From assembly GCA_965248695.1 (NCBI GenBank), contig CBDFKD010000002.1, forward strand, positions 704,001-768,000: a stretch of DNA of 64,000 bases, given 5' to 3'. Positions 1 through 64,000 of the stretch are shown one piece after another; position 1 is the first letter of the stretch, and the number at the start of each line of letters is the position of its first letter. The translations under genes and the position numbers were made by a program. The notes beneath the pieces are model-generated. The model was not told where the DNA came from. It saw nothing but the letters and a program-made list of their open reading frames with translations, and made no database searches. This DNA comes from Acidobacteriota bacterium (GTDB lineage: Bacteria > Acidobacteriota > UBA890 > WLXD01).

Positions 1-1401
1 GAGCTACGTCCGCAGCTGGGGCCACAGGAGGCGTTCCTAGCCTCGGATGCCGACATTGCGATCGCGGGCGGGGCGGCCGGTGGCGGCAAGACGTTCGCGC
101 TGCTGATGGAGCCGCTGTACCAGCTGGACAACCCGCACTTTGGCACCGTGATCTTCCGGCGCACGTACCCGCAGATCATGGGACAGGGGGCGCTGTGGGA
201 CGAGGCTGGGCAGATGTACCCGTTGCTCGGTGGCGAGGCGCGCGACTCAAGTGTCGAGTACCGCTTCCGCAGCGGCATGACGGTGAAGTTCGCCCACATG
301 CAGCATGAAAAGGACCGGCTGGCGTGGAAGGGGGCACAAATTCCGATGATCGGGTTTGACCAGCTGGAGGACTTCACCCAAGAGCAGTTCTGGTTTTTGC
401 TGTCGCGCAACCGCTCCGCACGCGCCGGCATTCGACCTTACGTGCGGGCCACGTGTAACCCGGTGCCGGAGGATGATCCGGTGGGCGGGTGGTTGAACCG
501 GTTCATCCGCTGGTGGATTGACCCAGAGACCGGCTATGCGATCCAGGAGCGCGCCGGAAAGGTGCGCTGGTTCGTGCGGCTGGCGGAGGAGCTGCACTGG
601 GCCGATACGCCCGACCAGCTGCACGAGCGCTTCCCTGAGCACGCTGCCACCGAGATCCGGCCGCGGTCAGTGACGTTCATCCCGGCCACGTTGGAGGATA
701 ACCCAGCGCTGGAGCGCGCCGACCCCGACTACCGCGCCAAGCTTATGGCGCTGCCGTTGGTGGAGAGGGAGCGGCTGCTCAAGGGCAACTGGCACATCAA
801 GGCAAAGGCTGGCCTGGTGTTCAACCGCGCCTGGTTGCGCGAGCTCCCGGCGATGCCGATTGACGTGGAGGGGTGGGTGCGTTACTGGGACAAGGCCGGC
901 ACGGTGGACAACCCATCGGCCGCCTACAGTGCGGGCGTGTTGATCGGCAACCGGCCCGACGGGTCCTTCGTGGTGGGGGATGTGGAGCGAGGCCAGTGGT
1001 CGGCCCTGGAGCGGGAGAGGGTGATTCGGCAGAAGGCCGAGGCCGACGCGAGCCTGCAGGCGCCGGTGGCGACGTGGGTGGAGCAGGAGCCCGGCTCTGG
1101 GGGCAAGGAGAGTGCCGAGAACACGGTGCGTCAGCTGGCCGGGTTCGACGTTCACAGCGAGCGAGCCACAGGTGACAAGCTGACGCGAGCGCAACCGTTC
1201 GCCGCACAGGTGGAGGCGGGGAACGTCTCCTACGTGCAGGGGCCATGGAACGAGCCGTACCTGCAAGAGATGCACCGCTTCGACGGCAAGGCCAAGCCCA
1301 TGGACCAGGTGGATGCATCCAGCGGTGCGTTCAACAGGCTGACGCTCCAGAAACCAAAGCCCCGAGCTCGGGCGCTCGGGAGACCCCTGGGGGCGCGGTA
1401 A
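1..1401 (+). CDS. Phage terminase large subunit (5'-partial)
   Basis: Frame is open from base 1 (ELRPQLGPQEAFLASDADIAIAGGAAGGGKT, Walker A); Walker B-like IGFDQLEDF; coupling motif ATCNP; C-terminal RNase H-like nuclease (RYWDKA, EQEPGSGG, DQVDA). Confidence 0.92.
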   Translation, partial: ELRPQLGPQEAFLASDADIAIAGGAAGGGKTFALLMEPLYQLDNPHFGTVIFRRTYPQIMGQGALWDEAGQMYPLLGGEARDSSVEYRFRSGMTVKFAHMQHEKDRLAWKGAQIPMIGFDQLEDFTQEQFWFLLSRNRSARAGIRPYVRATCNPVPEDDPVGGWLNRFIRWWIDPETGYAIQERAGKVRWFVRLAEELHWADTPDQLHERFPEHAATEIRPRSVTFIPATLEDNPALERADPDYRAKLMALPLVERERLLKGNWHIKAKAGLVFNRAWLRELPAMPIDVEGWVRYWDKAGTVDNPSAAYSAGVLIGNRPDGSFVVGDVERGQWSALERERVIRQKAEADASLQAPVATWVEQEPGSGGKESAENTVRQLAGFDVHSERATGDKLTRAQPFAAQVEAGNVSYVQGPWNEPYLQEMHRFDGKAKPMDQVDASSGAFNRLTLQKPKPRARALGRPLGAR

Positions 1402-1598
1402 TGACCGAGACCTTCCTGACCGTCTTGGAGGCTGCCGATCGCTACCATATCGCCGTGAATACGCTGTATCGGTGGATCGACAAGGGTGTTATCGGACACG
1501 TCCGTGTCGGTCCTCGCCGCGGTGGCGGCAAGCGGAGGTACATCCGTATCATCGAGTCGGAGCTGGCGGACGTGATGGTGGCGGAGGAGCGACGTTAG
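1401..1598 (+). CDS. Excisionase/MerR-like helix-turn-helix protein
   Basis: ATG overlaps the terminase TAA; FLTVLEAADRYHIAVNTLYRWIDKG is an HTH_17-type motif. Confidence 0.75.
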   Translation: MTETFLTVLEAADRYHIAVNTLYRWIDKGVIGHVRVGPRRGGGKRRYIRIIESELADVMVAEERR

Positions 1599-1605
1599 CG
1601 ACCGC

Positions 1606-1917
1606 TTACACCTCCGCAAACTGATCGATGACTATGTCTCCCTCCGGGAACCGTGCCACGACTTGTAATTCACCCCCCATTGCTTCGATGTACCGGCGCA
1701 GTGTGCTGACGTAGGCATCAGTGCGCTTCTCCAGGGCGGAGACCGACGACTGGTCGCGCTCCATTAACTCCGCCATCGTTTCCTGCGTCAGCTCACGTGC
1801 CTTGCGCAGCTCGGCCAGCGGCATCGCGGCGATTTCTGCCAGCGCGCGCTCACGCACCGCTGCCTGCTGCTCTGGCGTTAGGTGCCGATCGAGAAGGTTC
1901 TGCCACTTCTTAGCCAT
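1606..1917 (-). CDS. XRE-family HTH antitoxin (HigA-like)
   Basis: LAELRKARELTQETMAELMERDQSSVSALEKRTD XRE HTH; STLRRYIEAMGGEL C-terminus; downstream of a RelE-like toxin. Confidence 0.88.
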   Translation of the reverse strand: MAKKWQNLLDRHLTPEQQAAVRERALAEIAAMPLAELRKARELTQETMAELMERDQSSVSALEKRTDAYVSTLRRYIEAMGGELQVVARFPEGDIVIDQFAEV

Positions 1918-2272
1918 TGTCGCCCTCCTGCGCGATCTCCGCGAGGTGCTCTTCGTACAGTTGGTCAGCGATAGGAATCATCCGCTCGTAGAAACCGCCG
2001 TCCCCAATCTTGGACCCGCCGATCAGCAGGATCGCCATCCGGCGAGAGTCGAACGCGAAGAACACGCGGATCTGGTTCCGCTTGACCCGCAGTTCCTTCA
2101 TGTTGGGGAATTGGCTGCCCTTCAGGGTGTCAGCATGCGGCCGATTCAGGCTGGGGCCGATGCGTTCGAGGATAGCGACTTTCTGGGCGATGTCCTCTTG
2201 CTCAGCAACTGATAGGCCAGCGAACCACTCGCTGAATTCGTTGGTGTGCTCGACCTCCCATCGCTTTTCCAC
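1910..2272 (-). CDS. RelE/ParE-family toxin (HigB/Gp49-like)
   Basis: GPSLNRPHADTLKGSQFPNMKELRV and RVFFAFDSRRMAILLIGGSK motifs; GTG start at 2272 chosen because it lies just downstream of a consensus promoter. Confidence 0.88.
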   Translation of the reverse strand: MEKRWEVEHTNEFSEWFAGLSVAEQEDIAQKVAILERIGPSLNRPHADTLKGSQFPNMKELRVKRNQIRVFFAFDSRRMAILLIGGSKIGDGGFYERMIPIADQLYEEHLAEIAQEGDNG

Positions 2273-2279
2273 ACCTGTA

Positions 2280-2308
2280 ATTATGGCTTTCACTAAATAT
2301 GTTGTCAA
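2280..2308 (-). promoter_or_regulatory. Sigma70 promoter of the toxin-antitoxin operon (probably leaderless mRNA)
   Basis: Minus strand TTGACA-N17-CATAAT, ending 7 nt upstream of the GTG start. Confidence 0.7.
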
Positions 2309-2370
2309 GACCATATAGGAGGTTTTCGGGTCATACACGGCAGGAGTGTTGAAAGCAGTTTCCGAACTCG

Positions 2371-2460
2371 GACCATCAGGAACCCTCAACTACCATCAGG
2401 AAACCCCAGGAACCATCAGGAAACCCCAGGAACCCCCAGGAACCCCCAGGAACCCCCAGC
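2371..2460. repeat. Tandem array of nine 10-bp units, consensus AACC(C/A)(C/T)CAGG
   Basis: gaccatcagg aaccctcaac taccatcagg aaaccccagg aaccatcagg aaaccccagg aacccccagg aacccccagg aacccccagc. Confidence 0.9.
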
Positions 2461-2521
2461 TCGGAACTACTTGGTGCTATCCACCTAGCATCGGGGCGAT
2501 GCGTATGCCTACCCTCGATCC

Positions 2522-2758
2522 GTGGGCAGCAACGGGGCAGCAACCTCTACCGATCCGACCGTCGACGCGGCAGCACTCCGCGTGGCCGCCTCCACGCTCG
2601 TGGAGCGCTACGAGTTTGCCTCTCGGCACGGACTGACGTTCCAGAATGCCCGCGATCTGGCCCGCGCCCTCGGCTACAAGCCAGAACTGGGGCCAGCCAG
2701 CCTCAGAGCCGAGTTGCTGTACGTTCGCATGCTGACCTCTTGGGAGTGCACCGTTTAA
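2522..2758 (+). pseudogene. N-terminal fragment of a phage portal protein (DUF1073-like)
   Basis: RYEFASRHGLTFQNARDLARALGY resembles portal N-termini; expected position after terL; ends after 78 aa where lower-GC DNA begins. Confidence 0.5.
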
Positions 2759-2847
2759 CTTGTTACCTGCAGAAAAGGTTCTTGCCTTACCGTGCAGACT
2801 GCGAATTATTGAAGCTTCCGAATCGTAGATAATTCTTGGTTCGCGAG

Positions 2848-4011
2848 TTACTCCTGCTTCATATGAACAATAGCGCTGACCTGAACGTTGTTTTCTGTGC
2901 GGCTAAACTGGAACCCGGAGGCAGTGCCGAGTGCCATGCGGTTCCGCTGTATCTGCATGTCCGCGTTCCGAGCCTCTTCCCAAGCTTCCATCTCCATGTC
3001 GAGAGCGATCCGGCGGGGCTTTCGCCACGCCGATAGGAGCTCGAACCCGCTGTGATAGCCGCGAGAGTTCTCGGAGTCTCTCTCCCGCTCGATATAAATA
3101 CGATTGACCGTGATTGAGACCTCGGTCTCGTCCGGGAGATATGAGTTGATGCGCAGCATCAGCACGTTGTCATCTTCAACGCTCCACTCAAAGTCGAGCC
3201 GATCAAAGTCGTACTGATCTGTCACAAAGCCGGCATCGTTCCCCGCAGAAACAGTCATCTCCTCCGTTAGACGACCGCGCTCGGCAGGCGAGACCTCCAC
3301 GCGAAGTGCCTTACGTAGATTCTCTAAGCCGTTTCTTGCGTAGCTCGCCAGCATTCGATCCGTGCTCTTTAGCAGAGGACGCAGATGCTTGCGAGCCTTG
3401 CGGGCGAAAGTGACAGCATCGTCACTGTCCCAGACCGGAGTCGGATGCTCCTTGAGCATCATCGCCGCGCGGAGAAAAGAGACTCCGACAAAAAAATGAA
3501 CCTCGTCTATGAAGTCGGCCGCTGGATGCTCGCGTAAGAATTGCTCATATTGACGGGCTTGCCCGAGGGGGACCTGTGGATCCTCCCCGTCGTACTCGTA
3601 AGGAGGAGCTTCCCGGACCATCTTGCGCCACTTGAATAACGCCATATACTGACCGTTCGGAAACTCGGACAGATAATCATCGATAAGGCTTAGCGGCTCA
3701 TCGTGTCTATCTGGTGACAAGTACCGGTGGAATAACAGGGCAGCTTTATAGATCTCCTCGCGCGCTGGATGCTCTGGTATGGCGTCCAAGATCCGTTGGG
3801 CTTCGGGAAGCAAGGCGCGCCATTTCTCGAGCATTTTGTTCGAATAGGGAGGCTTTTCCACCACGCGCTTTATTTCTGCCACGAGCTTCGTAAGAGCTTC
3901 TGAATCCTGATCAGCCGTTGCCTGAGCAAGCGCGAGCGTGGCGGCGAGAACGAGGCAGCTCAACACTGCTCGAACAGGCGTGGCGGACAACAGCTCTCGT
4001 AGGTTTGCCAC
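2848..4011 (-). CDS. Hypothetical exported protein with TPR/BamD-like helical repeats
   Basis: 387-aa ORF, hydrophobic signal peptide, YLSEFPNGQY and FLREHPAADFIDEVHF repeats; lower GC than flanks. Confidence 0.6.
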   Translation of the reverse strand: MANLRELLSATPVRAVLSCLVLAATLALAQATADQDSEALTKLVAEIKRVVEKPPYSNKMLEKWRALLPEAQRILDAIPEHPAREEIYKAALLFHRYLSPDRHDEPLSLIDDYLSEFPNGQYMALFKWRKMVREAPPYEYDGEDPQVPLGQARQYEQFLREHPAADFIDEVHFFVGVSFLRAAMMLKEHPTPVWDSDDAVTFARKARKHLRPLLKSTDRMLASYARNGLENLRKALRVEVSPAERGRLTEEMTVSAGNDAGFVTDQYDFDRLDFEWSVEDDNVLMLRINSYLPDETEVSITVNRIYIERERDSENSRGYHSGFELLSAWRKPRRIALDMEMEAWEEARNADMQIQRNRMALGTASGFQFSRTENNVQVSAIVHMKQE

Positions 4012-4042
4012 TACATCCTCCCTGTATGTAGTTGGTTTGTTC

Positions 4043-4282
4043 TCACGGTAGCGTCCTCGCCATCCACCTCACCTCGCCCACGAGCACCGCATCGTCAGGC
4101 CAGGGCTCATCGGTCCAGGTGGGGTTGTCGCTGACCAGCAGCCAGGTGTGGTCGGGGCCCTTGGCAGCGCGCTTCACCACCAACCCCTCGTCTTTGAGCT
4201 GTAAGGCGTAGATGTGGTTGGTGCAGGGCCGGCGAGCGGTGCGGTCCAGGAGGATCTTGCAACGACACCCATTGGGCGGCAA
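4043..4282 (-). pseudogene. C-terminal S24 peptidase domain of a CI/LexA-like phage repressor (fragment)
   Basis: IYAL..DEGLVVKR..LLVSDNP..LVGEVRW motifs; catalytic Ser region and HTH absent. Confidence 0.7.
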
Positions 4283-4343
4283 GCTGCTCGGCGGGTACCT
4301 GGCCAGTTTCGGTGTTCGTTCGTCGACCGCTTGCAGCGGTTAT

Positions 4344-5270
4344 TCATGGGTGTGTGTCTGGGATGCTCACGGGGTGCACCGGTTGGCCTTGGAGCCGGTC
4401 AGGTTTTCCCAGCGCTCGACAGCCGGCCAGCACACACGGCTCCACGAGCTTGGTCGGGAAGGTGGCGAAGTGCGCTTCGGGAAACGCATCTTTGCCGCTA
4501 TTCGAGATGGTCCAGACCGAGCGCAGGTTCGCACCTTGCTTGACTTTGCCGCCGCGGTGACAAGGGCGCTGCGGCCTAGCAGTCGGATTGGCCCCGTGAT
4601 AGTTCGGCGAATTTGCCCACCCAGAGATGTTGGATTTTCGCCACCTGCCATCAACCAAATCGCTCCGCGTCTCCGGGCGATATAGCGTTCGAACCGCGTC
4701 AGCGTCGTAGTAGTACCGAGCGGACTTCGACAGCAGGAAGACGTACTCGTGGGCCTTTGTGGGCCGATCGGTGACCGACTCGGGCATCGGGTTCGGCTTT
4801 GCCCAGAGGATGTCCGAGCGCAGCCACCAGCCATCCGCTTGCAGCGCGAAGGCGATGCGCCAGGGCATGCCGATCAAGTCCTTCGGCTTGAGCCCCGGTG
4901 TGCGCTCCATGCTTCCAGTGAGGTTCCTGATCTGCGCTGCCTTCACTTGGTTCGCGCTCAGAGCGGAGACATTCGGCGCGTGCTTGCCAGCGTGCTCTCG
5001 TGATTGGGCACCACACGAGCCCGCATAGCAGTCCCCCATGTTGAGCCACAGCGTGCCGTCGCTCCGCAGCACTCGGCGGACCTCTCGGAACATCGCCACC
5101 ATCTTGGCGACGTACTCGTCGAGTGTTGCTTCGAGCCCGACCTGGCCGTCAGTCCCGTAGTCACGGAGCCCCCAGTAGGGCGGCGAGGTCACGACGCAGT
5201 GGACCGACTCGTCCGGTAGCTGGGCGAGGCCCTCCAGCACGTCGGCACAGATCAGCCGGAAGTGCCTCAT
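4344..5270 (-). pseudogene. Phage N4/N6 DNA methyltransferase (beta class), C-terminally truncated
   Basis: VVTSPPYWGLRDY catalytic motif, WAKPNPMPESVTDRPTKAHEY, HFATFP; the expected C-terminal DPFxGSGT SAM-binding motif is missing. Confidence 0.8.
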
Positions 5271-5419
5271 GCGATGCGCTCTAGGGCCAGCAGCTCGTCG
5301 AGACGATCCTCGACCTCTGCCCGTGTGATCTCCGGGTTTCCCTCGTAGCTGGCCGCGTAGTACCCGGCCACGTAGGGCTTGAACCACTCGGCGTGCTCGA
5401 AGATGTACGGGCGCTCCAT
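5267..5419 (-). CDS. Small hypothetical phage protein
   Basis: 50-aa ORF MERPYIFEHAEWF..., stop overlaps the methyltransferase ATG. Confidence 0.45.
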   Translation of the reverse strand: MERPYIFEHAEWFKPYVAGYYAASYEGNPEITRAEVEDRLDELLALERIA

Positions 5420-5597
5420 CACGACGCTGCTTCCTCCAGGAGCCGCGCTAGCGCCTCCTCTAGCTCCTCGCCGCTCACAAGTTGAGAGGGGTCTTCTTCG
5501 ATGGCCGCCAATTGCTCGCGGGCGATCTCGGCATCTCTCCATTCCTTCCTCGTTGCCTCGCTTCACGATGCCCTCCCGAGCCAGAGCCCGAAATCGG

Positions 5598-5682
5598 CTG
5601 GTACCGATTTGGTACCGTTTTCAACCCTCAAAGGGGGGTCTAGAGGGGTCTAAACTCCCTGTAAGTCGTTGAATCTACGTAG
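5598..5682. mobile_element. Probable end (att site region) of the integrated element
   Basis: GGTACCG direct repeat (GGTACCGATTTGGTACCG), GGGGTCTA repeat and TAAGTCGTTGAATCT motif at the junction between phage genes and a truncated host gene. Confidence 0.45.
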
Positions 5683-6526
5683 ATCGGTGATCAACTACAA
5701 CACCGTCTCCCCCGGCTACATGGACATGGTCGGGGTGGGCCTGATCGCGGGCCGCCAACTCCGCGACAGCGACACCGGCGCCACGCCTGATGTGGTGATC
5801 CTGAACGCCACGGCCGCCGAGCAGCTATGGCCCGGCGCGGACGCTGTAGGTCGCAACGTGATCATCCGTGATCGCAGCGGCACAGAGCGTGTCGCCGCCG
5901 TCGTCGGTGTGGCGGGGAACACTGTCTATCGGCGCCTCGGTGAGCAGCCAATGCCGTTCATGTACCTGCCGCAGTCGCAGTGGTACCGGCCTGACATGGT
6001 GCTCCACGCACGTTCCCGCAGCTCCACACGCGACGTCGTCGCCGCACTTGTCGAGGAGGCCCGCGCAGCCGATCCTGAAGTGCCGGTCGAAGCGAACCGG
6101 ATGATCGATGAGATGGCCTTCGCGCTCATCGTCGTTCGTGTCCTCGGTGCGGTGCTGACCGCGGCTGGCGTCGTCGGGCTGTTGCTCTCGACCATCGGTG
6201 TGTTCGGCACGGTCGCCTACGCCACCGAGCGGCGGCGCCACGAGATCGGGATACGCGTCGCACTCGGGGCCGACAGGAGCGGTGTGCGCCGGCTCGTCCT
6301 CGCACAGGGCTGGCGGCTGACGTTGATCGGGCTCGCGATCGGGCTCACGAGCGCCGCGTTTGCGGCGCAGCTGATCGGCGCATTTCTCTACGGCGTGGCA
6401 CCGACCGACCCGCTGACATTCGCCGGGATCGCCGTAAGCCTCGTCGCGGTCAGCCTCGTCGCGAGCTGGGTGCCGGCTCAGCGAGCCCTGCGACTCGACC
6501 CGGCCGCCGTGCTGCACGGCGATTGA
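5683..6526 (+). pseudogene. C-terminal part of a MacB/FtsX (ADOP-type) ABC transporter permease
   Basis: VSPGY, VVGVAGN, RRRHEIGIRVALGA, FLYGVAPTDP, WVPAQRALRLDP motifs; the N-terminal portion is missing. Confidence 0.85.
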
Positions 6527-6669
6527 CGCGCTCTCCGCCGGATATCGTCGGATCGAGGCGCGTCGCGAGGTCTTACATGCTGCAGCCGTTACCTGATCAA
6601 CGGCCCTACTTGGTGAAGTTTCTTGTACGCCTATCGGAAATCATGCGCTCGCCTACTTAGTGTCCGTAT

Positions 6670-7068
6670 GTGAAGAGCATTCCAGCTGTGGCAGATACGC
6701 TGTATGTGCATGGGGAGACTGGAGTGGCGAGTCTATGGTGGCTGGGGGCCGGGGTGTATGTCCTCACGGTCGCGGGGTTGGTCTTGGCGCTGTACGCACC
6801 ATTTCAAGCGCCGGGATCGATTGCGTTCCGCGCAACCTTGGTGGCCATCGTCGCGGTGCTAACGACTGTCGCGGTCGGTGTGCCTGCAGCCCTGGCCGGT
6901 TACCGCTTCGGAGCGCGCAGGGCGTTCCAGCAGTTCATGGCTCGTGACTCCGACGAGTTGATTCGGCTTGCCGCTCGAGATCCGCTACTGTCCACGACAG
7001 AGCACGATCGAGCGGAGAATCCTCGGAAGCCAGAAACGCCAGGGCCTTCTTTAGTTCCGCCAAACTGA
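6670..7068 (+). CDS. Hypothetical membrane protein
   Basis: 132 aa with two hydrophobic segments; overlaps the convergent XRE gene by about 130 bp. Confidence 0.4.
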   Translation: MKSIPAVADTLYVHGETGVASLWWLGAGVYVLTVAGLVLALYAPFQAPGSIAFRATLVAIVAVLTTVAVGVPAALAGYRFGARRAFQQFMARDSDELIRLAARDPLLSTTEHDRAENPRKPETPGPSLVPPN

Positions 7069-7321
7069 GACGGCTGCCGACCAGCTTCATCACCTGCGCC
7101 GCCAGCACCAAGCGCTGGGTTTCTTCCCCTTCGAGATCCAGCGCCTCGCTAATATCCTCTGCCACTTGCAGAGAGGGCATGGCCGTCCCGCCCTCGATGC
7201 GGGATAGATAGGACGCGGTCTTGCCAATGCGCTCGGCGAGCTGTCGTTGATCTAGCCCCGCCGCCTGGCGCGCGGATGTTATGTGTTGCCCGAGTGATCG
7301 GAGTAGTGCTCGTTCAGCCAT
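6935..7321 (-). CDS. XRE-family transcriptional regulator
   Basis: LGQHITSARQAAGLDQRQLAERIGKTASYLSRIEGGTAMPS HTH; ATG at 7321 with GAGG upstream. Confidence 0.8.
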   Translation of the reverse strand: MAERALLRSLGQHITSARQAAGLDQRQLAERIGKTASYLSRIEGGTAMPSLQVAEDISEALDLEGEETQRLVLAAQVMKLVGSRLSLAELKKALAFLASEDSPLDRALSWTVADLERQAESTRRSHEP

Positions 7322-7543
7322 AACCTCGCCATCGTTTGGTGAGAGCGGCTCTGCAAGCGTCCCTCCCGAGCCAAAAAGCGGGCGCCCAGATTCGGTCAAG
7401 AACTTACCAAACTTCAATTACGTGCGTACGTAGGCACGAAGGTATTACATGCCTGTGTAAGTAAGGTCGTTTTTGATATATCTATTATCGGACATCACAG
7501 GTCACCACCGGACACTAAAAACTAGAGTTGAGGACGGATAGAC

Positions 7544-7918
7544 ATGGTGAACAAAAAGAAGCTCCTGGGCATTTTCTCGGTTAGTTTCGGCCTTGTTGTC
7601 GCCCTGTGTTGGATAGCTATAGCTGCCCTTACCGTACAAAACACAATCGCGGTGCCGGTGATGATCGAATCCCTTGAAGAACGCGCAACACGCATGTGTC
7701 GCGGCGCTGTGGTCAGCCACCTGGCACGCTCCGTCGCCCCGGAGGTGCCAAACGGCCAACTGCGCTTTCTTCCGGGTTTCGGGCTGGAAGTGCGGGGGCA
7801 GTTGGCCGCGACGAACTCGCTCGGAGAGTCGGTAGAGACGAGCTACGTGTGCCGGATCCGCAAGGACGCCGAGTCGCTTGTTCTACAGGAAGTGGAGATA
7901 ACGGAGCATTCGCTATGA
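7544..7918 (+). CDS. Hypothetical protein with N-terminal membrane anchor
   Basis: 124 aa, GAGGA upstream, single TM segment. Confidence 0.55.
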   Translation: MVNKKKLLGIFSVSFGLVVALCWIAIAALTVQNTIAVPVMIESLEERATRMCRGAVVSHLARSVAPEVPNGQLRFLPGFGLEVRGQLAATNSLGESVETSYVCRIRKDAESLVLQEVEITEHSL

Positions 7919-7970
7919 GCGCGGCAGTGCGCCGGTCCCGGTACCGTGAATGCCAGCAAGGAGGCACGGG

Positions 7971-8357
7971 ATGAGTATCTGCACGAGCCTGGCGGTTCGA
8001 CGCGCCTATCCCAGGATGGAAGTGCAAGTGCCCATCTGGATCGAGTCGGCCGACGACGATGAACCGATCTCCGGACTGACCCTGAACCTGTCCCGCAGCG
8101 GGGCTCTTGTGCGGTTGCAGCGTCCGGTGGTGATCGGGGCGCGCTACCTTATCCGAATCCTCGCGGCTCAACCACTCTGCCAGCCACACAGCACCGCTTG
8201 TCGGCGCTGTGGCGCGGTGCCCGTCCCGGACGTGTTGCCGGAGCAGTCTCGCTGGGCTGTCGCCCTCAGGCAGAGCGCCGGGGCAAACACGTACGCCGCC
8301 GCATTCGAGTTCGAGGCCCTGCTGGACCTGTTCGAAGAAAGGCAAAAGGCCGCCTAG
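7971..8357 (+). CDS. PilZ domain protein (c-di-GMP receptor)
   Basis: RRAYPR (RxxxR) and NLSRSG (D/NxSxxG) motifs; AAGGAGG RBS before ATG 7971. Confidence 0.8.
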   Translation: MSICTSLAVRRAYPRMEVQVPIWIESADDDEPISGLTLNLSRSGALVRLQRPVVIGARYLIRILAAQPLCQPHSTACRRCGAVPVPDVLPEQSRWAVALRQSAGANTYAAAFEFEALLDLFEERQKAA

Positions 8358-8413
8358 CCAGGGCCGACCTCATCGAACCGACGCCGGGCTACCGGGGGTC
8401 CCCCGGGGCGACG

Positions 8414-11245
8414 CTACTTCTGCGCCTCGATCTCGCGCTCCAGCAGCGGCTTTCCATGAGTGATCCAGTCGGGTGCCTCCTCTCCCTTGAGGAAGTGCCC
8501 GAACCAGGTGAGCACGCGGTGGTGGTAGTCGATCTGGTTGTTCTTCTGGCGGGCGCCGTGGTCCTCGCCCGGATACACCAGCATCACCAGAAACTTACCG
8601 GCACGCCGGGCGTAGTTGTACATCTCGACGCCCTGGTGCCAGTCGACCACACCATCCTCATCACCGAAGAAAATCATCATCGGCGTCTCGAGATCGGTGA
8701 TGTGCATGATCGGCGATTCGCGCACATAGGCTTCGAGGTCCTCCCAGTAGGGGACCTCCATACGCGCCTGTCCGGTCTCGAAATGATCGGTCTCCGGTAA
8801 GCCCGGATTCCAGTGCACGGTGCCGAACATGGAGAACAGATTCGTCAGCGGGGCGCCGGCGATCGATGCAGCGAACACCTCGGTCTGCGTCGGCACATAG
8901 CTGGCCTCGTACCCGCCCCAGGAATGGCCCACCAACCCGACTCGGTCGGCGTCGATTCTCCCGCTGGCAACCACCGCGGCCACGGCGGGGACGATGCACT
9001 CCACCGCAGACGTTCCTGGCAACCGGTTGCGGTACACGATGTCCGGCTGCAGTACGAAGTACCCCTGAGCCGTAAACACCGCCGGGTTGTACGGGCTGCG
9101 CTCGGAAGGCAGCGAGTAGCTGTGCACCGTCTGTGAGAGGCGCTCGTAGACGTACACGATCATCGGATACGTCTTGGCGGGATCGTAGTTGGCAGGATAA
9201 AAGAGCGCGCCCTGCAGATCGCGGCCCCAGGCACTGGTGTATTGCACTAGCTCCGACCGACCCCAGGAGTAGTCCGACTGGAACGCGTTGGTAGCCGTGC
9301 GCTGGCGTGCGGAGCCCAGATCAATGCCCCCAACGAACACATCGGGCGAGTCATCGAAGCCCTGGACGACATACGAGTACGTTTCCGCGTCCGGCGCCTT
9401 GGCCAACCGACCGACGTTCTTGTCGAGCCAGACCAGACGCTCGGGACCCACACCCGCTCCGGCGTTCGCAGCCGCCATCGCGGTCGAAGCGAATCCATAT
9501 TTCTTGCTGCGCTAGCCGTACAGCTGCAACCAGATGCGCTTGGGATCGACTCCGCGCTCCTCAGACTCGAGGTCGATCACTCGATGCCGCACGAGATCCT
9601 CGTCGCCGTTTGTCAGCTTTGCCCCACCCCCTCCACCGGGACTGACAGCCCAAACGTCATACTCGCCGTACAGCAGCACCGCGCTGTCGTCGGCGAGCCA
9701 CCCCCCGACACCCCATGGGGGCTGCTGAGTGCGCACCGGAGTGTCGTAGTCGTGGTTGACGAACGCGCCCGGCAGCCCGGCGGTGAGGTTGCGATGCGTA
9801 TCGGTATCGATCTCGTACGCCCAGAAATGATCGGCCTTGAAGTACAGCAGGTACCTGCCGCCCGCGCTGTCGCCATAGAAGAACCCGACGTCCTGAATCA
9901 CTCGCCGCCGAGCGCCGCTTCCGATCTCGATCAGCCAGATATCGTTCCAGTCGCGATCGAACATGTTGCGGAAGCGATACGCGTCGCGATCGGTCTCCGT
10001 CGCGACCCGGTGACCCTCGACCACCGCAAGAACTTCGCTCAGGTCGCTGCCGAGACGCACAAATCCACCTTCGGCAAGATTCCACGCCGCCCGGTATCCG
10101 GCCTGCTCGTTGCGCTCGCGGCGGACCCGCTGCATCGGGATGACCTGCTCGTCGAACGAGTGCCAGACCTCGACCGCGGACGGCTCGATCTTCTCTTCCG
10201 GCTCGGCACCGTCCTTCCCCTCCTCGCTATCCTCCACGTCATCGCCGGGGGCCGCGTGCCATTCCTGGATGGCGAAGAAGACCGTGGTTCCGTCATCGGA
10301 CCATGCCGGCCGCTCGTGCGGCGACACCCGCATACCTGCAACGAACTCCCCGGCTTCTGCCGGGTCGTACAGCAGACGATTCGGCGCCGCATCGAGATCG
10401 CGCCACGCAACGATTGCGTGAGTAGGGCCGTCGAACCCCTCGCGGTGAATCGACTGCAGAAACGCCAGATCCGCCGAATCGTCACGCCAGGCGAGCCCGA
10501 GGAACGTAGTTCCCGATTGCGCTGCCGAGCCCAGCACGCGAAGTCTCCCCGACGCGGCGTCGTAGAGCTGAACTCCGTTGCCCACTCCATCCTGTGTCTC
10601 GATCGCCACCGCCAGCAGGTTGCCGTCCGGCTGCCATAGATACTCGGCGACGTTGCCAATGGTGAACTCTCCCCCGGCCGCCAGGTCGCGCACCACGAGA
10701 TCGGCACCGCGACGCTCGGCGACCGAGTCATCGTCGCTGGCGAGTGCATAGCGATGCAGTGCGACATAGGCACCGCCGCCGCCGAAAGCGAAGCTCGACA
10801 CGCCGGAGGTCGTCTCTACCTCCCCGTTAGCCAGGTGCAATAGCCCGACCCCGTCGTGAACCGGCTCACCATCCTCGAGCAGGTCCTTCCGCTCCGCCTC
10901 CGACTGTCCGATGCGATAGGCCAGCCAGGCTGAATCTTTGGAGAACTCCGGCTCCCGGCCCTCGTCGGCGACAATCGGCGGGCCATCCGTGTCGACCGAG
11001 AACGTGCGCAACTCGGCCGTGCCATCGACCCGCGAGACAGGCACCGCCAGCCATCGGCCATCCGGTGACAGCGGGGTGCGGAATTCCAAGCGCTCGAACT
11101 GGCCGTAATCCGCCGGACGTACCGGTGGCCTCGGAGCCTGCGCCTCAGCGGTCAGCGCACCGATCGCTGACATCACTACGAGCGCAGCCAGGACTGGTCG
11201 GGATCGTGAGCAAATGCACCGCCGCCGCGAGTCGTCCTGTCGCAT
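8414..11245 (-). pseudogene. S9 prolyl oligopeptidase family peptidase interrupted by one in-frame TAG (9512-9514)
   Basis: ORFs 9512-11245 and 8414-9478 are in the same frame with 11 sense codons between; signal peptide, beta-propeller, GHSWGG nucleophile, DGVV Asp and GEDHG His. Confidence 0.88.
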
Positions 11246-11257
11246 GTTGATCCCCGT

Positions 11258-12043
11258 TTATTCGAGTAACTCGTACGAATCGAGTTGCCAGCCGCTCGCC
11301 AGCGCGCGGCCTCGCTGATAGCTAAGCATGCGGATCTTGTAAGGCGGCTCGGCGCTCAGCCAGTAGTCCCGCATGCGGCCATCGTTGAACCGCAAACGCA
11401 CTACGGTGGTTTCGAAGTCGCCGGCGGCGAGCTCCAATGTGGTGGCGCCTAGCACTCGGAACTGCACCCAGAGCTCCTCGGGGGCGACCATGTTGTTCCA
11501 CGCCAGGCGACCGATCGACCCGGGCACCAGCCGCAGCGCCGCCAGCGGCAACTCGAGCACTGACGCTTCGAACGGTCGCAACTGATACTCCAGGTCGTGC
11601 CGCGTGGAGATTCCAGCGCTGTCGCGAACCGTCGCCTGGATTCGATTGCCAACGAAGATGAAGCTCTGTCCGCCCCCCTGCGGGAATGAGAACGAGCGCC
11701 GCACCGGCGCCAGCGTGGTCGCTTCGAGCACCATGTTGTCTTCGACGCCGCTGCTCGAAAGCGACAGGCTGACATGCAGCCGCTTGTCCGCGTCCGGAAG
11801 CACCGTCATCGTCGCTTCGCCGTCCGCCAGTGGCACTCCCACGATCGAGTCCCAGCGCTCGTAGGTGGCCCGATAGGGCCGGACGAACATCGAGGCCACG
11901 CGGTCGTCGCCGGCGCCGATCAGCACCGCATCGTCGGGCACCGGCACGAACTGAGGCAACCCGCTGAGAGCAGCGAACAGGATGCCAATGCCCAGAGCAA
12001 TGACCACCAGAAGCATGGAGAAGCGAATCAGGGTGCGTTTCAT
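11258..12043 (-). CDS. Hypothetical exported/membrane-anchored protein (DUF3108-like)
   Basis: 261 aa with N-terminal hydrophobic segment; LAAGDFETTVV motif. Confidence 0.55.
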   Translation of the reverse strand: MKRTLIRFSMLLVVIALGIGILFAALSGLPQFVPVPDDAVLIGAGDDRVASMFVRPYRATYERWDSIVGVPLADGEATMTVLPDADKRLHVSLSLSSSGVEDNMVLEATTLAPVRRSFSFPQGGGQSFIFVGNRIQATVRDSAGISTRHDLEYQLRPFEASVLELPLAALRLVPGSIGRLAWNNMVAPEELWVQFRVLGATTLELAAGDFETTVVRLRFNDGRMRDYWLSAEPPYKIRMLSYQRGRALASGWQLDSYELLE

Positions 12044-12131
12044 TCGGAAATTCTCGGTGGAGTAGAGGGCGCAGTAGAGGCCAATCTTGCTACGCGGTCA
12101 TTGTCGGAGATAGCTGGGTGGTGTTGCCGCT

Positions 12132-12267
12132 GGGGTGAGGCAGAGGTCCATCTTGCTACGCGGTCGCCGCCGGGAGCTCACCGGGCGATCTTGCTCTCGC
12201 GTGAGCACCTTCGGTAAGTGACCGCCGTGCACGCGATGCGTTGCCAGATGGACCTCTGCCTCACCCC
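12132..12267. repeat. Long inverted-repeat (hairpin) element with internal stems
   Basis: Perfect 22-bp arms GGGGTGAGGCAGAGGTCCATCT (12132-12153) and AGATGGACCTCTGCCTCACCCC (12246-12267); a near-identical 24-bp copy of 12142-12165 lies at 12076-12099. Confidence 0.75.
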
Positions 12268-12305
12268 CTCGAACCACCGAGCTATTTCAAGGCTCTTTCT
12301 CTGGA

Positions 12306-12323
12306 TTGACAGACATTTGTCTG
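12306..12323 (+). promoter_or_regulatory. TTGACA box overlapped by a palindromic operator upstream of dnaE2
   Basis: TTGACA at 12306-12311; CAGACA-TT-TGTCTG palindrome at 12310-12323. Confidence 0.45.
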
Positions 12324-12411
12324 GTTTAATGGGCCGCTTCCTCGAGAGCCGAAAACGAAGCGGGAGTTTTAGGCTTCGATCGGATCCGCTCCTCTCACAG
12401 CCCACCCCCTA

Positions 12412-15400
12412 ATGTCTGCATCGGCCTATTTCGGTGACTCGCTCGCTTATGTACCGCTCTGGTGCAAGAGCAATTTCTCCTTTCTCGAGGGGGCCAGTGA
12501 CCCAGCCGAGATGGTGGAGGAGGCCCGACATCTTGGACTGCGATCGATCGCAGTCACCGATCGCGATGGGGTACACGGAATCGTGCAGGCGCATGTGCGT
12601 GCACGCGAGCTCGGCATTCACCTGATCGTCGGCTCACAGATCACGCTGGTCGACAACTCGGTGTTGATACTGCTCGCCACCAGCCGCGAAGGCTACGCCA
12701 ACCTGTGCCGGCTGATAACCAAGGGACGGCTGCGATGCGCCAAGGGAGAGAGCCGAGTCACCTGGTTCGAGGTTGCTGAGCACGCCAACGGTCTGATCGC
12801 CCTCTGGGGTGGGGAGCGCAGCCTGTTGGCGCAACCGATCGACGCTGACGGGCTGATTCCCAGCATGCTCATCGATCCTCACTCCTGCGATGCAGCATAC
12901 GCGCCGGGGGTCGAATTCGACGCCGGCGGCCCGACGGATGCCGCCAGAAAAACCCCGCGAGCGTCCCCTGACGGGGGCCTTTCTGGCAGCCGAGGCGAGC
13001 TCCTGGAGTTTCCGCTGCAGCGTGCCAGCGACATGGCCGCCGCCAAGGTTATCGACCTTTTCGAGTTCAGCGCCGCGCGCGAGCCCCGCACGCTCGACGA
13101 AACCGCCGATCTGCTGCGCGAGGCGTTCGGTCCGCGACTGTTTGCGTTGCTCACCCGGCACCAACGCACCGACGAGCCGGCGATGGAACGTCGTGTTCGT
13201 GCTCATGCGACGCGTTATGAGCTATCGCTGGTGGCGGGCTCCGAGGTTCTCTACCACGTGCCCGGGCGTCGTGACCTGCACGACGTGCTCAACTGCATAC
13301 GACACGGTGTGAAGATCGGCAGCGCCGGGCGCTGCATCAAGGGCAACGCCAAGCACGAGCTGCACTCGCCACAGAGCTTCATTGCGCTGTACGCCGACGA
13401 CCTGCTGGCGATCGCCCGCACGCGCGAGATCGCCGAGCTGTGCGGCTTCTCGATGGACGAGCTCCGCTATCGCTACCCCTCGGAAAAGCTGCCCGACGGC
13501 ACCACATCGATGCAGCACCTGCGCCAGCTCACATGGGAAGGCGCTCGCAAGCGGTATCGCGACACCATCGGTCCTCGCGGTGAGCGTGGCTACATTCCAC
13601 CGGAGATGCGCGCTCAGATCGACAAGGAGCTGGCGGTCATCGACGACCTCGACTACCCGGGCTACTTCCTCACCATGCGCGAGATCGTTCGCTTCTGTCA
13701 GGAGCGCGGCATCCTCTGTCAGGGGCGGGGATCCGCAGCAAATTCGATCGTCTGTTTTTGCCTCGAGGTCACCGCCGTCGACCCGGTGCGCATGGATCTG
13801 CTGTTCGAGCGCTTCATCTCCAAGGAGCGCGCCGAGCCGCCCGATATCGACCTTGATATCGAGCACGACCGACGGGAAGAGGCAATCCAGCACATGTACG
13901 AGAAATACGGCCGCTCGCATGCTGCCATGGTCGCCAACGTCATCCGCTATCGATCGAAATCAGCAGTGCGCGACGTCGGTAAGGCACTGGGCCTATCGGA
14001 GACATCGCTCGACCGGCTCTCCAAGATGGTCGGACGCTGGGGCGGCATCGACGAGACGTCGTTCCGCCAGGCAGGGCTCGACCCCCACAACCCGACCATC
14101 GGTCATCTGATGCGGCTGGCCAACGAGGCCATTGGCTTCCCGCGCCACCTGTCGATCCACCCTGGCGGCTTCTTGCTCGGTCACGAGCCGGTACACGATC
14201 TGGTGCCGATCGAGAACGGTTCGATGGAGGACCGCACCGTCATCCAGTGGGACAAGGACGACGTCGAGGCCCTCGGCCTCTTCAAGGTCGACCTGCTGGG
14301 GCTCGGTGCGCTTACCCAGCTGCATCACGGCTTCGACCTGCTGCGCAAACACCGCGGCATCGACGCCGACATGACCACTATCCCCCCGGCCGACACGGCC
14401 ACCTTCGATATGTGTTGCCGTGCCGACACCGTGGGTGTGTTCCAGATCGAGAGTCGCGCCCAAATGTCGATGTTGCCGCGTCTCAAGCCGCGCACCTTCT
14501 ACGACCTGGTGGTGGAGATCTCCATCGTGCGTCCTGGCCCCATCACCGGCGGCATGGTGCACCCCTACCTGCGACGCCGCGAGGGCAAGGAAGCCATCGA
14601 CTACCCCCACCCGTGCCTGGAGCCGGTGCTCAAGAAGACCCTAGGCATCCCGCTGTTCCAAGAGCAGGTCATGAAGCTGGCCGTCGTCGCCGCCGACTAC
14701 ACCCCTGGTGAGGCCGACCAGCTACGCCGCGACATGGCCGCCTGGCGCAAGACCGGCCGACTGGATCGTCACCGTGAGCGCCTCATCACGCGAATGATGG
14801 CCAAGGGCATCGAGCAACAGTTTGCCGAGCGCGTCTTCGACCAGATCCGCGGCTTCGGTGATTATGGCTTTCCGGAGTCGCATGCTGCCAGCTTCGCACT
14901 CATCGCCTACGCCACTTCATGGATGAAGTGTCATTACCCGGCGGAGTTCACCTGCTCGTTGCTGAACTCACTCCCGATGGGGTTCTACTCCGCTGCCACT
15001 CTGGTCGACGATGCCAAGCGGCACGATGTCGAGGTGCGGGCGGTAAGTGTTGATGCCCCCTGGTGGGACTGCACACTCGAACCCGCGACACTACCTTCGA
15101 ATCCCGTTTCGGGAGATGACGCCTCCTATTCTCAAGAGACGACCGCCGCGGCGACGGTTTCCTGCCCCACCCCCACGATCTCGGATCGCGACCCCTCACC
15201 AGCACAGTCGCCCGCTCGTGGGCTATCCATTCGTATGGGGCTGCGATACATCAAGGGCATGCGCGCTGACGAGGGAGAGCGCATCGAGGCCGCATACCAA
15301 CAGTGCCCCTTCAGCTCGATTCGCGACTTTACCGAGCGCGTGCGAATTTCCGAGCGGACGCTCAAACGGCTCACCGAGGCAGGCTTCTTCGAGCCCTTCG

Positions 15401-15924
15401 GTCGCTCACGGCGCAGCGCCCTCTGGCAGATGCACGGCATTGTTGCCGAGAGCAAGGTCCCGGAGCTCGACATCGCCACAGATGCGAACCCGAGCTTCGC
15501 CGACCTGTCGGCTTTCGAGCAGATCGCCTGGGATTACCGCACCTCCGACCACTCCACTCGCGGCCACATCCTCGAGCCGCTGCGCGCCGAGCTGGCCAAG
15601 TTCGGGCTTCCCGACGCCCAAACTGTTTGCCGCATGCGCGATGGTGCACACGCCCGTTACGCTGGCATCGTTATTTGTCGTCAGCGCCCAGGAACCGCCG
15701 CCGGCGTGCTCTTCATGACTCTCGAAGACGAAACTGGCTTCGTGAACCTGGTGGTCTGGCCTCAGGTGTTCGAGAAGTTCAGCGTCATCAGTCGCACCAC
15801 CTCGTTCCTCGGCGCCACCGGCAAGATACAGTCACATAACTCGGTCGTACATCTGGTGGTCGACAAGCTCTGGCACCCAGATATCCCGCTCGAGACCACT
15901 CGTAGAAGTCGTGACTTCCATTGA
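12412..15924 (+). CDS. dnaE2: Error-prone DNA polymerase III alpha subunit DnaE2
   Basis: [13 protein letters not shown] start, [35 protein letters not shown] and diagnostic C-terminal SRDFH. Confidence 0.96.
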
Positions 15925-15963
15925 CCCCGGATCCAACTCCCAACCGAGTCTGACTCACCGACC

Positions 15964-16362
15964 ATGATCTACCGCATTACGCTCGAATCGGACTTTCGTG
16001 CCCAGCTCAGCGACACCGTCTACCTCCCGCCGGACCTTGCCGATGAAGGCTTCGTTCACTGTGCGCTCGAGCCTTCGGTCATCCCGGTCGCCAACGACTA
16101 CTACGCAGATGCCTCCGGTCCGTTGCTTGTTGTGGAGATCGACCCCGGCAAGCTGACTTCCGAGACCCGTTACGAGGCACCCGCACCGACCGCCGGAGGT
16201 GGCTCCTCTCACCTGGTCAGCGCGACGCAGTTTCCGCACGTTTATGGGCCGATCAACCCGGGCGCAATCACTCGTGTCGGTGTGCTCGGACGCACCGCGA
16301 ATGGGTACGCGTGGCCGCGTAGTTTCTTGACCTTGGGTTCATTCCTGACCGCCGATCCTTAG
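15964..16362 (+). CDS. DUF952 family protein
   Basis: IYRI, EGFVHC, FPHVYGPIN motifs. Confidence 0.85.
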   Translation: MIYRITLESDFRAQLSDTVYLPPDLADEGFVHCALEPSVIPVANDYYADASGPLLVVEIDPGKLTSETRYEAPAPTAGGGSSHLVSATQFPHVYGPINPGAITRVGVLGRTANGYAWPRSFLTLGSFLTADP

Positions 16363-16416
16363 ACTCTGACCAGGCTTCGACAACTACACTTTGAGCACCA
16401 CCACCCGAGGCGAGTC

Positions 16417-16881
16417 ATGACCACGATGCTCTTCGACGTGGCCGGCCTGGCGATCGTCGGCTGGGCACTGATGATCCTGTTGCCCGGATGGAGCGTGACC
16501 AAGCGCCTCGTGGGATGGACCGCGTTCCCGGTTGCGGTATCCGCCCTCTACACGATCGGGGTGATTGCGATGCTCTACCAGACCGGACTCGGCGTCATGG
16601 CAGATTTCGGCAGTGCGGAAGGCGTAATCGGCCTCCTGGCAAGGCCTGACATCGCCCTTGTCGCCTGGATCCACATACTGGCTTTCGATCACCTGGTCGC
16701 CGTCATCATCTTTCGTGACAACATGCGCCACAATGTGGTCCCGTTGCCGGTTCAATCGATCCTCTTGTTCCTGACGCTCATGCTCGGACCGGCCGGGTTC
16801 CTGACCTACTGGACCATCCGGGTCACCCGGGGCCGAGGCGGCGAGCTCGGTGGCGCGGCACACATACCGGAGACGGGATGA
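16417..16881 (+). CDS. ABA4-like (DUF4281) membrane protein
   Basis: WIHILAFD and LTLMLGPAGFL motifs. Confidence 0.85.
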   Translation: MTTMLFDVAGLAIVGWALMILLPGWSVTKRLVGWTAFPVAVSALYTIGVIAMLYQTGLGVMADFGSAEGVIGLLARPDIALVAWIHILAFDHLVAVIIFRDNMRHNVVPLPVQSILLFLTLMLGPAGFLTYWTIRVTRGRGGELGGAAHIPETG

Positions 16882-17726
16882 CCAAACCGGATGAAGTCTG
16901 GAGCACCCTGCTGACACAGCTCGGAAGGGAGCCCCGAGTGGCGTGGCTCGGCCTGCTCGGGGTCGCCCTCGGGGCGGTCTGTGCTTTGATCGGATTCGCA
17001 CGAGACTTCGGCGTGGCGCCCGAAGGAAACCTCTGGGAGACGGCTATCTTCAACGGATCGGTTGGCGTCTTCCTGCTGACCCAGGCGCTGCTGGCGCCGG
17101 AAGCCGGGTTCACGCGAAGGGCCCAGAGGCGGTGGGGAACAGCGCTCATCGTAGTGGTCGTGTACGCCTACGGAATCGAGACGGTTCAGGCGTTTCGCGG
17201 CTTGGACCCACGGTTCTCGATGTTCGGCGGAGCTACGGATCAGATACTGGGTGGGGTCTTCTTTCTGGACGCCATCGTCATCATGGTGCTGTTCCTCGTA
17301 CTCGCCTGGCGGTTCTTCCGATCCGAGGCGACCCCGCTGGGGCTGGCCGTCCGCTACGCTACCGTCGCCTGCTCGGTGGCGTTTGCCATAGGAATCTGGA
17401 TGAGCGTTTTCCTTAGCCGCATGGTTGGCGCCGAAGGCAACCTCTTGCCGCTCCACGCGGCCGGATTCCACGGGCTCCAGGCCGTCCCTCTGGTAGCCCT
17501 CCTGCTCGTATGGGGCAGAGTAGGGCAGGATGGCGCAAGACGCTGGGTTCACATCGCCGGGATCGCCTGGTCGGGATTCTGTGGGGCGATACTGTGGCAG
17601 GCTGCGGCGGGCCAAGGCCCGGCGGAGCTTTCGCTTGCCATGCTGGCCACCCTGGTCTTCTTCGCCGGCTGGGGTGTGGCGGCCTGCGTCGCCCTCCGGG
17701 CTTGGATCCAACCCGCGCCGACCTGA
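16878..17726 (+). CDS. Polytopic membrane protein
   Basis: About 7 TM segments, HAAGFHGLQAVP motif; ATGA overlap with the ABA4-like gene. Confidence 0.7.
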   Translation: MTKPDEVWSTLLTQLGREPRVAWLGLLGVALGAVCALIGFARDFGVAPEGNLWETAIFNGSVGVFLLTQALLAPEAGFTRRAQRRWGTALIVVVVYAYGIETVQAFRGLDPRFSMFGGATDQILGGVFFLDAIVIMVLFLVLAWRFFRSEATPLGLAVRYATVACSVAFAIGIWMSVFLSRMVGAEGNLLPLHAAGFHGLQAVPLVALLLVWGRVGQDGARRWVHIAGIAWSGFCGAILWQAAAGQGPAELSLAMLATLVFFAGWGVAACVALRAWIQPAPT

Positions 17727-17832
17727 GGCGTGCCGGCAACTCGAGCTCAACTCGCTGCAGCGATTCGGCGTGAGCTGACTAGAGGATAGAGCGCGATGGG
17801 GGATCCCGGCGCAACTGCTAGGCTGGGCCAAC

Positions 17833-18771
17833 ATGCGGAACCTGCTGATCACTTTGTTGGTCGTTGCCGTGCTTGTCGTCATTGCGGTGACTCAGCGCCA
17901 CCGGATCCTTCTGTATGTCGCCGCCACCGGAGACGTCCCGGCGCTTTCCGAGCCGCTGGACGAGGGCCCCGACGTCAGCTGGCACGATGACTACTTCACG
18001 GTACAGGCGCTGGACGAGCGCACGTACGCGATCGGCGAGCCACGCTACTACCAGCAGAACTATAGCTATCTGATCATCGGCGCCAATCGTGCCGTGCTGT
18101 TTGACGCCGGGCCCGGCCTGCGCGACATCCGACCGGTCGCCCAATCCCTAACGGATCTCCCGATCACCTTCGTCCCGTCACATTTCCACTACGACCACGT
18201 CGGCAACGAGATCACGTTCGATCACGTGGCGGTAGTGGATCTTCCCTACTTGCGGGCCCGGGCGCCGGACAACCGACTACAGCTCAGGCCGCTGGAACAT
18301 CTTGGCGCCGGCGAGGGCTTCGAGGCGCCTACGCTGACGGTCGACGAGTGGCTCGCCCCCGATTCATTGATCTCGTTGGGCAGCAGAACTCTGCGCCTCC
18401 TGTACACACCGGGACATACCGAGGACTCGGTATCGCTGCTCGACATCGAGTCCGGGCAGCTCTTTTCCGGCGACTTTATCTATCCGGGGCCGCTGTACGC
18501 TTTCCTGCCGACCAGCAACATGGGCGACTACCTACAGGGCACGGAAACCGTGCTCCGCGCGGCGTCCGCTGACTCAGCCGTCTTCGGCGCCCATCGCGAC
18601 GCGCCACCTGGAGCGCCTGAGCTCGCGATAACCGATGTGCAAGACCTGCAGTCTGCGCTGCGAGCGATCCGCACCGGCGATCTCGCAGGTAGCGGAATCT
18701 ACCCTGTGATCTACCGGGTCAACGCTCGTCTGGAGCTGCTCGCGGAGCCACGCTGGCTACAGGATTGGTGA
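17833..18771 (+). CDS. MBL-fold metallo-hydrolase
   Basis: SHFHYDHVG, TPGHT, LFSGD motifs. Confidence 0.9.
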   Translation: MRNLLITLLVVAVLVVIAVTQRHRILLYVAATGDVPALSEPLDEGPDVSWHDDYFTVQALDERTYAIGEPRYYQQNYSYLIIGANRAVLFDAGPGLRDIRPVAQSLTDLPITFVPSHFHYDHVGNEITFDHVAVVDLPYLRARAPDNRLQLRPLEHLGAGEGFEAPTLTVDEWLAPDSLISLGSRTLRLLYTPGHTEDSVSLLDIESGQLFSGDFIYPGPLYAFLPTSNMGDYLQGTETVLRAASADSAVFGAHRDAPPGAPELAITDVQDLQSALRAIRTGDLAGSGIYPVIYRVNARLELLAEPRWLQDW

Positions 18772-18783
18772 CCCGCTACGCGC

Positions 18784-19329
18784 TCACTTGCTGATCTGGA
18801 GATCCCAGCCATCCGGATCCAGCACGTGGTAGCTATCGTAGTCAGGGTCGCCACCCTGATCCCGCCGCGGATTCAGTCCACGTCGCTCGAGTTCTTCGCT
18901 CACAGCGCTGGTATCGAAGTCTTCGATCCGCCAGGCGATATGGTCAATGACACCGGTCAGCGGTGGTCCTCCGGGCTCACGGGGAGGCTGGCTCATCGGC
19001 CGACGGCTGTTGCGAACAATCATCTCGCCGCCGCCGCCAATACGCAGCGTAGCCTGATTCTCGCCGCTATCGCTGATCACTTCCCAGCCCATCAAATCGG
19101 CATAGAAATCGCGGCTTCTCCCATAGTCGGCGACCGCGTAGGAGATGTGGTCCAAGCTGGCCGTACGAAACGTGGCGGCACGAGGCGCTGGGGTCGCCGC
19201 ATGGACCGATGCGACTGGGAGGAGGGCCTGCGCCCCGGTTGCAGCAATCGCCAAACTGCGGATGAGCTGGCGTCGGTTCAACTTTCCCTGCTCGAAGGCA
19301 TCCAGCAGCTGAGAAATGGTGGTCTCCAT
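18784..19329 (-). CDS. VOC/glyoxalase family protein with Tat-like leader
   Basis: LDHISYAV, IDHIAW, DPDGWDLQI; RRQLI leader; AAGGAG RBS before ATG 19329. Confidence 0.85.
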   Translation of the reverse strand: METTISQLLDAFEQGKLNRRQLIRSLAIAATGAQALLPVASVHAATPAPRAATFRTASLDHISYAVADYGRSRDFYADLMGWEVISDSGENQATLRIGGGGEMIVRNSRRPMSQPPREPGGPPLTGVIDHIAWRIEDFDTSAVSEELERRGLNPRRDQGGDPDYDSYHVLDPDGWDLQISK

Positions 19330-19428
19330 TTGAGTCTCCTTTCTCCTTGGCGCAGGCGAACGTCGGCCCGGTGACGCTACCCTACAGCCCGAACCGAAGA
19401 CACCTAGCCAGGGACGGACAAGCGAACG

Positions 19429-19822
19429 GTGAATACGATCGGCCTCCTGCACACTGGAATCGGCGTTGCCGCCGTGGTTCTCGGCGCCGCGGTCGTCTTC
19501 GGGAAGAAGGGAACACGTCGGCACAGCTGGCTAGGGCGCTGCTATCTGATCGCGATGCTGCTACTCAACGCGACCGCGTTGTTGATCTACGACCTCTTCG
19601 GTCGCTTCGGGCCCTTCCATGTTGCTGCGATCGTGAGCCTGGCGACCGTCCTGGCTGGATGGTGGCCTACCCTGAGTCGTCGGCCCGGCTGGGTGACGCG
19701 TCACGCCTACTTTGTCAGCTGGTCGTTTTGTGGGCTCCTGGCTGCGACTCTGGCCGAGATCACCTCGCGAGTGCCGGGTTGGGACTTTTCTAGGTCGGTA
19801 GCGTGGTCATCGGCGTTGCTTA
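19429..19822 (+). pseudogene. DUF2306-like membrane protein truncated by IS3
   Basis: KKGTRRHSWLGRCY and FGPFH motifs; its stop codon falls inside the IS left end. Confidence 0.7.
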
Positions 19823-19888
19823 TGACCTGACCCCCGAAAACGGATCCGGATGTAATCTCACGATCTGGGTCAAGAACGGGAGGTCAGA

Positions 19889-20167
19889 ATGCCGAGTAAG
19901 AGGCACAGCGCCGAGCAGATCGTACGCAAGCTCCGGGAGGCTGAGGTGGAGCTGGCTCGAGGGGCGACGGTCAAGGATGCCTGCCGCAAGCTAGCAATCA
20001 CCGAGCACACCTACTACCGGTGGCGGCGAGAGTACGGCGGACTGAAGCTCAACCAGGCCAGAAAGCTCAAGCAACTGGAGAAGGAGAATGCCCGGCTCAA
20101 GAGGCTGGTGGCGGAAAAGGAACTCGACCTGTCGATCCTGAAGGAAGTGGCGGAGGGAAACTTCTGA
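19889..20167 (+). CDS. IS3 transposase OrfA
   Basis: HTH (EQIVRKLRE...TYYRWRREYGG) and leucine zipper LEKENARLKRLVAE. Confidence 0.92.
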   Translation: MPSKRHSAEQIVRKLREAEVELARGATVKDACRKLAITEHTYYRWRREYGGLKLNQARKLKQLEKENARLKRLVAEKELDLSILKEVAEGNF

Positions 20168-21048
20168 GCCCAGCTCGGCGGCGAGAGGCGGTGGCACATG
20201 TACGGGGGCGGCTGGGCGTCTCGGAGAGGCGGGCGTGTCGGGTACTGAAACAACCACGCACGACACACCGGTACGTGCCAAGAGAGCCGCAACAGGAGCA
20301 GATTTTGACGGAGCGGATCGTGGATTTAGCCCGACAGTACGGGCGCTACGGATATCGGAGGGTGACAGCGTTGCTGCGCATGGAGGGCTGGTCCGTGAAC
20401 CACAAACGAGTGCAGCGTATCTGGCGGCGCGAAGGGCTGAAAGTACCGAGAAAACAGCCCAAACGAGCACGGCTGTGGCTGAGCGATGGCTCCTGCATCC
20501 GGCTGCGCCCACAGCACCGGGATCATGTCTGGGCGTATGACTTCCTGCACCACCGGACGCACGACGGTCGGGCTATGAGGCTGCTGACGATCGTCGATGA
20601 GTACACACGAGAAAGCCTGGCGATCCATGTAGCACGGAAGCTCAACTCTGAGGACGTGCTGGAGCAGCTCGGGAGGTTGTTCGTACACCGGGGCATACCT
20701 GAGCACATCCGGTCGGATAACGGACCAGAGTTCACCGCCGAGGCGGTTCGCGACTGGCTGGGCCGGTTGGGCGTGGGGACGCTGTTCATCGAGCCGGGCT
20801 CGCCGTGGGAGAACGGTTACGTGGAGAGCTTCAACGGCAAGCTACGCGACGAGCTGCTGGATGGAGAGATCTTCTACACGCTCAAGGAGGCAAAGGTTCT
20901 GATCGAGAGATGGCGTCAGCACTACAACCGCATGCGACCGCACAGCTCGCTGAGCTATCGGCCGCCCGCACCCGAAGCGACGTTGTTGAAGCCGGCTGCG
21001 CTCCGCTTCGCCGGCCTCAACAACCTCTTGTCAGCACCGAGTTACTGA
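20164..21048 (+). CDS. IS3 transposase OrfB (DDE), expressed via -1 frameshift
   Basis: YGYRR, WAYDF, IRSDNGPEF, PWENGYVESFNGKLRDE; G GGA AAC slippery site at 20155-20161 followed by a CTGAGC/GCTCGG stem. Confidence 0.92.
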   Translation: MSPARRREAVAHVRGRLGVSERRACRVLKQPRTTHRYVPREPQQEQILTERIVDLARQYGRYGYRRVTALLRMEGWSVNHKRVQRIWRREGLKVPRKQPKRARLWLSDGSCIRLRPQHRDHVWAYDFLHHRTHDGRAMRLLTIVDEYTRESLAIHVARKLNSEDVLEQLGRLFVHRGIPEHIRSDNGPEFTAEAVRDWLGRLGVGTLFIEPGSPWENGYVESFNGKLRDELLDGEIFYTLKEAKVLIERWRQHYNRMRPHSSLSYRPPAPEATLLKPAALRFAGLNNLLSAPSY

Positions 21049-21082
21049 GATAAGACATGGTACTAACCGCGGGGTCAGGTCA

Positions 21083-21354
21083 GCCTACTCGACGTGCTCG
21101 GCACCGTGGAGGAAGGCAAGCTCGCCGACCTGGTGGTGCTGGCCGACAACCCGCTGGAGAACATCTCCAACATCCGCACCATACAGATGGTGTTCAAGGA
21201 CGGCATCTCGGTAGAGATGGAACCGCCCGCCGGCACCCTACGCTTCTACGACTACTTCGATTCGACTGGGCTGCTGCAGGGGTTCCTGGGGAAGTCGGAA
21301 AACGCCGAGGGCGTCACGAGGTCAGGCAACCCGTATCCCGCCCAGCAGCGGTAG
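21083..21354 (+). pseudogene. C-terminal fragment of an amidohydrolase
   Basis: GTVEEGKLADLVVLADNPLENISNIRTIQMVFKDG begins immediately after the IS right end. Confidence 0.8.
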
Positions 21355-21446
21355 GCGCGCTCCTCTCGGCTCCGTTGATTCAGCGCATCAGGCCCGGTAG
21401 CCTCTCGCCGGACTCTGGCAATCGCCTCGAAACATGTGAGGAGAGC

Positions 21447-22787
21447 GTGCGATTTTCCCGAAAGTGGCTTCCTGTCGAGGGATTGGTCGGCTGCCTGGCG
21501 CTCGGCATCGCCGGCGGGCTTCTGTTCCAGGCGAATCGCGCTGCCAGCCAGCGCGATATCTACGTGTCGGACCTGCGGACTGACTCGGTGTACGTTTTCG
21601 ACGCCAACTTCGGCGCGAAGGTAAAGGTCGCCAAGAAGCCGGTGGCGATCATCGCCGGCTTCGACAATCCCTGGGGAGTTGCCGTAGACCCGGTTGGCGG
21701 CGCGTTTGCGATGGTGGCCAATCGCGGAGGAGACAGCGTGAGCCGCATCGATACGGCGACGCAGACGATTGCCGCCGTGATTCCGGTCGGCAAGCAGCCG
21801 CAAGGCATAGACATCACGCCGGACGGCCTTTTCGCGCTGGTTGCCAACACGGGATCCAAGAGCGTTTCCGTAATCGAGACGGCCACCAACAGCGTCATCA
21901 GAACTGTGAAGGTGAAGAAGGATCCGCGCAGCGTCGCCATCGACCAGGCGGGGGCGTTCGCTCTCGTCAACAGCCTCGGGTCCAAGACGATTTCGATCGT
22001 CGACCTTGCGGTAGCCACGAAATCCGCCCGCGTATCGACGCGGCGCTCTCCCAAGGGGGTCCGCCACCTGAAGAAGCGTCAAGGAGTCTGCAAGACACCT
22101 TCAGGTGGTCTTGACGCGCGATTCGAGGAGCAGGGCGGGTTCTACCTGGCGTTCTGGACCTGCAAGCCGAACCCGGCTTCCCGTCGGCTCCGGTCAGGTA
22201 TCGGCGACCTGTTCCAGGGGGTGGCATTCGATGCCGGGGATATCCTGGCGCTGTTCGCTGGATCCGAAATCACCACCGAAGATGAAATCAACGTAGAGGA
22301 CGCCAAGAAGGACCCGGAAGAGCTGGACGCCGAAGATGACGAGCTGACACGCGAACAGAATTCCCCCGGGGAGGAACACGAAGAGGAATACGAGGAAGAG
22401 CAGGATTCGAGGGAGCGCCTTCTTAGAAGCCTCCAGTTCGCACCCAACTACATCAGTTCCTCCCGGTCTGCCCGGGCGCTGAGCCACCAGTACATGTTGG
22501 TCGGTACGGGTGGTCCGACGTCTGCTGATCGGTCCATTCTGATCTCTGATTTCAGCAACACCGTGCGCATTGGCGATGGCGCCCCCTGGAACCAGTGGAC
22601 GGGCGGCGAGAACAACGGTCTCATCGTCATGCCCGACGACTGTGCGTTCCCGTGCAACATGGCGAAGTTCGCCTCCTCTTCCGCGAGGGTGGTGGTCGAC
22701 GGAGACCATGCGTTCAAGGATGCAGGGCTGGTGCCGTTCACCGCAGGCCGCAGATTCAAACAGCCTCTGATCGTCGTCGAGGAGTAG
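21447..22787 (+). CDS. Secreted YVTN/YncE-type beta-propeller protein with a Glu-rich segment
   Basis: GAGGAG RBS before GTG, signal peptide, repeats VANRGGDSVSRIDTAT / IPVGKQPQGIDITPDG / VANTGSKSVSVIETATN; acidic tract at about 22266-22417. Confidence 0.82.
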   Translation: MRFSRKWLPVEGLVGCLALGIAGGLLFQANRAASQRDIYVSDLRTDSVYVFDANFGAKVKVAKKPVAIIAGFDNPWGVAVDPVGGAFAMVANRGGDSVSRIDTATQTIAAVIPVGKQPQGIDITPDGLFALVANTGSKSVSVIETATNSVIRTVKVKKDPRSVAIDQAGAFALVNSLGSKTISIVDLAVATKSARVSTRRSPKGVRHLKKRQGVCKTPSGGLDARFEEQGGFYLAFWTCKPNPASRRLRSGIGDLFQGVAFDAGDILALFAGSEITTEDEINVEDAKKDPEELDAEDDELTREQNSPGEEHEEEYEEEQDSRERLLRSLQFAPNYISSSRSARALSHQYMLVGTGGPTSADRSILISDFSNTVRIGDGAPWNQWTGGENNGLIVMPDDCAFPCNMAKFASSSARVVVDGDHAFKDAGLVPFTAGRRFKQPLIVVEE

Positions 22788-22820
22788 GAGCTCCCCCTTG
22801 CACCAGGAGGGGTTCACCCA

Positions 22821-23288
22821 TTGATCAGGGCGGGTGCCGGCGTAGCGCGATGGTCGATCAACGTCTTCGTCGGTGGCTTTCTGGCGTTGCAGCTCCTGCT
22901 GCCCTTGCCAGCGTTGCTGCGCGACCAGACCGAGACACGGGGCATCCTCTCCTGGAACATGTACGCGGAGCGCTACCGCTGTACCGCACGTTATAGCGCC
23001 GTCACTTCAGACGGCACTCGGATCCCGCTGACGGTGAGTCGGTACTTCAACAACCCCGACCGAGCGGGGCTTGTCCGACACCGCGATGTACTGCCTAGAT
23101 TCCACGCTTGGTTGTGTGAAGACGCCGGGGCTGGCGAGGCGCCAATTGCTCTTCAAGGCTCCGTCGCCTGCTCGGCGAACGGTGGGCCAGAAGTCCAGCT
23201 AGTGCGCCAAGAGGTCGATCTCTGCACAGCGCCGGAGTTTGGCGTAGAGGCCGTTCCTCGACCCCTTGTGTCGGGCAGCTCACGGTGA
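22821..23288 (+). CDS. Stand-alone lumenal domain of a vitamin K-dependent gamma-carboxylase-like protein
   Basis: One TM ending QLLLP, then LSWNMY, HRDVLPRFHAWL and SANGGPEVQLVRQEVDL, collinear with GGCX QLFLP, YSWDMM, HADMLKQYATCL and SINDRFQQRIFDPRVDI (alignment by eye). Confidence 0.65.
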   Translation: MIRAGAGVARWSINVFVGGFLALQLLLPLPALLRDQTETRGILSWNMYAERYRCTARYSAVTSDGTRIPLTVSRYFNNPDRAGLVRHRDVLPRFHAWLCEDAGAGEAPIALQGSVACSANGGPEVQLVRQEVDLCTAPEFGVEAVPRPLVSGSSR

Positions 23289-24244
23289 CGCGGGAGCGCT
23301 TGTCCAGGTCAGGAAGTCGCCTTACACGGAGCTGGAATCGGTTCTGGTTCGCCGAGGGCAGCGTCGTGACGCTCGGCGTGTTTCGAATCCTGTTCGCCTA
23401 TTGCCTCTGGGACGAGGTGGCGACGACCCACGCCCGGAGCACCGGTGCGATCGAAGGGGGATTTCACCTTCCATACTTCGAGTGGATACCGCTGATGACG
23501 GTTCCCACCTACGACCTGGTGCATCTGTTGCAGTATCCCCTGATCCTGACTCTGGGGATCGGATTGCTCAGCCGCACCTCGTGTGGGGCGCTGTTGGTGC
23601 TTCAGGGCTGGGTCTTCTTCGCCGATCAGCTCAACTATCGGAACCACCCATCCTTCTTCTTGCTGGTGTTGTTGTGCCTGCTCCTGGCACCTGCCGCCGA
23701 CGCCTTGTCGGTGCACTCCCTGGTACGGCGCTGGCGCGATCACAGCGCGGCCGGGCTCTGGGGCAGGGTTCAACCGCTCACGTTCCAGCGGTTGATTCAG
23801 GTGCAACTCTCCCTTGTCTATCTGTGGGCGGCACTCCACAAGTTGAACCGAGCCTTCCTCGACGGCAGTGTGTTGGCCCACCACCTCGGAGAGGATCTCT
23901 TCGAAGGCGGTTCCGGGAGGTTCTTGGGATCGACATTGACCCCACAGGCTATCGAGGGGTGGCGAGCCTTCATGCAGGAGCCCTCGAACCTGATTCTCGC
24001 GGCATGGATCACGGTGGCGCTGGAGTTGTTCCTGGCGGGCGCCCTGTGGTTCCCGGCGACGCGGCCCGTTGGCATCGGGCTGGGAACGATGTTTCATCTG
24101 GCGATTGCGTGGGGGATGGGCATCCGGGTATTCTCCCTTGCCGCAATCGCCTGCTACCTGCTGTTCCTCGATCCAGATACTCTGCCAGCGACAGGTCGGC
24201 GCGTTCGCGCCTTCCTTCGACCGGTCGTGACTGTTGGCCGATGA
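23285..24244 (+). CDS. HTTM domain protein (membrane domain of vitamin K-dependent gamma-carboxylase family)
   Basis: LGVFRILF, NYRNH, LIQVQLSLVYLWAALHKLN, FLDG and FHLAIAWGMGIRVFS motifs; GTGA overlap with the upstream gene. Confidence 0.85.
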   Translation: MTRERLSRSGSRLTRSWNRFWFAEGSVVTLGVFRILFAYCLWDEVATTHARSTGAIEGGFHLPYFEWIPLMTVPTYDLVHLLQYPLILTLGIGLLSRTSCGALLVLQGWVFFADQLNYRNHPSFFLLVLLCLLLAPAADALSVHSLVRRWRDHSAAGLWGRVQPLTFQRLIQVQLSLVYLWAALHKLNRAFLDGSVLAHHLGEDLFEGGSGRFLGSTLTPQAIEGWRAFMQEPSNLILAAWITVALELFLAGALWFPATRPVGIGLGTMFHLAIAWGMGIRVFSLAAIACYLLFLDPDTLPATGRRVRAFLRPVVTVGR

Positions 24245-26127
24245 GCACCTTCCAGAGGGGGAGTCGAAAGCGCCCCATGACTGAGCCGCGAGTCGTTGCC
24301 TCGAAGCAAGAGGACTCGGTGGTGATCCGGTTCGCCGGTGACTCCGGCGACGGAATGCAGCTCACCGGGACCCAGTTCACCACGACCTCCGCTCTGGTGG
24401 GCAACGACTTCGCCACATTCCCCGACTTCCCGGCCGAGATCCGCGCTCCGGCGGACACCATGCCCGGGGTGAGCGCCTACCAGCTGCACTTCTCTTCCAA
24501 CGACGTCTACACCGCCGGCGACGCCCCGGACGTTCTCGTGGCGATGAACGCGGCAGCGCTGAAGGTAAGCCTGCCCATGCTCCCGGCGGGCCGCACGATC
24601 ATCGCCAACACCGACGGGTTCGGAGACGCCAGCCTGTCGAAGGCGGGCTACGCGCAAAACCCGCTGGAGGACGGAACGATCGACGGCTACAACGTCATCC
24701 CCGTGCCACTCACCAGCCTCACCATCAAGGTGTTGGAGGACTCGCCGCTCTCGGTTCGCGAGCGGCGGCGCTGCAAGAATTTCTACGCCCTCGGGATCAT
24801 GTACTGGCTCTACTCGCGCCCGATGGAGACCACGGAAGAGTGGATCCAGAAGCGCTTCAAATCGAAGCCCGACATCGTCGACGCCAACCTCACCGCCCTG
24901 CATGCCGGCTACGCGTACGCCCAGGCCAGCGAGTTGTTCCAGGTTCGATACGAGGTTCCTCCGACCCCGGTGGATCCCGGGCTGTACCGGAACATATCCG
25001 GCAACAAGGCCCTGGCGCTCGGGCTCTACTCGGCATCGGAGCGCGCGGGGTTGCAGCTGTTCTTCGGTTCCTACCCCATCACACCGGCTTCGGACATCTT
25101 GTCGGAGCTGGCGCGGCTCAAATCACAGGGGGTGGTCACCTTTCAGGCCGAGGACGAGATTGCCGCCGTCTGCTCCGCGATTGGCGCCTCCTTCGGCGGC
25201 TCGATCGGCGTAACCGCGACGAGTGGTCCCGGCCTTGCCCTCAAGGGCGAGGCCATCGGTCTGGCGGTGACCACGGAGCTTCCGCTCGTGATTATCAACG
25301 TCCAGCGCGGCGGTCCCAGCACCGGTCTCCCCACCAAGACTGAGCAGTCGGACCTCTTGCAGGCGATGTGGGGGAGGAACGGAGAGTGCCCGCTGGCCGT
25401 GATCGCGGCATCCACTCCGGGAGATTGCTTTGCCACCGCCATGGAGGCGGTTCGTATTGCGCTCGAGTACATGACGCCGGTGCTCCTGCTTTCGGATGGC
25501 TATATCGCCAACGGCGCCGAACCTTGGCTCGTTCCGAGCGCCAGCGATCTGCCCGACATCTCCGTCCAGTTCCGAACCGACCCCGAGGGCTTCCAACCAT
25601 TCGCGAGGGATCCGGAGACCCTGGCGCGACCCTGGGTAAGACCGGGCACCCCGGGGTTGGAACACCGGATTGGCGGTCTGGAGCACCAAGACGTTTCGGG
25701 GAACGTCTCCTACGACCCCGCGAACCACGAGAACATGACCGTTCTTCGCGAGGAGAAGATCGCTCGGATAGCCAAGGACATCCCCCCGGCAAAGCCCTTC
25801 GGCGATGACAGCGGCGATCTCCTGCTGGTCGGCTGGGGCGGAACCTATGGATCGCTTCATGCCGCCACGCTTGCCGCGCGGGCCGACGGTCTCAGCGTCT
25901 CGCACGTCCACCTCCGCCATATCAACCCCTTCCCATCAAACCTCGACGAGGTGCTGGCGTCGTTCGATCGAGTACTGGTAGCGGAGCTGAACCGGGGCCA
26001 GCTTGATGTGCTGCTACGCGCCCGCTTCCTGGTAGATACCCTGAACCTCAACAAGGTTCGTGGCCAGCCCTTCTCGGTAGGGGAGATCTTGGACGCCATA
26101 GAGACAGCTCTGGAAGGTAGCGAATGA
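24241..26127 (+). CDS. korA: 2-oxoacid:ferredoxin oxidoreductase alpha subunit
   Basis: FAGDSGDGMQLTG, YPITPAS, QAEDEIAA, QRGGPSTGLPTKTEQSD; start at 24241 (ATGA overlap) or 24277. Confidence 0.93.
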   Translation: MSTFQRGSRKRPMTEPRVVASKQEDSVVIRFAGDSGDGMQLTGTQFTTTSALVGNDFATFPDFPAEIRAPADTMPGVSAYQLHFSSNDVYTAGDAPDVLVAMNAAALKVSLPMLPAGRTIIANTDGFGDASLSKAGYAQNPLEDGTIDGYNVIPVPLTSLTIKVLEDSPLSVRERRRCKNFYALGIMYWLYSRPMETTEEWIQKRFKSKPDIVDANLTALHAGYAYAQASELFQVRYEVPPTPVDPGLYRNISGNKALALGLYSASERAGLQLFFGSYPITPASDILSELARLKSQGVVTFQAEDEIAAVCSAIGASFGGSIGVTATSGPGLALKGEAIGLAVTTELPLVIINVQRGGPSTGLPTKTEQSDLLQAMWGRNGECPLAVIAASTPGDCFATAMEAVRIALEYMTPVLLLSDGYIANGAEPWLVPSASDLPDISVQFRTDPEGFQPFARDPETLARPWVRPGTPGLEHRIGGLEHQDVSGNVSYDPANHENMTVLREEKIARIAKDIPPAKPFGDDSGDLLLVGWGGTYGSLHAATLAARADGLSVSHVHLRHINPFPSNLDEVLASFDRVLVAELNRGQLDVLLRARFLVDTLNLNKVRGQPFSVGEILDAIETALEGSE

Positions 26128-27188
26128 GCCCGACATCGACGGCACAGATGCCCGCTCCGGCCTACTCGAAGAAGGACTTCGCCTCCGACCAAACGGTCCG
26201 CTGGTGCCCGGGCTGCGGTGACTACGCCATCCTCAGCTCGGTCCAGAGGGTCTTCGCGAAGCTGGGGATCCCGCGCGAAAAGTTCGTCATCGTGTCGGGA
26301 ATCGGCTGCTCCAGTCGCTTTCCCTACTACATGAACACCTACGGCTTCCACACCATCCATGGCCGCGCCCCCGCCATCGCCACCGGCCTCAAGGTGGCAC
26401 GCCCGGATCTGTCGGTCTGGGTAGTCACCGGCGACGGGGATGCGCTTTCCATTGGCGGCAACCACATCCTGCATTCGATGCGGCGCAACGTGGATATCAA
26501 GGTGCTGCTCTTCAACAACAGGATTTATGGGCTCACCAAAGGGCAGTACTCGCCGACGTCCGAGGTGGGGAAGAAGACGAAGACGTCGCCCTACGGATCC
26601 GTGGACCGACCCATTCAACCGATCTCCATCGCGCTGGCGGCGGAGGCGACCTTCGTTGCCAGGAGCGCCGATGTATACGGCCAGCACCTCGCGACGGTGC
26701 TGGGCCGAGCCGCCGCGCACCGCGGCTCCGCCTTCGTGGAGATCCTGCAGAATTGCAATATCTTCAACGACGGCGCCTTTGCTGGCATCACCGACCGGCA
26801 GACGCGCGAGGACGAGAAGGTGGATCTGGTGCACGGAGAGCCGATGGTCTTCGGGAAGGACCGAGATCGCGGGATCCGTCTGCACGGGCTCACGCCCAAG
26901 GTAGTGAAGGTCGGCGCCGACGGGGTGCCTGAAGAGGATCTCCTGCACCACGACGAGGCCACCACGAACCCCGGTCTCGCCTATCTCCTCAGCCAGCTCG
27001 AGCCGCCCGAATTTCCGACGCCGATGGGCGTGTTCCGGGCGTTGGACGAAGAAACCTACGACGACGCCATCCATAGCCAGATCAGTGACGCCCGCGCGGC
27101 GGCGCCCGAGACCGATCTCGACGCCCTGCTGCAGGAGGGCGATACCTGGCGAATCAACGACGCGGAGACGGGAGAAGAGACAGTCTGA
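26124..27188 (+). CDS. korB: 2-oxoacid:ferredoxin oxidoreductase beta subunit
   Basis: WCPGCGD, SGIGCSSR, GDGDALSIGGNH TPP motif, YGLTKGQYSPTS. Confidence 0.94.
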   Translation: MSPTSTAQMPAPAYSKKDFASDQTVRWCPGCGDYAILSSVQRVFAKLGIPREKFVIVSGIGCSSRFPYYMNTYGFHTIHGRAPAIATGLKVARPDLSVWVVTGDGDALSIGGNHILHSMRRNVDIKVLLFNNRIYGLTKGQYSPTSEVGKKTKTSPYGSVDRPIQPISIALAAEATFVARSADVYGQHLATVLGRAAAHRGSAFVEILQNCNIFNDGAFAGITDRQTREDEKVDLVHGEPMVFGKDRDRGIRLHGLTPKVVKVGADGVPEEDLLHHDEATTNPGLAYLLSQLEPPEFPTPMGVFRALDEETYDDAIHSQISDARAAAPETDLDALLQEGDTWRINDAETGEETV

Positions 27189-27208
27189 CGCGGAAAGGAG
27201 CGGACGCC

Positions 27209-27745
27209 ATGAGCAGCGGCTACGAAGATGACCTGGACATGTACGAGGAGGCCCGAGGCCCCCGCAGGAAGCAGCTCGACAACCGGGTTCTGCTGCGCCC
27301 TATCCGTGATCTCAACTACCCGAAGCGCCCCGCCGCCGTGACTCCCGAGACCACGGTCGAGGAGGCGCTGGACGTGATGGTTGCCAAGAAGATCGGTGGC
27401 CTGTTGGTGGTGGACGACGGCAAGGTCGTCGGCATCTTCGCCGAGCGGGATGCGCTCATGAAGCGGCTCTACGACACCAAGGGACTCGATCGGCCGGTGC
27501 GGGAGTTCATGACCCCCGACCCGGACTGCCTGACCATTCACGATGGAATCGCCGTCGCCTTGAACCGAATGGTCGAGGGCGGCTACCGGCATATTCCGCT
27601 GGTGAACGCTGAACACCAGCCGGTAGGAATCCTGGTGATGCGAGATGTCGTGCGCTACGTGGTGTCGTTCTTCCCCGGCGAGGTCCTCAACCAGCCGCCC
27701 CACAGCGAGCACGCACCACCGGATTTTTCCATCGACGGCGGATAG
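27209..27745 (+). CDS. CBS domain protein
   Basis: Tandem CBS pair (GIFAERD, FMTPDP, YRHIPLV); AAGGAG RBS. Confidence 0.88.
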   Translation: MSSGYEDDLDMYEEARGPRRKQLDNRVLLRPIRDLNYPKRPAAVTPETTVEEALDVMVAKKIGGLLVVDDGKVVGIFAERDALMKRLYDTKGLDRPVREFMTPDPDCLTIHDGIAVALNRMVEGGYRHIPLVNAEHQPVGILVMRDVVRYVVSFFPGEVLNQPPHSEHAPPDFSIDGG

Positions 27746-27754
27746 GACGCCCGC

Positions 27755-29224
27755 CTACTCCATCGTCAGCTGGACGAAGCCATCCCAAACCTCGAGAAGC
27801 GTGGAGGTGTCCTCGTCAGCGTGGTTCGGGGTGATCAGGCACATGTTGTAGTACGGCGAGATCAGCACGCCGTGGTTCCAGAAGTAGGCGTGGGACAGCT
27901 CGAAGAGTCCGCCGAAGCCGAGCTGGACGAGGCCGGAGATGGGGTCGCTGACGGTGTCCGGGATGAACTGATAGCAGATCCGGTTGCCCATGGTCTCGAT
28001 CCTGAACGGCGCCTGGTGGCGTTCGACACTCTCCTGCATGCCTGTTTTGATGGCGCCGGACGTGGTGTCGATCCTGGCGAACGTGTCGTCCGTCAGCACC
28101 TGCTCCAGGGTGGCGCGAAGCGCCAGCGTAGAGAGGCCATTGCCGCACGAGGCGGTGCCGAGGAAGCCGAAGCCGGCGATGGAGAAGAACCCGGCGTCGG
28201 TGTGATCGCGCTCGACCTTGGCGGCGATCTCCTCGGTCATGCCGAAGACGGCGCCCGGCACTCCACTTGATATCGATTTCCCGCAGGTCCAGAAATCACC
28301 GGAGATTCCGAGGTGCCCGACCATGCCGCGTGGCCCCTGGCTGATCGTGTGGGTCTCGTCGTAGCACAGCAGCGTGCCGTATTTGTCGCACAACTCCCTT
28401 AGCCCCTCGTGCCAACCGGGCAGCGGCCACGCCCAACCGAAGTTGGACATCACCGGCTCCAGCATCACGCAGGCGACGCTTCGGTCCTGGAGGACCTCCT
28501 CGACGCTCTCGAGGTCGTTCCAGTTGAAGATCTTCGTCCCCTGGTCGACGTCTCCATGGTAGATGTCGAGGTCGTGGAAACGCGCAATACGGCCGGGCTC
28601 CGGCATGAACTTCAGGGTCTCGTCAATCGTGCCGTGATAGGTGAAGTTCGGAATCGCGATATTGCGCCGGCCCGTGTGGTGGCGCGCGATCGCCAGCACG
28701 AAGCGGTTGGCGTCGCTGGCCGAGAGCGCATGCATCCAGTGGCTGAGACCGAAGCGCTCCGCGAGCAGCCGCGTGGCGACCAGCGCGTCCTCGTTGCACA
28801 TCATGGTGGAGATCCCATCGGCGGTCAGACGCGCCGCGAGCACGGCATGCACAGGGTTGTCTGGCGCGCGCCCGAACATGTCGGGCGAGTCCCCGAGATT
28901 GAGGTCGAGATACTCGTTGCCGTCGACGTCCCAGAGCTTGTTGCCGGCCGAGCGCTCGGCGTACAACAGGTGCGGTGTCTCCCAGTCCTTCTGTCCGGTG
29001 GCAAAGACGCCCCAGGGCATCGAGGCCCGTCCCTGGTCCTGCAATTGCTCGGACCCGGGCGTGCGATTCATCCACGCCGCCATGTGCTCTCGAGCCAACG
29101 CGAGCAGCGTCTCCTGCGGCTTCACGCCCGGCAGCACGGGGAAGACCGTCGAAAGGTCGCCGGGGTCGGCATCGGAGGCCCATTTCCGGGCCTTTTCCAG
29201 CGGAAACGGACGATTGGACGCCAT
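27755..29224 (-). CDS. Class III aminotransferase (GSA-aminomutase-like)
   Basis: WDVDGNEYLD, YHG, YDETHT, TCGKSISSG PLP-lysine motif. Confidence 0.88.
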   Translation of the reverse strand: MASNRPFPLEKARKWASDADPGDLSTVFPVLPGVKPQETLLALAREHMAAWMNRTPGSEQLQDQGRASMPWGVFATGQKDWETPHLLYAERSAGNKLWDVDGNEYLDLNLGDSPDMFGRAPDNPVHAVLAARLTADGISTMMCNEDALVATRLLAERFGLSHWMHALSASDANRFVLAIARHHTGRRNIAIPNFTYHGTIDETLKFMPEPGRIARFHDLDIYHGDVDQGTKIFNWNDLESVEEVLQDRSVACVMLEPVMSNFGWAWPLPGWHEGLRELCDKYGTLLCYDETHTISQGPRGMVGHLGISGDFWTCGKSISSGVPGAVFGMTEEIAAKVERDHTDAGFFSIAGFGFLGTASCGNGLSTLALRATLEQVLTDDTFARIDTTSGAIKTGMQESVERHQAPFRIETMGNRICYQFIPDTVSDPISGLVQLGFGGLFELSHAYFWNHGVLISPYYNMCLITPNHADEDTSTLLEVWDGFVQLTME

Positions 29225-29271
29225 CGCGCCTTCCTGCAAGCCCCTTCCCGGCGGGAAGGAAACCGGGCGAT

Positions 29272-29532
29272 TCACCGACCGGGGCCCAGAGGTGCGAGGG
29301 TTCGGAAGCTCTGGCAGTCATCCAGGTAGTAGGTGCCAGCGGGCTCACCCGCCTCGGGGATCACAGCGATCTGCTTGGCGCCGCGCACGCGAGCCCATTT
29401 CGACAGGTCGCCCGATTCGAAGTCGTCGGCGAGAATGGACTGATAGAAATCCTGCGCCCGCGTCCCGGGGACCAGCAGCAGAGAAAACCCCAGCAGCGGC
29501 GCGGCTACGTGCTTCAAACGATCGTTGATCAT
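29272..29532 (-). pseudogene. Short or truncated exported protein with ADDFESGD motif
   Basis: GAGGAG RBS, signal peptide, ILADDFESGDLSKW; only 86 aa. Confidence 0.45.
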
Positions 29533-29545
29533 GCTCCTCACCCTT

Positions 29546-30109
29546 CTAGTGGCCTGTAACAGATGATCGTTGCCTATCGCAGATGGGATTTGCGGGTGAG
29601 ATCAAGGCGCGGCGACGCTGACGATGTTAGCAGGCCGTGGTGAGAGTGTGATGGGTCTGGCAAGTGGGACTTACGGGCGAGGGCAAGGATCGACGACGAG
29701 GCGATGCTGGCGTCATCGTGCAGGAGGAGAGACGCTGCCATCGCCCGCAACTCCCGCTTGCCCGAAGGGTTGTGCCGCCAAGGGCGCATCTCCAGCGTTG
29801 CCGCTCCTAGATGATGCACGACGGCATCACCGGCGGCGCGGCACCTTGGATCTACGCCCTTGGCGGCACAACCAGACCCATCACACTCTCACCACGGCCT
29901 GCTGGGACATCATCGAGGAGGTGCAACGCCGAGATCGCCCGCAACTGCCCATCTGTCCACAGGCCCATCGAAAGAACAGTGGCGAACTGGGCCCGTCTGC
30001 CCCGTTGCTCCTCCTCGATAATGGGCAAACATTGTCTCGTCGGACCGCCTGGCATCCGGGCCCATTTCGCCACCACGATAGGCAACGATCATCTGTTACA
30101 GGCCACTAG
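29546..30109. mobile_element. MITE-like element with 30-bp terminal inverted repeats and CTAG flanks
   Basis: CTAG-TGGCCTGTAACAGATGATCGTTGCCTATCG ... CGATAGGCAACGATCATCTGTTACAGGCCA-CTAG; internal perfect 32-bp IR (29629-29660 / 29872-29903); no transposase. Confidence 0.8.
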
Positions 30110-30212
30110 ATCCAGACCGCCGCCAGGCGGCGCCTCAGAGTTTGTCGGTGCTGGTGACGCTCGTGTTTCGGCGGCAGCATATGGCGACCGCGGCCGTCAA
30201 CCGGAACGTGCC

Positions 30213-31655
30213 GTGAGCCCGATCGGCGTCGCCATCGTCCTGTTCGTTGCCGCCACCATGTGGGTCGGCATCCGCACCTGGGCCAAGATCAAGGGACGGG
30301 CGACCAACTACTACGTCGCCGGCAACGCCATGGGCGTGTCGGTGATCGGCGTCACGCTGTGTGCGCAGGCGTTCGACGCCAACGGTTCGATGGGCAACGC
30401 ATCGCTCGCCCACGCGGGTGGTTTCTGGGCGGGCGCGGCGATCCCCATCGGACTAGCGCTGTGCCTGTTCTTCACCGGCGCGGTGTTCGCCGAGCCTATC
30501 CATCGGATGCGCTTGCTGACACTGGCCGACTTCTACCGCCGTAGATACAGCCAGAGCACCGAGACGCTGGCGGCGCTCAACATGCTGGTCGGCAACATCG
30601 TCCTGGTGGCCGGCAACCTGGCCGGCCTCGGCCTGCTGCTGGATCTGGTTTTCGGCGTCGCTTACCTACCGATGCTGGTGGTGATCGCCCTCTGCATCCT
30701 TACCTACGCAGTTACGGGAGGCCTCTACGCCACCATCACCACCAGCGTGCTGCAGGTGGGGATGTTCATCGTCAGCACCGTCATCGGTTTCGCCTGGCTC
30801 GCTGGCACCTTCGGCTGGAGCACGCTGATGGCGAATGTGCCGGCGAGCTTCACCGATCTGTCGGGACTGATGAACCGCGAGCAGGGATCGCTGGTCACCT
30901 GGGCGTCGCTGGTGTCGCTCGCCCTCGGCGACGTCGTGGCGATCGACTTCATCCAACGCGTCATCTCGGCCGATTCGGCGCGGACGGCGAAACGCGGCTG
31001 CTACATCGCCGGGGCGATCACCCTCGTCATTGGCCTCATGGTGACCTTCATCGGGCTGGCGGCGTTCCACTTCGGCACCCCGGACAGCCGCTTCCTGCTG
31101 GTGGACGTGGCACTCAATGAGATGCCGGTGCTCATCGGCGGTCTGATCCTGCTGGGTGTGATCGCGGCAAGCATGTCGACCGCCGCCGGCGTCGTGCTCG
31201 ATCTCGCCAACGTGCTCACGCGCAACCTGATCCAGGGGCGCTCGTCGCACACCTGGGACGATGCGGAGCTGTTGCGGGTCTCCCGCTTGATTGCCCTTCC
31301 GACGATGGCGGCGTCGGCGGTGTTCGCTTACTTCCGTCCGGACCCGGGCGTTCTGCTCATTCTCGCGTTCGACATCGTGCTAGCCAGCTGCTTCGTACCT
31401 CTGGTGCTCGGGCTGTTCTGGCGAAGGTCGAATACCCCGGCCGCGGTGGTCGCCATCGTTGGCGGAGCCGCGGCGCGGCTGACGTTGCACTTCGCGGTGC
31501 CCGAAGCCTGGGCCGGAATGGAGACGCTCATTCCGCCGCTGGTCAGCTTGGCGCTGTTCGTCATCGTCGCCAACACGACGCAAGGCTCGGCGCCACCGAA
31601 GCACGATGCGCTGACCTACGTGCCGTCAGAGGAGGAGCTCGTCCGCGGCAGGTGA
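30213..31655 (+). CDS. Sodium:solute symporter family protein
   Basis: About 13 TM segments, NYYVAG, LLTLADFYRRRY, IQRVISA, AASMSTA; start placed downstream of the MITE. Confidence 0.9.
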   Translation: MSPIGVAIVLFVAATMWVGIRTWAKIKGRATNYYVAGNAMGVSVIGVTLCAQAFDANGSMGNASLAHAGGFWAGAAIPIGLALCLFFTGAVFAEPIHRMRLLTLADFYRRRYSQSTETLAALNMLVGNIVLVAGNLAGLGLLLDLVFGVAYLPMLVVIALCILTYAVTGGLYATITTSVLQVGMFIVSTVIGFAWLAGTFGWSTLMANVPASFTDLSGLMNREQGSLVTWASLVSLALGDVVAIDFIQRVISADSARTAKRGCYIAGAITLVIGLMVTFIGLAAFHFGTPDSRFLLVDVALNEMPVLIGGLILLGVIAASMSTAAGVVLDLANVLTRNLIQGRSSHTWDDAELLRVSRLIALPTMAASAVFAYFRPDPGVLLILAFDIVLASCFVPLVLGLFWRRSNTPAAVVAIVGGAAARLTLHFAVPEAWAGMETLIPPLVSLALFVIVANTTQGSAPPKHDALTYVPSEEELVRGR

Positions 31656-31670
31656 TCGAAATGATGCCGC

Positions 31671-32867
31671 TCAATCGCCGCCACGCGGCTCCAAGCGCAG
31701 GATCGGCGTCGCCGGCGGCTTGCCGTCGACCGGAAGGCCATCGATGGCCAAGTAGATATACCCGTCCAGCCCCTGGCGGATGTCGCGGATGCGACCCTTT
31801 CCGTGCAGCAGCGTTTCCTCGAGAACGACTCGCTGCCCGTCCAGGGCGAGGCGGGCGAGCTGCTCACCCTTCAGGCCGCCGACGAAGAGGCTCCCTCGCC
31901 AGGCGGGAAAGCGGTCGCCGTCGTAGATGAGCAGTCCGGACGTGGCGATCGATGGCACCCAGATATGCGCGGGTTGCTCCATGCGCTCCTGATGAGTTCC
32001 GGCGTGGATCGCCAGCCCGCTCCCGTAGTTGACCCCATACCCGATCAACGGCCAACCGTAGTTCCTCCCCGGAAGAATTCGGTTGAGCTCGTCGCCTCCC
32101 CGTGGCCCGTGCTCGTTGAGCCAGATGTCTCCGGTCTGCGGATGCACCGCAAGGCCCTGGGCATTGCGGTGTCCGTAGCTGAAGATCTCCGGTAGGGCAT
32201 CGTCGCGGCCTACGAACGGATTGTCGACCGGCACGCGGCCGTCGTCGTGCAGTCGCACCGTGGTGCCCTGATGGTTGGAGAGATCCTGCGCGGGATGGGC
32301 GTTCAGGTCGCCTCGCGGCGGGGTCTGGCGGTCTCCGACGGTGACGAACAGAAAGCCGTGGCGGTCGAACGCCAGCCGCGAGCCGTATGAACCGCTTCCT
32401 ATGGTTACCGCTTCAAAGATCTCTTCGACGGCCGTGAGACGGTGGTTCTCGAAACGACCACGCAGCACCGCGGTGGTCGCCTGCGTGCGGTCGGCGTTGG
32501 GCTTCGAGAAGCTGAGGTAGATGAGCCGGTTGGCAGCGAAGTCCGGATGCAGGGCCACATCCAGTAGCCCACCCTCCGTAGCCAGGCGCCTGCCTCGCGG
32601 CTCGACGAGGACATCGGGAACACCCGGCACCGGATCGGCCAGCAGCTTGCCGTGACGAACAACGCGAAGCCGCCCCGGTTGCTCGGTGACCAGCATGTCG
32701 CCGTCGGGAAGGAAGGCGATCGACCACGGGTGCTCCAGCCCTTCCACCACCGTGACCACCCGATAGTCGTGGTAGGCGGATCGGCGGGTGGGAGCCTGAC
32801 CGGCGGACGGGCTCGTGGCGAACGCCAGAAATCCAGCGGCGACCAGTGCGATGCGGGCACGAGCCAT
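31671..32867 (-). CDS. PQQ-dependent sugar (glucose/sorbosone) dehydrogenase
   Basis: GLEHPWSIAFLPDG, GGLLDVALHPDF, SYGHRNAQG, EHGPRGGDELN, GRIRDIRQG; own signal peptide from ATG 32867. Confidence 0.9.
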   Translation of the reverse strand: MARARIALVAAGFLAFATSPSAGQAPTRRSAYHDYRVVTVVEGLEHPWSIAFLPDGDMLVTEQPGRLRVVRHGKLLADPVPGVPDVLVEPRGRRLATEGGLLDVALHPDFAANRLIYLSFSKPNADRTQATTAVLRGRFENHRLTAVEEIFEAVTIGSGSYGSRLAFDRHGFLFVTVGDRQTPPRGDLNAHPAQDLSNHQGTTVRLHDDGRVPVDNPFVGRDDALPEIFSYGHRNAQGLAVHPQTGDIWLNEHGPRGGDELNRILPGRNYGWPLIGYGVNYGSGLAIHAGTHQERMEQPAHIWVPSIATSGLLIYDGDRFPAWRGSLFVGGLKGEQLARLALDGQRVVLEETLLHGKGRIRDIRQGLDGYIYLAIDGLPVDGKPPATPILRLEPRGGD

Positions 32868-33383
32868 GTCGGTCCCCGCGGACCTCACTCCGCAGATCCC
32901 GCCAGGGCCAGGGCGACGAGATCCCCACTTCTCGAACTCCGGGCTGAGCATCTTGACGAAATGCGTCACCGCCCAGAGCTCAGCCATCGTCAGGATCCGT
33001 CTCCACGGCGGCATGGAGGTGCCGTGCAGCCCTATCGTGATGGTGCGGAAGAGATCCTCGTCGGTCGGCAAGTCGCCGCCCGGCGTCGTCTTGAAACGGA
33101 AGATGCCGGAGGCCAGATCACGTGCCGGCGGCGACAGCAGCGACGCGCAAGGTCCATCGGCCCGCCCAGAATCGCCGTGGCAGGAGGCGCAGTGGTCGAC
33201 GAACAGGGAGGAGCCCAGGGCGAGTGACTCGGGTGTTGCTACCGGCGCCGGAGGGACGTCGAACGCGCTCCACGATACGGCAGCGAGCGTCTCCGCGGGG
33301 GCGGGCTCGCTGGAATCCGTGGCGCAGCCCGCGGCGAGCAGCAGGCTCCCGATTAGTAGTGCGTTCACGGCGGAGCGTGTCAT
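32868..33383 (-). CDS. Monoheme cytochrome c lipoprotein domain, in frame with the downstream dehydrogenase
   Basis: Lipobox LAAGC, CASCH heme motif, FRFKTTPGGDLPTDEDL, GTSMP axial Met; no stop before the dehydrogenase ATG. Confidence 0.75.
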
Positions 33384-33541
33384 TTGGCGGCAGTATAGGG
33401 GCTCGTGTACGCTCCACCGCACCGTTGGCCGGATCCGCGGTACGAACTCTTCCACGGCGTGGGTCGCACGCGGAGGCGCGCGGGTCGCCCGACCGCCCAA
33501 TCGTCGGACAGATGAGCCTCGACGAAGCTGGTGAGCTTCCG

Positions 33542-35170
33542 ATGAGATACACGGAGTCGACCGTGCATGCTCTTCTGCCCCTGCTGCTGGCGGTGGCGGT
33601 CATCGCTTGCAACTCGGAACGGACTGCGGCCCCGATTGTGGAGCCGGGCCCGCCGCGCCCTGGCCACGGGCGCAAGGTGGAAGGTGTGCATCCGGGGTTG
33701 GAGATCGCCGCGGTCCGGCCGCCGGGCATGGCGCTCGGAGTGGGCGGTCTGAGCGTGCTGCCGGACGGTCGTCTGGTGGTCGCTACATTCGATGCCCAGA
33801 AAGTGCTGCCGCTGGACCCGGCGACGGAGGTCAACGGCGAGCTCTGGCTGGTCGATAACGTCGCTGCTGATGACCTGGCGGGGGTGACCGCGTTCCAGAT
33901 CGCTGACGATCTCCAGGAACCGCTAGGTGTCACGACCGTCGGTACGGACATCTATGTATCGCATCGCGACGAGGTCACGCGGTTCGCCTACGACGAGGCC
34001 ACCGGAGCCTGGAATCGCACCGCGGTCGCGGGTGGCTGGGAGTCCCGCGACTGGCACTCGTTCGCCTTCGGCCTGATCCACGAACCAGGTGAAGCCGGCC
34101 ATCCGGGCTACCTGTACATGTCGCGATCGACTGGCCTGGGGCGCTTCAGCAATCCGCCCGATCATGGCTCGGTGTGGAAGATCGACCTGGCGCGGCCCTT
34201 CGGCGATAACGTCGAGGCGCTCATCGGTGGGCTGCGAACGCCCAATGGCCTCGCTTTTGGCCCCGAGGGCGAGGTGTTCGTCACCGACAACCAGGGCGAA
34301 TGGACCCCCGCCAATGAGCTCAACCACGTGCAGAAGGGCCACTTCTATGGCTTCGAGCATGACATCGAAGGGCCGAACGACCATCCGACGCCCTATCAGG
34401 ACCCGGCCGACCGGCTGAGCCCGGGGCAAGGGGCGACGCTGCCCGCTATCCAGCTACCGCAGGACGAGATCGCCAACTCGCCCACGCAGCCGATCCTGAT
34501 TCCCGACGGCCATCCCTACGCCGGCCAGCTCCTGATGGGCGACATGCGCTACGGCGGAATCCAGCGGCTCCAGTTGGAGAAGGTCAACGGCGTGTGGCAG
34601 GGCGCTGCGTTCCGTTACTCGATGGGCCTGGAGGCCGGGGTGAACCGGCTCGCCTGGGGGCCGGATGGCGCCCTGTACGCTGGCGGCATCGGTGGCGATC
34701 ATGCCGGCAGCTGGGCGTGGGTCAACGACGAGGGCGAACGGACGTTCGCCGGCCTGCAGCGGTTGCGATCGACCGGTGTCGTCGCCTTCGAGTTGAAGGC
34801 GATTCGTGTCACCCCCGATGGCTTCGAGATTCAGTTCACCCAGCCGGTCCCGCTGGCCTACCTCGCCCAACCGGGCAACTACCATCTGCGGCAGTGGGGC
34901 TACCGCAGGACGCCTGCGTACGGTGGCGTCAAGCTGGGCCAGAAGGATCTTCCGGTAGTGGAGGCGATCCCGTCGGCCGATCGGATGTCGGTACGCCTCA
35001 CCGTGCCGGATCGCGAGACCGGACGCGTGGTCTACGTCATGACCGACCCGGTAAACGATGCCGGCGAGCATATGTGGACCACCGAGAGCTGGTACACGCT
35101 GCACGAGATTCCCGCAGCAGCGACGTCGGCAGGCGGAGGGTCGGGAGCTGGAGCATCCGGCGATGAGTAG
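33542..35170 (+). CDS. Secreted glucose/sorbosone dehydrogenase-like beta-propeller lipoprotein
   Basis: Lipobox VIAC; GLRTPNG, TDNQGEW, GLEAGVNRLAWGPDG motifs. Confidence 0.75.
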   Translation: MRYTESTVHALLPLLLAVAVIACNSERTAAPIVEPGPPRPGHGRKVEGVHPGLEIAAVRPPGMALGVGGLSVLPDGRLVVATFDAQKVLPLDPATEVNGELWLVDNVAADDLAGVTAFQIADDLQEPLGVTTVGTDIYVSHRDEVTRFAYDEATGAWNRTAVAGGWESRDWHSFAFGLIHEPGEAGHPGYLYMSRSTGLGRFSNPPDHGSVWKIDLARPFGDNVEALIGGLRTPNGLAFGPEGEVFVTDNQGEWTPANELNHVQKGHFYGFEHDIEGPNDHPTPYQDPADRLSPGQGATLPAIQLPQDEIANSPTQPILIPDGHPYAGQLLMGDMRYGGIQRLQLEKVNGVWQGAAFRYSMGLEAGVNRLAWGPDGALYAGGIGGDHAGSWAWVNDEGERTFAGLQRLRSTGVVAFELKAIRVTPDGFEIQFTQPVPLAYLAQPGNYHLRQWGYRRTPAYGGVKLGQKDLPVVEAIPSADRMSVRLTVPDRETGRVVYVMTDPVNDAGEHMWTTESWYTLHEIPAAATSAGGGSGAGASGDE

Positions 35171-35967
35171 GCTCGGTTTGGTCGGTGCGATAGTGATGCT
35201 GCCCCCTCGCCGTGGCCTGTGGGCTCGGGCCCTCCGACGACGAACCCGGCACGGCGGAGCGGCGTCAGCCGGCGGGCGTGGCGCCTGACCTGAGTGAGGC
35301 GGGGAGGATCGTCGGCCGCGTGCTGTTCAACGGCACGGTCGACCAGCAGCGCGTCGTGATCGACATGGACGCCGACCCCGCCTGTGCCCGCATGCAACGT
35401 TGGGAACAGCACGCCGCGCCGCGGGTCCAGCTCAACGCCGACGGCACGTTGCGCGATGTGCTGGTGTACGTCAGCGACGGTCTCGACGGGCTCGTGTTTC
35501 CCGATCCAGTACCCGAAGATGCAGAGTTTGGCTTCAACGTTCCCGGCGTACTCGAACACGTCGACTGCATCTTCCGCCCAGCGGTACTGTCGCTGCGGAC
35601 CGGACAGACGCTCACCATCCGTAACAGCGACGATACGTTGCACACCGTCAGCGCTCGCCCGACGCACGGCGCTGTACTGGACGCGAGCCAGCCGAGACCG
35701 GGCTCAGAGCATCAGCACACGTTCGATCAAGCGGAGGTCGGGATCGCGGTCCGTTGCGACGTGCATCCTTGGATGACCGCCACCATCCACGTCTTCGACC
35801 ACCCGTACCATTCCGTCGCCGACGAGGACTTCGGCATCGACCTCGGTCTGCTGCCTCCGGGCCGCTACGGGGTAGCCGCGAGGCACGAGATCCTCGGGTC
35901 CCTGATGCAAGACGTTGTCGTCGGTCCGAATCAAACCGTGGAGATTGTGTTTACTTTCGAACCGTAG
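35163..35967 (+). pseudogene. Cupredoxin-like/carboxypeptidase-regulatory-domain lipoprotein with a frameshift in the signal peptide
   Basis: NSDDTLHTV and CDVHPWM motifs; removing one C from the C5 run at 35202-35206 gives MSRLGLVGAIVMLPLAVAC. Confidence 0.7.
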
Positions 35968-35979
35968 CTGCTCATGGCC

Positions 35980-36100
35980 ACCAGAGCGAGGCGAAGCTGT
36001 TTGCGCTGGGAATCGTCTCGACCGGCCTGTACGAGCGCGATCTGGCAGTGACCGCAGACGGCGACGAAATCTACTGGACCGTCGTGCTCGGGCCGCGGAT
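35980..36100 (+). pseudogene. Remnant of a PD40/TolB-like repeat protein
   Basis: Translates as AKLFALGIVSTGLYERDLAVTADGDEIYWTV with no proper start or continuation. Confidence 0.45.
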
Positions 36101-36212
36101 CGGTGAGTCACTTTGGGCGAACGGATTGACCACGCCTACACCTGCGAACTCGAGGTCCCGCTCGGCGAACCGGTCGACCAGGCCATGGGTTGCCGGCGGT
36201 AGTTTCGTCAAG

Positions 36213-36230
36213 CTATGACGTTTCTATGAC
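36213..36230 (+). promoter_or_regulatory. OmpR/PhoB-type direct-repeat box upstream of the heme operon
   Basis: CTATGAC-gttt-CTATGAC (11-bp period), about 60 bp upstream of the first operon codon. Confidence 0.45.
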
Positions 36231-36290
36231 AAGTCGCCTGATCAACGGGGCCAATACTCGTTCTCAACGCAATTCTTGGAGGCGTTCCCC

Positions 36291-36404
36291 TTGAGTCCTG
36301 CCCGCATGGTTCTGGTCAATCTCGGCACTCCTGAGCAGCCCACAGCCGGGGCCGTTCACGAGGTCTTGGCCGAATTCCTCTCCGACCCGCAGGTGGTGGA
36401 TTGA
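36291..36404 (+). pseudogene. hemH: Ferrochelatase N-terminal remnant (37 aa)
   Basis: GGAGG RBS then LSPARMVLVNLGTPEQPTAGAVHEVLAEFLSDPQVVD-stop, matching the HemH N-terminal NLGTP...EFLSDPxVV signature. Confidence 0.8.
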
Positions 36405-36477
36405 GTCCCCAGTTGAGCGGCTCGACAGTTTCCGAGCGCGGCCTGGCTGTGGCCGCCGACACGCTCGAGTCCGGGCC

Positions 36478-37845
36478 ATGAATCGAATCGGGATCGTGGG
36501 TATCGACTGGCGCAAGCGCGGCCCCGAGAGAATAGCCCAGTACACCATACCGACCGATGAGCGCGCCTCCCGGCTGCTCGAGCTGCAGGAACGGATCGGG
36601 ACTCGCGAGCTCGTCTACCTGGCAACCTGCAATCGTGTCGAGCTGGTCTTCGTGACTCCGCAGGCGGAGACTGTGGCGCTGTTTCGGTCGCGCATCTTCA
36701 GCGCGCTTCGTGGCCGTCCACCGCGGCCACGCGAGGCCGAAGTGGAGCTGGCGGCCTGGGGTGGCGAGGGCGCTGCGGAGCATCTGTTTCTGCTCGCTTC
36801 GGGACTCGAGTCTGCGATGCTCGGCGAGCGCGAGATCGTTGGGCAGATGCGAACCGCCCTGGAGCTGGCTCGGAGTGTCGGCACCAGCGGACGAATCCTG
36901 GAATGGGTGTTCGACGAGGCCTTCAAGGTCGGCAAGCGCGTCCACCGGATCACCTCGATCGGCGAGGGCAAGGTGTCGATTGGCGAGCTCGCCCTCGCCC
37001 ACGTCCGCGACCGACTCGGCCGTGCGCCCGGTGCTGTGGCGCTAGTTGGCGTCTCGCCGATGACGCTGCACTGTGCCCGGGCTCTCGTCGAGGAGCAGGT
37101 GCCGACGCTCGTATTCAACCGTAGCCCGAACAAGGCCCGCGAGATGGCCGACGAGTTGGGTATCGAAGGGCATGGCCTCGACAGGCTCCGGCGTGGCCTC
37201 GATATCGAGCTCGCTGCCGTGGTGCTGGCCACCGCGGCACCCGAGCCGGTCCTCCGGCGCTCGGCTTTGGAGCGTCTCGCGGCCGGCGGTCGCGGCCACT
37301 CACCGCTAATCGTCGATTTGGCCACACCCGCCGACGTCGATCCCGAGGAAGCCCGGCTGGTCGGCCTCGAGCGGATCGGCATGGAGCAGATTCTCGAGGA
37401 GGCCGCGATCCACCGTCGCGGTCGGACTCAAGCCGCGGAGGGGGCGCGCGATCTTGTCGACCACGCGCTGGTGGACCTGGACGCCAAGTTGGTCGATCGG
37501 GTGCTGGCACCGATGTTGGCTGCGCTCCAACGGCGCTACCGGACGACCGCGGAGCGCGGCGTGGATCGCCTCTTGCGCAAGGAGCTCGGCGACGTCGACG
37601 AGGCCGCGGAGCGCGCCATCCGGCGCTGGGCGGAAGTGCTGGCCCATCGCTTCGCCCACATTCCCTCGACCGGTCTCCGCACGGTCGCCAAGAAACACGG
37701 CTTCGAGGTCCTGGAGAGCTTCTTCGCGGGTGCTGACGATGCCCTCGCCGGCGAGCTGGCGCGGATACGCTCCGCGCAGGATCGTCCCCTTCCGGGTGGC
37801 CTGGACGCCGAGCCGAGCAGATCGTTGCCAGAGGTATTGGGATGA
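36478..37845 (+). CDS. hemA: Glutamyl-tRNA reductase
   Basis: LATCNRVE catalytic Cys, ASGLESAMLGEREIVGQ, VDLATPADVDP. Confidence 0.9.
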   Translation: MNRIGIVGIDWRKRGPERIAQYTIPTDERASRLLELQERIGTRELVYLATCNRVELVFVTPQAETVALFRSRIFSALRGRPPRPREAEVELAAWGGEGAAEHLFLLASGLESAMLGEREIVGQMRTALELARSVGTSGRILEWVFDEAFKVGKRVHRITSIGEGKVSIGELALAHVRDRLGRAPGAVALVGVSPMTLHCARALVEEQVPTLVFNRSPNKAREMADELGIEGHGLDRLRRGLDIELAAVVLATAAPEPVLRRSALERLAAGGRGHSPLIVDLATPADVDPEEARLVGLERIGMEQILEEAAIHRRGRTQAAEGARDLVDHALVDLDAKLVDRVLAPMLAALQRRYRTTAERGVDRLLRKELGDVDEAAERAIRRWAEVLAHRFAHIPSTGLRTVAKKHGFEVLESFFAGADDALAGELARIRSAQDRPLPGGLDAEPSRSLPEVLG

Positions 37846-38765
37846 GGATCCGCATCGGCACCCGGGGCTCTCGACTGGCGCTGGTGCAAGCGCGCTCGAT
37901 CGCGGCGCGTCTGCGAGCGCACGGCCACGAAACGATCGAGGTGATCGTTCAGACGCTTGGCGACCGCGACCAGACGTCAGCCTTCCCCGAGTTCGGCAGC
38001 CCCGGTGTTTTCGTCCGTGAGATCGAGCGAGCGCTCGTTGCCGAGACGATCGACCTCGCGGTACACAGTTACAAGGACCTGCCGTCCACAGGGCCCGACG
38101 ATCTCGTCATCGCCGCCGTGCCGGAGCGGCTCGACGCGGCCGACCAACTGCTCATTCGCACCGATGTGCTGGAGCTCGACCGGGGTCGACTCGCTGTGGG
38201 CGCCCACGCCCGGATCGGCACCAGCTCGGCCCGGCGTGCGGCCCTACTACGTGGGGCACGCGAGGATTTGAGCATCTTGCCTTTGCGAGGCAACGTCGAC
38301 ACCCGGATCCGCAAGCTGCGGACGGGCGAGTATGACGCCATCGTGCTGGCCGGCGCCGGCCTCACTCGCCTCGAGGCTGCGGGCATTAGCGAGCTCGGCC
38401 AAAACGACGACGTGCACGTGCAGCGGCTCGATCCCGAGTGGTTCGTACCCGCACCCACGCAAGGCGCCCTTGCACTGCAGATCCGACGCGACGATGCCGC
38501 GCTCGCAAAGGCGCTGTCGGTTCTGCACGACGAGGCTGTGGCACGGCCGCTCGTGGCCGAGCGATTGCTCCTGGCGCGCGTCGAGGGCTCCTGTCAGCTT
38601 CCGTTCGGTGCCTGGTGCACGACCAACGCATCCGGCTTCCGGCTAGTCTTCGCCCTCGGCGATGGTGAGCGTCTGCTGGTCGACCGAGTCGACGGCGACG
38701 ATGCTACGGCACTGGCGGAGCGCGCCTGGCAACGGCTCACAGAGAGCGAGCTACGGGTGCAATGA
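37842..38765 (+). CDS. hemC: Hydroxymethylbilane synthase
   Basis: IGTRGSRLALVQ, AVHSYKDLP, GTSSARR, LRGNVDTR, EGSCQLP. Confidence 0.95.
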   Translation: MRIRIGTRGSRLALVQARSIAARLRAHGHETIEVIVQTLGDRDQTSAFPEFGSPGVFVREIERALVAETIDLAVHSYKDLPSTGPDDLVIAAVPERLDAADQLLIRTDVLELDRGRLAVGAHARIGTSSARRAALLRGAREDLSILPLRGNVDTRIRKLRTGEYDAIVLAGAGLTRLEAAGISELGQNDDVHVQRLDPEWFVPAPTQGALALQIRRDDAALAKALSVLHDEAVARPLVAERLLLARVEGSCQLPFGAWCTTNASGFRLVFALGDGERLLVDRVDGDDATALAERAWQRLTESELRVQ

Positions 38766-39493
38766 GATCGCTGGACGGATTGAGAATCTTGCTGACGCGA
38801 AGCCAGTGCGGCTGCCGCGAATGGGCGGGGAGAATCGAGGCCCGTGGTGGCGCGCCGGTGTCGTTTCCCTGCATCCAAACGGTTTTGCTCGATCCAGCAG
38901 GCGGCCTTGCCGGGCGCTTGAGCGCCGCCATTGCCAAGGCCCACTGGCTGGCGCTTACCTCCGCCCGTGGGGTCCAGGCCGTCGATCGGCTGGTTGCCGC
39001 ACCGCTGCCGTCTCGACTGGCAATCGCAGCCGTCGGTCCAAGCACGGCCGCGGCTGCGCGCGCGCACCTGGGCCGGGTCGATCTCGTTTCGGCGGCAGGC
39101 ACCGCCGCGGCGCTGGGCATCGACCTGGCCGAGCGGCTGGATCTCGAGCAGCATCGGGCGCCGCGGGTGGTGGTAGCTGCAGCGGTGGGCGGACGTCGCG
39201 ACGTGGAACAGGTGCTCGAGCCCAGAGGCGTGGCCGTCACACGGGTCGATGTTTACCGCACCGAGCCGGCGCCGGCGCTCGAGCCACGCCAGTCGCTCGA
39301 CTCGGTCGACGTCGTCTTGCTGGCAAGCCCTTCCGCGGTGGACGGCCTGCGGGCCCGCGCCGACCTGAGCTCTCGGATCCCCATCGTGTCCATCGGCCCA
39401 TCGACCACCGCCGCAGCTCGCGCGGTGGGCATGCGCGTCGCCGCCGAGGCGGAGCAACGCAGCCTCGAGGCAATGCTGGAGGCAATACCTTGA
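38762..39493 (+). CDS. hemD: Uroporphyrinogen-III synthase
   Basis: ILLTR, LTSARGV, AVGPST, VYRT, ASPSAV, SIGPST; position after hemC. Confidence 0.9.
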   Translation: MRSLDGLRILLTRSQCGCREWAGRIEARGGAPVSFPCIQTVLLDPAGGLAGRLSAAIAKAHWLALTSARGVQAVDRLVAAPLPSRLAIAAVGPSTAAAARAHLGRVDLVSAAGTAAALGIDLAERLDLEQHRAPRVVVAAAVGGRRDVEQVLEPRGVAVTRVDVYRTEPAPALEPRQSLDSVDVVLLASPSAVDGLRARADLSSRIPIVSIGPSTTAAARAVGMRVAAEAEQRSLEAMLEAIP

Positions 39494-40476
39494 GCGCTCC
39501 GCTGCTGCACCGTCCTCGCCGCCTCCGCCGATCCGCCGTACTGCGGGCGGCGGTGCGGGAAACGCACGTTCGCCCCGAGCAGCTGATGATGCCCCACTTC
39601 ATCCTGCCGCAGCCGGGAGCCGAAGAGAGCATCCCCTCGATGCCGGGGATCGACCGCCTCGGAACCGACAAGCTACTGCCGCGCGTCGAGGCCGATCTGC
39701 GACTCGGTATTGGCTCAGTGTTGCTGTTCGGCCTGGCGCCCGCGGGACAGAAAGACAGCCGCGGCTCCGCAGCAAGCGACGCTGCCGGAAGCCAGGCAAA
39801 GGCTATCGGCGAGCTCAAGCGCGCCTTCGGCGCCGATCTTGTCGTGGTGACCGACGTCTGCTTGTGCGGGTTCACCGACCATGGCCACTGTGGCATCGTC
39901 GACGGACACAGCGTGGTGAACGATCCGAGCGTCGATCGCCTCGTCGAGGTGGCACTGACCCACGCCGAGGCCGGGGCAGATCTGGTGGCACCGAGTGACA
40001 TGATGGACGGCCGTGTCGGCGCGATTCGGCGAGCCCTCGACAAGAGTGGTTTCGTCGACACCGGGATTCTGGCCTACTCGGTCAAGTACGCCTCCGCCTA
40101 CTATGGTCCGTTCCGCGACGCCGCCGACTCGGCCCCGCAGTTCGGCGATCGGCGCAGCTACCAGATGGACCCGCCCAACGTCCGTGAGGCCGTGCGGGAG
40201 GTGCGCCTGGACGAGAAGGAAGGGGCCGACGCCGTGATGGTGAAGCCCGCTCTCGCCTACCTCGACGTGGTGCGCGCGGTGCGGGCCGAGACCATGCTGC
40301 CGCTGGCCGCCTACAACGTCTCCGGCGAATACTCCGCCGTGAAGGCGGCCGCCGAGCGGGGCTGGCTCGACGAGCCCGCGGTGGTCGTCGAGAACCTCGT
40401 GGCCATGCGCCGCGCCGGCGCCGATATCCTGATCAGCTATCACGCCCGGCAGGCACTAGAGGAGGGCTGGCTATGA
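39490..40476 (+). CDS. hemB: Porphobilinogen synthase (Zn-type)
   Basis: RPRRLR, DVCLCGFTDHGHCG, APSDMMDGR, MVKPA, YNVSGEY. Confidence 0.96.
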   Translation: MSAPLLHRPRRLRRSAVLRAAVRETHVRPEQLMMPHFILPQPGAEESIPSMPGIDRLGTDKLLPRVEADLRLGIGSVLLFGLAPAGQKDSRGSAASDAAGSQAKAIGELKRAFGADLVVVTDVCLCGFTDHGHCGIVDGHSVVNDPSVDRLVEVALTHAEAGADLVAPSDMMDGRVGAIRRALDKSGFVDTGILAYSVKYASAYYGPFRDAADSAPQFGDRRSYQMDPPNVREAVREVRLDEKEGADAVMVKPALAYLDVVRAVRAETMLPLAAYNVSGEYSAVKAAAERGWLDEPAVVVENLVAMRRAGADILISYHARQALEEGWL

Positions 40477-41774
40477 GCTCCAACTCGCTGGCCGTCTCAC
40501 TTCGAGAGCGGGCTGTCCGGGTCATGCCGGGGGGTGTGAGCTCTCCCGTGCGAGCCTTTCGAGCAGTGGGCGGCGAGGCGCTCATCGTCGAGCGCGGCGA
40601 CGGCTGCCACCTGACCTCGGTGGACGGCCGTCGGCTGATCGACTTCGTATGCTCCTGGGGGCCGTTGGTGCTCGGGCACGCCCATCCGGAGATTGTAACC
40701 GCGATCGAGGAGGCCGCCAGGCGCGGCACCAGCTACGGCGCGACCTGCCCGGACGAGATCGCGCTGGCCGAGCTGATGTGCGCCACCTATCCGGGCCTCG
40801 ATCAGGTGCGCTTCGTGTCATCCGGGACGGAGGCCACGATGAGCGCCCTCCGTGTTGCCCGTGGGGCCACAGGGCGCGACCTGGTGGTGAAGTTCGCGGG
40901 CTGCTACCACGGTCACGTGGACCATTTGCTGGTAGCGGCGGGCTCCGGACTGGCAACGTTCGGTCAGCCGGACTCCTCGGGCGTTCCTGACGCCTTCGCC
41001 TCGCTCACCCGCGTACTCCCGCTCGACGACGAGGGCGCGCTGGAGGAGCTCTTCCGTGCCGATGGCGAGCAGATCGCCGCGGTCATTCTTGAGCCCGTGC
41101 CGGCGAACAACGGGCTGCTGCTTCAGCGGCCGGAGTTCCTTCGCCGCATTCGGCAGCTCACTGCCGAGCACGGCGCTCTGCTCATCTTCGACGAGGTTAT
41201 CTCGGGTTTTCGCCTCGCCCCGGGCGGCGCCGCCGAGCATTACGGGATCGAGCCTGACCTGGCCTGTTTCGGGAAGGTGATCGGCGGTGGCCTGCCGGTC
41301 GGTGCGTTCGGCGGGCGTGTCGACCTGATGCGGCAACTGGCTCCAGAGGGAGGCGTCTATCAGGCCGGCACTCTTTCCGGCAATCCGCTAGCGATGGCAG
41401 CCGGCCTGGCGACGCTACGAATCTTGCAGCGTGAGGAGGCTTGGGGCCGCCTCGAGGTGCTCGGTGCCCATTTGCAGCGCCGTTTCGAGCTCGCCATAGA
41501 CGACCCTTCGGTATCGCTGGTGCGTGCCGGATCGGTGTTCTGGCTGGCGCTACAAGCGGGACAACCACCACGGCGCCCCGATGCGATTGGCCCCGACGCG
41601 GCGGATCGCTACCGGTCGATCTTCCACTCGTTGCTCGCGTCCGGAGTCTACCTGGCGCCGTCCGCCTACGAGGTGGGATTCCTGTCCTTGGCGCATTCCG
41701 AGGCCGAGATCGACCTGCTCGTAGACGCCTTGGTCCGGGCGCTACGAACCGAATCGACGGGAACGGACCAATGA
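40473..41774 (+). CDS. hemL: Glutamate-1-semialdehyde 2,1-aminomutase
   Basis: PGGVSSPVRAF, SGTEATM, GCYHGH, GKVIGGGLPVG, QAGTLSGNP. Confidence 0.96.
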   Translation: MSSNSLAVSLRERAVRVMPGGVSSPVRAFRAVGGEALIVERGDGCHLTSVDGRRLIDFVCSWGPLVLGHAHPEIVTAIEEAARRGTSYGATCPDEIALAELMCATYPGLDQVRFVSSGTEATMSALRVARGATGRDLVVKFAGCYHGHVDHLLVAAGSGLATFGQPDSSGVPDAFASLTRVLPLDDEGALEELFRADGEQIAAVILEPVPANNGLLLQRPEFLRRIRQLTAEHGALLIFDEVISGFRLAPGGAAEHYGIEPDLACFGKVIGGGLPVGAFGGRVDLMRQLAPEGGVYQAGTLSGNPLAMAAGLATLRILQREEAWGRLEVLGAHLQRRFELAIDDPSVSLVRAGSVFWLALQAGQPPRRPDAIGPDAADRYRSIFHSLLASGVYLAPSAYEVGFLSLAHSEAEIDLLVDALVRALRTESTGTDQ

Positions 41775-42490
41775 ACGCCGATTCCATGCCACGAGTCCTG
41801 GTCGTCGAGGACGAGATCGATCTGGGCGACACGATCCGCGACAACCTCCTGGCCGAGGGCTGCCAGGTAGATTTGGCACGCTCCGGGTTGGAGTCGCTGG
41901 CGCTGGCGCGCGACCATCCCTACGACTTGATCCTCCTGGACGTGATGATGCCGCCACCGGACGGTTTTTCGGTCTGCGAGACCCTTCGTTGCGAGGGGCA
42001 CACGGTGCCGATCCTGTTTCTGACTGCGCGCGCCGGTCCACAAGATCGCATCCGTGGTCTCGAGGCCGGTGGCGACGACTACCTGACCAAGCCCTTCCAC
42101 CTGCGCGAGTTGTTGTTGCGCGTCAACGCCCTGCTGCGCCGCGGTACCGTTCGCGGCCAGGCACCGACAATCCGCTTCGGCGACAACCGCTTCGATCTAG
42201 AGACCGGGCGAGCGGTGGCCTGGGATGGAGCCGAGCATCGGGTCGCCGGTAGGGAAGCCGCCATCCTCGCCCTCTTGAGCGAACGGGAGAACGAGTCGCT
42301 GAGCCGTGACACGATTCTCCAGGAGGTCTGGCGCCACGACGTCTATCCGTCGACACGAGTGATCGATGAGCTCATCGACCGACTTCGGCGCCGCTTCGAG
42401 CCGCAGCCCGACCGGCCACGGCACTTTCACCGGGTAGCCGGACGCGAATACCGGTTCACTCGCGAGCCAAGAGGTAGCGAGTGCTCCTGA
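41771..42490 (+). CDS. OmpR/PhoB-family response regulator
   Basis: VVEDE, LLDVMMP, FLTAR, DYLTKPF receiver motifs plus winged-helix C-terminus. Confidence 0.92.
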   Translation: MNADSMPRVLVVEDEIDLGDTIRDNLLAEGCQVDLARSGLESLALARDHPYDLILLDVMMPPPDGFSVCETLRCEGHTVPILFLTARAGPQDRIRGLEAGGDDYLTKPFHLRELLLRVNALLRRGTVRGQAPTIRFGDNRFDLETGRAVAWDGAEHRVAGREAAILALLSERENESLSRDTILQEVWRHDVYPSTRVIDELIDRLRRRFEPQPDRPRHFHRVAGREYRFTREPRGSECS

Positions 42491-42670
42491 TCATAAGTAC
42501 GGTGACGTTTGCCGGAGCTTCGCTCCTGCCCTACGGGTGGCGGCGGGACCGGCCGTGTTGGGTGTCGCGGCTCCTCGACGATACACCCGGCATCGCCCTC
42601 GTCGCCGCTCCTACAAATCGTTCCAGTCGCGCTCGCCACAAACGTCACCGTACTCACAATCAGGAGCACT
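42480..42670. mobile_element. Small MITE-like element with 32-bp imperfect terminal inverted repeats
   Basis: AGTGCTCCTGATCATAAGTACGGTGACGTTTG (42480-42511) versus reverse complement of 42639-42670, 29/32 identical; CTAG at the right end, CGAG at the left. Confidence 0.72.
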
Positions 42671-42671
42671 A

Positions 42672-43745
42672 GTGCGAGATCTGATGGTGCGCGCCTTGCG
42701 CGCCGAGCCGGTGCCACGCCGACCGATCTGGTTAATGCGTCAGGCCGGGCGAATGCTGCCCGAGTATCGCCGCCTGCGCGAGCGTCACTCGTTCCTCGAG
42801 CTGTGCGCCCAGCCCGAGCTGGCGACCGAAGTAACGCTCATGCCGGTACAGCGCTTCCCGCTTGATGCCGCGATCGTCTTCGCCGACCTCATGAGCCCGG
42901 TGGCCGCCATGGGCATCGAGGTGAAGTTCGCGCCCGGTCCGATCGTCGATCAGCCGCTACGCGATGCCGCCGCGATCCGATCGTTGCTGCATCCGGACGC
43001 GCAGGAGATCGCACCCGAGGTGATCGAGACGATACGACTCGTTACCCGGGAGCTCGGCGGTCGCATTCCCGTCCTCGGGTTCGCCGGCGGTCCGTGGAGC
43101 ATTGCCGCCTATCTCGTACAAGGTGACGGCCGGCGGGAGTTCCCGGCCCTGCGCGCCATGGCCGCAGCCGAGCCCCGAGTACTGAACGACTTGCTTGCCC
43201 AACTGGCGGCGGTCTGCGCCGACTACCTCGTGGAGCAGGCTCGCGCCGGGGCGGCGGCGGTGCAGGTGTTCGAGACCTGGTCCGGCCTTCTGTCACGGCC
43301 CGATTGGGAGCGGCTGGTCAAGCCGCATCTGCGCACCCTGCTCGAGCGTGTCGGCCGCGCCGGCGTGCCGCGCATCCTGTTCCTCAAGCACGCGGCACAC
43401 CTCGTGGATGCAGCACTGGATCTTCCAGTGGAAGTACTCTCGGTTGACTGGCGCGTCGATCTGCCGACGCTTCAGCGCCGGCTGGGACCAGGACGCGCAG
43501 TACAGGGCAACCTCGACCCGGCCGTCCTTGTTGCTGGCCCGGAGGCGACTCGCGCCGCCGCCCGGACCCTCCTGGAGCGCACCGCACCGACAGGGCACGT
43601 GTTCAATCTCGGTCACGGCGTGCTGCCCGAGACGCCGCTGGACAGCGTCGAGGCGTTGATCGAAGAGGTCCACGCTGCCGGCGACAGTGTGCCGCCGGGG
43701 CCGGTCGCCAGTGCTAGCGCACCGGTGGAGGTACCGAATGGCTAA
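42672..43745 (+). CDS. hemE: Uroporphyrinogen decarboxylase
   Basis: PIWLMRQAGR, AAIVFADL, QGNLDP, FNLGHG. Confidence 0.96.
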   Translation: MRDLMVRALRAEPVPRRPIWLMRQAGRMLPEYRRLRERHSFLELCAQPELATEVTLMPVQRFPLDAAIVFADLMSPVAAMGIEVKFAPGPIVDQPLRDAAAIRSLLHPDAQEIAPEVIETIRLVTRELGGRIPVLGFAGGPWSIAAYLVQGDGRREFPALRAMAAAEPRVLNDLLAQLAAVCADYLVEQARAGAAAVQVFETWSGLLSRPDWERLVKPHLRTLLERVGRAGVPRILFLKHAAHLVDAALDLPVEVLSVDWRVDLPTLQRRLGPGRAVQGNLDPAVLVAGPEATRAAARTLLERTAPTGHVFNLGHGVLPETPLDSVEALIEEVHAAGDSVPPGPVASASAPVEVPNG

Positions 43746-45150
43746 TCCGCACGAACCGTCCCCTGCGCCGCTCCGTGGTGTGACCGCAGAGTTGCTGGCC
43801 CGCTACGACCGGCCGGGACCTCGCTACACCAGCTACCCGACCGCCGTGGAGTTCGGCGAGATGGACGCCGAAGCGTACGCGGGCCTGCTTCGGGCAGCGG
43901 ACCGGCGCCCAGACGACCCGCTATCGGTCTACATGCACCTGCCGTTTTGTGCCGAACTGTGCTTGTTCTGTGCCTGTCACGTTGTCATCACGCCGCACTA
44001 CGAGCGCGCTCTGCCGTACTTGGACTGTGTGCGACGGGAGATCGATCTGCTCGGTGAGCACTTGTCGCACCGCCGGGGCATCGCGCAGCTGCACCTCGGT
44101 GGGGGCACGCCGACCTACTATCGGCCGGATGACTTGACCGCCCTGCTGTCTTACTTGCTGGAGCGCTTTCCGGCGCGCAGCGGTGCCGAGCTCGCGGTCG
44201 AGGTCGACCCGCGGGTGACCTCGCTGGAGCATATCGACGCGCTTGCGGATCTCGGCTTCAACCGGTTATCGATGGGGATCCAGGACTTCTCCCCGGACGT
44301 ACAGGAGGCGATCAACCGCCGCCAGGGCCGCGAGCCGACCGAGCGACTGCTCAGCCACGCGCGCGCGCGCGGCTTCAGGGGGCTCAACGCCGATCTGATC
44401 TACGGCCTTCCGCACCAGACGATGGAAGGATTCAGCTCCACCGTAGACGCCGTGATCGAGATGGATCTGGATCGCGTCGCCGTCTATTCGTTTGCCTTCG
44501 TGCCATGGATGAGGGGGCATCAACGCAAGTTGCAGGAGGAAACTTTCCCGGATCGGGCCACCAAGCTGGCACTCTTCGCCATGGCGCGGGAGCGTTTCCT
44601 CGAAGCTGGCTACGAGCCGGTCGGGATGGACCATTTCGCACGCTCCGATGATGAGCTTGCTCGCGCCCGGCGAACGCATGAGCTGCGACGCAACTTCCAG
44701 GGCTACAGCGTCATACCGGCCCCGGACGTGATTGGCCTCGGCGTCTCGGCCATCGGCGACGTCGGTGGCAGCTACGTGCAGAACGAAAAGAAGCTCTCGG
44801 GCTACCAGGCGGCCGTCGAGGCCGGGCTGCTGCCGATTCGAAAAGGGGTGCGCCGCCTCCCCGACGACGAGCTCCGGCGCCATGTTATCCACGAGCTGAT
44901 GTGCAACTTCAGGGTCGATATCGCCGCCGTGGAGAAGCGCTATGAGATCGACTTCCACGACTACTTCGAGGAGGACCTTCGGAGCCTCCAGCAACACGTA
45001 GAGGAAGGCACGGCTGAGATAACCGAAGGCACTATCCGCGCCACTCCATTGGGCGAGCTCTTCGTCCGCAACCTGGCCATGTGCTTCGACCGCTACTGGC
45101 GGGAGAAACACCAGCACGGAGGGAAGCCCGTCTTCAGCAAGACCGTCTGA
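43738..45150 (+). CDS. hemN: Oxygen-independent coproporphyrinogen III oxidase (radical SAM)
   Basis: GPRYTSYPTA, HLPFCAELCLFCAC, GGGTP, GMDHFA, RRNFQGY. Confidence 0.96.
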   Translation: MANPHEPSPAPLRGVTAELLARYDRPGPRYTSYPTAVEFGEMDAEAYAGLLRAADRRPDDPLSVYMHLPFCAELCLFCACHVVITPHYERALPYLDCVRREIDLLGEHLSHRRGIAQLHLGGGTPTYYRPDDLTALLSYLLERFPARSGAELAVEVDPRVTSLEHIDALADLGFNRLSMGIQDFSPDVQEAINRRQGREPTERLLSHARARGFRGLNADLIYGLPHQTMEGFSSTVDAVIEMDLDRVAVYSFAFVPWMRGHQRKLQEETFPDRATKLALFAMARERFLEAGYEPVGMDHFARSDDELARARRTHELRRNFQGYSVIPAPDVIGLGVSAIGDVGGSYVQNEKKLSGYQAAVEAGLLPIRKGVRRLPDDELRRHVIHELMCNFRVDIAAVEKRYEIDFHDYFEEDLRSLQQHVEEGTAEITEGTIRATPLGELFVRNLAMCFDRYWREKHQHGGKPVFSKTV

Positions 45151-46562
45151 TGGCCAAGCGACTCGTGGTGATCGGCGGCGGCATCTCGGGGTTGGCGGCC
45201 GCGCATGCGGCTGCGGCGGAGACTGAGGGTGTGGAGATCGTCGTCCTCGAGCGCGCCTCCGAGGTGGGCGGTCGCTGCACCTCGCTACAGGAGGACGGCT
45301 GGCTCGTCGAGGGCGGTCCTGGTGGGTACCTCGACACCGAGCCGAGCGTCGTCGACCTGGTGCACCGCGCCGGGATCGAGGAAGAGCTAGTACGAGCCGA
45401 GCCCGGGGCAGCGCGCCGCTTTATTTACCGAAGCGGTCGACTTCACGAGATAGGGCCGAGTCTCCTCAAACCGTTGCGCAGCGGCTTGCTCGGCATCGGC
45501 GGCCTCCTCCGCGCCGCTGGGGAGCCGGTGGTTCCCCGGCGCAGCTCCGACGGTGAGGAGAGCATCCTCGAGTTCTGTCGTCGACGGTTCGGACGGCAGG
45601 TCGCCGAGCGCATCGTCCACACGGCCATGCTGGGGATCTTCGCTGGCGATGCCGCCCGGCTCTCGGTCGATGCCTGCTTTCCGGAGTTGCGGCAACTGGA
45701 GCGGGAGCACGGCTCTGTGCTGCGCGGCGCACTAGCGCGGCGGCGGGCAAGGCGGCGGCAGGCAGCGGAGAACGGCGCCCTGCCCAGCCGTAGGTTGACC
45801 TCCTTCCGAGGGGGCCTCCAGCAACTACCGCTGGCGCTCGCGCGTGATGCTCGCATCGACGTTCGAACCCGGGCCGCGGTGGTGGGGGTACGCAGGCTCG
45901 TCGACACCACCGAGCGGGAAGGCCACAAGCCAGGCGGCTATGTGCTCGAGATCCACGACGCTGCCCCGCTTCGAGCTGACGCAGTGGTCGTCGCCACACC
46001 CGTGCAGGTTGCCTCACGGCTGTTCGCGGAGCTGTCTCCCGAGGCCGGCCGGCTCCTCGGGCAGGTACCGGTGCCGCCGGTTGCGGTCGTCGCCCTAGGC
46101 TTCGCCGAACCGGCCGCGAGCCAGTTTCCACCGGGCTTCGGCGTGCTGGTGTCGCGCGGTGAGGGCGTGCGCATGCTTGGCTGCCTGTGGGAGTCGCATA
46201 TCTACCCGGGACGCAGCCCGGAGGGGAGCTTCTTGGCACGCGCAATGTTCGGCGGAGGTCTCGACCCCGCGGTTGCCGATCTGGACGACGAGAGGCTACT
46301 GGCGCTGGCCCGGTCGGAGCTGAGCACCGTGCTCGGCATCGATGCGGCGCCGGTCTTCAGCCGTATCGTCCGCTGGCCACACGCCATCCCCCAGTACGAG
46401 ATCGGCCACCTGGCCATCGTGCAACGTGTACGCAGCGAGCTGAGCTCCCTGCCAGGCGTTTTCCTTGCGGGTGATGCGCTCGAAGGGGTCTCCTTCCCCA
46501 AGACCGCGACAGCGGGGATTCGCCAGGGGACCAAGGCGGCCCGTCACCTCGCGGATCTATAG
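45150..46562 (+). CDS. hemY: FAD-dependent (proto/copro)porphyrinogen oxidase, HemY type
   Basis: IGGGISGLAAA, GIFAGDA, GFGVLV, RWPHAIPQY. Confidence 0.92.
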   Translation: MAKRLVVIGGGISGLAAAHAAAAETEGVEIVVLERASEVGGRCTSLQEDGWLVEGGPGGYLDTEPSVVDLVHRAGIEEELVRAEPGAARRFIYRSGRLHEIGPSLLKPLRSGLLGIGGLLRAAGEPVVPRRSSDGEESILEFCRRRFGRQVAERIVHTAMLGIFAGDAARLSVDACFPELRQLEREHGSVLRGALARRRARRRQAAENGALPSRRLTSFRGGLQQLPLALARDARIDVRTRAAVVGVRRLVDTTEREGHKPGGYVLEIHDAAPLRADAVVVATPVQVASRLFAELSPEAGRLLGQVPVPPVAVVALGFAEPAASQFPPGFGVLVSRGEGVRMLGCLWESHIYPGRSPEGSFLARAMFGGGLDPAVADLDDERLLALARSELSTVLGIDAAPVFSRIVRWPHAIPQYEIGHLAIVQRVRSELSSLPGVFLAGDALEGVSFPKTATAGIRQGTKAARHLADL

Positions 46563-46707
46563 CTGGTCACGGTGCCAGTAAAGCGGCCCCTGTGGCCGGT
46601 CCCGCGGCCTTGAGCTCGTCGAGCTCCAGCGGAAGCCTCCGTGCCTTCCGGATCCGACCGCTCACCGTATCAGCAGGCGAGCCCCGACTCCGCCTGCTCG
46701 AGCCCGG

Positions 46708-47115
46708 TCAGCCGAAGGGGTCGACGACGCGTACTCCGGCGGCCTCGAAGTCCCGTCGGTTACGGCTGGCAACCATCAAGTCATGCTCGAGCGCCGTGGC
46801 TGCGATCAGACTGTCCTTGATCGGCATTGATCGCCCCGTCTTGCGCAAATCGGCGAGGAGACGCGCCCACCGTAGGCCTGTGGAAGCCTCCCACGCCAGG
46901 CACCGGATTTGCCTCACGCCTGACTCGAACCAGTGCTCCAGTGCGCGGCGGCGCTTGCCGCCCGGTAACAGGAGCAGGCCGAAGCGAATCTCGCCGAGAA
47001 TCATGGGATCGACGGCAAGCTCACGTTCGTGGGCGTGCAGCCACGCGACCACCCGCGGTGCGGGCTCGGGCTTTGTTGCCTCGCTCAATACGTTGGCGTC
47101 AACCAGGTAGATCAA
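46708..47115 (-). CDS. vapC: PIN-domain toxin VapC
   Basis: YLVDANVLSE, GEIRFG, DSLIAATAL, SRNRRDF. Confidence 0.92.
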   Translation of the reverse strand: MIYLVDANVLSEATKPEPAPRVVAWLHAHERELAVDPMILGEIRFGLLLLPGGKRRRALEHWFESGVRQIRCLAWEASTGLRWARLLADLRKTGRSMPIKDSLIAATALEHDLMVASRNRRDFEAAGVRVVDPFG

Positions 47116-47342
47116 AGCGCGTCGGTCGACTCTGACTCGATCGGAACGAAGTAGCCTTTGGCCGGACAGTCCAGCAGCCAGTCGACCAGCCCCTCGTTCG
47201 CTGGCGGCTCTCGTCTCACGAGCCGGTATTCGCCGCGATCGATGCGCTCGATCTCGAACTCCTGCCCGGGCTCAATCCCGTCCTGTTGGCGGAAGTCGGC
47301 TGGCACTACGATCTGACCTTTGGTCGAAATGGTTGTTCTCAT
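47112..47342 (-). CDS. vapB: AbrB/MazE-type antitoxin VapB
   Basis: ISTKGQIVVPADFRQQDGI swapped-hairpin motif; overlaps vapC start. Confidence 0.88.
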   Translation of the reverse strand: MRTTISTKGQIVVPADFRQQDGIEPGQEFEIERIDRGEYRLVRREPPANEGLVDWLLDCPAKGYFVPIESESTDAL

Positions 47343-47345
47343 TCG

Positions 47346-47364
47346 GGTAAGATATCGTCTTACC
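47346..47364. promoter_or_regulatory. Palindromic vapBC operator
   Basis: GGTAAGA-N5-TCTTACC immediately upstream of the antitoxin ATG. Confidence 0.65.
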
Positions 47365-47562
47365 GATGGGATTTCGAGACAGTTCTGCCCTCATCCCAGT
47401 TAGACGGCCAGTTGACCTCGGCTAGCACCGGTACTCTGTGCTCACCCTCCTGCCGGACGGGAGCTACGGAGAATAGCCGATGAGCTCGTCTGCAAGCCGG
47501 CTAGTAGTAGCGCGACCCCGGACGGCAAGCCGATCTGAGCCATCGGCCTTGCCCGGTAGCCA

Positions 47563-48300
47563 TCACCGCTCGCTGCCTTGCCGGACCGCAGTGGCAGGGC
47601 TGCACCGTGGCCTCAGGAAGCTCTCCAGGAATGTGTCTAGCGGCTGTCCGTGGTCGACATCGTCTTCGCCCCAGGCGTGCGGCGGCGTTTCCTGGCGCGG
47701 CCAGAATCCCCACGGCCCCTGCGCCCCGACGTAGGCGATCATGCCGTCCGCATCGACGACGAACAGGCGCTCGGGCCAGGCGCTCCAGCGCTCAGCGACG
47801 GTGTCGTCCATCGAGTCGACAACGATGGGGAAGGGCAGCTCGAGCATGGCGCACGCCTGTCCGGCTGCGGCGCTGCGCTCGTCGCTGTTGCGGGCGTCGG
47901 CAATGATTGACCAGCCGGAATCGTCCATGCGCCAGCCGTCCGTCGAGTGGGCCTCGCGGATGTAGATCATGAGGAACTCGACACGGTCGCCGAAACGCTC
48001 GTGCAACGCGATGACGTCAACTGACGCCTTGGAGAACGGTCCTCAGGTCAGTGACCCGAAGACCAACACCACCGGCCGATGCCCTCGGTACGACGAAAGG
48101 CGCACGCTGCCGATCCCGTCGAAGCGTTGGAGCTCGAAATCCGGGCCCGTTTCGCCGACGACCGGGTGATTGTTCTGGCGCTCGGTGATCAGCGCGTAGC
48201 CGTCGGCTCTGTCGGTTACCGTCCTGCCGGCGAATCGATCCATCTCGCGTTGCTCCTCGTGACTACCGATCGTTTCTTTGACTTCGAGTCGATACTCCAT
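47563..48300 (-). CDS. Iodothyronine deiodinase-like thioredoxin-fold selenoprotein (UGA = Sec at 48043-48045)
   Basis: Reading through TGA gives RPVVLVFGSLT-U-GPF...FLMIYIREAHSTDGW...AWPERLFVV, the deiodinase signature; SECIS-like hairpin GGCGUC-AGUU-GACGUC begins 14 nt after the UGA. Confidence 0.85.
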
Positions 48301-48349
48301 TAGATACGGAACCTGGCTCGATTCCCATGCCCCCACGGAGGAGTCTCTG

Positions 48350-49680
48350 ATGACTCGTAGAAACCTGGTGTTGGCCTTCGTCTCGTTGCTCGTTCTCATC
48401 GTTCCGACACCGGGGGAGTCGCAAGAGGCGGAGCCCGTCCAGGTCATACGGGCCGGCCTCCTGGTGGATCCCGAGACGGGAACCGCGACGCCGGACCAGG
48501 TGATTCTCGTGCAGGGAGGCCGGATCGAGGCGGTGGTCTCGCCTGGCAGCGTCGACATCCCGGCCGACGCTGATGTCATCGACCTTTCCGATCTGACTGT
48601 CCTCGGCGGACTGGTCGACACCCACAATCACCTGGCGCTGACCTACAAGCAGGACCCCGAGAGCAACTACTACTACCTGACCTACGTCATGGATTCGACA
48701 CCGCTGCGGGCCATCCAGGCGGTGTCCAACGGCATGCAGATGCTGTCGTCGGGATTCACCGTCGTGCGCGACATGGGCAACAACGGCAACTACGCCGATA
48801 CCGCGTTGCGTCAGGCGATCGAGCAGGGATGGGTACCGGGGCCGACGATCATCAACTCGGGCATCATCATCGGCGGCATGGGCGGGCAGTTCTGGCCGAC
48901 GCCGGAGATGGGAATCGAGCACAACATCGTGTACCCCGAATACCTCGACGCGGATACCAACGACGAGATCGTCAAGGCGGTGCGCCAGAACATCCTCTAC
49001 GGGGCCACCGTCATCAAGATCTGTGTCGACTGCAAGCCGTATGGTTACACGGTCAGCGAGATGCAGCTGTTCGTCAGCGAGGCGGCGAAAGCCGGCATGA
49101 AGGTCGAGGGCCACGTGCAGACCCGCGACGGCGCCCGTCGCGCTATCGAGGCCGGGCTGTTCTCGCTAGCGCACTCGGAGGTTCTCGACGACGAGCTACA
49201 CAAAGCAATGGCGCTCAAAGGCATCTATCGCGCCGGTACCGAGACCCCCGCCATGCCCTACAACGGCACCTCGGAGGCGGACTTCGAGGATACCGTTGCT
49301 GGGCTTCGCAACGCTTTCGACAACGGCGTGCCGGTGACCTTCTCCACCGACGCCGACTACTACATCCCCGGGATGACGCGAGGCGAGTTGGTCATCGACT
49401 TCATCGAAACGTGGAAGGCGGCGGAGATCCCGGCTCCCGAGATCCTCAAGGCGATGACCACGACCGGCTACCGCTGTGCAGAGGTTTATGACGAGCGCGG
49501 CCCGATCAAGCCGGGCAACTACGCCGATCTGATCGCCGTGGAGGGCAACCCGCTACGCGACATCGACACGCTGCGTGACATCCGCTTCGTCATGCGCGAC
49601 GGCACGGTCTTCAAGCGTGATGGCGTCATGACGCCGGAGGCGTTTTTCCACGCCGGACCGGTGAACGGCTGGCGCATTCG

Positions 49681-49684
<4 letters not shown>
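48350..49684 (+). CDS. Secreted amidohydrolase family protein
   Basis: Signal peptide, GLVDTHNH, GFTVVRDMG, FSTDAD, IKPGNYADLIAVEGNPL. Confidence 0.9.
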
Positions 49685-51209
<1,525 letters not shown>

Positions 51210-51213
<4 letters not shown>

Positions 51214-51896
51214 TCTGACTCCGGCTGTTCGTCGCGACGGTTCGGTCCGACGGTGATTTCGGTAATGTGGAGGCTCAATTCCGCACCGGCACGCAATCCG
51301 ATGGTTCCTCCCACACTCACCTTCGTCCGCGGCACTTCGGCGACCTTCTCGTCGTTGACGTAGAAAGCGACTATCTCGTCCTTCGCGTCGATCGCAAGGA
51401 CGTTCTTTGCCGTTCCCTCAGGCGGTTCGGCGAGCCTCACGATGCCGGCGTGTTCGGTCCAGGGGACCGTCGCGCGAACCCCGTCGGGGGTGTGCTCGGC
51501 GACCCGGAAGCGTCCGTCATTGCGAATCTGGAACGAGGCGTAGGATGCCTGACCGTCGAGGTCTTGCCCGCCGAAGAACACCCCGTAAGCTGTGTCGACG
51601 GCATTGGCGCCATCGTCGCTGGGCGCGAACAAGAAAACCGTGCTGGTGATGCTGTAGTTGCCGGTAGCGAAGCTGGCCGGATCCCAGATCAGCCCAGCGG
51701 CCCCCGGGTGAACATGCCAGCCGGGGCGCATCACCACGAAGCCGCGCTCGACAGCCATGGCGTAGCCGTCGGCACGCGTTTCCCAGTGCGGCGGACGCTC
51801 GGAGTTGTGTCCCGACTGGGCGGGTGTTGCGGGTGTCGCGGTGCTCAGCACAGCTGTCAGGGCAACAAGGATCGTTGGCGCGCGTCTCATTGGCAT
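51210..51896 (-). CDS. Hypothetical exported protein
   Basis: Signal peptide, beta-rich; translationally coupled to the downstream gene. Confidence 0.65.
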
Positions 51897-51905
51897 GCCT
51901 CTGAC

Positions 51906-52754
51906 TCAGTGCCAGGTCACTTCCATCGCGAAGAAGTGATCGAACACCTGTCGGTTCGGGTGGTTGGCGTCGTTGCGCTCCGGACTGCGGATGAAGAAGT
52001 CGATCTGCTGGACCGCCGGGTTCACCGCCCCAGCTTCCACTCTTGGATCGTCCGGGGAGTAGGAAGTGCGCAACGTGTCGCGGTCGCGCATGCCCTGCGT
52101 GACCATGAAGTGGATTTGGTAGTCTTCGTACAGCGGCTCGCCGTTCAGAGTCGCCGAACCCGTGCCCCAGCCCGCCACGAAGAGCAGGCTCTTAGGCCAG
52201 TTGGCGTCGCCGCAGCCGGCGCTGCCGTGCTCGAACAGGTACGCGGCGATACCGCCATCCTGGCACGGTGAGAATTCCTCGAACTGTTCGAGATCGATCA
52301 CGTACGGGCCTTCCGGCAACTCCAGCTCGGCGCGGAACGCGCCGGTGTTGGCGATTTCGTCGACGTCGATCGAGACGGTCCCTCCAACCGGACGAACGGT
52401 GCTGCCGTCGTCGCCCATGTGGTCCCAGGGCGCTTCGTCCGACAGGGTGCCAACCTGGTGCACCCGGCCGCCGGTGAGGATGAAGCGACCGTCGTAGAGG
52501 TCGTGCTGGGCGGGTGCATACAAGCCCATCTCGGTGCCTGGCTGGTGCCGGGGGCCTCGTTCCGGCTCGGCTGGCGCGGGCGGCGGGGCCGGTGGCGATG
52601 CGCACGACACGGAAGCGATCAGCAGGCCGGTCATCAACGCGACAGTTCGGGTGGCGCAGCTGCCGGCGACCGAATGCAATGTCCGGGAGCGATCTTTCTT
52701 GGTTCCGGGTACAGCATGTGACACTGAGGTGGAACGCGCTTCGGGGCTACTCAT
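51906..52754 (-). CDS. Hypothetical lipoprotein
   Basis: Lipobox-like SVSC followed by a Pro-rich linker; IHFMVTQGMRD motif; start uncertain. Confidence 0.6.
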   Translation of the reverse strand: MSSPEARSTSVSHAVPGTKKDRSRTLHSVAGSCATRTVALMTGLLIASVSCASPPAPPPAPAEPERGPRHQPGTEMGLYAPAQHDLYDGRFILTGGRVHQVGTLSDEAPWDHMGDDGSTVRPVGGTVSIDVDEIANTGAFRAELELPEGPYVIDLEQFEEFSPCQDGGIAAYLFEHGSAGCGDANWPKSLLFVAGWGTGSATLNGEPLYEDYQIHFMVTQGMRDRDTLRTSYSPDDPRVEAGAVNPAVQQIDFFIRSPERNDANHPNRQVFDHFFAMEVTWH

Positions 52755-54369
52755 TCAGAAGCTCCGCGATTTCCTGGTGCCCGGCGCGCGCCGCCTGCGC
52801 CGCCGGCTGTGCCCAGGGATGCTGGTCAGGCGACGTGGGATCGGCACCATTCTGCAACAGCAACGTCACCATGTCCGCCATGCCGCAGCGTGCCGCCGTT
52901 GCCAGGGGCGTGCCGCCTTGCAGGAGCTCGGTACCGTCGGTCGGCGTGCCGTGCTCCAGTGCGAACTTGGCGATGTCGACGTTTCCGAACCTGGCGCAGT
53001 AGTGCAGCAACGTGGCGCCGCGCCAATCACCGCGGCGGATATCGAAACCGTGCTCGATCAGCCGGTCGAGCGTCTGCCGCGTCGCCACGAACGCTGGCGC
53101 GCCGGGTCTGAAGATCCAGCCGTCGAGCAGGGCGGGCACATCCGGCGAGCGCTCGATCAGCAGATCGAGAAGCTCGACATCGTCCTTCTCGAGTACGTCG
53201 GTCCATAGCGTTTCCTGGTCATCGAAGCGGTAGCCGGACTGCAGTGCGTCGCGTAGCTCATCGGCGGACATTTGCCAGCTCGCCGGCTCGGCGCCATGCT
53301 CGCGCAGCAATGCCTGCATCTCGCCATGATCGTTCGGGTGCCTGCACGCGGCGATGTATAGACAGTCGCCCGACGAATCGACCGCGGCGTTGGGGTCGGC
53401 ACCGGCGTGCAGCAGCAAGCGTGCCTGCTGCAGGCTGTTCTGCGCCGCGGCCTGGTACAACCCTCGGCCCCGTGGCGCCTCACTCTCCGGCATGTTGGGA
53501 TCGGCGCCCAGTGACAGCAGCACCTCGGTCATCTCGAGCTTGCCACCGAGCGAGGCGTAGTAAAGCGGGCTGTGGCGTGCACTGTCGAGGCTGCTTGCGG
53601 CGTCGGGTCGGCGCTCCAGCAAGCCGCTCACGAAGTCCGTATCGCCGGCGAGGATCGCCAGCCCGAGGGGCCGCCTCGCGCCGGCGTCGAGTAGCGCTTG
53701 GATCATCTCGCGCGGCGCCAGCCGGCGCTCTTCCGGCACATCGCGCCACCAGCGAAAGTCGTAGTCGCCGTGTAGCGCCAGCATCACCGGGGACTTGCCA
53801 TCGGCACGCTCGGCGTCGATATCGGCGCCGCGCGCCAACAGTATGCTGATCAGATCCGGCTGGTGCGTCAGCGCGGCCCAGTGCATGGCGGTATTCCCGG
53901 AGCCATCGCTGCGATTCAGTTGCGCGGGATGGTCATCGAGAGCTTCCTTGATCCGGTCCGCGTCATAGGAGCGGATCGCCTCCGCGATTGCCGCGAACTC
54001 TGCCGAGTAACCGAAGCGCTCGGACATCTCGGCGCGCAGCAACTCGCCCATCTCTGTCAAATCGCGGAGCGCGGCGATCTCGAGCAGATACCTCCACTCG
54101 CCGCCTCCGAAGCAGCTGGTCGTCGGGTTCCCGTGTTCGAGCAGCGAGCGCACGATCGCCGTATGCCCTTCGCGCACCGCGAAATGGATCGGCGTTTCGT
54201 ACCAGTACTGCACGTTCGCCAGGTTGGTGTCGTCTTCGAGCAGGGACCTGACGAGCGCGTCGTCGCCGTCGACACAGGCGCAGAACATGCGCCACGCGGC
54301 GTTGCCATCGACGGTCGCAAGCCCCATACCGGTGTAGCTCTCGGTACGCATAGCCAGAGGCTGTGACAT
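52747..54369 (-). CDS. Ankyrin repeat protein
   Basis: Multiple TPIHFAVREGH, TAMHWAAL, SPLYYAS, TLLHYCARFG, TPLATAARCG repeats. Confidence 0.9.
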   Translation of the reverse strand: MSQPLAMRTESYTGMGLATVDGNAAWRMFCACVDGDDALVRSLLEDDTNLANVQYWYETPIHFAVREGHTAIVRSLLEHGNPTTSCFGGGEWRYLLEIAALRDLTEMGELLRAEMSERFGYSAEFAAIAEAIRSYDADRIKEALDDHPAQLNRSDGSGNTAMHWAALTHQPDLISILLARGADIDAERADGKSPVMLALHGDYDFRWWRDVPEERRLAPREMIQALLDAGARRPLGLAILAGDTDFVSGLLERRPDAASSLDSARHSPLYYASLGGKLEMTEVLLSLGADPNMPESEAPRGRGLYQAAAQNSLQQARLLLHAGADPNAAVDSSGDCLYIAACRHPNDHGEMQALLREHGAEPASWQMSADELRDALQSGYRFDDQETLWTDVLEKDDVELLDLLIERSPDVPALLDGWIFRPGAPAFVATRQTLDRLIEHGFDIRRGDWRGATLLHYCARFGNVDIAKFALEHGTPTDGTELLQGGTPLATAARCGMADMVTLLLQNGADPTSPDQHPWAQPAAQAARAGHQEIAELLNE

Positions 54370-54533
54370 CGACGCCGAACGCCTCACGTGCGCTTCTCAG
54401 TGCGGGACATTGGCAGTCTCCGAGTGTTCGACGACAATTCGTGCGAGCGCCTGGGCGTGGGCGTCGAGGCGCGATTGGTCCGTGTTGATTTGCATGGCTA
54501 TGGCGAGCACGGACATTCGTACGAGCCTTCGTG

Positions 54534-55037
54534 TCAAGTTCCTGCAACCTTGCTGCGACGCTCCATCAGCAGCACGTCGCGCCAGTGACCGTTCTGCTGT
54601 CCGAGCCGGTGCAGCATGCCCACCTGTCGGAATCCACACGCCGCATGCAGGCGCACGCTGGCCAGGTTCTCGGGGAAAAGGCCAGCCTGCAACGTCCACA
54701 CACCGGCGACCTCGGAAGCTTCGACTAGAGCGCCCAGTAGCGTCAACCCGACGCCTCGGCCGCGTGCGGCCGTAGCAATGTAGACGCTCACCTCGGCGAC
54801 ACCGCGGTACACCCATCGCTCGGATACCGGGCTCAGGGCGGCCCACCCGACGACAGCGCTGCGCTCGCGTGCCACCAGCCGGCAGTCACGGCGATGGTCG
54901 TTGTCCCAATCAGCCTGGGTCGGAGCCTCGGTCTCGAACGTCGCATGGCCCGTCGCGATTCCTTGACGGTAGATCGTTTGCACATCGTCCCAGTCGGTCG
55001 GCGACATCGCCTCGACGATCACCGCTTCGGAGGGCAT
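54534..55037 (-). CDS. GNAT N-acetyltransferase (phosphinothricin acetyltransferase-like)
   Basis: ATFETEAP, AEVSVY, RGRGVG, FPENLASVRLHAACGF, WRDVLLMERRS. Confidence 0.9.
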   Translation of the reverse strand: MPSEAVIVEAMSPTDWDDVQTIYRQGIATGHATFETEAPTQADWDNDHRRDCRLVARERSAVVGWAALSPVSERWVYRGVAEVSVYIATAARGRGVGLTLLGALVEASEVAGVWTLQAGLFPENLASVRLHAACGFRQVGMLHRLGQQNGHWRDVLLMERRSKVAGT

Positions 55038-55041
55038 TCCC

Positions 55042-55260
55042 TCACGCCGTTTCCGTCTTGCGCTCCCGCAGGTACAGGTAGCCGGGGAGTGCACAGGACA
55101 GGCCGATGACGAGGTTGACGATGATGTACGGAATCGGGTTCGGGCCCTTGCCGCGTTGTTGCTGCTTGGAACATGAACACCCAGAACACTGCCGAGGTGA
55201 TGAGCAGATCAGCAGAAAAGCCGCCGGCGGCACCATTGGCGAACAGTGCCGGGGAGTCTT
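55042..55260 (-). pseudogene. DUF2834-like membrane protein remnant (frameshifted, N-terminus missing)
   Basis: LFANGAAGGFSADLLITSAVFWVFM in one frame continues as PYIIVNLVIGLSCALPGYLYLRE in another. Confidence 0.6.
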
Positions 55261-55274
55261 GCTGGCGGCTCACC

Positions 55275-55703
55275 TCAGAATGTCGCACAGACGCGGGCTT
55301 CTTCCCATAGAACGGCCCGGTGGTTGAATCGTGTCTTGATCTCGGCAATGACGGCCTCGACGGCGGCGACGAACGCGGCGCGGTCGGATAGCGGGTGCAG
55401 GATGACGATCATGCGGCCCGCGCTGGTGCCGGGGCGGCCGTCTGCCCGTTCCCACCAACCGGTGGTCTCGAGCACCGACGCGCCGCCCGGGAAGTGCCGA
55501 ATGAGAACCTCGTTGACGAGCTGTTCCCAGCGCTCGTCGGCGACCGCCTCGGTGTTGCGGCCGCTCATATACAGCGCCGCGCGCAGATGGGGCTCGAGCG
55601 GCGCGGGGCAGGTCCACGGCGGCGTGTCCGCCGGAACGCTGCTTGGCGTGCTGGCGCACGCCGCCAGCAGCGGCCCGAGTGTCAAAAGGACCGCCAGGCT
55701 CAT
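55275..55703 (-). CDS. DUF3574-like lipoprotein
   Basis: Lipobox LAAC, RHFPGGASVLETTGWW, KTRFNHRAVL; ATGA overlap with the upstream gene. Confidence 0.7.
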   Translation of the reverse strand: MSLAVLLTLGPLLAACASTPSSVPADTPPWTCPAPLEPHLRAALYMSGRNTEAVADERWEQLVNEVLIRHFPGGASVLETTGWWERADGRPGTSAGRMIVILHPLSDRAAFVAAVEAVIAEIKTRFNHRAVLWEEARVCATF

Positions 55704-57397
55704 ACGTGCCATCGAGTCTCGCCGCCGACCACGGTGCGTACGATCGGGATCTCCTTGATGCCGTCCTGGTCGACGTCGTGCGGGTCAGCACCCAGGATCA
55801 CGAAGTCGGCCAGCTTGCCGACCGCGATCGAGCCCTTGGCGCTCTCCTCGAACGAGGCGTAGGCACCGTGGCTGGTGCAGATCTTCAGCGCCTGGTCGAC
55901 GCTGATGCGCTGGCTTGGTCCCCACACGCGGCCGTCGAAATCCTTGCGCGTCACCATGCTCTGGATGGCCATCAGCGGCTCGAACGGTCCCGGGGTCCAA
56001 TCGGAGGCCGGTGCCACGGGGATGTCGTAGTCCAGGAACGACCGATGGGCGAACATCCACTCCATCTTCTCCTGCCCGTATTCGACCCATTTGTGACCGT
56101 GAAAATGGGCGTAGGTATAGAACGGTGCCGGAATGACGCCGTCATCCTTGATCCGACGCAGAAGCTCCGGATTCACCAGCGAGCAGTGCTCGATGCGATG
56201 GCGCGTACCTTCGCGCGGCCACAGCTCTTGCACGCGCTCGTACGCCTTCAGCACCATGTCGATGGTGACATCGCCGTTGGCGTGGATCGCCAACTGCCAC
56301 CCGCCGCGGTGGGCGTCCTCGACTGCTGCGTGGATCTCCTCTTGCGACATCGTCAGGATGCCGAAGTCGTCGGGTCGGCCCATGTAAGGGGTGCTCATGC
56401 GCATCGTGCGCTCAGACGCTGAGCCGTCGGCGACGTACTTCACCGGACCGATCCGCACCCATTCGTTGCCCATGCCGGTGCGAATCCCGCTCGCACGGAA
56501 AGCTGGATAGGCCCCGGCGTTGGGAAACAGGTTGGCGCGGAAGCCGAGCTCGCCGGCCGCGTGGGCATCCTGGAAAGCCGTGAAATCGACCGCCGTATTC
56601 CCCGCGGCGTGCACCGAGGTCAAGCCGGTGGCGTTCATCAGCTCGGAGATCAGCTTCACCGCCGCCTGCCGCTGCTCGCGGCTCGACGGGTCGGGGAGTA
56701 GGGCCTGGAACGGGTCCAGGGCGAGCTCGGCGAGCCGGCCGGTGAGCTCGCCGCCTTCGCGGTAGATCGTCCCGCCACGGGGGTCCGGGGTGTCGATGGT
56801 GATGCCGGCAGCCTGGAACGCAGCGCTGTTGACCACCGCCGTATGCCCGCCGCGGTGGCCGACGTATACCGGATGCTCTGGCACCGCCTCGTCTAGATCA
56901 CGGCGATCCAGCGGGCGCCCCTCGCTGAGCTTGGTGTCGTCGTACATGAATCCGACGACCCACTCGCCCGGCTCGGTCTCGCGGGCTCGTTCGGAGAGCG
57001 CATCCTGAATTCGCTGAATGCTCCCGAGATTGGTGTCGACGCTGATCAACGCGGCGAGGCCTCCCCACAAGGGGTGCGAGTGCGCGTCGATGAAACCCGG
57101 AGTGACGCACATCCCTGATGCGTCGATCACCTCTGTTTCGGGGCCGACGAGGTTCGACACATCGTCGGAGCTGCCGACGGCAATGAACCGATCCCGGTGA
57201 ACAGCGAACGCCTCTGCGAGGGGTTGTCCAATGTCGCTCGTTAGCACACGCGCGTTGGTTACCACGAGATCCGGCACGCTGCTCTGCCGGGCGGGCTCCG
57301 CGTCGACACTTCTGGTGCCCGCGACGGCTGCCGTTCCGAGCCCCGCCGTTGCCGCCACACCTAGTCCGAGGAACTCAGCGCGAGTCATATCCGACAT
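55700..57397 (-). CDS. Amidohydrolase (YtcJ-like, Amidohydro_3)
   Basis: Tat-like leader, PGFIDAHSH, HANGD, RHRIEHCS, GKLADFVIL. Confidence 0.9.
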   Translation of the reverse strand: MSDMTRAEFLGLGVAATAGLGTAAVAGTRSVDAEPARQSSVPDLVVTNARVLTSDIGQPLAEAFAVHRDRFIAVGSSDDVSNLVGPETEVIDASGMCVTPGFIDAHSHPLWGGLAALISVDTNLGSIQRIQDALSERARETEPGEWVVGFMYDDTKLSEGRPLDRRDLDEAVPEHPVYVGHRGGHTAVVNSAAFQAAGITIDTPDPRGGTIYREGGELTGRLAELALDPFQALLPDPSSREQRQAAVKLISELMNATGLTSVHAAGNTAVDFTAFQDAHAAGELGFRANLFPNAGAYPAFRASGIRTGMGNEWVRIGPVKYVADGSASERTMRMSTPYMGRPDDFGILTMSQEEIHAAVEDAHRGGWQLAIHANGDVTIDMVLKAYERVQELWPREGTRHRIEHCSLVNPELLRRIKDDGVIPAPFYTYAHFHGHKWVEYGQEKMEWMFAHRSFLDYDIPVAPASDWTPGPFEPLMAIQSMVTRKDFDGRVWGPSQRISVDQALKICTSHGAYASFEESAKGSIAVGKLADFVILGADPHDVDQDGIKEIPIVRTVVGGETRWHV

Positions 57398-57553
57398 ACA
57401 AGCTCCTTACTCGATTCTCGGCGAACGAAGGACTGTCGCACATATTAGGCTGCCTCAGCCTCTCCGTTTCCGGGAGGTCGCGTCAACCGACGGCGCGGCT
57501 GCGTAGGGTAGTGTCCTGAACCACGAATCCGTTGCATTGCAGGGACGACGCTA

Positions 57554-59233
<1,680 letters not shown>

Positions 59234-59336
59234 TATGCTTACCCCCTAGGCATCTACGCCGTGAGCTCGGCAGCCGAGGCGCGTTTCCAGGCTTCCGGGG
59301 CGGTAGAAACGCAGCGCTACTGCCAAAGGGTGGACG

Positions 59337-59777
59337 GTGAGACTTCCCGACGAAGTACGCGAATCGTTCCGCAAGTACGGGCGCGATGGTGGACGCGAGC
59401 GGGCGGCACGCATGACTCCCGAGAGAAGGCGGCAGGTCGCGCGGCGCGCGGCGACCGTTCGCTGGATTCGGAGTCGTTTCGGGGCGGCGAGCTTCGACGC
59501 CCTCGGTCTGCCCGGAGGCGACATCGTCGACGCGGGCCTCCACGACCTGGCCACGGGCAGAGCTACGCCCGAGAGCTTTGCCGTATCGCTGGCGGCCCCG
59601 CGGTTACGTCGCGAAGGAGTGCCGGTAGGCGCGACAGACTCCGACCCGGAGGACAGGCTTTACGCGGAGTTGGTGGCGGTCAACTCGGATCTGGCGCATG
59701 CGCGCTACGGCGCGTGGCTGCGGCGCATGGTCTCGTTTGCCGATGCCTGCCGCGCTGCCCGCGTCGACCGCGTCTGA
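59337..59777 (+). CDS. Hypothetical protein, probable partner of the downstream nucleotidyltransferase
   Basis: GRDGGRERAARMTPERRRQVAR N-terminus; LPGGDIVDAGLHDL...AHARY...RRMVSF domain. Confidence 0.65.
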   Translation: MRLPDEVRESFRKYGRDGGRERAARMTPERRRQVARRAATVRWIRSRFGAASFDALGLPGGDIVDAGLHDLATGRATPESFAVSLAAPRLRREGVPVGATDSDPEDRLYAELVAVNSDLAHARYGAWLRRMVSFADACRAARVDRV

Positions 59778-59778
59778 C

Positions 59779-60354
59779 GTGCGGCGAGCGCTGACTCGAG
59801 CAGCGTTGCGACAGCTGATGCGGGAGCTCGCGGGCGATGCCCCGGGCGGACGCTCGTACCGGGTGTTTCTCGTTGGCGGCGGCACGGCGGTCTTCGCCGG
59901 CTGGAGAGAGGCCACGATCGACGCCGACCTTCACGCCGACGATGAAGCGGTGTTCCGCCACATTCAGCGCATCAAAGAACACCTGAAGATCAACGTCGAG
60001 TTCGTCCGGCCCGAAGACTTTGTTCCGCCACTCGCCGGCACCGAAGGTCGCCACGTGCTGCTCGAGACCATCGGACGCGTGAGCTTCTATCACTACGATC
60101 CGTACGCGCAGCTGCTATCCAAGGTTGTACGCGGCTTTCGCAAGGACATGCAGGACGCCGAGAGCTTCGTCACCAGCGGGATGGTCGACGCGGAACGATT
60201 TCGATCCCTGGTACACGAAATCCCGGAGGCAGCGTACGCCCGGTATCCGGCCCTTTCGCAACGAGCAGTCCTGGAATCCATCGATGCGTTCTTGGCCCAA
60301 CTCGCGCGGGAAGCCAGGAACCGCGGCGTTGCAAGCGACGCCGAGGATCTCTAA
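59779..60354 (+). CDS. DUF6036-like nucleotidyltransferase
   Basis: VFLVGGGTAV..GWREATIDAD (GG/DxD), LSKVVRGFRKD motif. Confidence 0.78.
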   Translation: MRRALTRAALRQLMRELAGDAPGGRSYRVFLVGGGTAVFAGWREATIDADLHADDEAVFRHIQRIKEHLKINVEFVRPEDFVPPLAGTEGRHVLLETIGRVSFYHYDPYAQLLSKVVRGFRKDMQDAESFVTSGMVDAERFRSLVHEIPEAAYARYPALSQRAVLESIDAFLAQLAREARNRGVASDAEDL

Positions 60355-60463
60355 TCGGATCTGATGGGCCCCGCGCCTACTCGACATCCTTGCACATCGA
60401 GCTTCTTCAGCAGCGTTGACGTTCCAGACCTCCATCTCTGGCGCGCCGCCGACCGCGCGCGCC
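60249..60463 (+). repeat. Left copy of an imperfect direct repeat (about 215-230 bp)
   Basis: Matches 62384-62611, about 90% identical over the first about 145 bp by eye. Confidence 0.85.
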
Positions 60464-60496
60464 ATCAACAAGCACGTCAGACCGGGCGGAAGCGAG

Positions 60497-61273
60497 TCAC
60501 TCCGCCGAGCCAATTCCAATGCGTAGGGCTTCTGCCAGTCTCCGGGTCTGCTCGACGTCGCGATGGCCGATCGCCGTCGCGATTCGGCCGGCGACCACGT
60601 CGTCGTTCCCTACGAGAGCCACGAATCGGTCCAGGTGGTCACGCTCAATCGGTGCCAGATCCAGATCCGCAATCTCGCGGCCCAGGATGAAGGGACCTGA
60701 CTGGTCGTAGCCAAGGCCGCGGTCTATGACGATGTCGGCAAAGCGCGCTTCCGGCTCCGGATAGTCGGTCAGGATGTGCGCCAGGTCCTGTAGGTCGCGG
60801 AGCCGTTGGCCGGGGCGATCCAGGTACGAAATCATTTTGAGGACGGTGATAACAGAAACCGGTGCGACACGTATCGTCAGGTCGTCTCGTGGCAGGATCT
60901 CGACCGCGTGCGCATCGACAAGGCGAAGTCCGACTGTGCTGAGGATGCGGTCCTCGCCAGGCCACCTCAAGGACGCGCTTGGCGCGCCGTCCGCTCCCAC
61001 TGGCAGCACGTCCACCCGTACATTGGATGGGGAGTACCAGCGCTGCGTGATCCGGGCGTCCTGTTTCCAGCTGTCACGGCGGTTGAGCTGCGCACTGTAA
61101 TCCTGGAGGGATGCCAGGACGGTGACGTCCAGGTCCTCGGTCAGACGCCAATCCAGCGGCAGAAAGCAGCCCAGCCCACGCGCTCCGATAAGAGCGAAGC
61201 GGTCCTTGCCCCAGCAGTCGACTAGCTCTCCCAACGTGTCCACTTGTGCGGCGTTGAGCCCGTAGGATCTCAT
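60497..61273 (-). CDS. AbiEii-like nucleotidyltransferase toxin
   Basis: LIGARG, TEDLDVTV, DVLPVG, LKMISYLDRP..RDLQD motifs. Confidence 0.78.
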   Translation of the reverse strand: MRSYGLNAAQVDTLGELVDCWGKDRFALIGARGLGCFLPLDWRLTEDLDVTVLASLQDYSAQLNRRDSWKQDARITQRWYSPSNVRVDVLPVGADGAPSASLRWPGEDRILSTVGLRLVDAHAVEILPRDDLTIRVAPVSVITVLKMISYLDRPGQRLRDLQDLAHILTDYPEPEARFADIVIDRGLGYDQSGPFILGREIADLDLAPIERDHLDRFVALVGNDDVVAGRIATAIGHRDVEQTRRLAEALRIGIGSAE

Positions 61274-62301
61274 CGCAGGTATCGCTCGTGCAGCTCCTCG
61301 GCAGCCTCCTGGGCACGTTCGTCGTGCGTCGCCAGAAGTTGTGTGTAGAGAAGCAGCGGATGCGCAACATGATCCTCGGGGCCGGCGAGGAATAGTTCAG
61401 TCGGAACGTCGAGCAGCACCAGCGGCCCGGTGGGATCTGGAAGCGCTTTGAGCTCCTTGGGCAGGTCCCGTGCCGGCCCCGTCACGCAGAGGACGGTTTC
61501 TAGGCCGCGGAAGAATCGGGTGATACGCATTGCTCCTGCGCCGCCGCCCCATGCCCAGGCGAGCTCGGGTTGAGCGATGCCGATAGCCTGCGCGATCCGG
61601 CGTTCCAGGATTTCAGGATCTTGATCGGCAGTGCGGTACCGTCCAATCAACCATTTCGGGCGCACCTGGTCCCGGTAGCCATGAACCCACCGTTCCAGGA
61701 TCGCTTGACGGTCGTGAATAGTTACTCCTGGGCGGCCCCGGAGCAGCAGTCCCTCAGCCTCCAGTTTTCGCAGGATGGTCGTAACCGTCCCCAGCGCGAC
61801 GCCGGCGTGCCGCGCCAGTTCCCGGACGGTCGCTTGAGCAGCGTCGGGCCAGGCGAGGATCGCGAACAGAACTTGGTATCCAGCGGCGCCGAGGCCTCGT
61901 CCGCGAGGTGTTTCCTTGAGGTCCGGCCGGCGTCCCTCGATGGCGGCGAAGTATCGGTCGTCGATGTTGATGCGGCAATTGCCGGCCGCGTCGACGTAGT
62001 TTATGCCGCGCTCGGCGAGCGCCTCACCGACTCCAGGGGTGATCTTGGGCGCGACAACGAGAAGGCGATATGGGTGGACACGCTCGACGCGACTACGGAG
62101 AGCCTGTGCAAGAGCATAGGTGAGGTTGGTTCTCTTGACCTCGACGGCAACATCTCTTGTTGCCCCGTCAGGCAGTTCGATCTGGAGGATCGCGTCCGCC
62201 CGGTGCGGGAGGCCTTGTTCGAGCTTGACCTGCAGGCTGCGCACGAAGGGCAGCTGTCTGAGATGGGCGAGATAATCCTCGAGTTTGGCCGGCATGTTCA
62301 T
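61270..62301 (-). CDS. AbiEi-family type IV antitoxin (DUF2186-like)
   Basis: INYVDAAGNC, wHTH TVRELARHAGVALGTV, WGGGAGA, HPLLLYTQLL..DERAQEAA. Confidence 0.8.
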   Translation of the reverse strand: MNMPAKLEDYLAHLRQLPFVRSLQVKLEQGLPHRADAILQIELPDGATRDVAVEVKRTNLTYALAQALRSRVERVHPYRLLVVAPKITPGVGEALAERGINYVDAAGNCRINIDDRYFAAIEGRRPDLKETPRGRGLGAAGYQVLFAILAWPDAAQATVRELARHAGVALGTVTTILRKLEAEGLLLRGRPGVTIHDRQAILERWVHGYRDQVRPKWLIGRYRTADQDPEILERRIAQAIGIAQPELAWAWGGGAGAMRITRFFRGLETVLCVTGPARDLPKELKALPDPTGPLVLLDVPTELFLAGPEDHVAHPLLLYTQLLATHDERAQEAAEELHERYLR

Positions 62302-62383
62302 GATAATAATATGAACAGTAGTACTGAACTAAGTATTAATTTGTACGGATACCCATCCTCCAAACTGAATCGGGCTCAAATCT

Positions 62384-62611
62384 GGCCCTTTCGCAACGAG
62401 CGGTCCTCGAAGCCATCGATGCGTTCTTGGCCCAACTCGGGCGGGAAAGCCAGGAACCGTGGCCTTGCAAGCGACGCCGAGGATCGCTAATCGGATCTGA
62501 TGGGCCCGGGCCTACTCGACGTCCTTGCTCAGCACAGCGATCTTCTTAAGGAGCACAGCACCGTTGACGTTCCACACCCGCACCTCGGGTTGGCCGCCGA
62601 CCGTGCGTGCC
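62384..62611 (+). repeat. Right copy of the imperfect direct repeat
   Basis: Matches 60249-60463. Confidence 0.85.
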
Positions 62612-64000
62612 CCGAACGCGAGGTCGAGGCGTCCCTTGCGCGCGAAAACGATCGCGCTCGCGCTGACGTGAATGTAGTTGCTGTCGAACACCTGCACCCG
62701 CTGGCCTCGCTCCTTTCCGTCACGCCCGAACATCTGAAACCCGACGTTGCGGTCGCCGAGGTGGCGGGTGATGACGACGATCTCACCGCCGTTGTCGGCG
62801 TCGCCATCGAAATCCCCGACCTTCCATCCGAGCACTTCGTACTCATCGCTGGCCACCGTGCCGCCGCCGACCCGCTTCGCCTTCTTGGTGCTCGGATCCC
62901 ACACCTCGAAGGCGGCGTCGCCGTTGGGTCGGGTGAAGCCGACGAACACGAGGTCGCGAACCGTGCCCCTGGGCGCTGGTTTCGACTGGATCGGCCCCCA
63001 TGCGTGGAGCGGCTTGGCGGAGATGCTCTTGCTCGTGGACAGCACTGTGCCGTCGCCCGCGAGCACCTTGAAAAACCCGTTGTTCTTCTTCCGGTACCCG
63101 ACCAGCAGCTCGGCACCCGACCTGTCCGGGTCGAAGTCGCCGAGCGTCCACAGCGCCTCCTCGAAGCCAGTTTTCAAGACGGTCTTGTTCACCAGCGTCT
63201 CGCCGGTGCGTGGATCGACAACGCGCATCGTCGCACCCTTGCCGTTGGGCGCGGTGTAGGTTGCGACGATCTCGTCGAGGCCGTCGTCATCGATATCGAG
63301 CGGTAGCCACTGGTGAAGGGCGGACTTGGCCCCGATGATGGAAAGCTCCTTGCCCAGACGCTTCAGCTTCTTGCCGTTCAATCCCCAGACCGCGAAGCGA
63401 CCAGTGCCGTTCTTGGCCTGGTAGGCGATGGCGATCTCCTCGCCGCGCTTGCCGTCGTACTCGACGTGCAGCAGCCGCGCCCACTCGGATCCGGCTGGAG
63501 ATGCGGGCTTCCGATCTTGGAGCGCGCCCTTGTTGTTGCGCAGCTGAAGCTCTGTTGAGCCCGACTGCGTCCAACCGAGGAACACCGGTTCGGCCCTCTC
63601 GTTACCATCGGTATCCATCGCCAGAAGTCGCATCGTGGGGAATTGCTTGCCGGGGAAGAAGTTCATTAACCGTTTGCCCTTGGTGTTGTATGCCTGAACC
63701 CAGGCACCTCGGGCAGCGCCGTCGTACTCCGGCGCGAGTACGACGATCTCCTCCAGCCCGTCGCCATTGAAGTCGCCGAATCCCCGCGGCAAGCTCGTCG
63801 CGGCCATAGACGGCCTTACGTTTGCCTGCGCCCGCGCGATACCGCCAACGGCGACGGGAGCCCCTGCGGGCTCGGCGCGGAATCCTCGCTGCCTCGATAG
63901 CCCCCAACAAAGGGGCAACACTTCGTCTGTGACGCCGAAATACGTCATGCCCGATGGCTGACGCTCTTCGGGTTTCAGAGCAAACGAATAGACATTGATG
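62512..64000 (-). CDS. FG-GAP/VCBS-like repeat protein (5'-partial)
   Basis: GDFNGDGLEEI, MDTDGNERAE, LDIDDDGLDEI, GDFDGDAD repeats; frame is open to the window edge. Confidence 0.75.
   Translation of the reverse strand, partial: INVYSFALKPEERQPSGMTYFGVTDEVLPLCWGLSRQRGFRAEPAGAPVAVGGIARAQANVRPSMAATSLPRGFGDFNGDGLEEIVVLAPEYDGAARGAWVQAYNTKGKRLMNFFPGKQFPTMRLLAMDTDGNERAEPVFLGWTQSGSTELQLRNNKGALQDRKPASPAGSEWARLLHVEYDGKRGEEIAIAYQAKNGTGRFAVWGLNGKKLKRLGKELSIIGAKSALHQWLPLDIDDDGLDEIVATYTAPNGKGATMRVVDPRTGETLVNKTVLKTGFEEALWTLGDFDPDRSGAELLVGYRKKNNGFFKVLAGDGTVLSTSKSISAKPLHAWGPIQSKPAPRGTVRDLVFVGFTRPNGDAAFEVWDPSTKKAKRVGGGTVASDEYEVLGWKVGDFDGDADNGGEIVVITRHLGDRNVGFQMFGRDGKERGQRVQVFDSNYIHVSASAIVFARKGRLDLAFGARTVGGQPEVRVWNVNGAVLLKKIAVLSKDVE

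Follow-up and report, generated by a model that had tools for sequence, protein, structure and literature searches.

A candidate split, order-permuted GGCX-like membrane enzyme encoded beside an exported protein with a Glu-rich tract in an Acidobacteriota genome

Results

Three tightly packed genes form an insertion in front of korA

The genes studied here lie on the plus strand of the window, i.e. the whole 64,000 nt stretch of Acidobacteriota DNA that was analysed, and are tightly packed at positions 21447-22787 (P0001), 22821-23288 (P0002) and 23285-24244 (P0003), so that the three co-oriented, closely spaced genes described in an earlier note are indeed present as open reading frames. Only 33 nt separate the stop of P0001 (22787) from the TTG start of P0002 (22821), a ribosome-binding site, GGAGG (22806-22810, plus strand), is located 10 nt 5' of this TTG, and the P0002 stop and the GTG start of P0003 share the sequence GTGA (23285-23288). 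The start of korA follows 32 nt 3' of P0003. A promoter and terminator scan yielded zero promoter-like sites and three terminator-like sites, all intragenic and at chance level, with none at either the P0001/P0002 or the P0002/P0003 junction.

Together, P0001, P0002 and P0003 are one insertion of 2.9 kb (21355-24276, plus strand), extending from the stop of an amidohydrolase gene, which is truncated here, to the korA start, relative to two sister genomes of the same genus (G002 and G004), in which the matches to window positions 21085-21348 and 24275 onward are only about 83-85 nt apart. P0002 and P0003 had no match in genomes G001-G004. Inspection of the island junctions by eye revealed neither direct repeats nor att-like ends. 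An IS3 element and the truncated amidohydrolase gene are found just 5' of the three-gene island.

P0003 corresponds to the membrane core of GGCX

P0003 (23285-24244, plus strand; GTG start) encodes an HTTM membrane protein of 319 aa, which matches Pfam HTTM (PF05090) with an E-value of 2.6e-27 and 96.5 bits (cut-off 27.7) and is the genome's single HTTM match. By phmmer, residues 28-298 align with residues 62-314 of human GGCX (E 0.003), the P0003 chain stopping right after the HTTM domain. In this alignment N120-H121 of the YRNH motif (23642-23647, plus strand) correspond to GGCX N159-H160, K186 in AALHKLN (23840-23842, plus strand) to the general base K218, and F283-S284 (24131-24136, plus strand) to F299-S300 of the CO2 pocket, while E247 pairs with D263 and F270-H271 with the FH of GGCX. 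The residue roles in GGCX, including that of F299 in the CO2 pocket, are taken from excerpts of PMC12647623. The domain match and the alignment thus bear out the earlier description of an HTTM protein that keeps the NH, Lys and FH residues.

Across 13 partner HTTM proteins with 41-53% identity N120, H121, K186, H271, F283 and S284 are invariant, including the equivalents of N159/H160, which serve for the Glu carboxylate in GGCX, and of F299 (CO2); E247 is nearly invariant. GGCX W223 is replaced by Phe or Tyr and D263 by Glu.

P0002 corresponds to the part of GGCX that follows the membrane core

P0002 (22821-23288, plus strand) encodes 155 aa, with a predicted N-in transmembrane helix at about residues 9-33 followed by an extracytoplasmic domain containing four Cys residues (54, 99, 117 and 135). 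The sole Pfam family matching P0002 at E <= 1 is VKGC_lumenal_dom (PF22777; E 1.5e-5), at 25.4 bits just below the cut-off of 27.7, and 43 of the 60 members of the P0002 family match it at E <= 0.01 (best E 2.2e-13). A six-frame PF22777 search of the genome gave no match at E <= 1, although hmmscan of P0002 does; we ascribe this to a difference in sensitivity and do not count it against the assignment. With a profile of the 60-member family the one match below an E-value of 0.5 was human GGCX, at residues 361-491 (E about 1e-3), confirming the proposal that P0002 resembles the post-membrane part of GGCX including the SWxM region. The SWNMY loop of P0002 (residues 44-48; 22950-22964, plus strand) aligns with GGCX 398-402, and W45, Q24 and L91 are invariant across the 60 small proteins. 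Residues 392-395 of GGCX are an insertion relative to the P0002 family in the profile alignment, Tyr395 being without evident counterpart.

The predicted P0002 model (pLDDT 88.7) led to the same protein: the top 16 Foldseek matches, a comparison that the earlier note had suggested, were all GGCX, with E-values of 1e-4 to 0.4 and TM scores of 0.50-0.61 (normalised to the query). VIA placed the model on GGCX residues 352-512 with Z 8.2-8.4, the next unrelated chain scoring Z 4.2, and aligned 103-147 residues with an rmsd of 3.0-5.0 within GGCX 345-534; of the 16 GGCX alignments 11 ended by residue 512 and five reached 534-599. Profile and predicted fold of P0002 thus match only GGCX, at residues ~352-510, making P0002 the predicted counterpart of TM9, LL9 and clamp A.

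The two genes are a conserved pair

Related loci were gathered with a 14-sequence alignment of the small protein. In 29 of 35 small-gene matches, distributed over 34 loci, a P0003-like gene on the same strand begins 18-87 nt after the match; it is present wherever the sequence continues for more than 250 nt downstream (27 matches), and in the six matches where it was missing at most 176 nt of downstream sequence were left. The order small gene before HTTM gene is hence found here and in 29 related places. In 1.84 billion representatives phmmer found 83 relatives of P0002 at E <= 1e-3, all with a length of 62-195 aa and thus none of them fused. Fused proteins do occur among relatives in the same phylum, G279 (464 aa) and G039 (552 aa), and run from HTTM to lumenal domain; that of G279 matches HTTM with E 9e-90, VKGC_lumenal with E 8.9e-46 and the P0002-family profile with E 3e-22. 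The earlier view that a GGCX homologue is divided here between two genes whose order is reversed agrees with this comparison, the small gene being the first one here.

The pair is kept across several phyla and has a patchy spread (6 of 401 genomes of the phylum). The ESM Atlas showed clusters from Myxococcota and Bacteroidota. Transposases adjoin the related pairs at loci L010, L012 and G317, and the L010 relative looks frameshifted. P0002 and P0003 are coupled in translation and move together as an autonomous two-gene module with a patchy spread. Matches of P0002 by tblastn in G009, G018 and G058 (E 0.003-0.01, with internal stops) were not recovered by the family profile and were discarded as noise.

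P0002 and P0003 are predicted to form a complex

Complex prediction of P0002 with P0003, likewise suggested by the earlier note, gave an ipSAE of 0.85 in three out of three runs as compared to 0.00 for the best of three controls, a score that expresses likeness rather than binding and to which solved GGCX structures remembered by the model may have contributed. A value of 0.85 was attained by 58 of 80 solved complexes and by 2 of 110 mismatched pairs. The three runs share at least 96% of the contacts, and the pLDDT of the partners is at least 81. In the predicted interface the helix (residues 10-32) and the loop (residues 40 and 42-51) of P0002 pack against residues 166-200 and 115-120 of P0003, and the SWNMY loop lies against the helix carrying the catalytic lysine, with W45 contacting P0003 residues 178, 181, 182 and 185.

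P0001 carries an acidic tract missing from its relatives

P0001 (21447-22787, plus strand; a second in-frame TTG start is located at 21375) has 446 aa and is predicted to be exported or membrane-anchored. Its description as an exported β-propeller protein with a Glu tract proved correct as to the TM/signal-like N-terminus and the tract, which comprises 18 Glu and 7 Asp in 57 residues (residues 270-326; 22254-22424, plus strand), but the YVTN β-propeller repeats cover only residues ~70-200 (TIGR02276, E 4.2e-24 in three stretches; PF21783, E 1.2e-8). A word-based search with residues 200-446 matched P0001 itself alone, and the ESM Atlas gave no usable match for this part. The AF2 model, based on a 4-sequence alignment, has a mean pLDDT of 44 and is confident only at residues ~70-190. 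A match of the tract to Pfam UCMA (Gla-rich protein; E 0.18) was rejected as compositional.

Three full-length or near full-length relatives of P0001 were identified, among them a 416 aa protein of G006 whose alignment with P0001 spans the full length (26% identity, E 2e-27). All three are without the acidic tract, showing a gap or non-acidic sequence at its position in the 4-sequence alignment, and the P0002 and P0003 queries used here found neither partner in their genomes.

The neighbours of related pairs are heterogeneous

A tblastn search with P0001 detected relatives at 0 of the 35 related loci. Among 68 flanking open reading frames of 21 loci none reached the acidity of the tract, the maximum Asp+Glu fraction in any 40-residue window being 0.40 versus 0.525 in P0001. 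The neighbouring genes are heterogeneous and include DinB, M42 peptidase, PMT_2 glycosyltransferases, Big_2 proteins, M23 peptidase, CNNM and transposases. G045 contains a distant pair of small protein and HTTM-TPR protein in two copies, whose small proteins are 59% identical to each other; each copy is situated directly behind two secreted paralogues with an Asp+Glu content of 18% or more, one of which overlaps the small gene by 4 nt. These acidic proteins are not homologous to P0001, and both cases come from one genome, of an order comprising only 2 genomes. The claim that P0001 is the dedicated substrate is doubtful: tblastn found its relatives at none of the 35 loci, and the closest ones have no such tract and come from genomes in which the pair was not found. 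The Glu-rich loop of the co-inserted P0001 is the best local candidate for a substrate, albeit an unlikely one.

Discussion

A two-subunit relative of GGCX and its possible mechanism

The conserved P0003 residues, profile and predicted fold of P0002, the 27/27 pairing and the complex score of 0.85 make a split, permuted GGCX-like enzyme a well supported reading of sequences and models. Probably, the products of 22821-23288 and 23285-24244 are two subunits of a single membrane enzyme of the GGCX/HTTM superfamily. P0003 would then constitute the catalytic core in the membrane, including counterparts of the base Lys218, of Asn159/His160 and of the CO2-pocket residue Phe299, and P0002 would supply in trans the last transmembrane helix, the SWNMY loop (LL9 of GGCX) and, on the periplasmic side, the first lumenal 'clamp' domain. 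The complex may bind menaquinol, which the genome may make through the futalosine pathway and which would be deprotonated by the lysine; reaction of the deprotonated menaquinol with O2 would generate a strong base, and this base would take a carbon-bound proton off an acidic side chain in the exported substrate, allowing its carboxylation. Quinol dependence, carboxylation chemistry and substrate of the P0002/P0003 pair are what we infer here. Elsewhere the genome contains two PF02621 (MqnA/MqnD-type) genes (207 and 163 bits) and one VKOR gene (75 bits); the classical MenA model had no match in the genome, so that only the two futalosine-pathway matches speak for menaquinone synthesis.

Relation to known systems

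Like GGCX, the pair combines an HTTM core, in which N159/H160, K218, D263 (as Glu) and F299/S300 have their equivalents, with the following transmembrane helix, the conserved SW.M loop and the first lumenal domain (~352-510). GGCX, however, is one chain of 758 aa with the HTTM domain preceding the lumenal part, whereas P0002 and P0003 are two polypeptides with 474 aa in total, the gene for the C-terminal part coming first. The clamp B jelly-roll and the C-terminal domain, which provide the propeptide cleft of GGCX, are absent, and therefore a propeptide cannot be held as in the animal enzyme; neither is there an evident counterpart of Tyr395, which anchors the substrate Glu according to parts of PMC12647623. 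The fused bacterial VKGC orthologues of G279 and G039 have the same two domains in a single chain, HTTM then lumenal, and relative to them the version in the window is both split and permuted. MloH of malonomycin biosynthesis, judged by excerpts from the literature, is grouped with these orthologues.

A comparable split complex was found in the literature only in a 2026 bioRxiv preprint (10.64898/2026.08.19.745780), excerpts of which describe a DUF5819 protein and an HTTM-DCC1 protein as a predicted split GGCX-like complex. There, too, the HTTM gene adjoins a gene for a membrane protein that has a single helix and an extracytoplasmic domain, and DUF5819 is predicted to contribute one side of the clamp together with a GGCX transmembrane helix, the second side being absent. 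In contrast to DUF5819, P0002 matches PF22777 directly and has no DUF5819 match at E <= 1, P0003 is without a DCC1-like domain, and the lineages differ. Judged by these excerpts, an analogous split pair (DUF5819 + HTTM) has been described already; on the PF22777-type small protein we found nothing in the literature.

The earlier note had also likened the pair to SdpA/SdpB, which is valid for the architecture and not for the families. In Bacillus subtilis SdpA/SdpB (and YitP/YitO) the gene for a small protein likewise precedes that for an HTTM membrane protein, in an operon with an exported protein whose maturation requires both: as stated in a passage of PMC6818787 citing Perez Morales 2013, SdpA and SdpB are needed to process SdpC into the SDP toxin. 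The substrate gene is downstream there, in contrast to the upstream P0001. P0003 scores 26.1 bits against the SdpB model TIGR04033, below the family cut-off of 178.4, and the 60 small proteins together match 11 NCBIfam families at E <= 1, with no SdpA model among them. Of the 13 partner proteins, 11 show weak SdpB-family matches (best E 5e-11).

What the pair may modify

The most specific reading is a dedicated three-gene system in which the split enzyme γ-carboxylates the Glu tract of P0001 to give a calcium-binding Gla surface protein. The three genes account for exactly the 2.9 kb by which the interval from the amidohydrolase gene to korA is shorter in G002 and G004, no terminator-like site interrupts the 33 nt between P0001 and P0002, tract-bearing P0001 and the P0002 domain are both predicted to be extracytoplasmic, and the tract is an insertion peculiar to the P0001 copy of the window. 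The acidic secreted paralogues in front of the two distant split pairs of G045 point in the same direction, but they are two copies in one genome and no P0001 homologues; tblastn found no relatives of P0001 at 35 of 35 related loci, the heterogeneous neighbours at 21 loci (68 open reading frames) are less acidic than the tract, the propeptide-binding cleft of GGCX is lacking in P0002/P0003, and the P0001 model is too poor to tell if the tract is an exposed loop. On balance we consider this reading unlikely, and a self-contained bacterial Gla system, i.e. a three-gene island in which menaquinol drives γ-carboxylation of the 18-Glu loop, is less likely still. We know of no recognition motif of a bacterial carboxylase.

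Relatives with other chemistry are expected to conserve HTTM residues, too. The pair might be a genuine two-subunit HTTM enzyme that uses the quinol-derived base, or the scaffold, for another maturation of exported peptides, proteins or envelope molecules, which appears unlikely to us. Known or proposed examples are SdpC processing by way of SdpA/SdpB, Asp carboxylation by MloH, the linaridin proteins LinG/LinL, and quinol epoxidation alone; for LinG/LinL, excerpts of one preprint do not mention HTTM. The requirement of SdpA/SdpB for SdpC processing (PMC6818787, in part) and the weak SdpB-family matches of 11 of 13 partners argue for such a role, as does MloH, which in malonomycin biosynthesis carboxylates an aspartyl residue of a polyketide-peptide (excerpts of PMC12647623 and 10.64898/2026.08.19.745780). 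In the DUF5819 complex the substrate channel is blocked and an alternative opening is noted, again according to excerpts of 10.64898/2026.08.19.745780, and for the present pair the absence of clamp B, the lack of an evident Tyr395 counterpart in the profile alignment and the mixed neighbours fit as well. Against other chemistry stand the invariant equivalents of N159/H160 and F299 in the partner family, and the flanking gaps of 33 nt and 32 nt are too small for the gene of a toxin-like or RiPP-like precursor. That the genes are a decaying or functionless remnant of horizontal acquisition, with resemblance to GGCX and no present function, is highly improbable: the IS3 element and truncated amidohydrolase gene just upstream, the transposases often found beside related loci (L010, L012, G317), the frameshifted-looking L010 relative and the occurrence in 6 of 401 genomes of the phylum would suit it, but none of the three reading frames is interrupted, there is a good ribosome-binding site together with start/stop coupling, the catalytic residues are invariant at 41-53% identity, and the pairing is kept in several phyla.

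Implications

To our knowledge, most bacterial HTTM proteins are without a known substrate. The sole proven bacterial carboxylase of the superfamily that we found in the literature, as far as the excerpts at hand go, acts on a polyketide-peptide. The split GGCX-like enzyme would be a compact version with two subunits (155 + 319 aa), conserved and apparently mobile, in which the catalytic residues are kept and the propeptide cleft is absent, and P0002/P0003 offer a tractable system for studying a minimal vitamin K-dependent machinery and what bacteria modify with such enzymes. The Glu tract of P0001 is an unusually concrete candidate substrate; should it be carboxylated, bacteria would come within the reach of Gla biology, with P0001 as the first ribosomally made Gla protein known there and the pair as a minimal, propeptide-independent form of the carboxylase. 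If not, the pair would still give clean access to a large family, whose nearest ESM Atlas clusters, with 162, 75 and 61 members, are named just 'hypothetical protein'.

Organization of the P0001-P0003 locus

P0001, a probably exported protein with a Glu-rich tract (21447-22787, 446 aa), the small protein P0002 (22821-23288, 155 aa, TTG start) and the HTTM protein P0003 (23285-24244, 319 aa, GTG start) are encoded by open reading frames on the plus strand, just as an earlier note on three co-oriented genes had described. The TTG of P0002 is located 10 nt after a GGAGG and 33 nt past the P0001 stop, the P0002 stop and the P0003 GTG share GTGA, and a terminator scan gave no terminator-like site in the P0001/P0002 or P0002/P0003 junction. 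The next gene, korA (2-oxoacid:ferredoxin oxidoreductase, alpha subunit), begins 32 nt downstream of P0003. In G002 and G004, two genomes of the same genus, the 3' end of an amidohydrolase gene (equivalent to 21085-21348) is ~83-85 nt away from the korA start (equivalent to 24275 onward), and in the window 2.9 kb with exactly P0001-P0003 lie in between. As this three-gene segment is absent in G002 and G004, the genes arrived, or were lost, together. The amidohydrolase remnant of the window comprises the last 86 codons (21094-21354), is matched by G002 and G004 at ~84% identity over 264 bases, and directly follows an IS3-family element (19889-21048, HTH_Tnp_1 orfA and rve orfB).

P0002 resembles the GGCX region that follows the membrane domain

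Searched exhaustively with phmmer at a threshold of E ≤ 1e-3, 1.84 billion representative sequences yielded 83 relatives of P0002, 66 of them at E ≤ 1e-10. All 83 are 62-195 aa long and, therefore, stand-alone proteins. The alignment of 60 of them contains a single N-terminal helix and an (F)SWNMY loop, in which Q24 and W45, respectively, are invariant, and an HRD.LP.FH.WLC block plus conserved cysteines. P0002 alone matched PF22777, the Pfam VKGC lumenal domain, with E 1.5e-5 and 25.4 bits, slightly below the cut-off of 27.7, and 43 of the 60 family members matched it (best E 2.2e-13).

The family profile matched residues 361-491 of human GGCX, the vitamin K-dependent carboxylase, over nearly the entire profile length (E ~1e-3; second-best PDB match only E 0.6), placing SWNMY on GGCX 398-402 within loop LL9. 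Searching the PDB by Foldseek with an AlphaFold2 model of P0002 based on the family alignment (pLDDT 88.7) gave GGCX chains as all top 16 matches (E from 1e-4 upward, probability 1.00 in 15 of 16, query-normalised TM 0.50-0.61), with probabilities ≤0.12 below them. VIA-align superposed 103-147 residues of the model and GGCX with Z 8.2-8.4, the near-full-length rows pairing P0002 1-155 with GGCX 345/352-512/534; the first chain unrelated to GGCX had Z 4.2. Profile, Foldseek and VIA-align thus all lead to GGCX, bearing out the proposal that 22821-23288 corresponds to the part after the membrane domain. In the domain scheme of PMC12647623 this part comprises the final transmembrane helix, LL9 and clamp A; clamp B and the C-terminal domain of GGCX have no counterpart in P0002/P0003. 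Basic residues ahead of the helix and four cysteines in the domain suggest that P0002 is oriented N-in with its domain outside.

P0003 corresponds to the membrane half of GGCX

P0003 matched Pfam HTTM with E 2.6e-27 and is the sole HTTM match in the 5.9 Mb genome. In the phmmer alignment of P0003 28-298 with human GGCX 62-314, N120-H121 pairs with N159-H160, K186 with K218, F191 with W223, E247 with D263, and F283-S284 with F299-S300. In the account of PMC12647623, GGCX uses K218 as general base towards the quinol and N159, H160 and Y395 to hold the carboxylate of the substrate Glu; F299 is stacked onto CO2, and LL9 touches both K218 and bicarbonate through the M401 backbone. Across 13 P0003-like proteins taken from the related loci (41-53% identity), N120, H121, K186, H271, F283 and S284 never vary and E247 hardly does, in agreement with the claim that the His160 and Lys218 regions are retained. 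Menaquinol supply appears plausible since the genome encodes two PF02621 proteins (futalosine-pathway MqnA/MqnD-type, 207 and 163 bits) and, elsewhere, one VKOR-family protein, although a search with the classical MenA model came back empty.

P0002 and P0003 as a probable split enzyme

Species genomes and metagenomes yielded 34 related loci with 35 small-gene matches. A P0003-like gene follows 18-87 nt downstream on the same strand in 29 of these 35; in the six without a partner the sequence ends ≤176 nt after the match, and all 27 matches with >250 nt of downstream sequence have one. On the metagenome contig L040 (1362-4704) there is a tandem of two pairs. With both alignments as input, the predicted complex scored an ipSAE of 0.85 in three of three runs (best of three controls, 0.00). 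Of 80 solved complexes 58 attained this mark, as did 2 of 110 mismatched pairs; the runs shared at least 96% of their contacts, and partner pLDDT was at least 81. The prediction places the helix of P0002 (10-32) on P0003 166-186, 21-22, 127 and 134, and the loop (40, 42-51) against 178-191 and 115-120, with W45 contacting 178, 181, 182 and 185, adjoining K186. The same arrangement is found inside the single GGCX chain. As GGCX structures have already been solved, the high score may reflect model memory; it indicates likeness rather than binding. Overall, sequence, fold, kept pairing and controlled complex prediction support well that P0002 and P0003 form a split GGCX-like enzyme, whose chemistry and substrate we infer.

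The reversed gene order put forward together with the split was also recovered: the fused proteins of G279 (464 aa; HTTM E 9e-90, lumenal E 8.9e-46) and G039 (552 aa), both from the same phylum, run HTTM then lumenal. Since in the split pair the C-terminal part is encoded ahead of the HTTM protein, simple fission does not account for it.

Comparison with known systems

A 2026 preprint (10.64898/2026.08.19.745780) mentions MloH, a fused bacterial carboxylase, and predicts a GGCX-like complex of DUF5819 proteins with adjacent HTTM-DCC1 proteins. In that model the small protein gives a single transmembrane helix and one side of the clamp, whose other side is absent, and the substrate channel differs. 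P0002 is not DUF5819 by Pfam and P0003 is without a DCC1 domain. At the related locus L045 a gene for a DCC1-like thiol-disulfide oxidoreductase (1622-2143, minus strand) lies divergently upstream of the pair; in the DUF5819 system of the preprint this domain is part of the HTTM protein. The suggested likeness to SdpA/SdpB extends to gene order but not to the family scores, which our pair does not reach. Literature searches of main paper texts found none on a PF22777-type stand-alone partner.

Reaction and substrate

A Leptospira orthologue reportedly epoxidises vitamin K without Glu carboxylation, which is one reason for keeping the alternative that the pair is a real two-subunit enzyme with another reaction. 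As to the substrate, the earlier note had P0001 as the dedicated target of the split enzyme. P0001 has a hydrophobic N-terminus, YVTN propeller repeats (residues ~70-200) and an acidic tract (270-326) that holds 18 of its 25 Glu plus 7 Asp. Co-insertion of P0001, P0002 and P0003 as one island is the best argument that P0001 may belong with the pair. A distant parallel exists in G045, from a different family of the phylum, where two diverged pairs, each made up of a gene for a small lumenal-like protein and one for an HTTM protein with C-terminal TPR repeats (L060, G045:C1 1213-4534; L071, G045:C107 1229-4418), are each preceded by two secreted paralogues (500-592 aa, at least 18% Asp+Glu), one overlapping the small gene by 4 nt. 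The small proteins of these distant pairs are 59% identical, and the two copies are not mutually independent. Moreover, the gene ahead of the pair in L033 encodes an exported pilus-like protein that has an acidic run, and a lipoprotein gene follows it in two Kiritimatiellia contigs; exported neighbours recur, but not consistently.

The wider neighbourhood speaks against P0001 as dedicated substrate. tblastn detected P0001 relatives in 0 of 35 related loci, and the maximum Asp+Glu fraction per 40-residue window was 0.40 among 68 flanking ORFs (21 loci) versus 0.525 in P0001. The Pfam-matched flanking genes are mixed: DinB, M42 aminopeptidase, M23 peptidase, PMT_2 glycosyltransferases, Big_2 proteins, CNNM/CorC, DCC1-like oxidoreductase, CinA, RibD and transposases. 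The only full-length P0001 relative found (G006, 26% identity, E 2e-27) and two partial ones (G009, G010) are gapped or non-acidic at the tract position, and with the queries used P0002/P0003 partners were not found in these three genomes. We thus regard P0001 as an unlikely, though far from negligible, candidate for the dedicated substrate.

Distribution and further observations

The module is patchy, the small-protein profile matching 6 of 401 sampled genomes of the phylum and 0 of 4 of the same genus. Named loci belong to Acidobacteriota, Binatia, Kiritimatiellia and Thermoanaerobaculia, and the nearest ESM Atlas clusters are unnamed, mostly Myxococcota. Transposase genes flank L010, L012 and both copies in G317, which are of the HTTM-TPR type as in G045 and lie beside IS256-like transposases. 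In L010 (Acidobacteriota, 7424-8313) the HTTM gene, located between IS3-type and DDE_Tnp_1/DUF772 transposase genes, aligns with P0003 as two segments that lie in different frames, and looks frameshifted; upstream is a cluster of pilus-like genes, and the pilus-like protein immediately ahead of the L033 pair is related. The Kiritimatiellia lipoproteins (L013, 2253-3830; L014, 349-1712) have a Tyr/Asp/Glu-rich start, the gene overlapping the HTTM gene by 4 nt in L014 and sharing one reading frame with it in L013.

Elsewhere in the window, genes for a terminase large subunit (1-1398, truncated where the window begins) and an N6/N4 DNA methylase (4347-5387) make a prophage remnant at the left end likely. 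A haem-synthesis run (36478-43742) encodes glutamyl-tRNA reductase, porphobilinogen deaminase, ALA dehydratase (part of a 604 aa ORF, perhaps a fusion), class-III aminotransferase and uroporphyrinogen decarboxylase.
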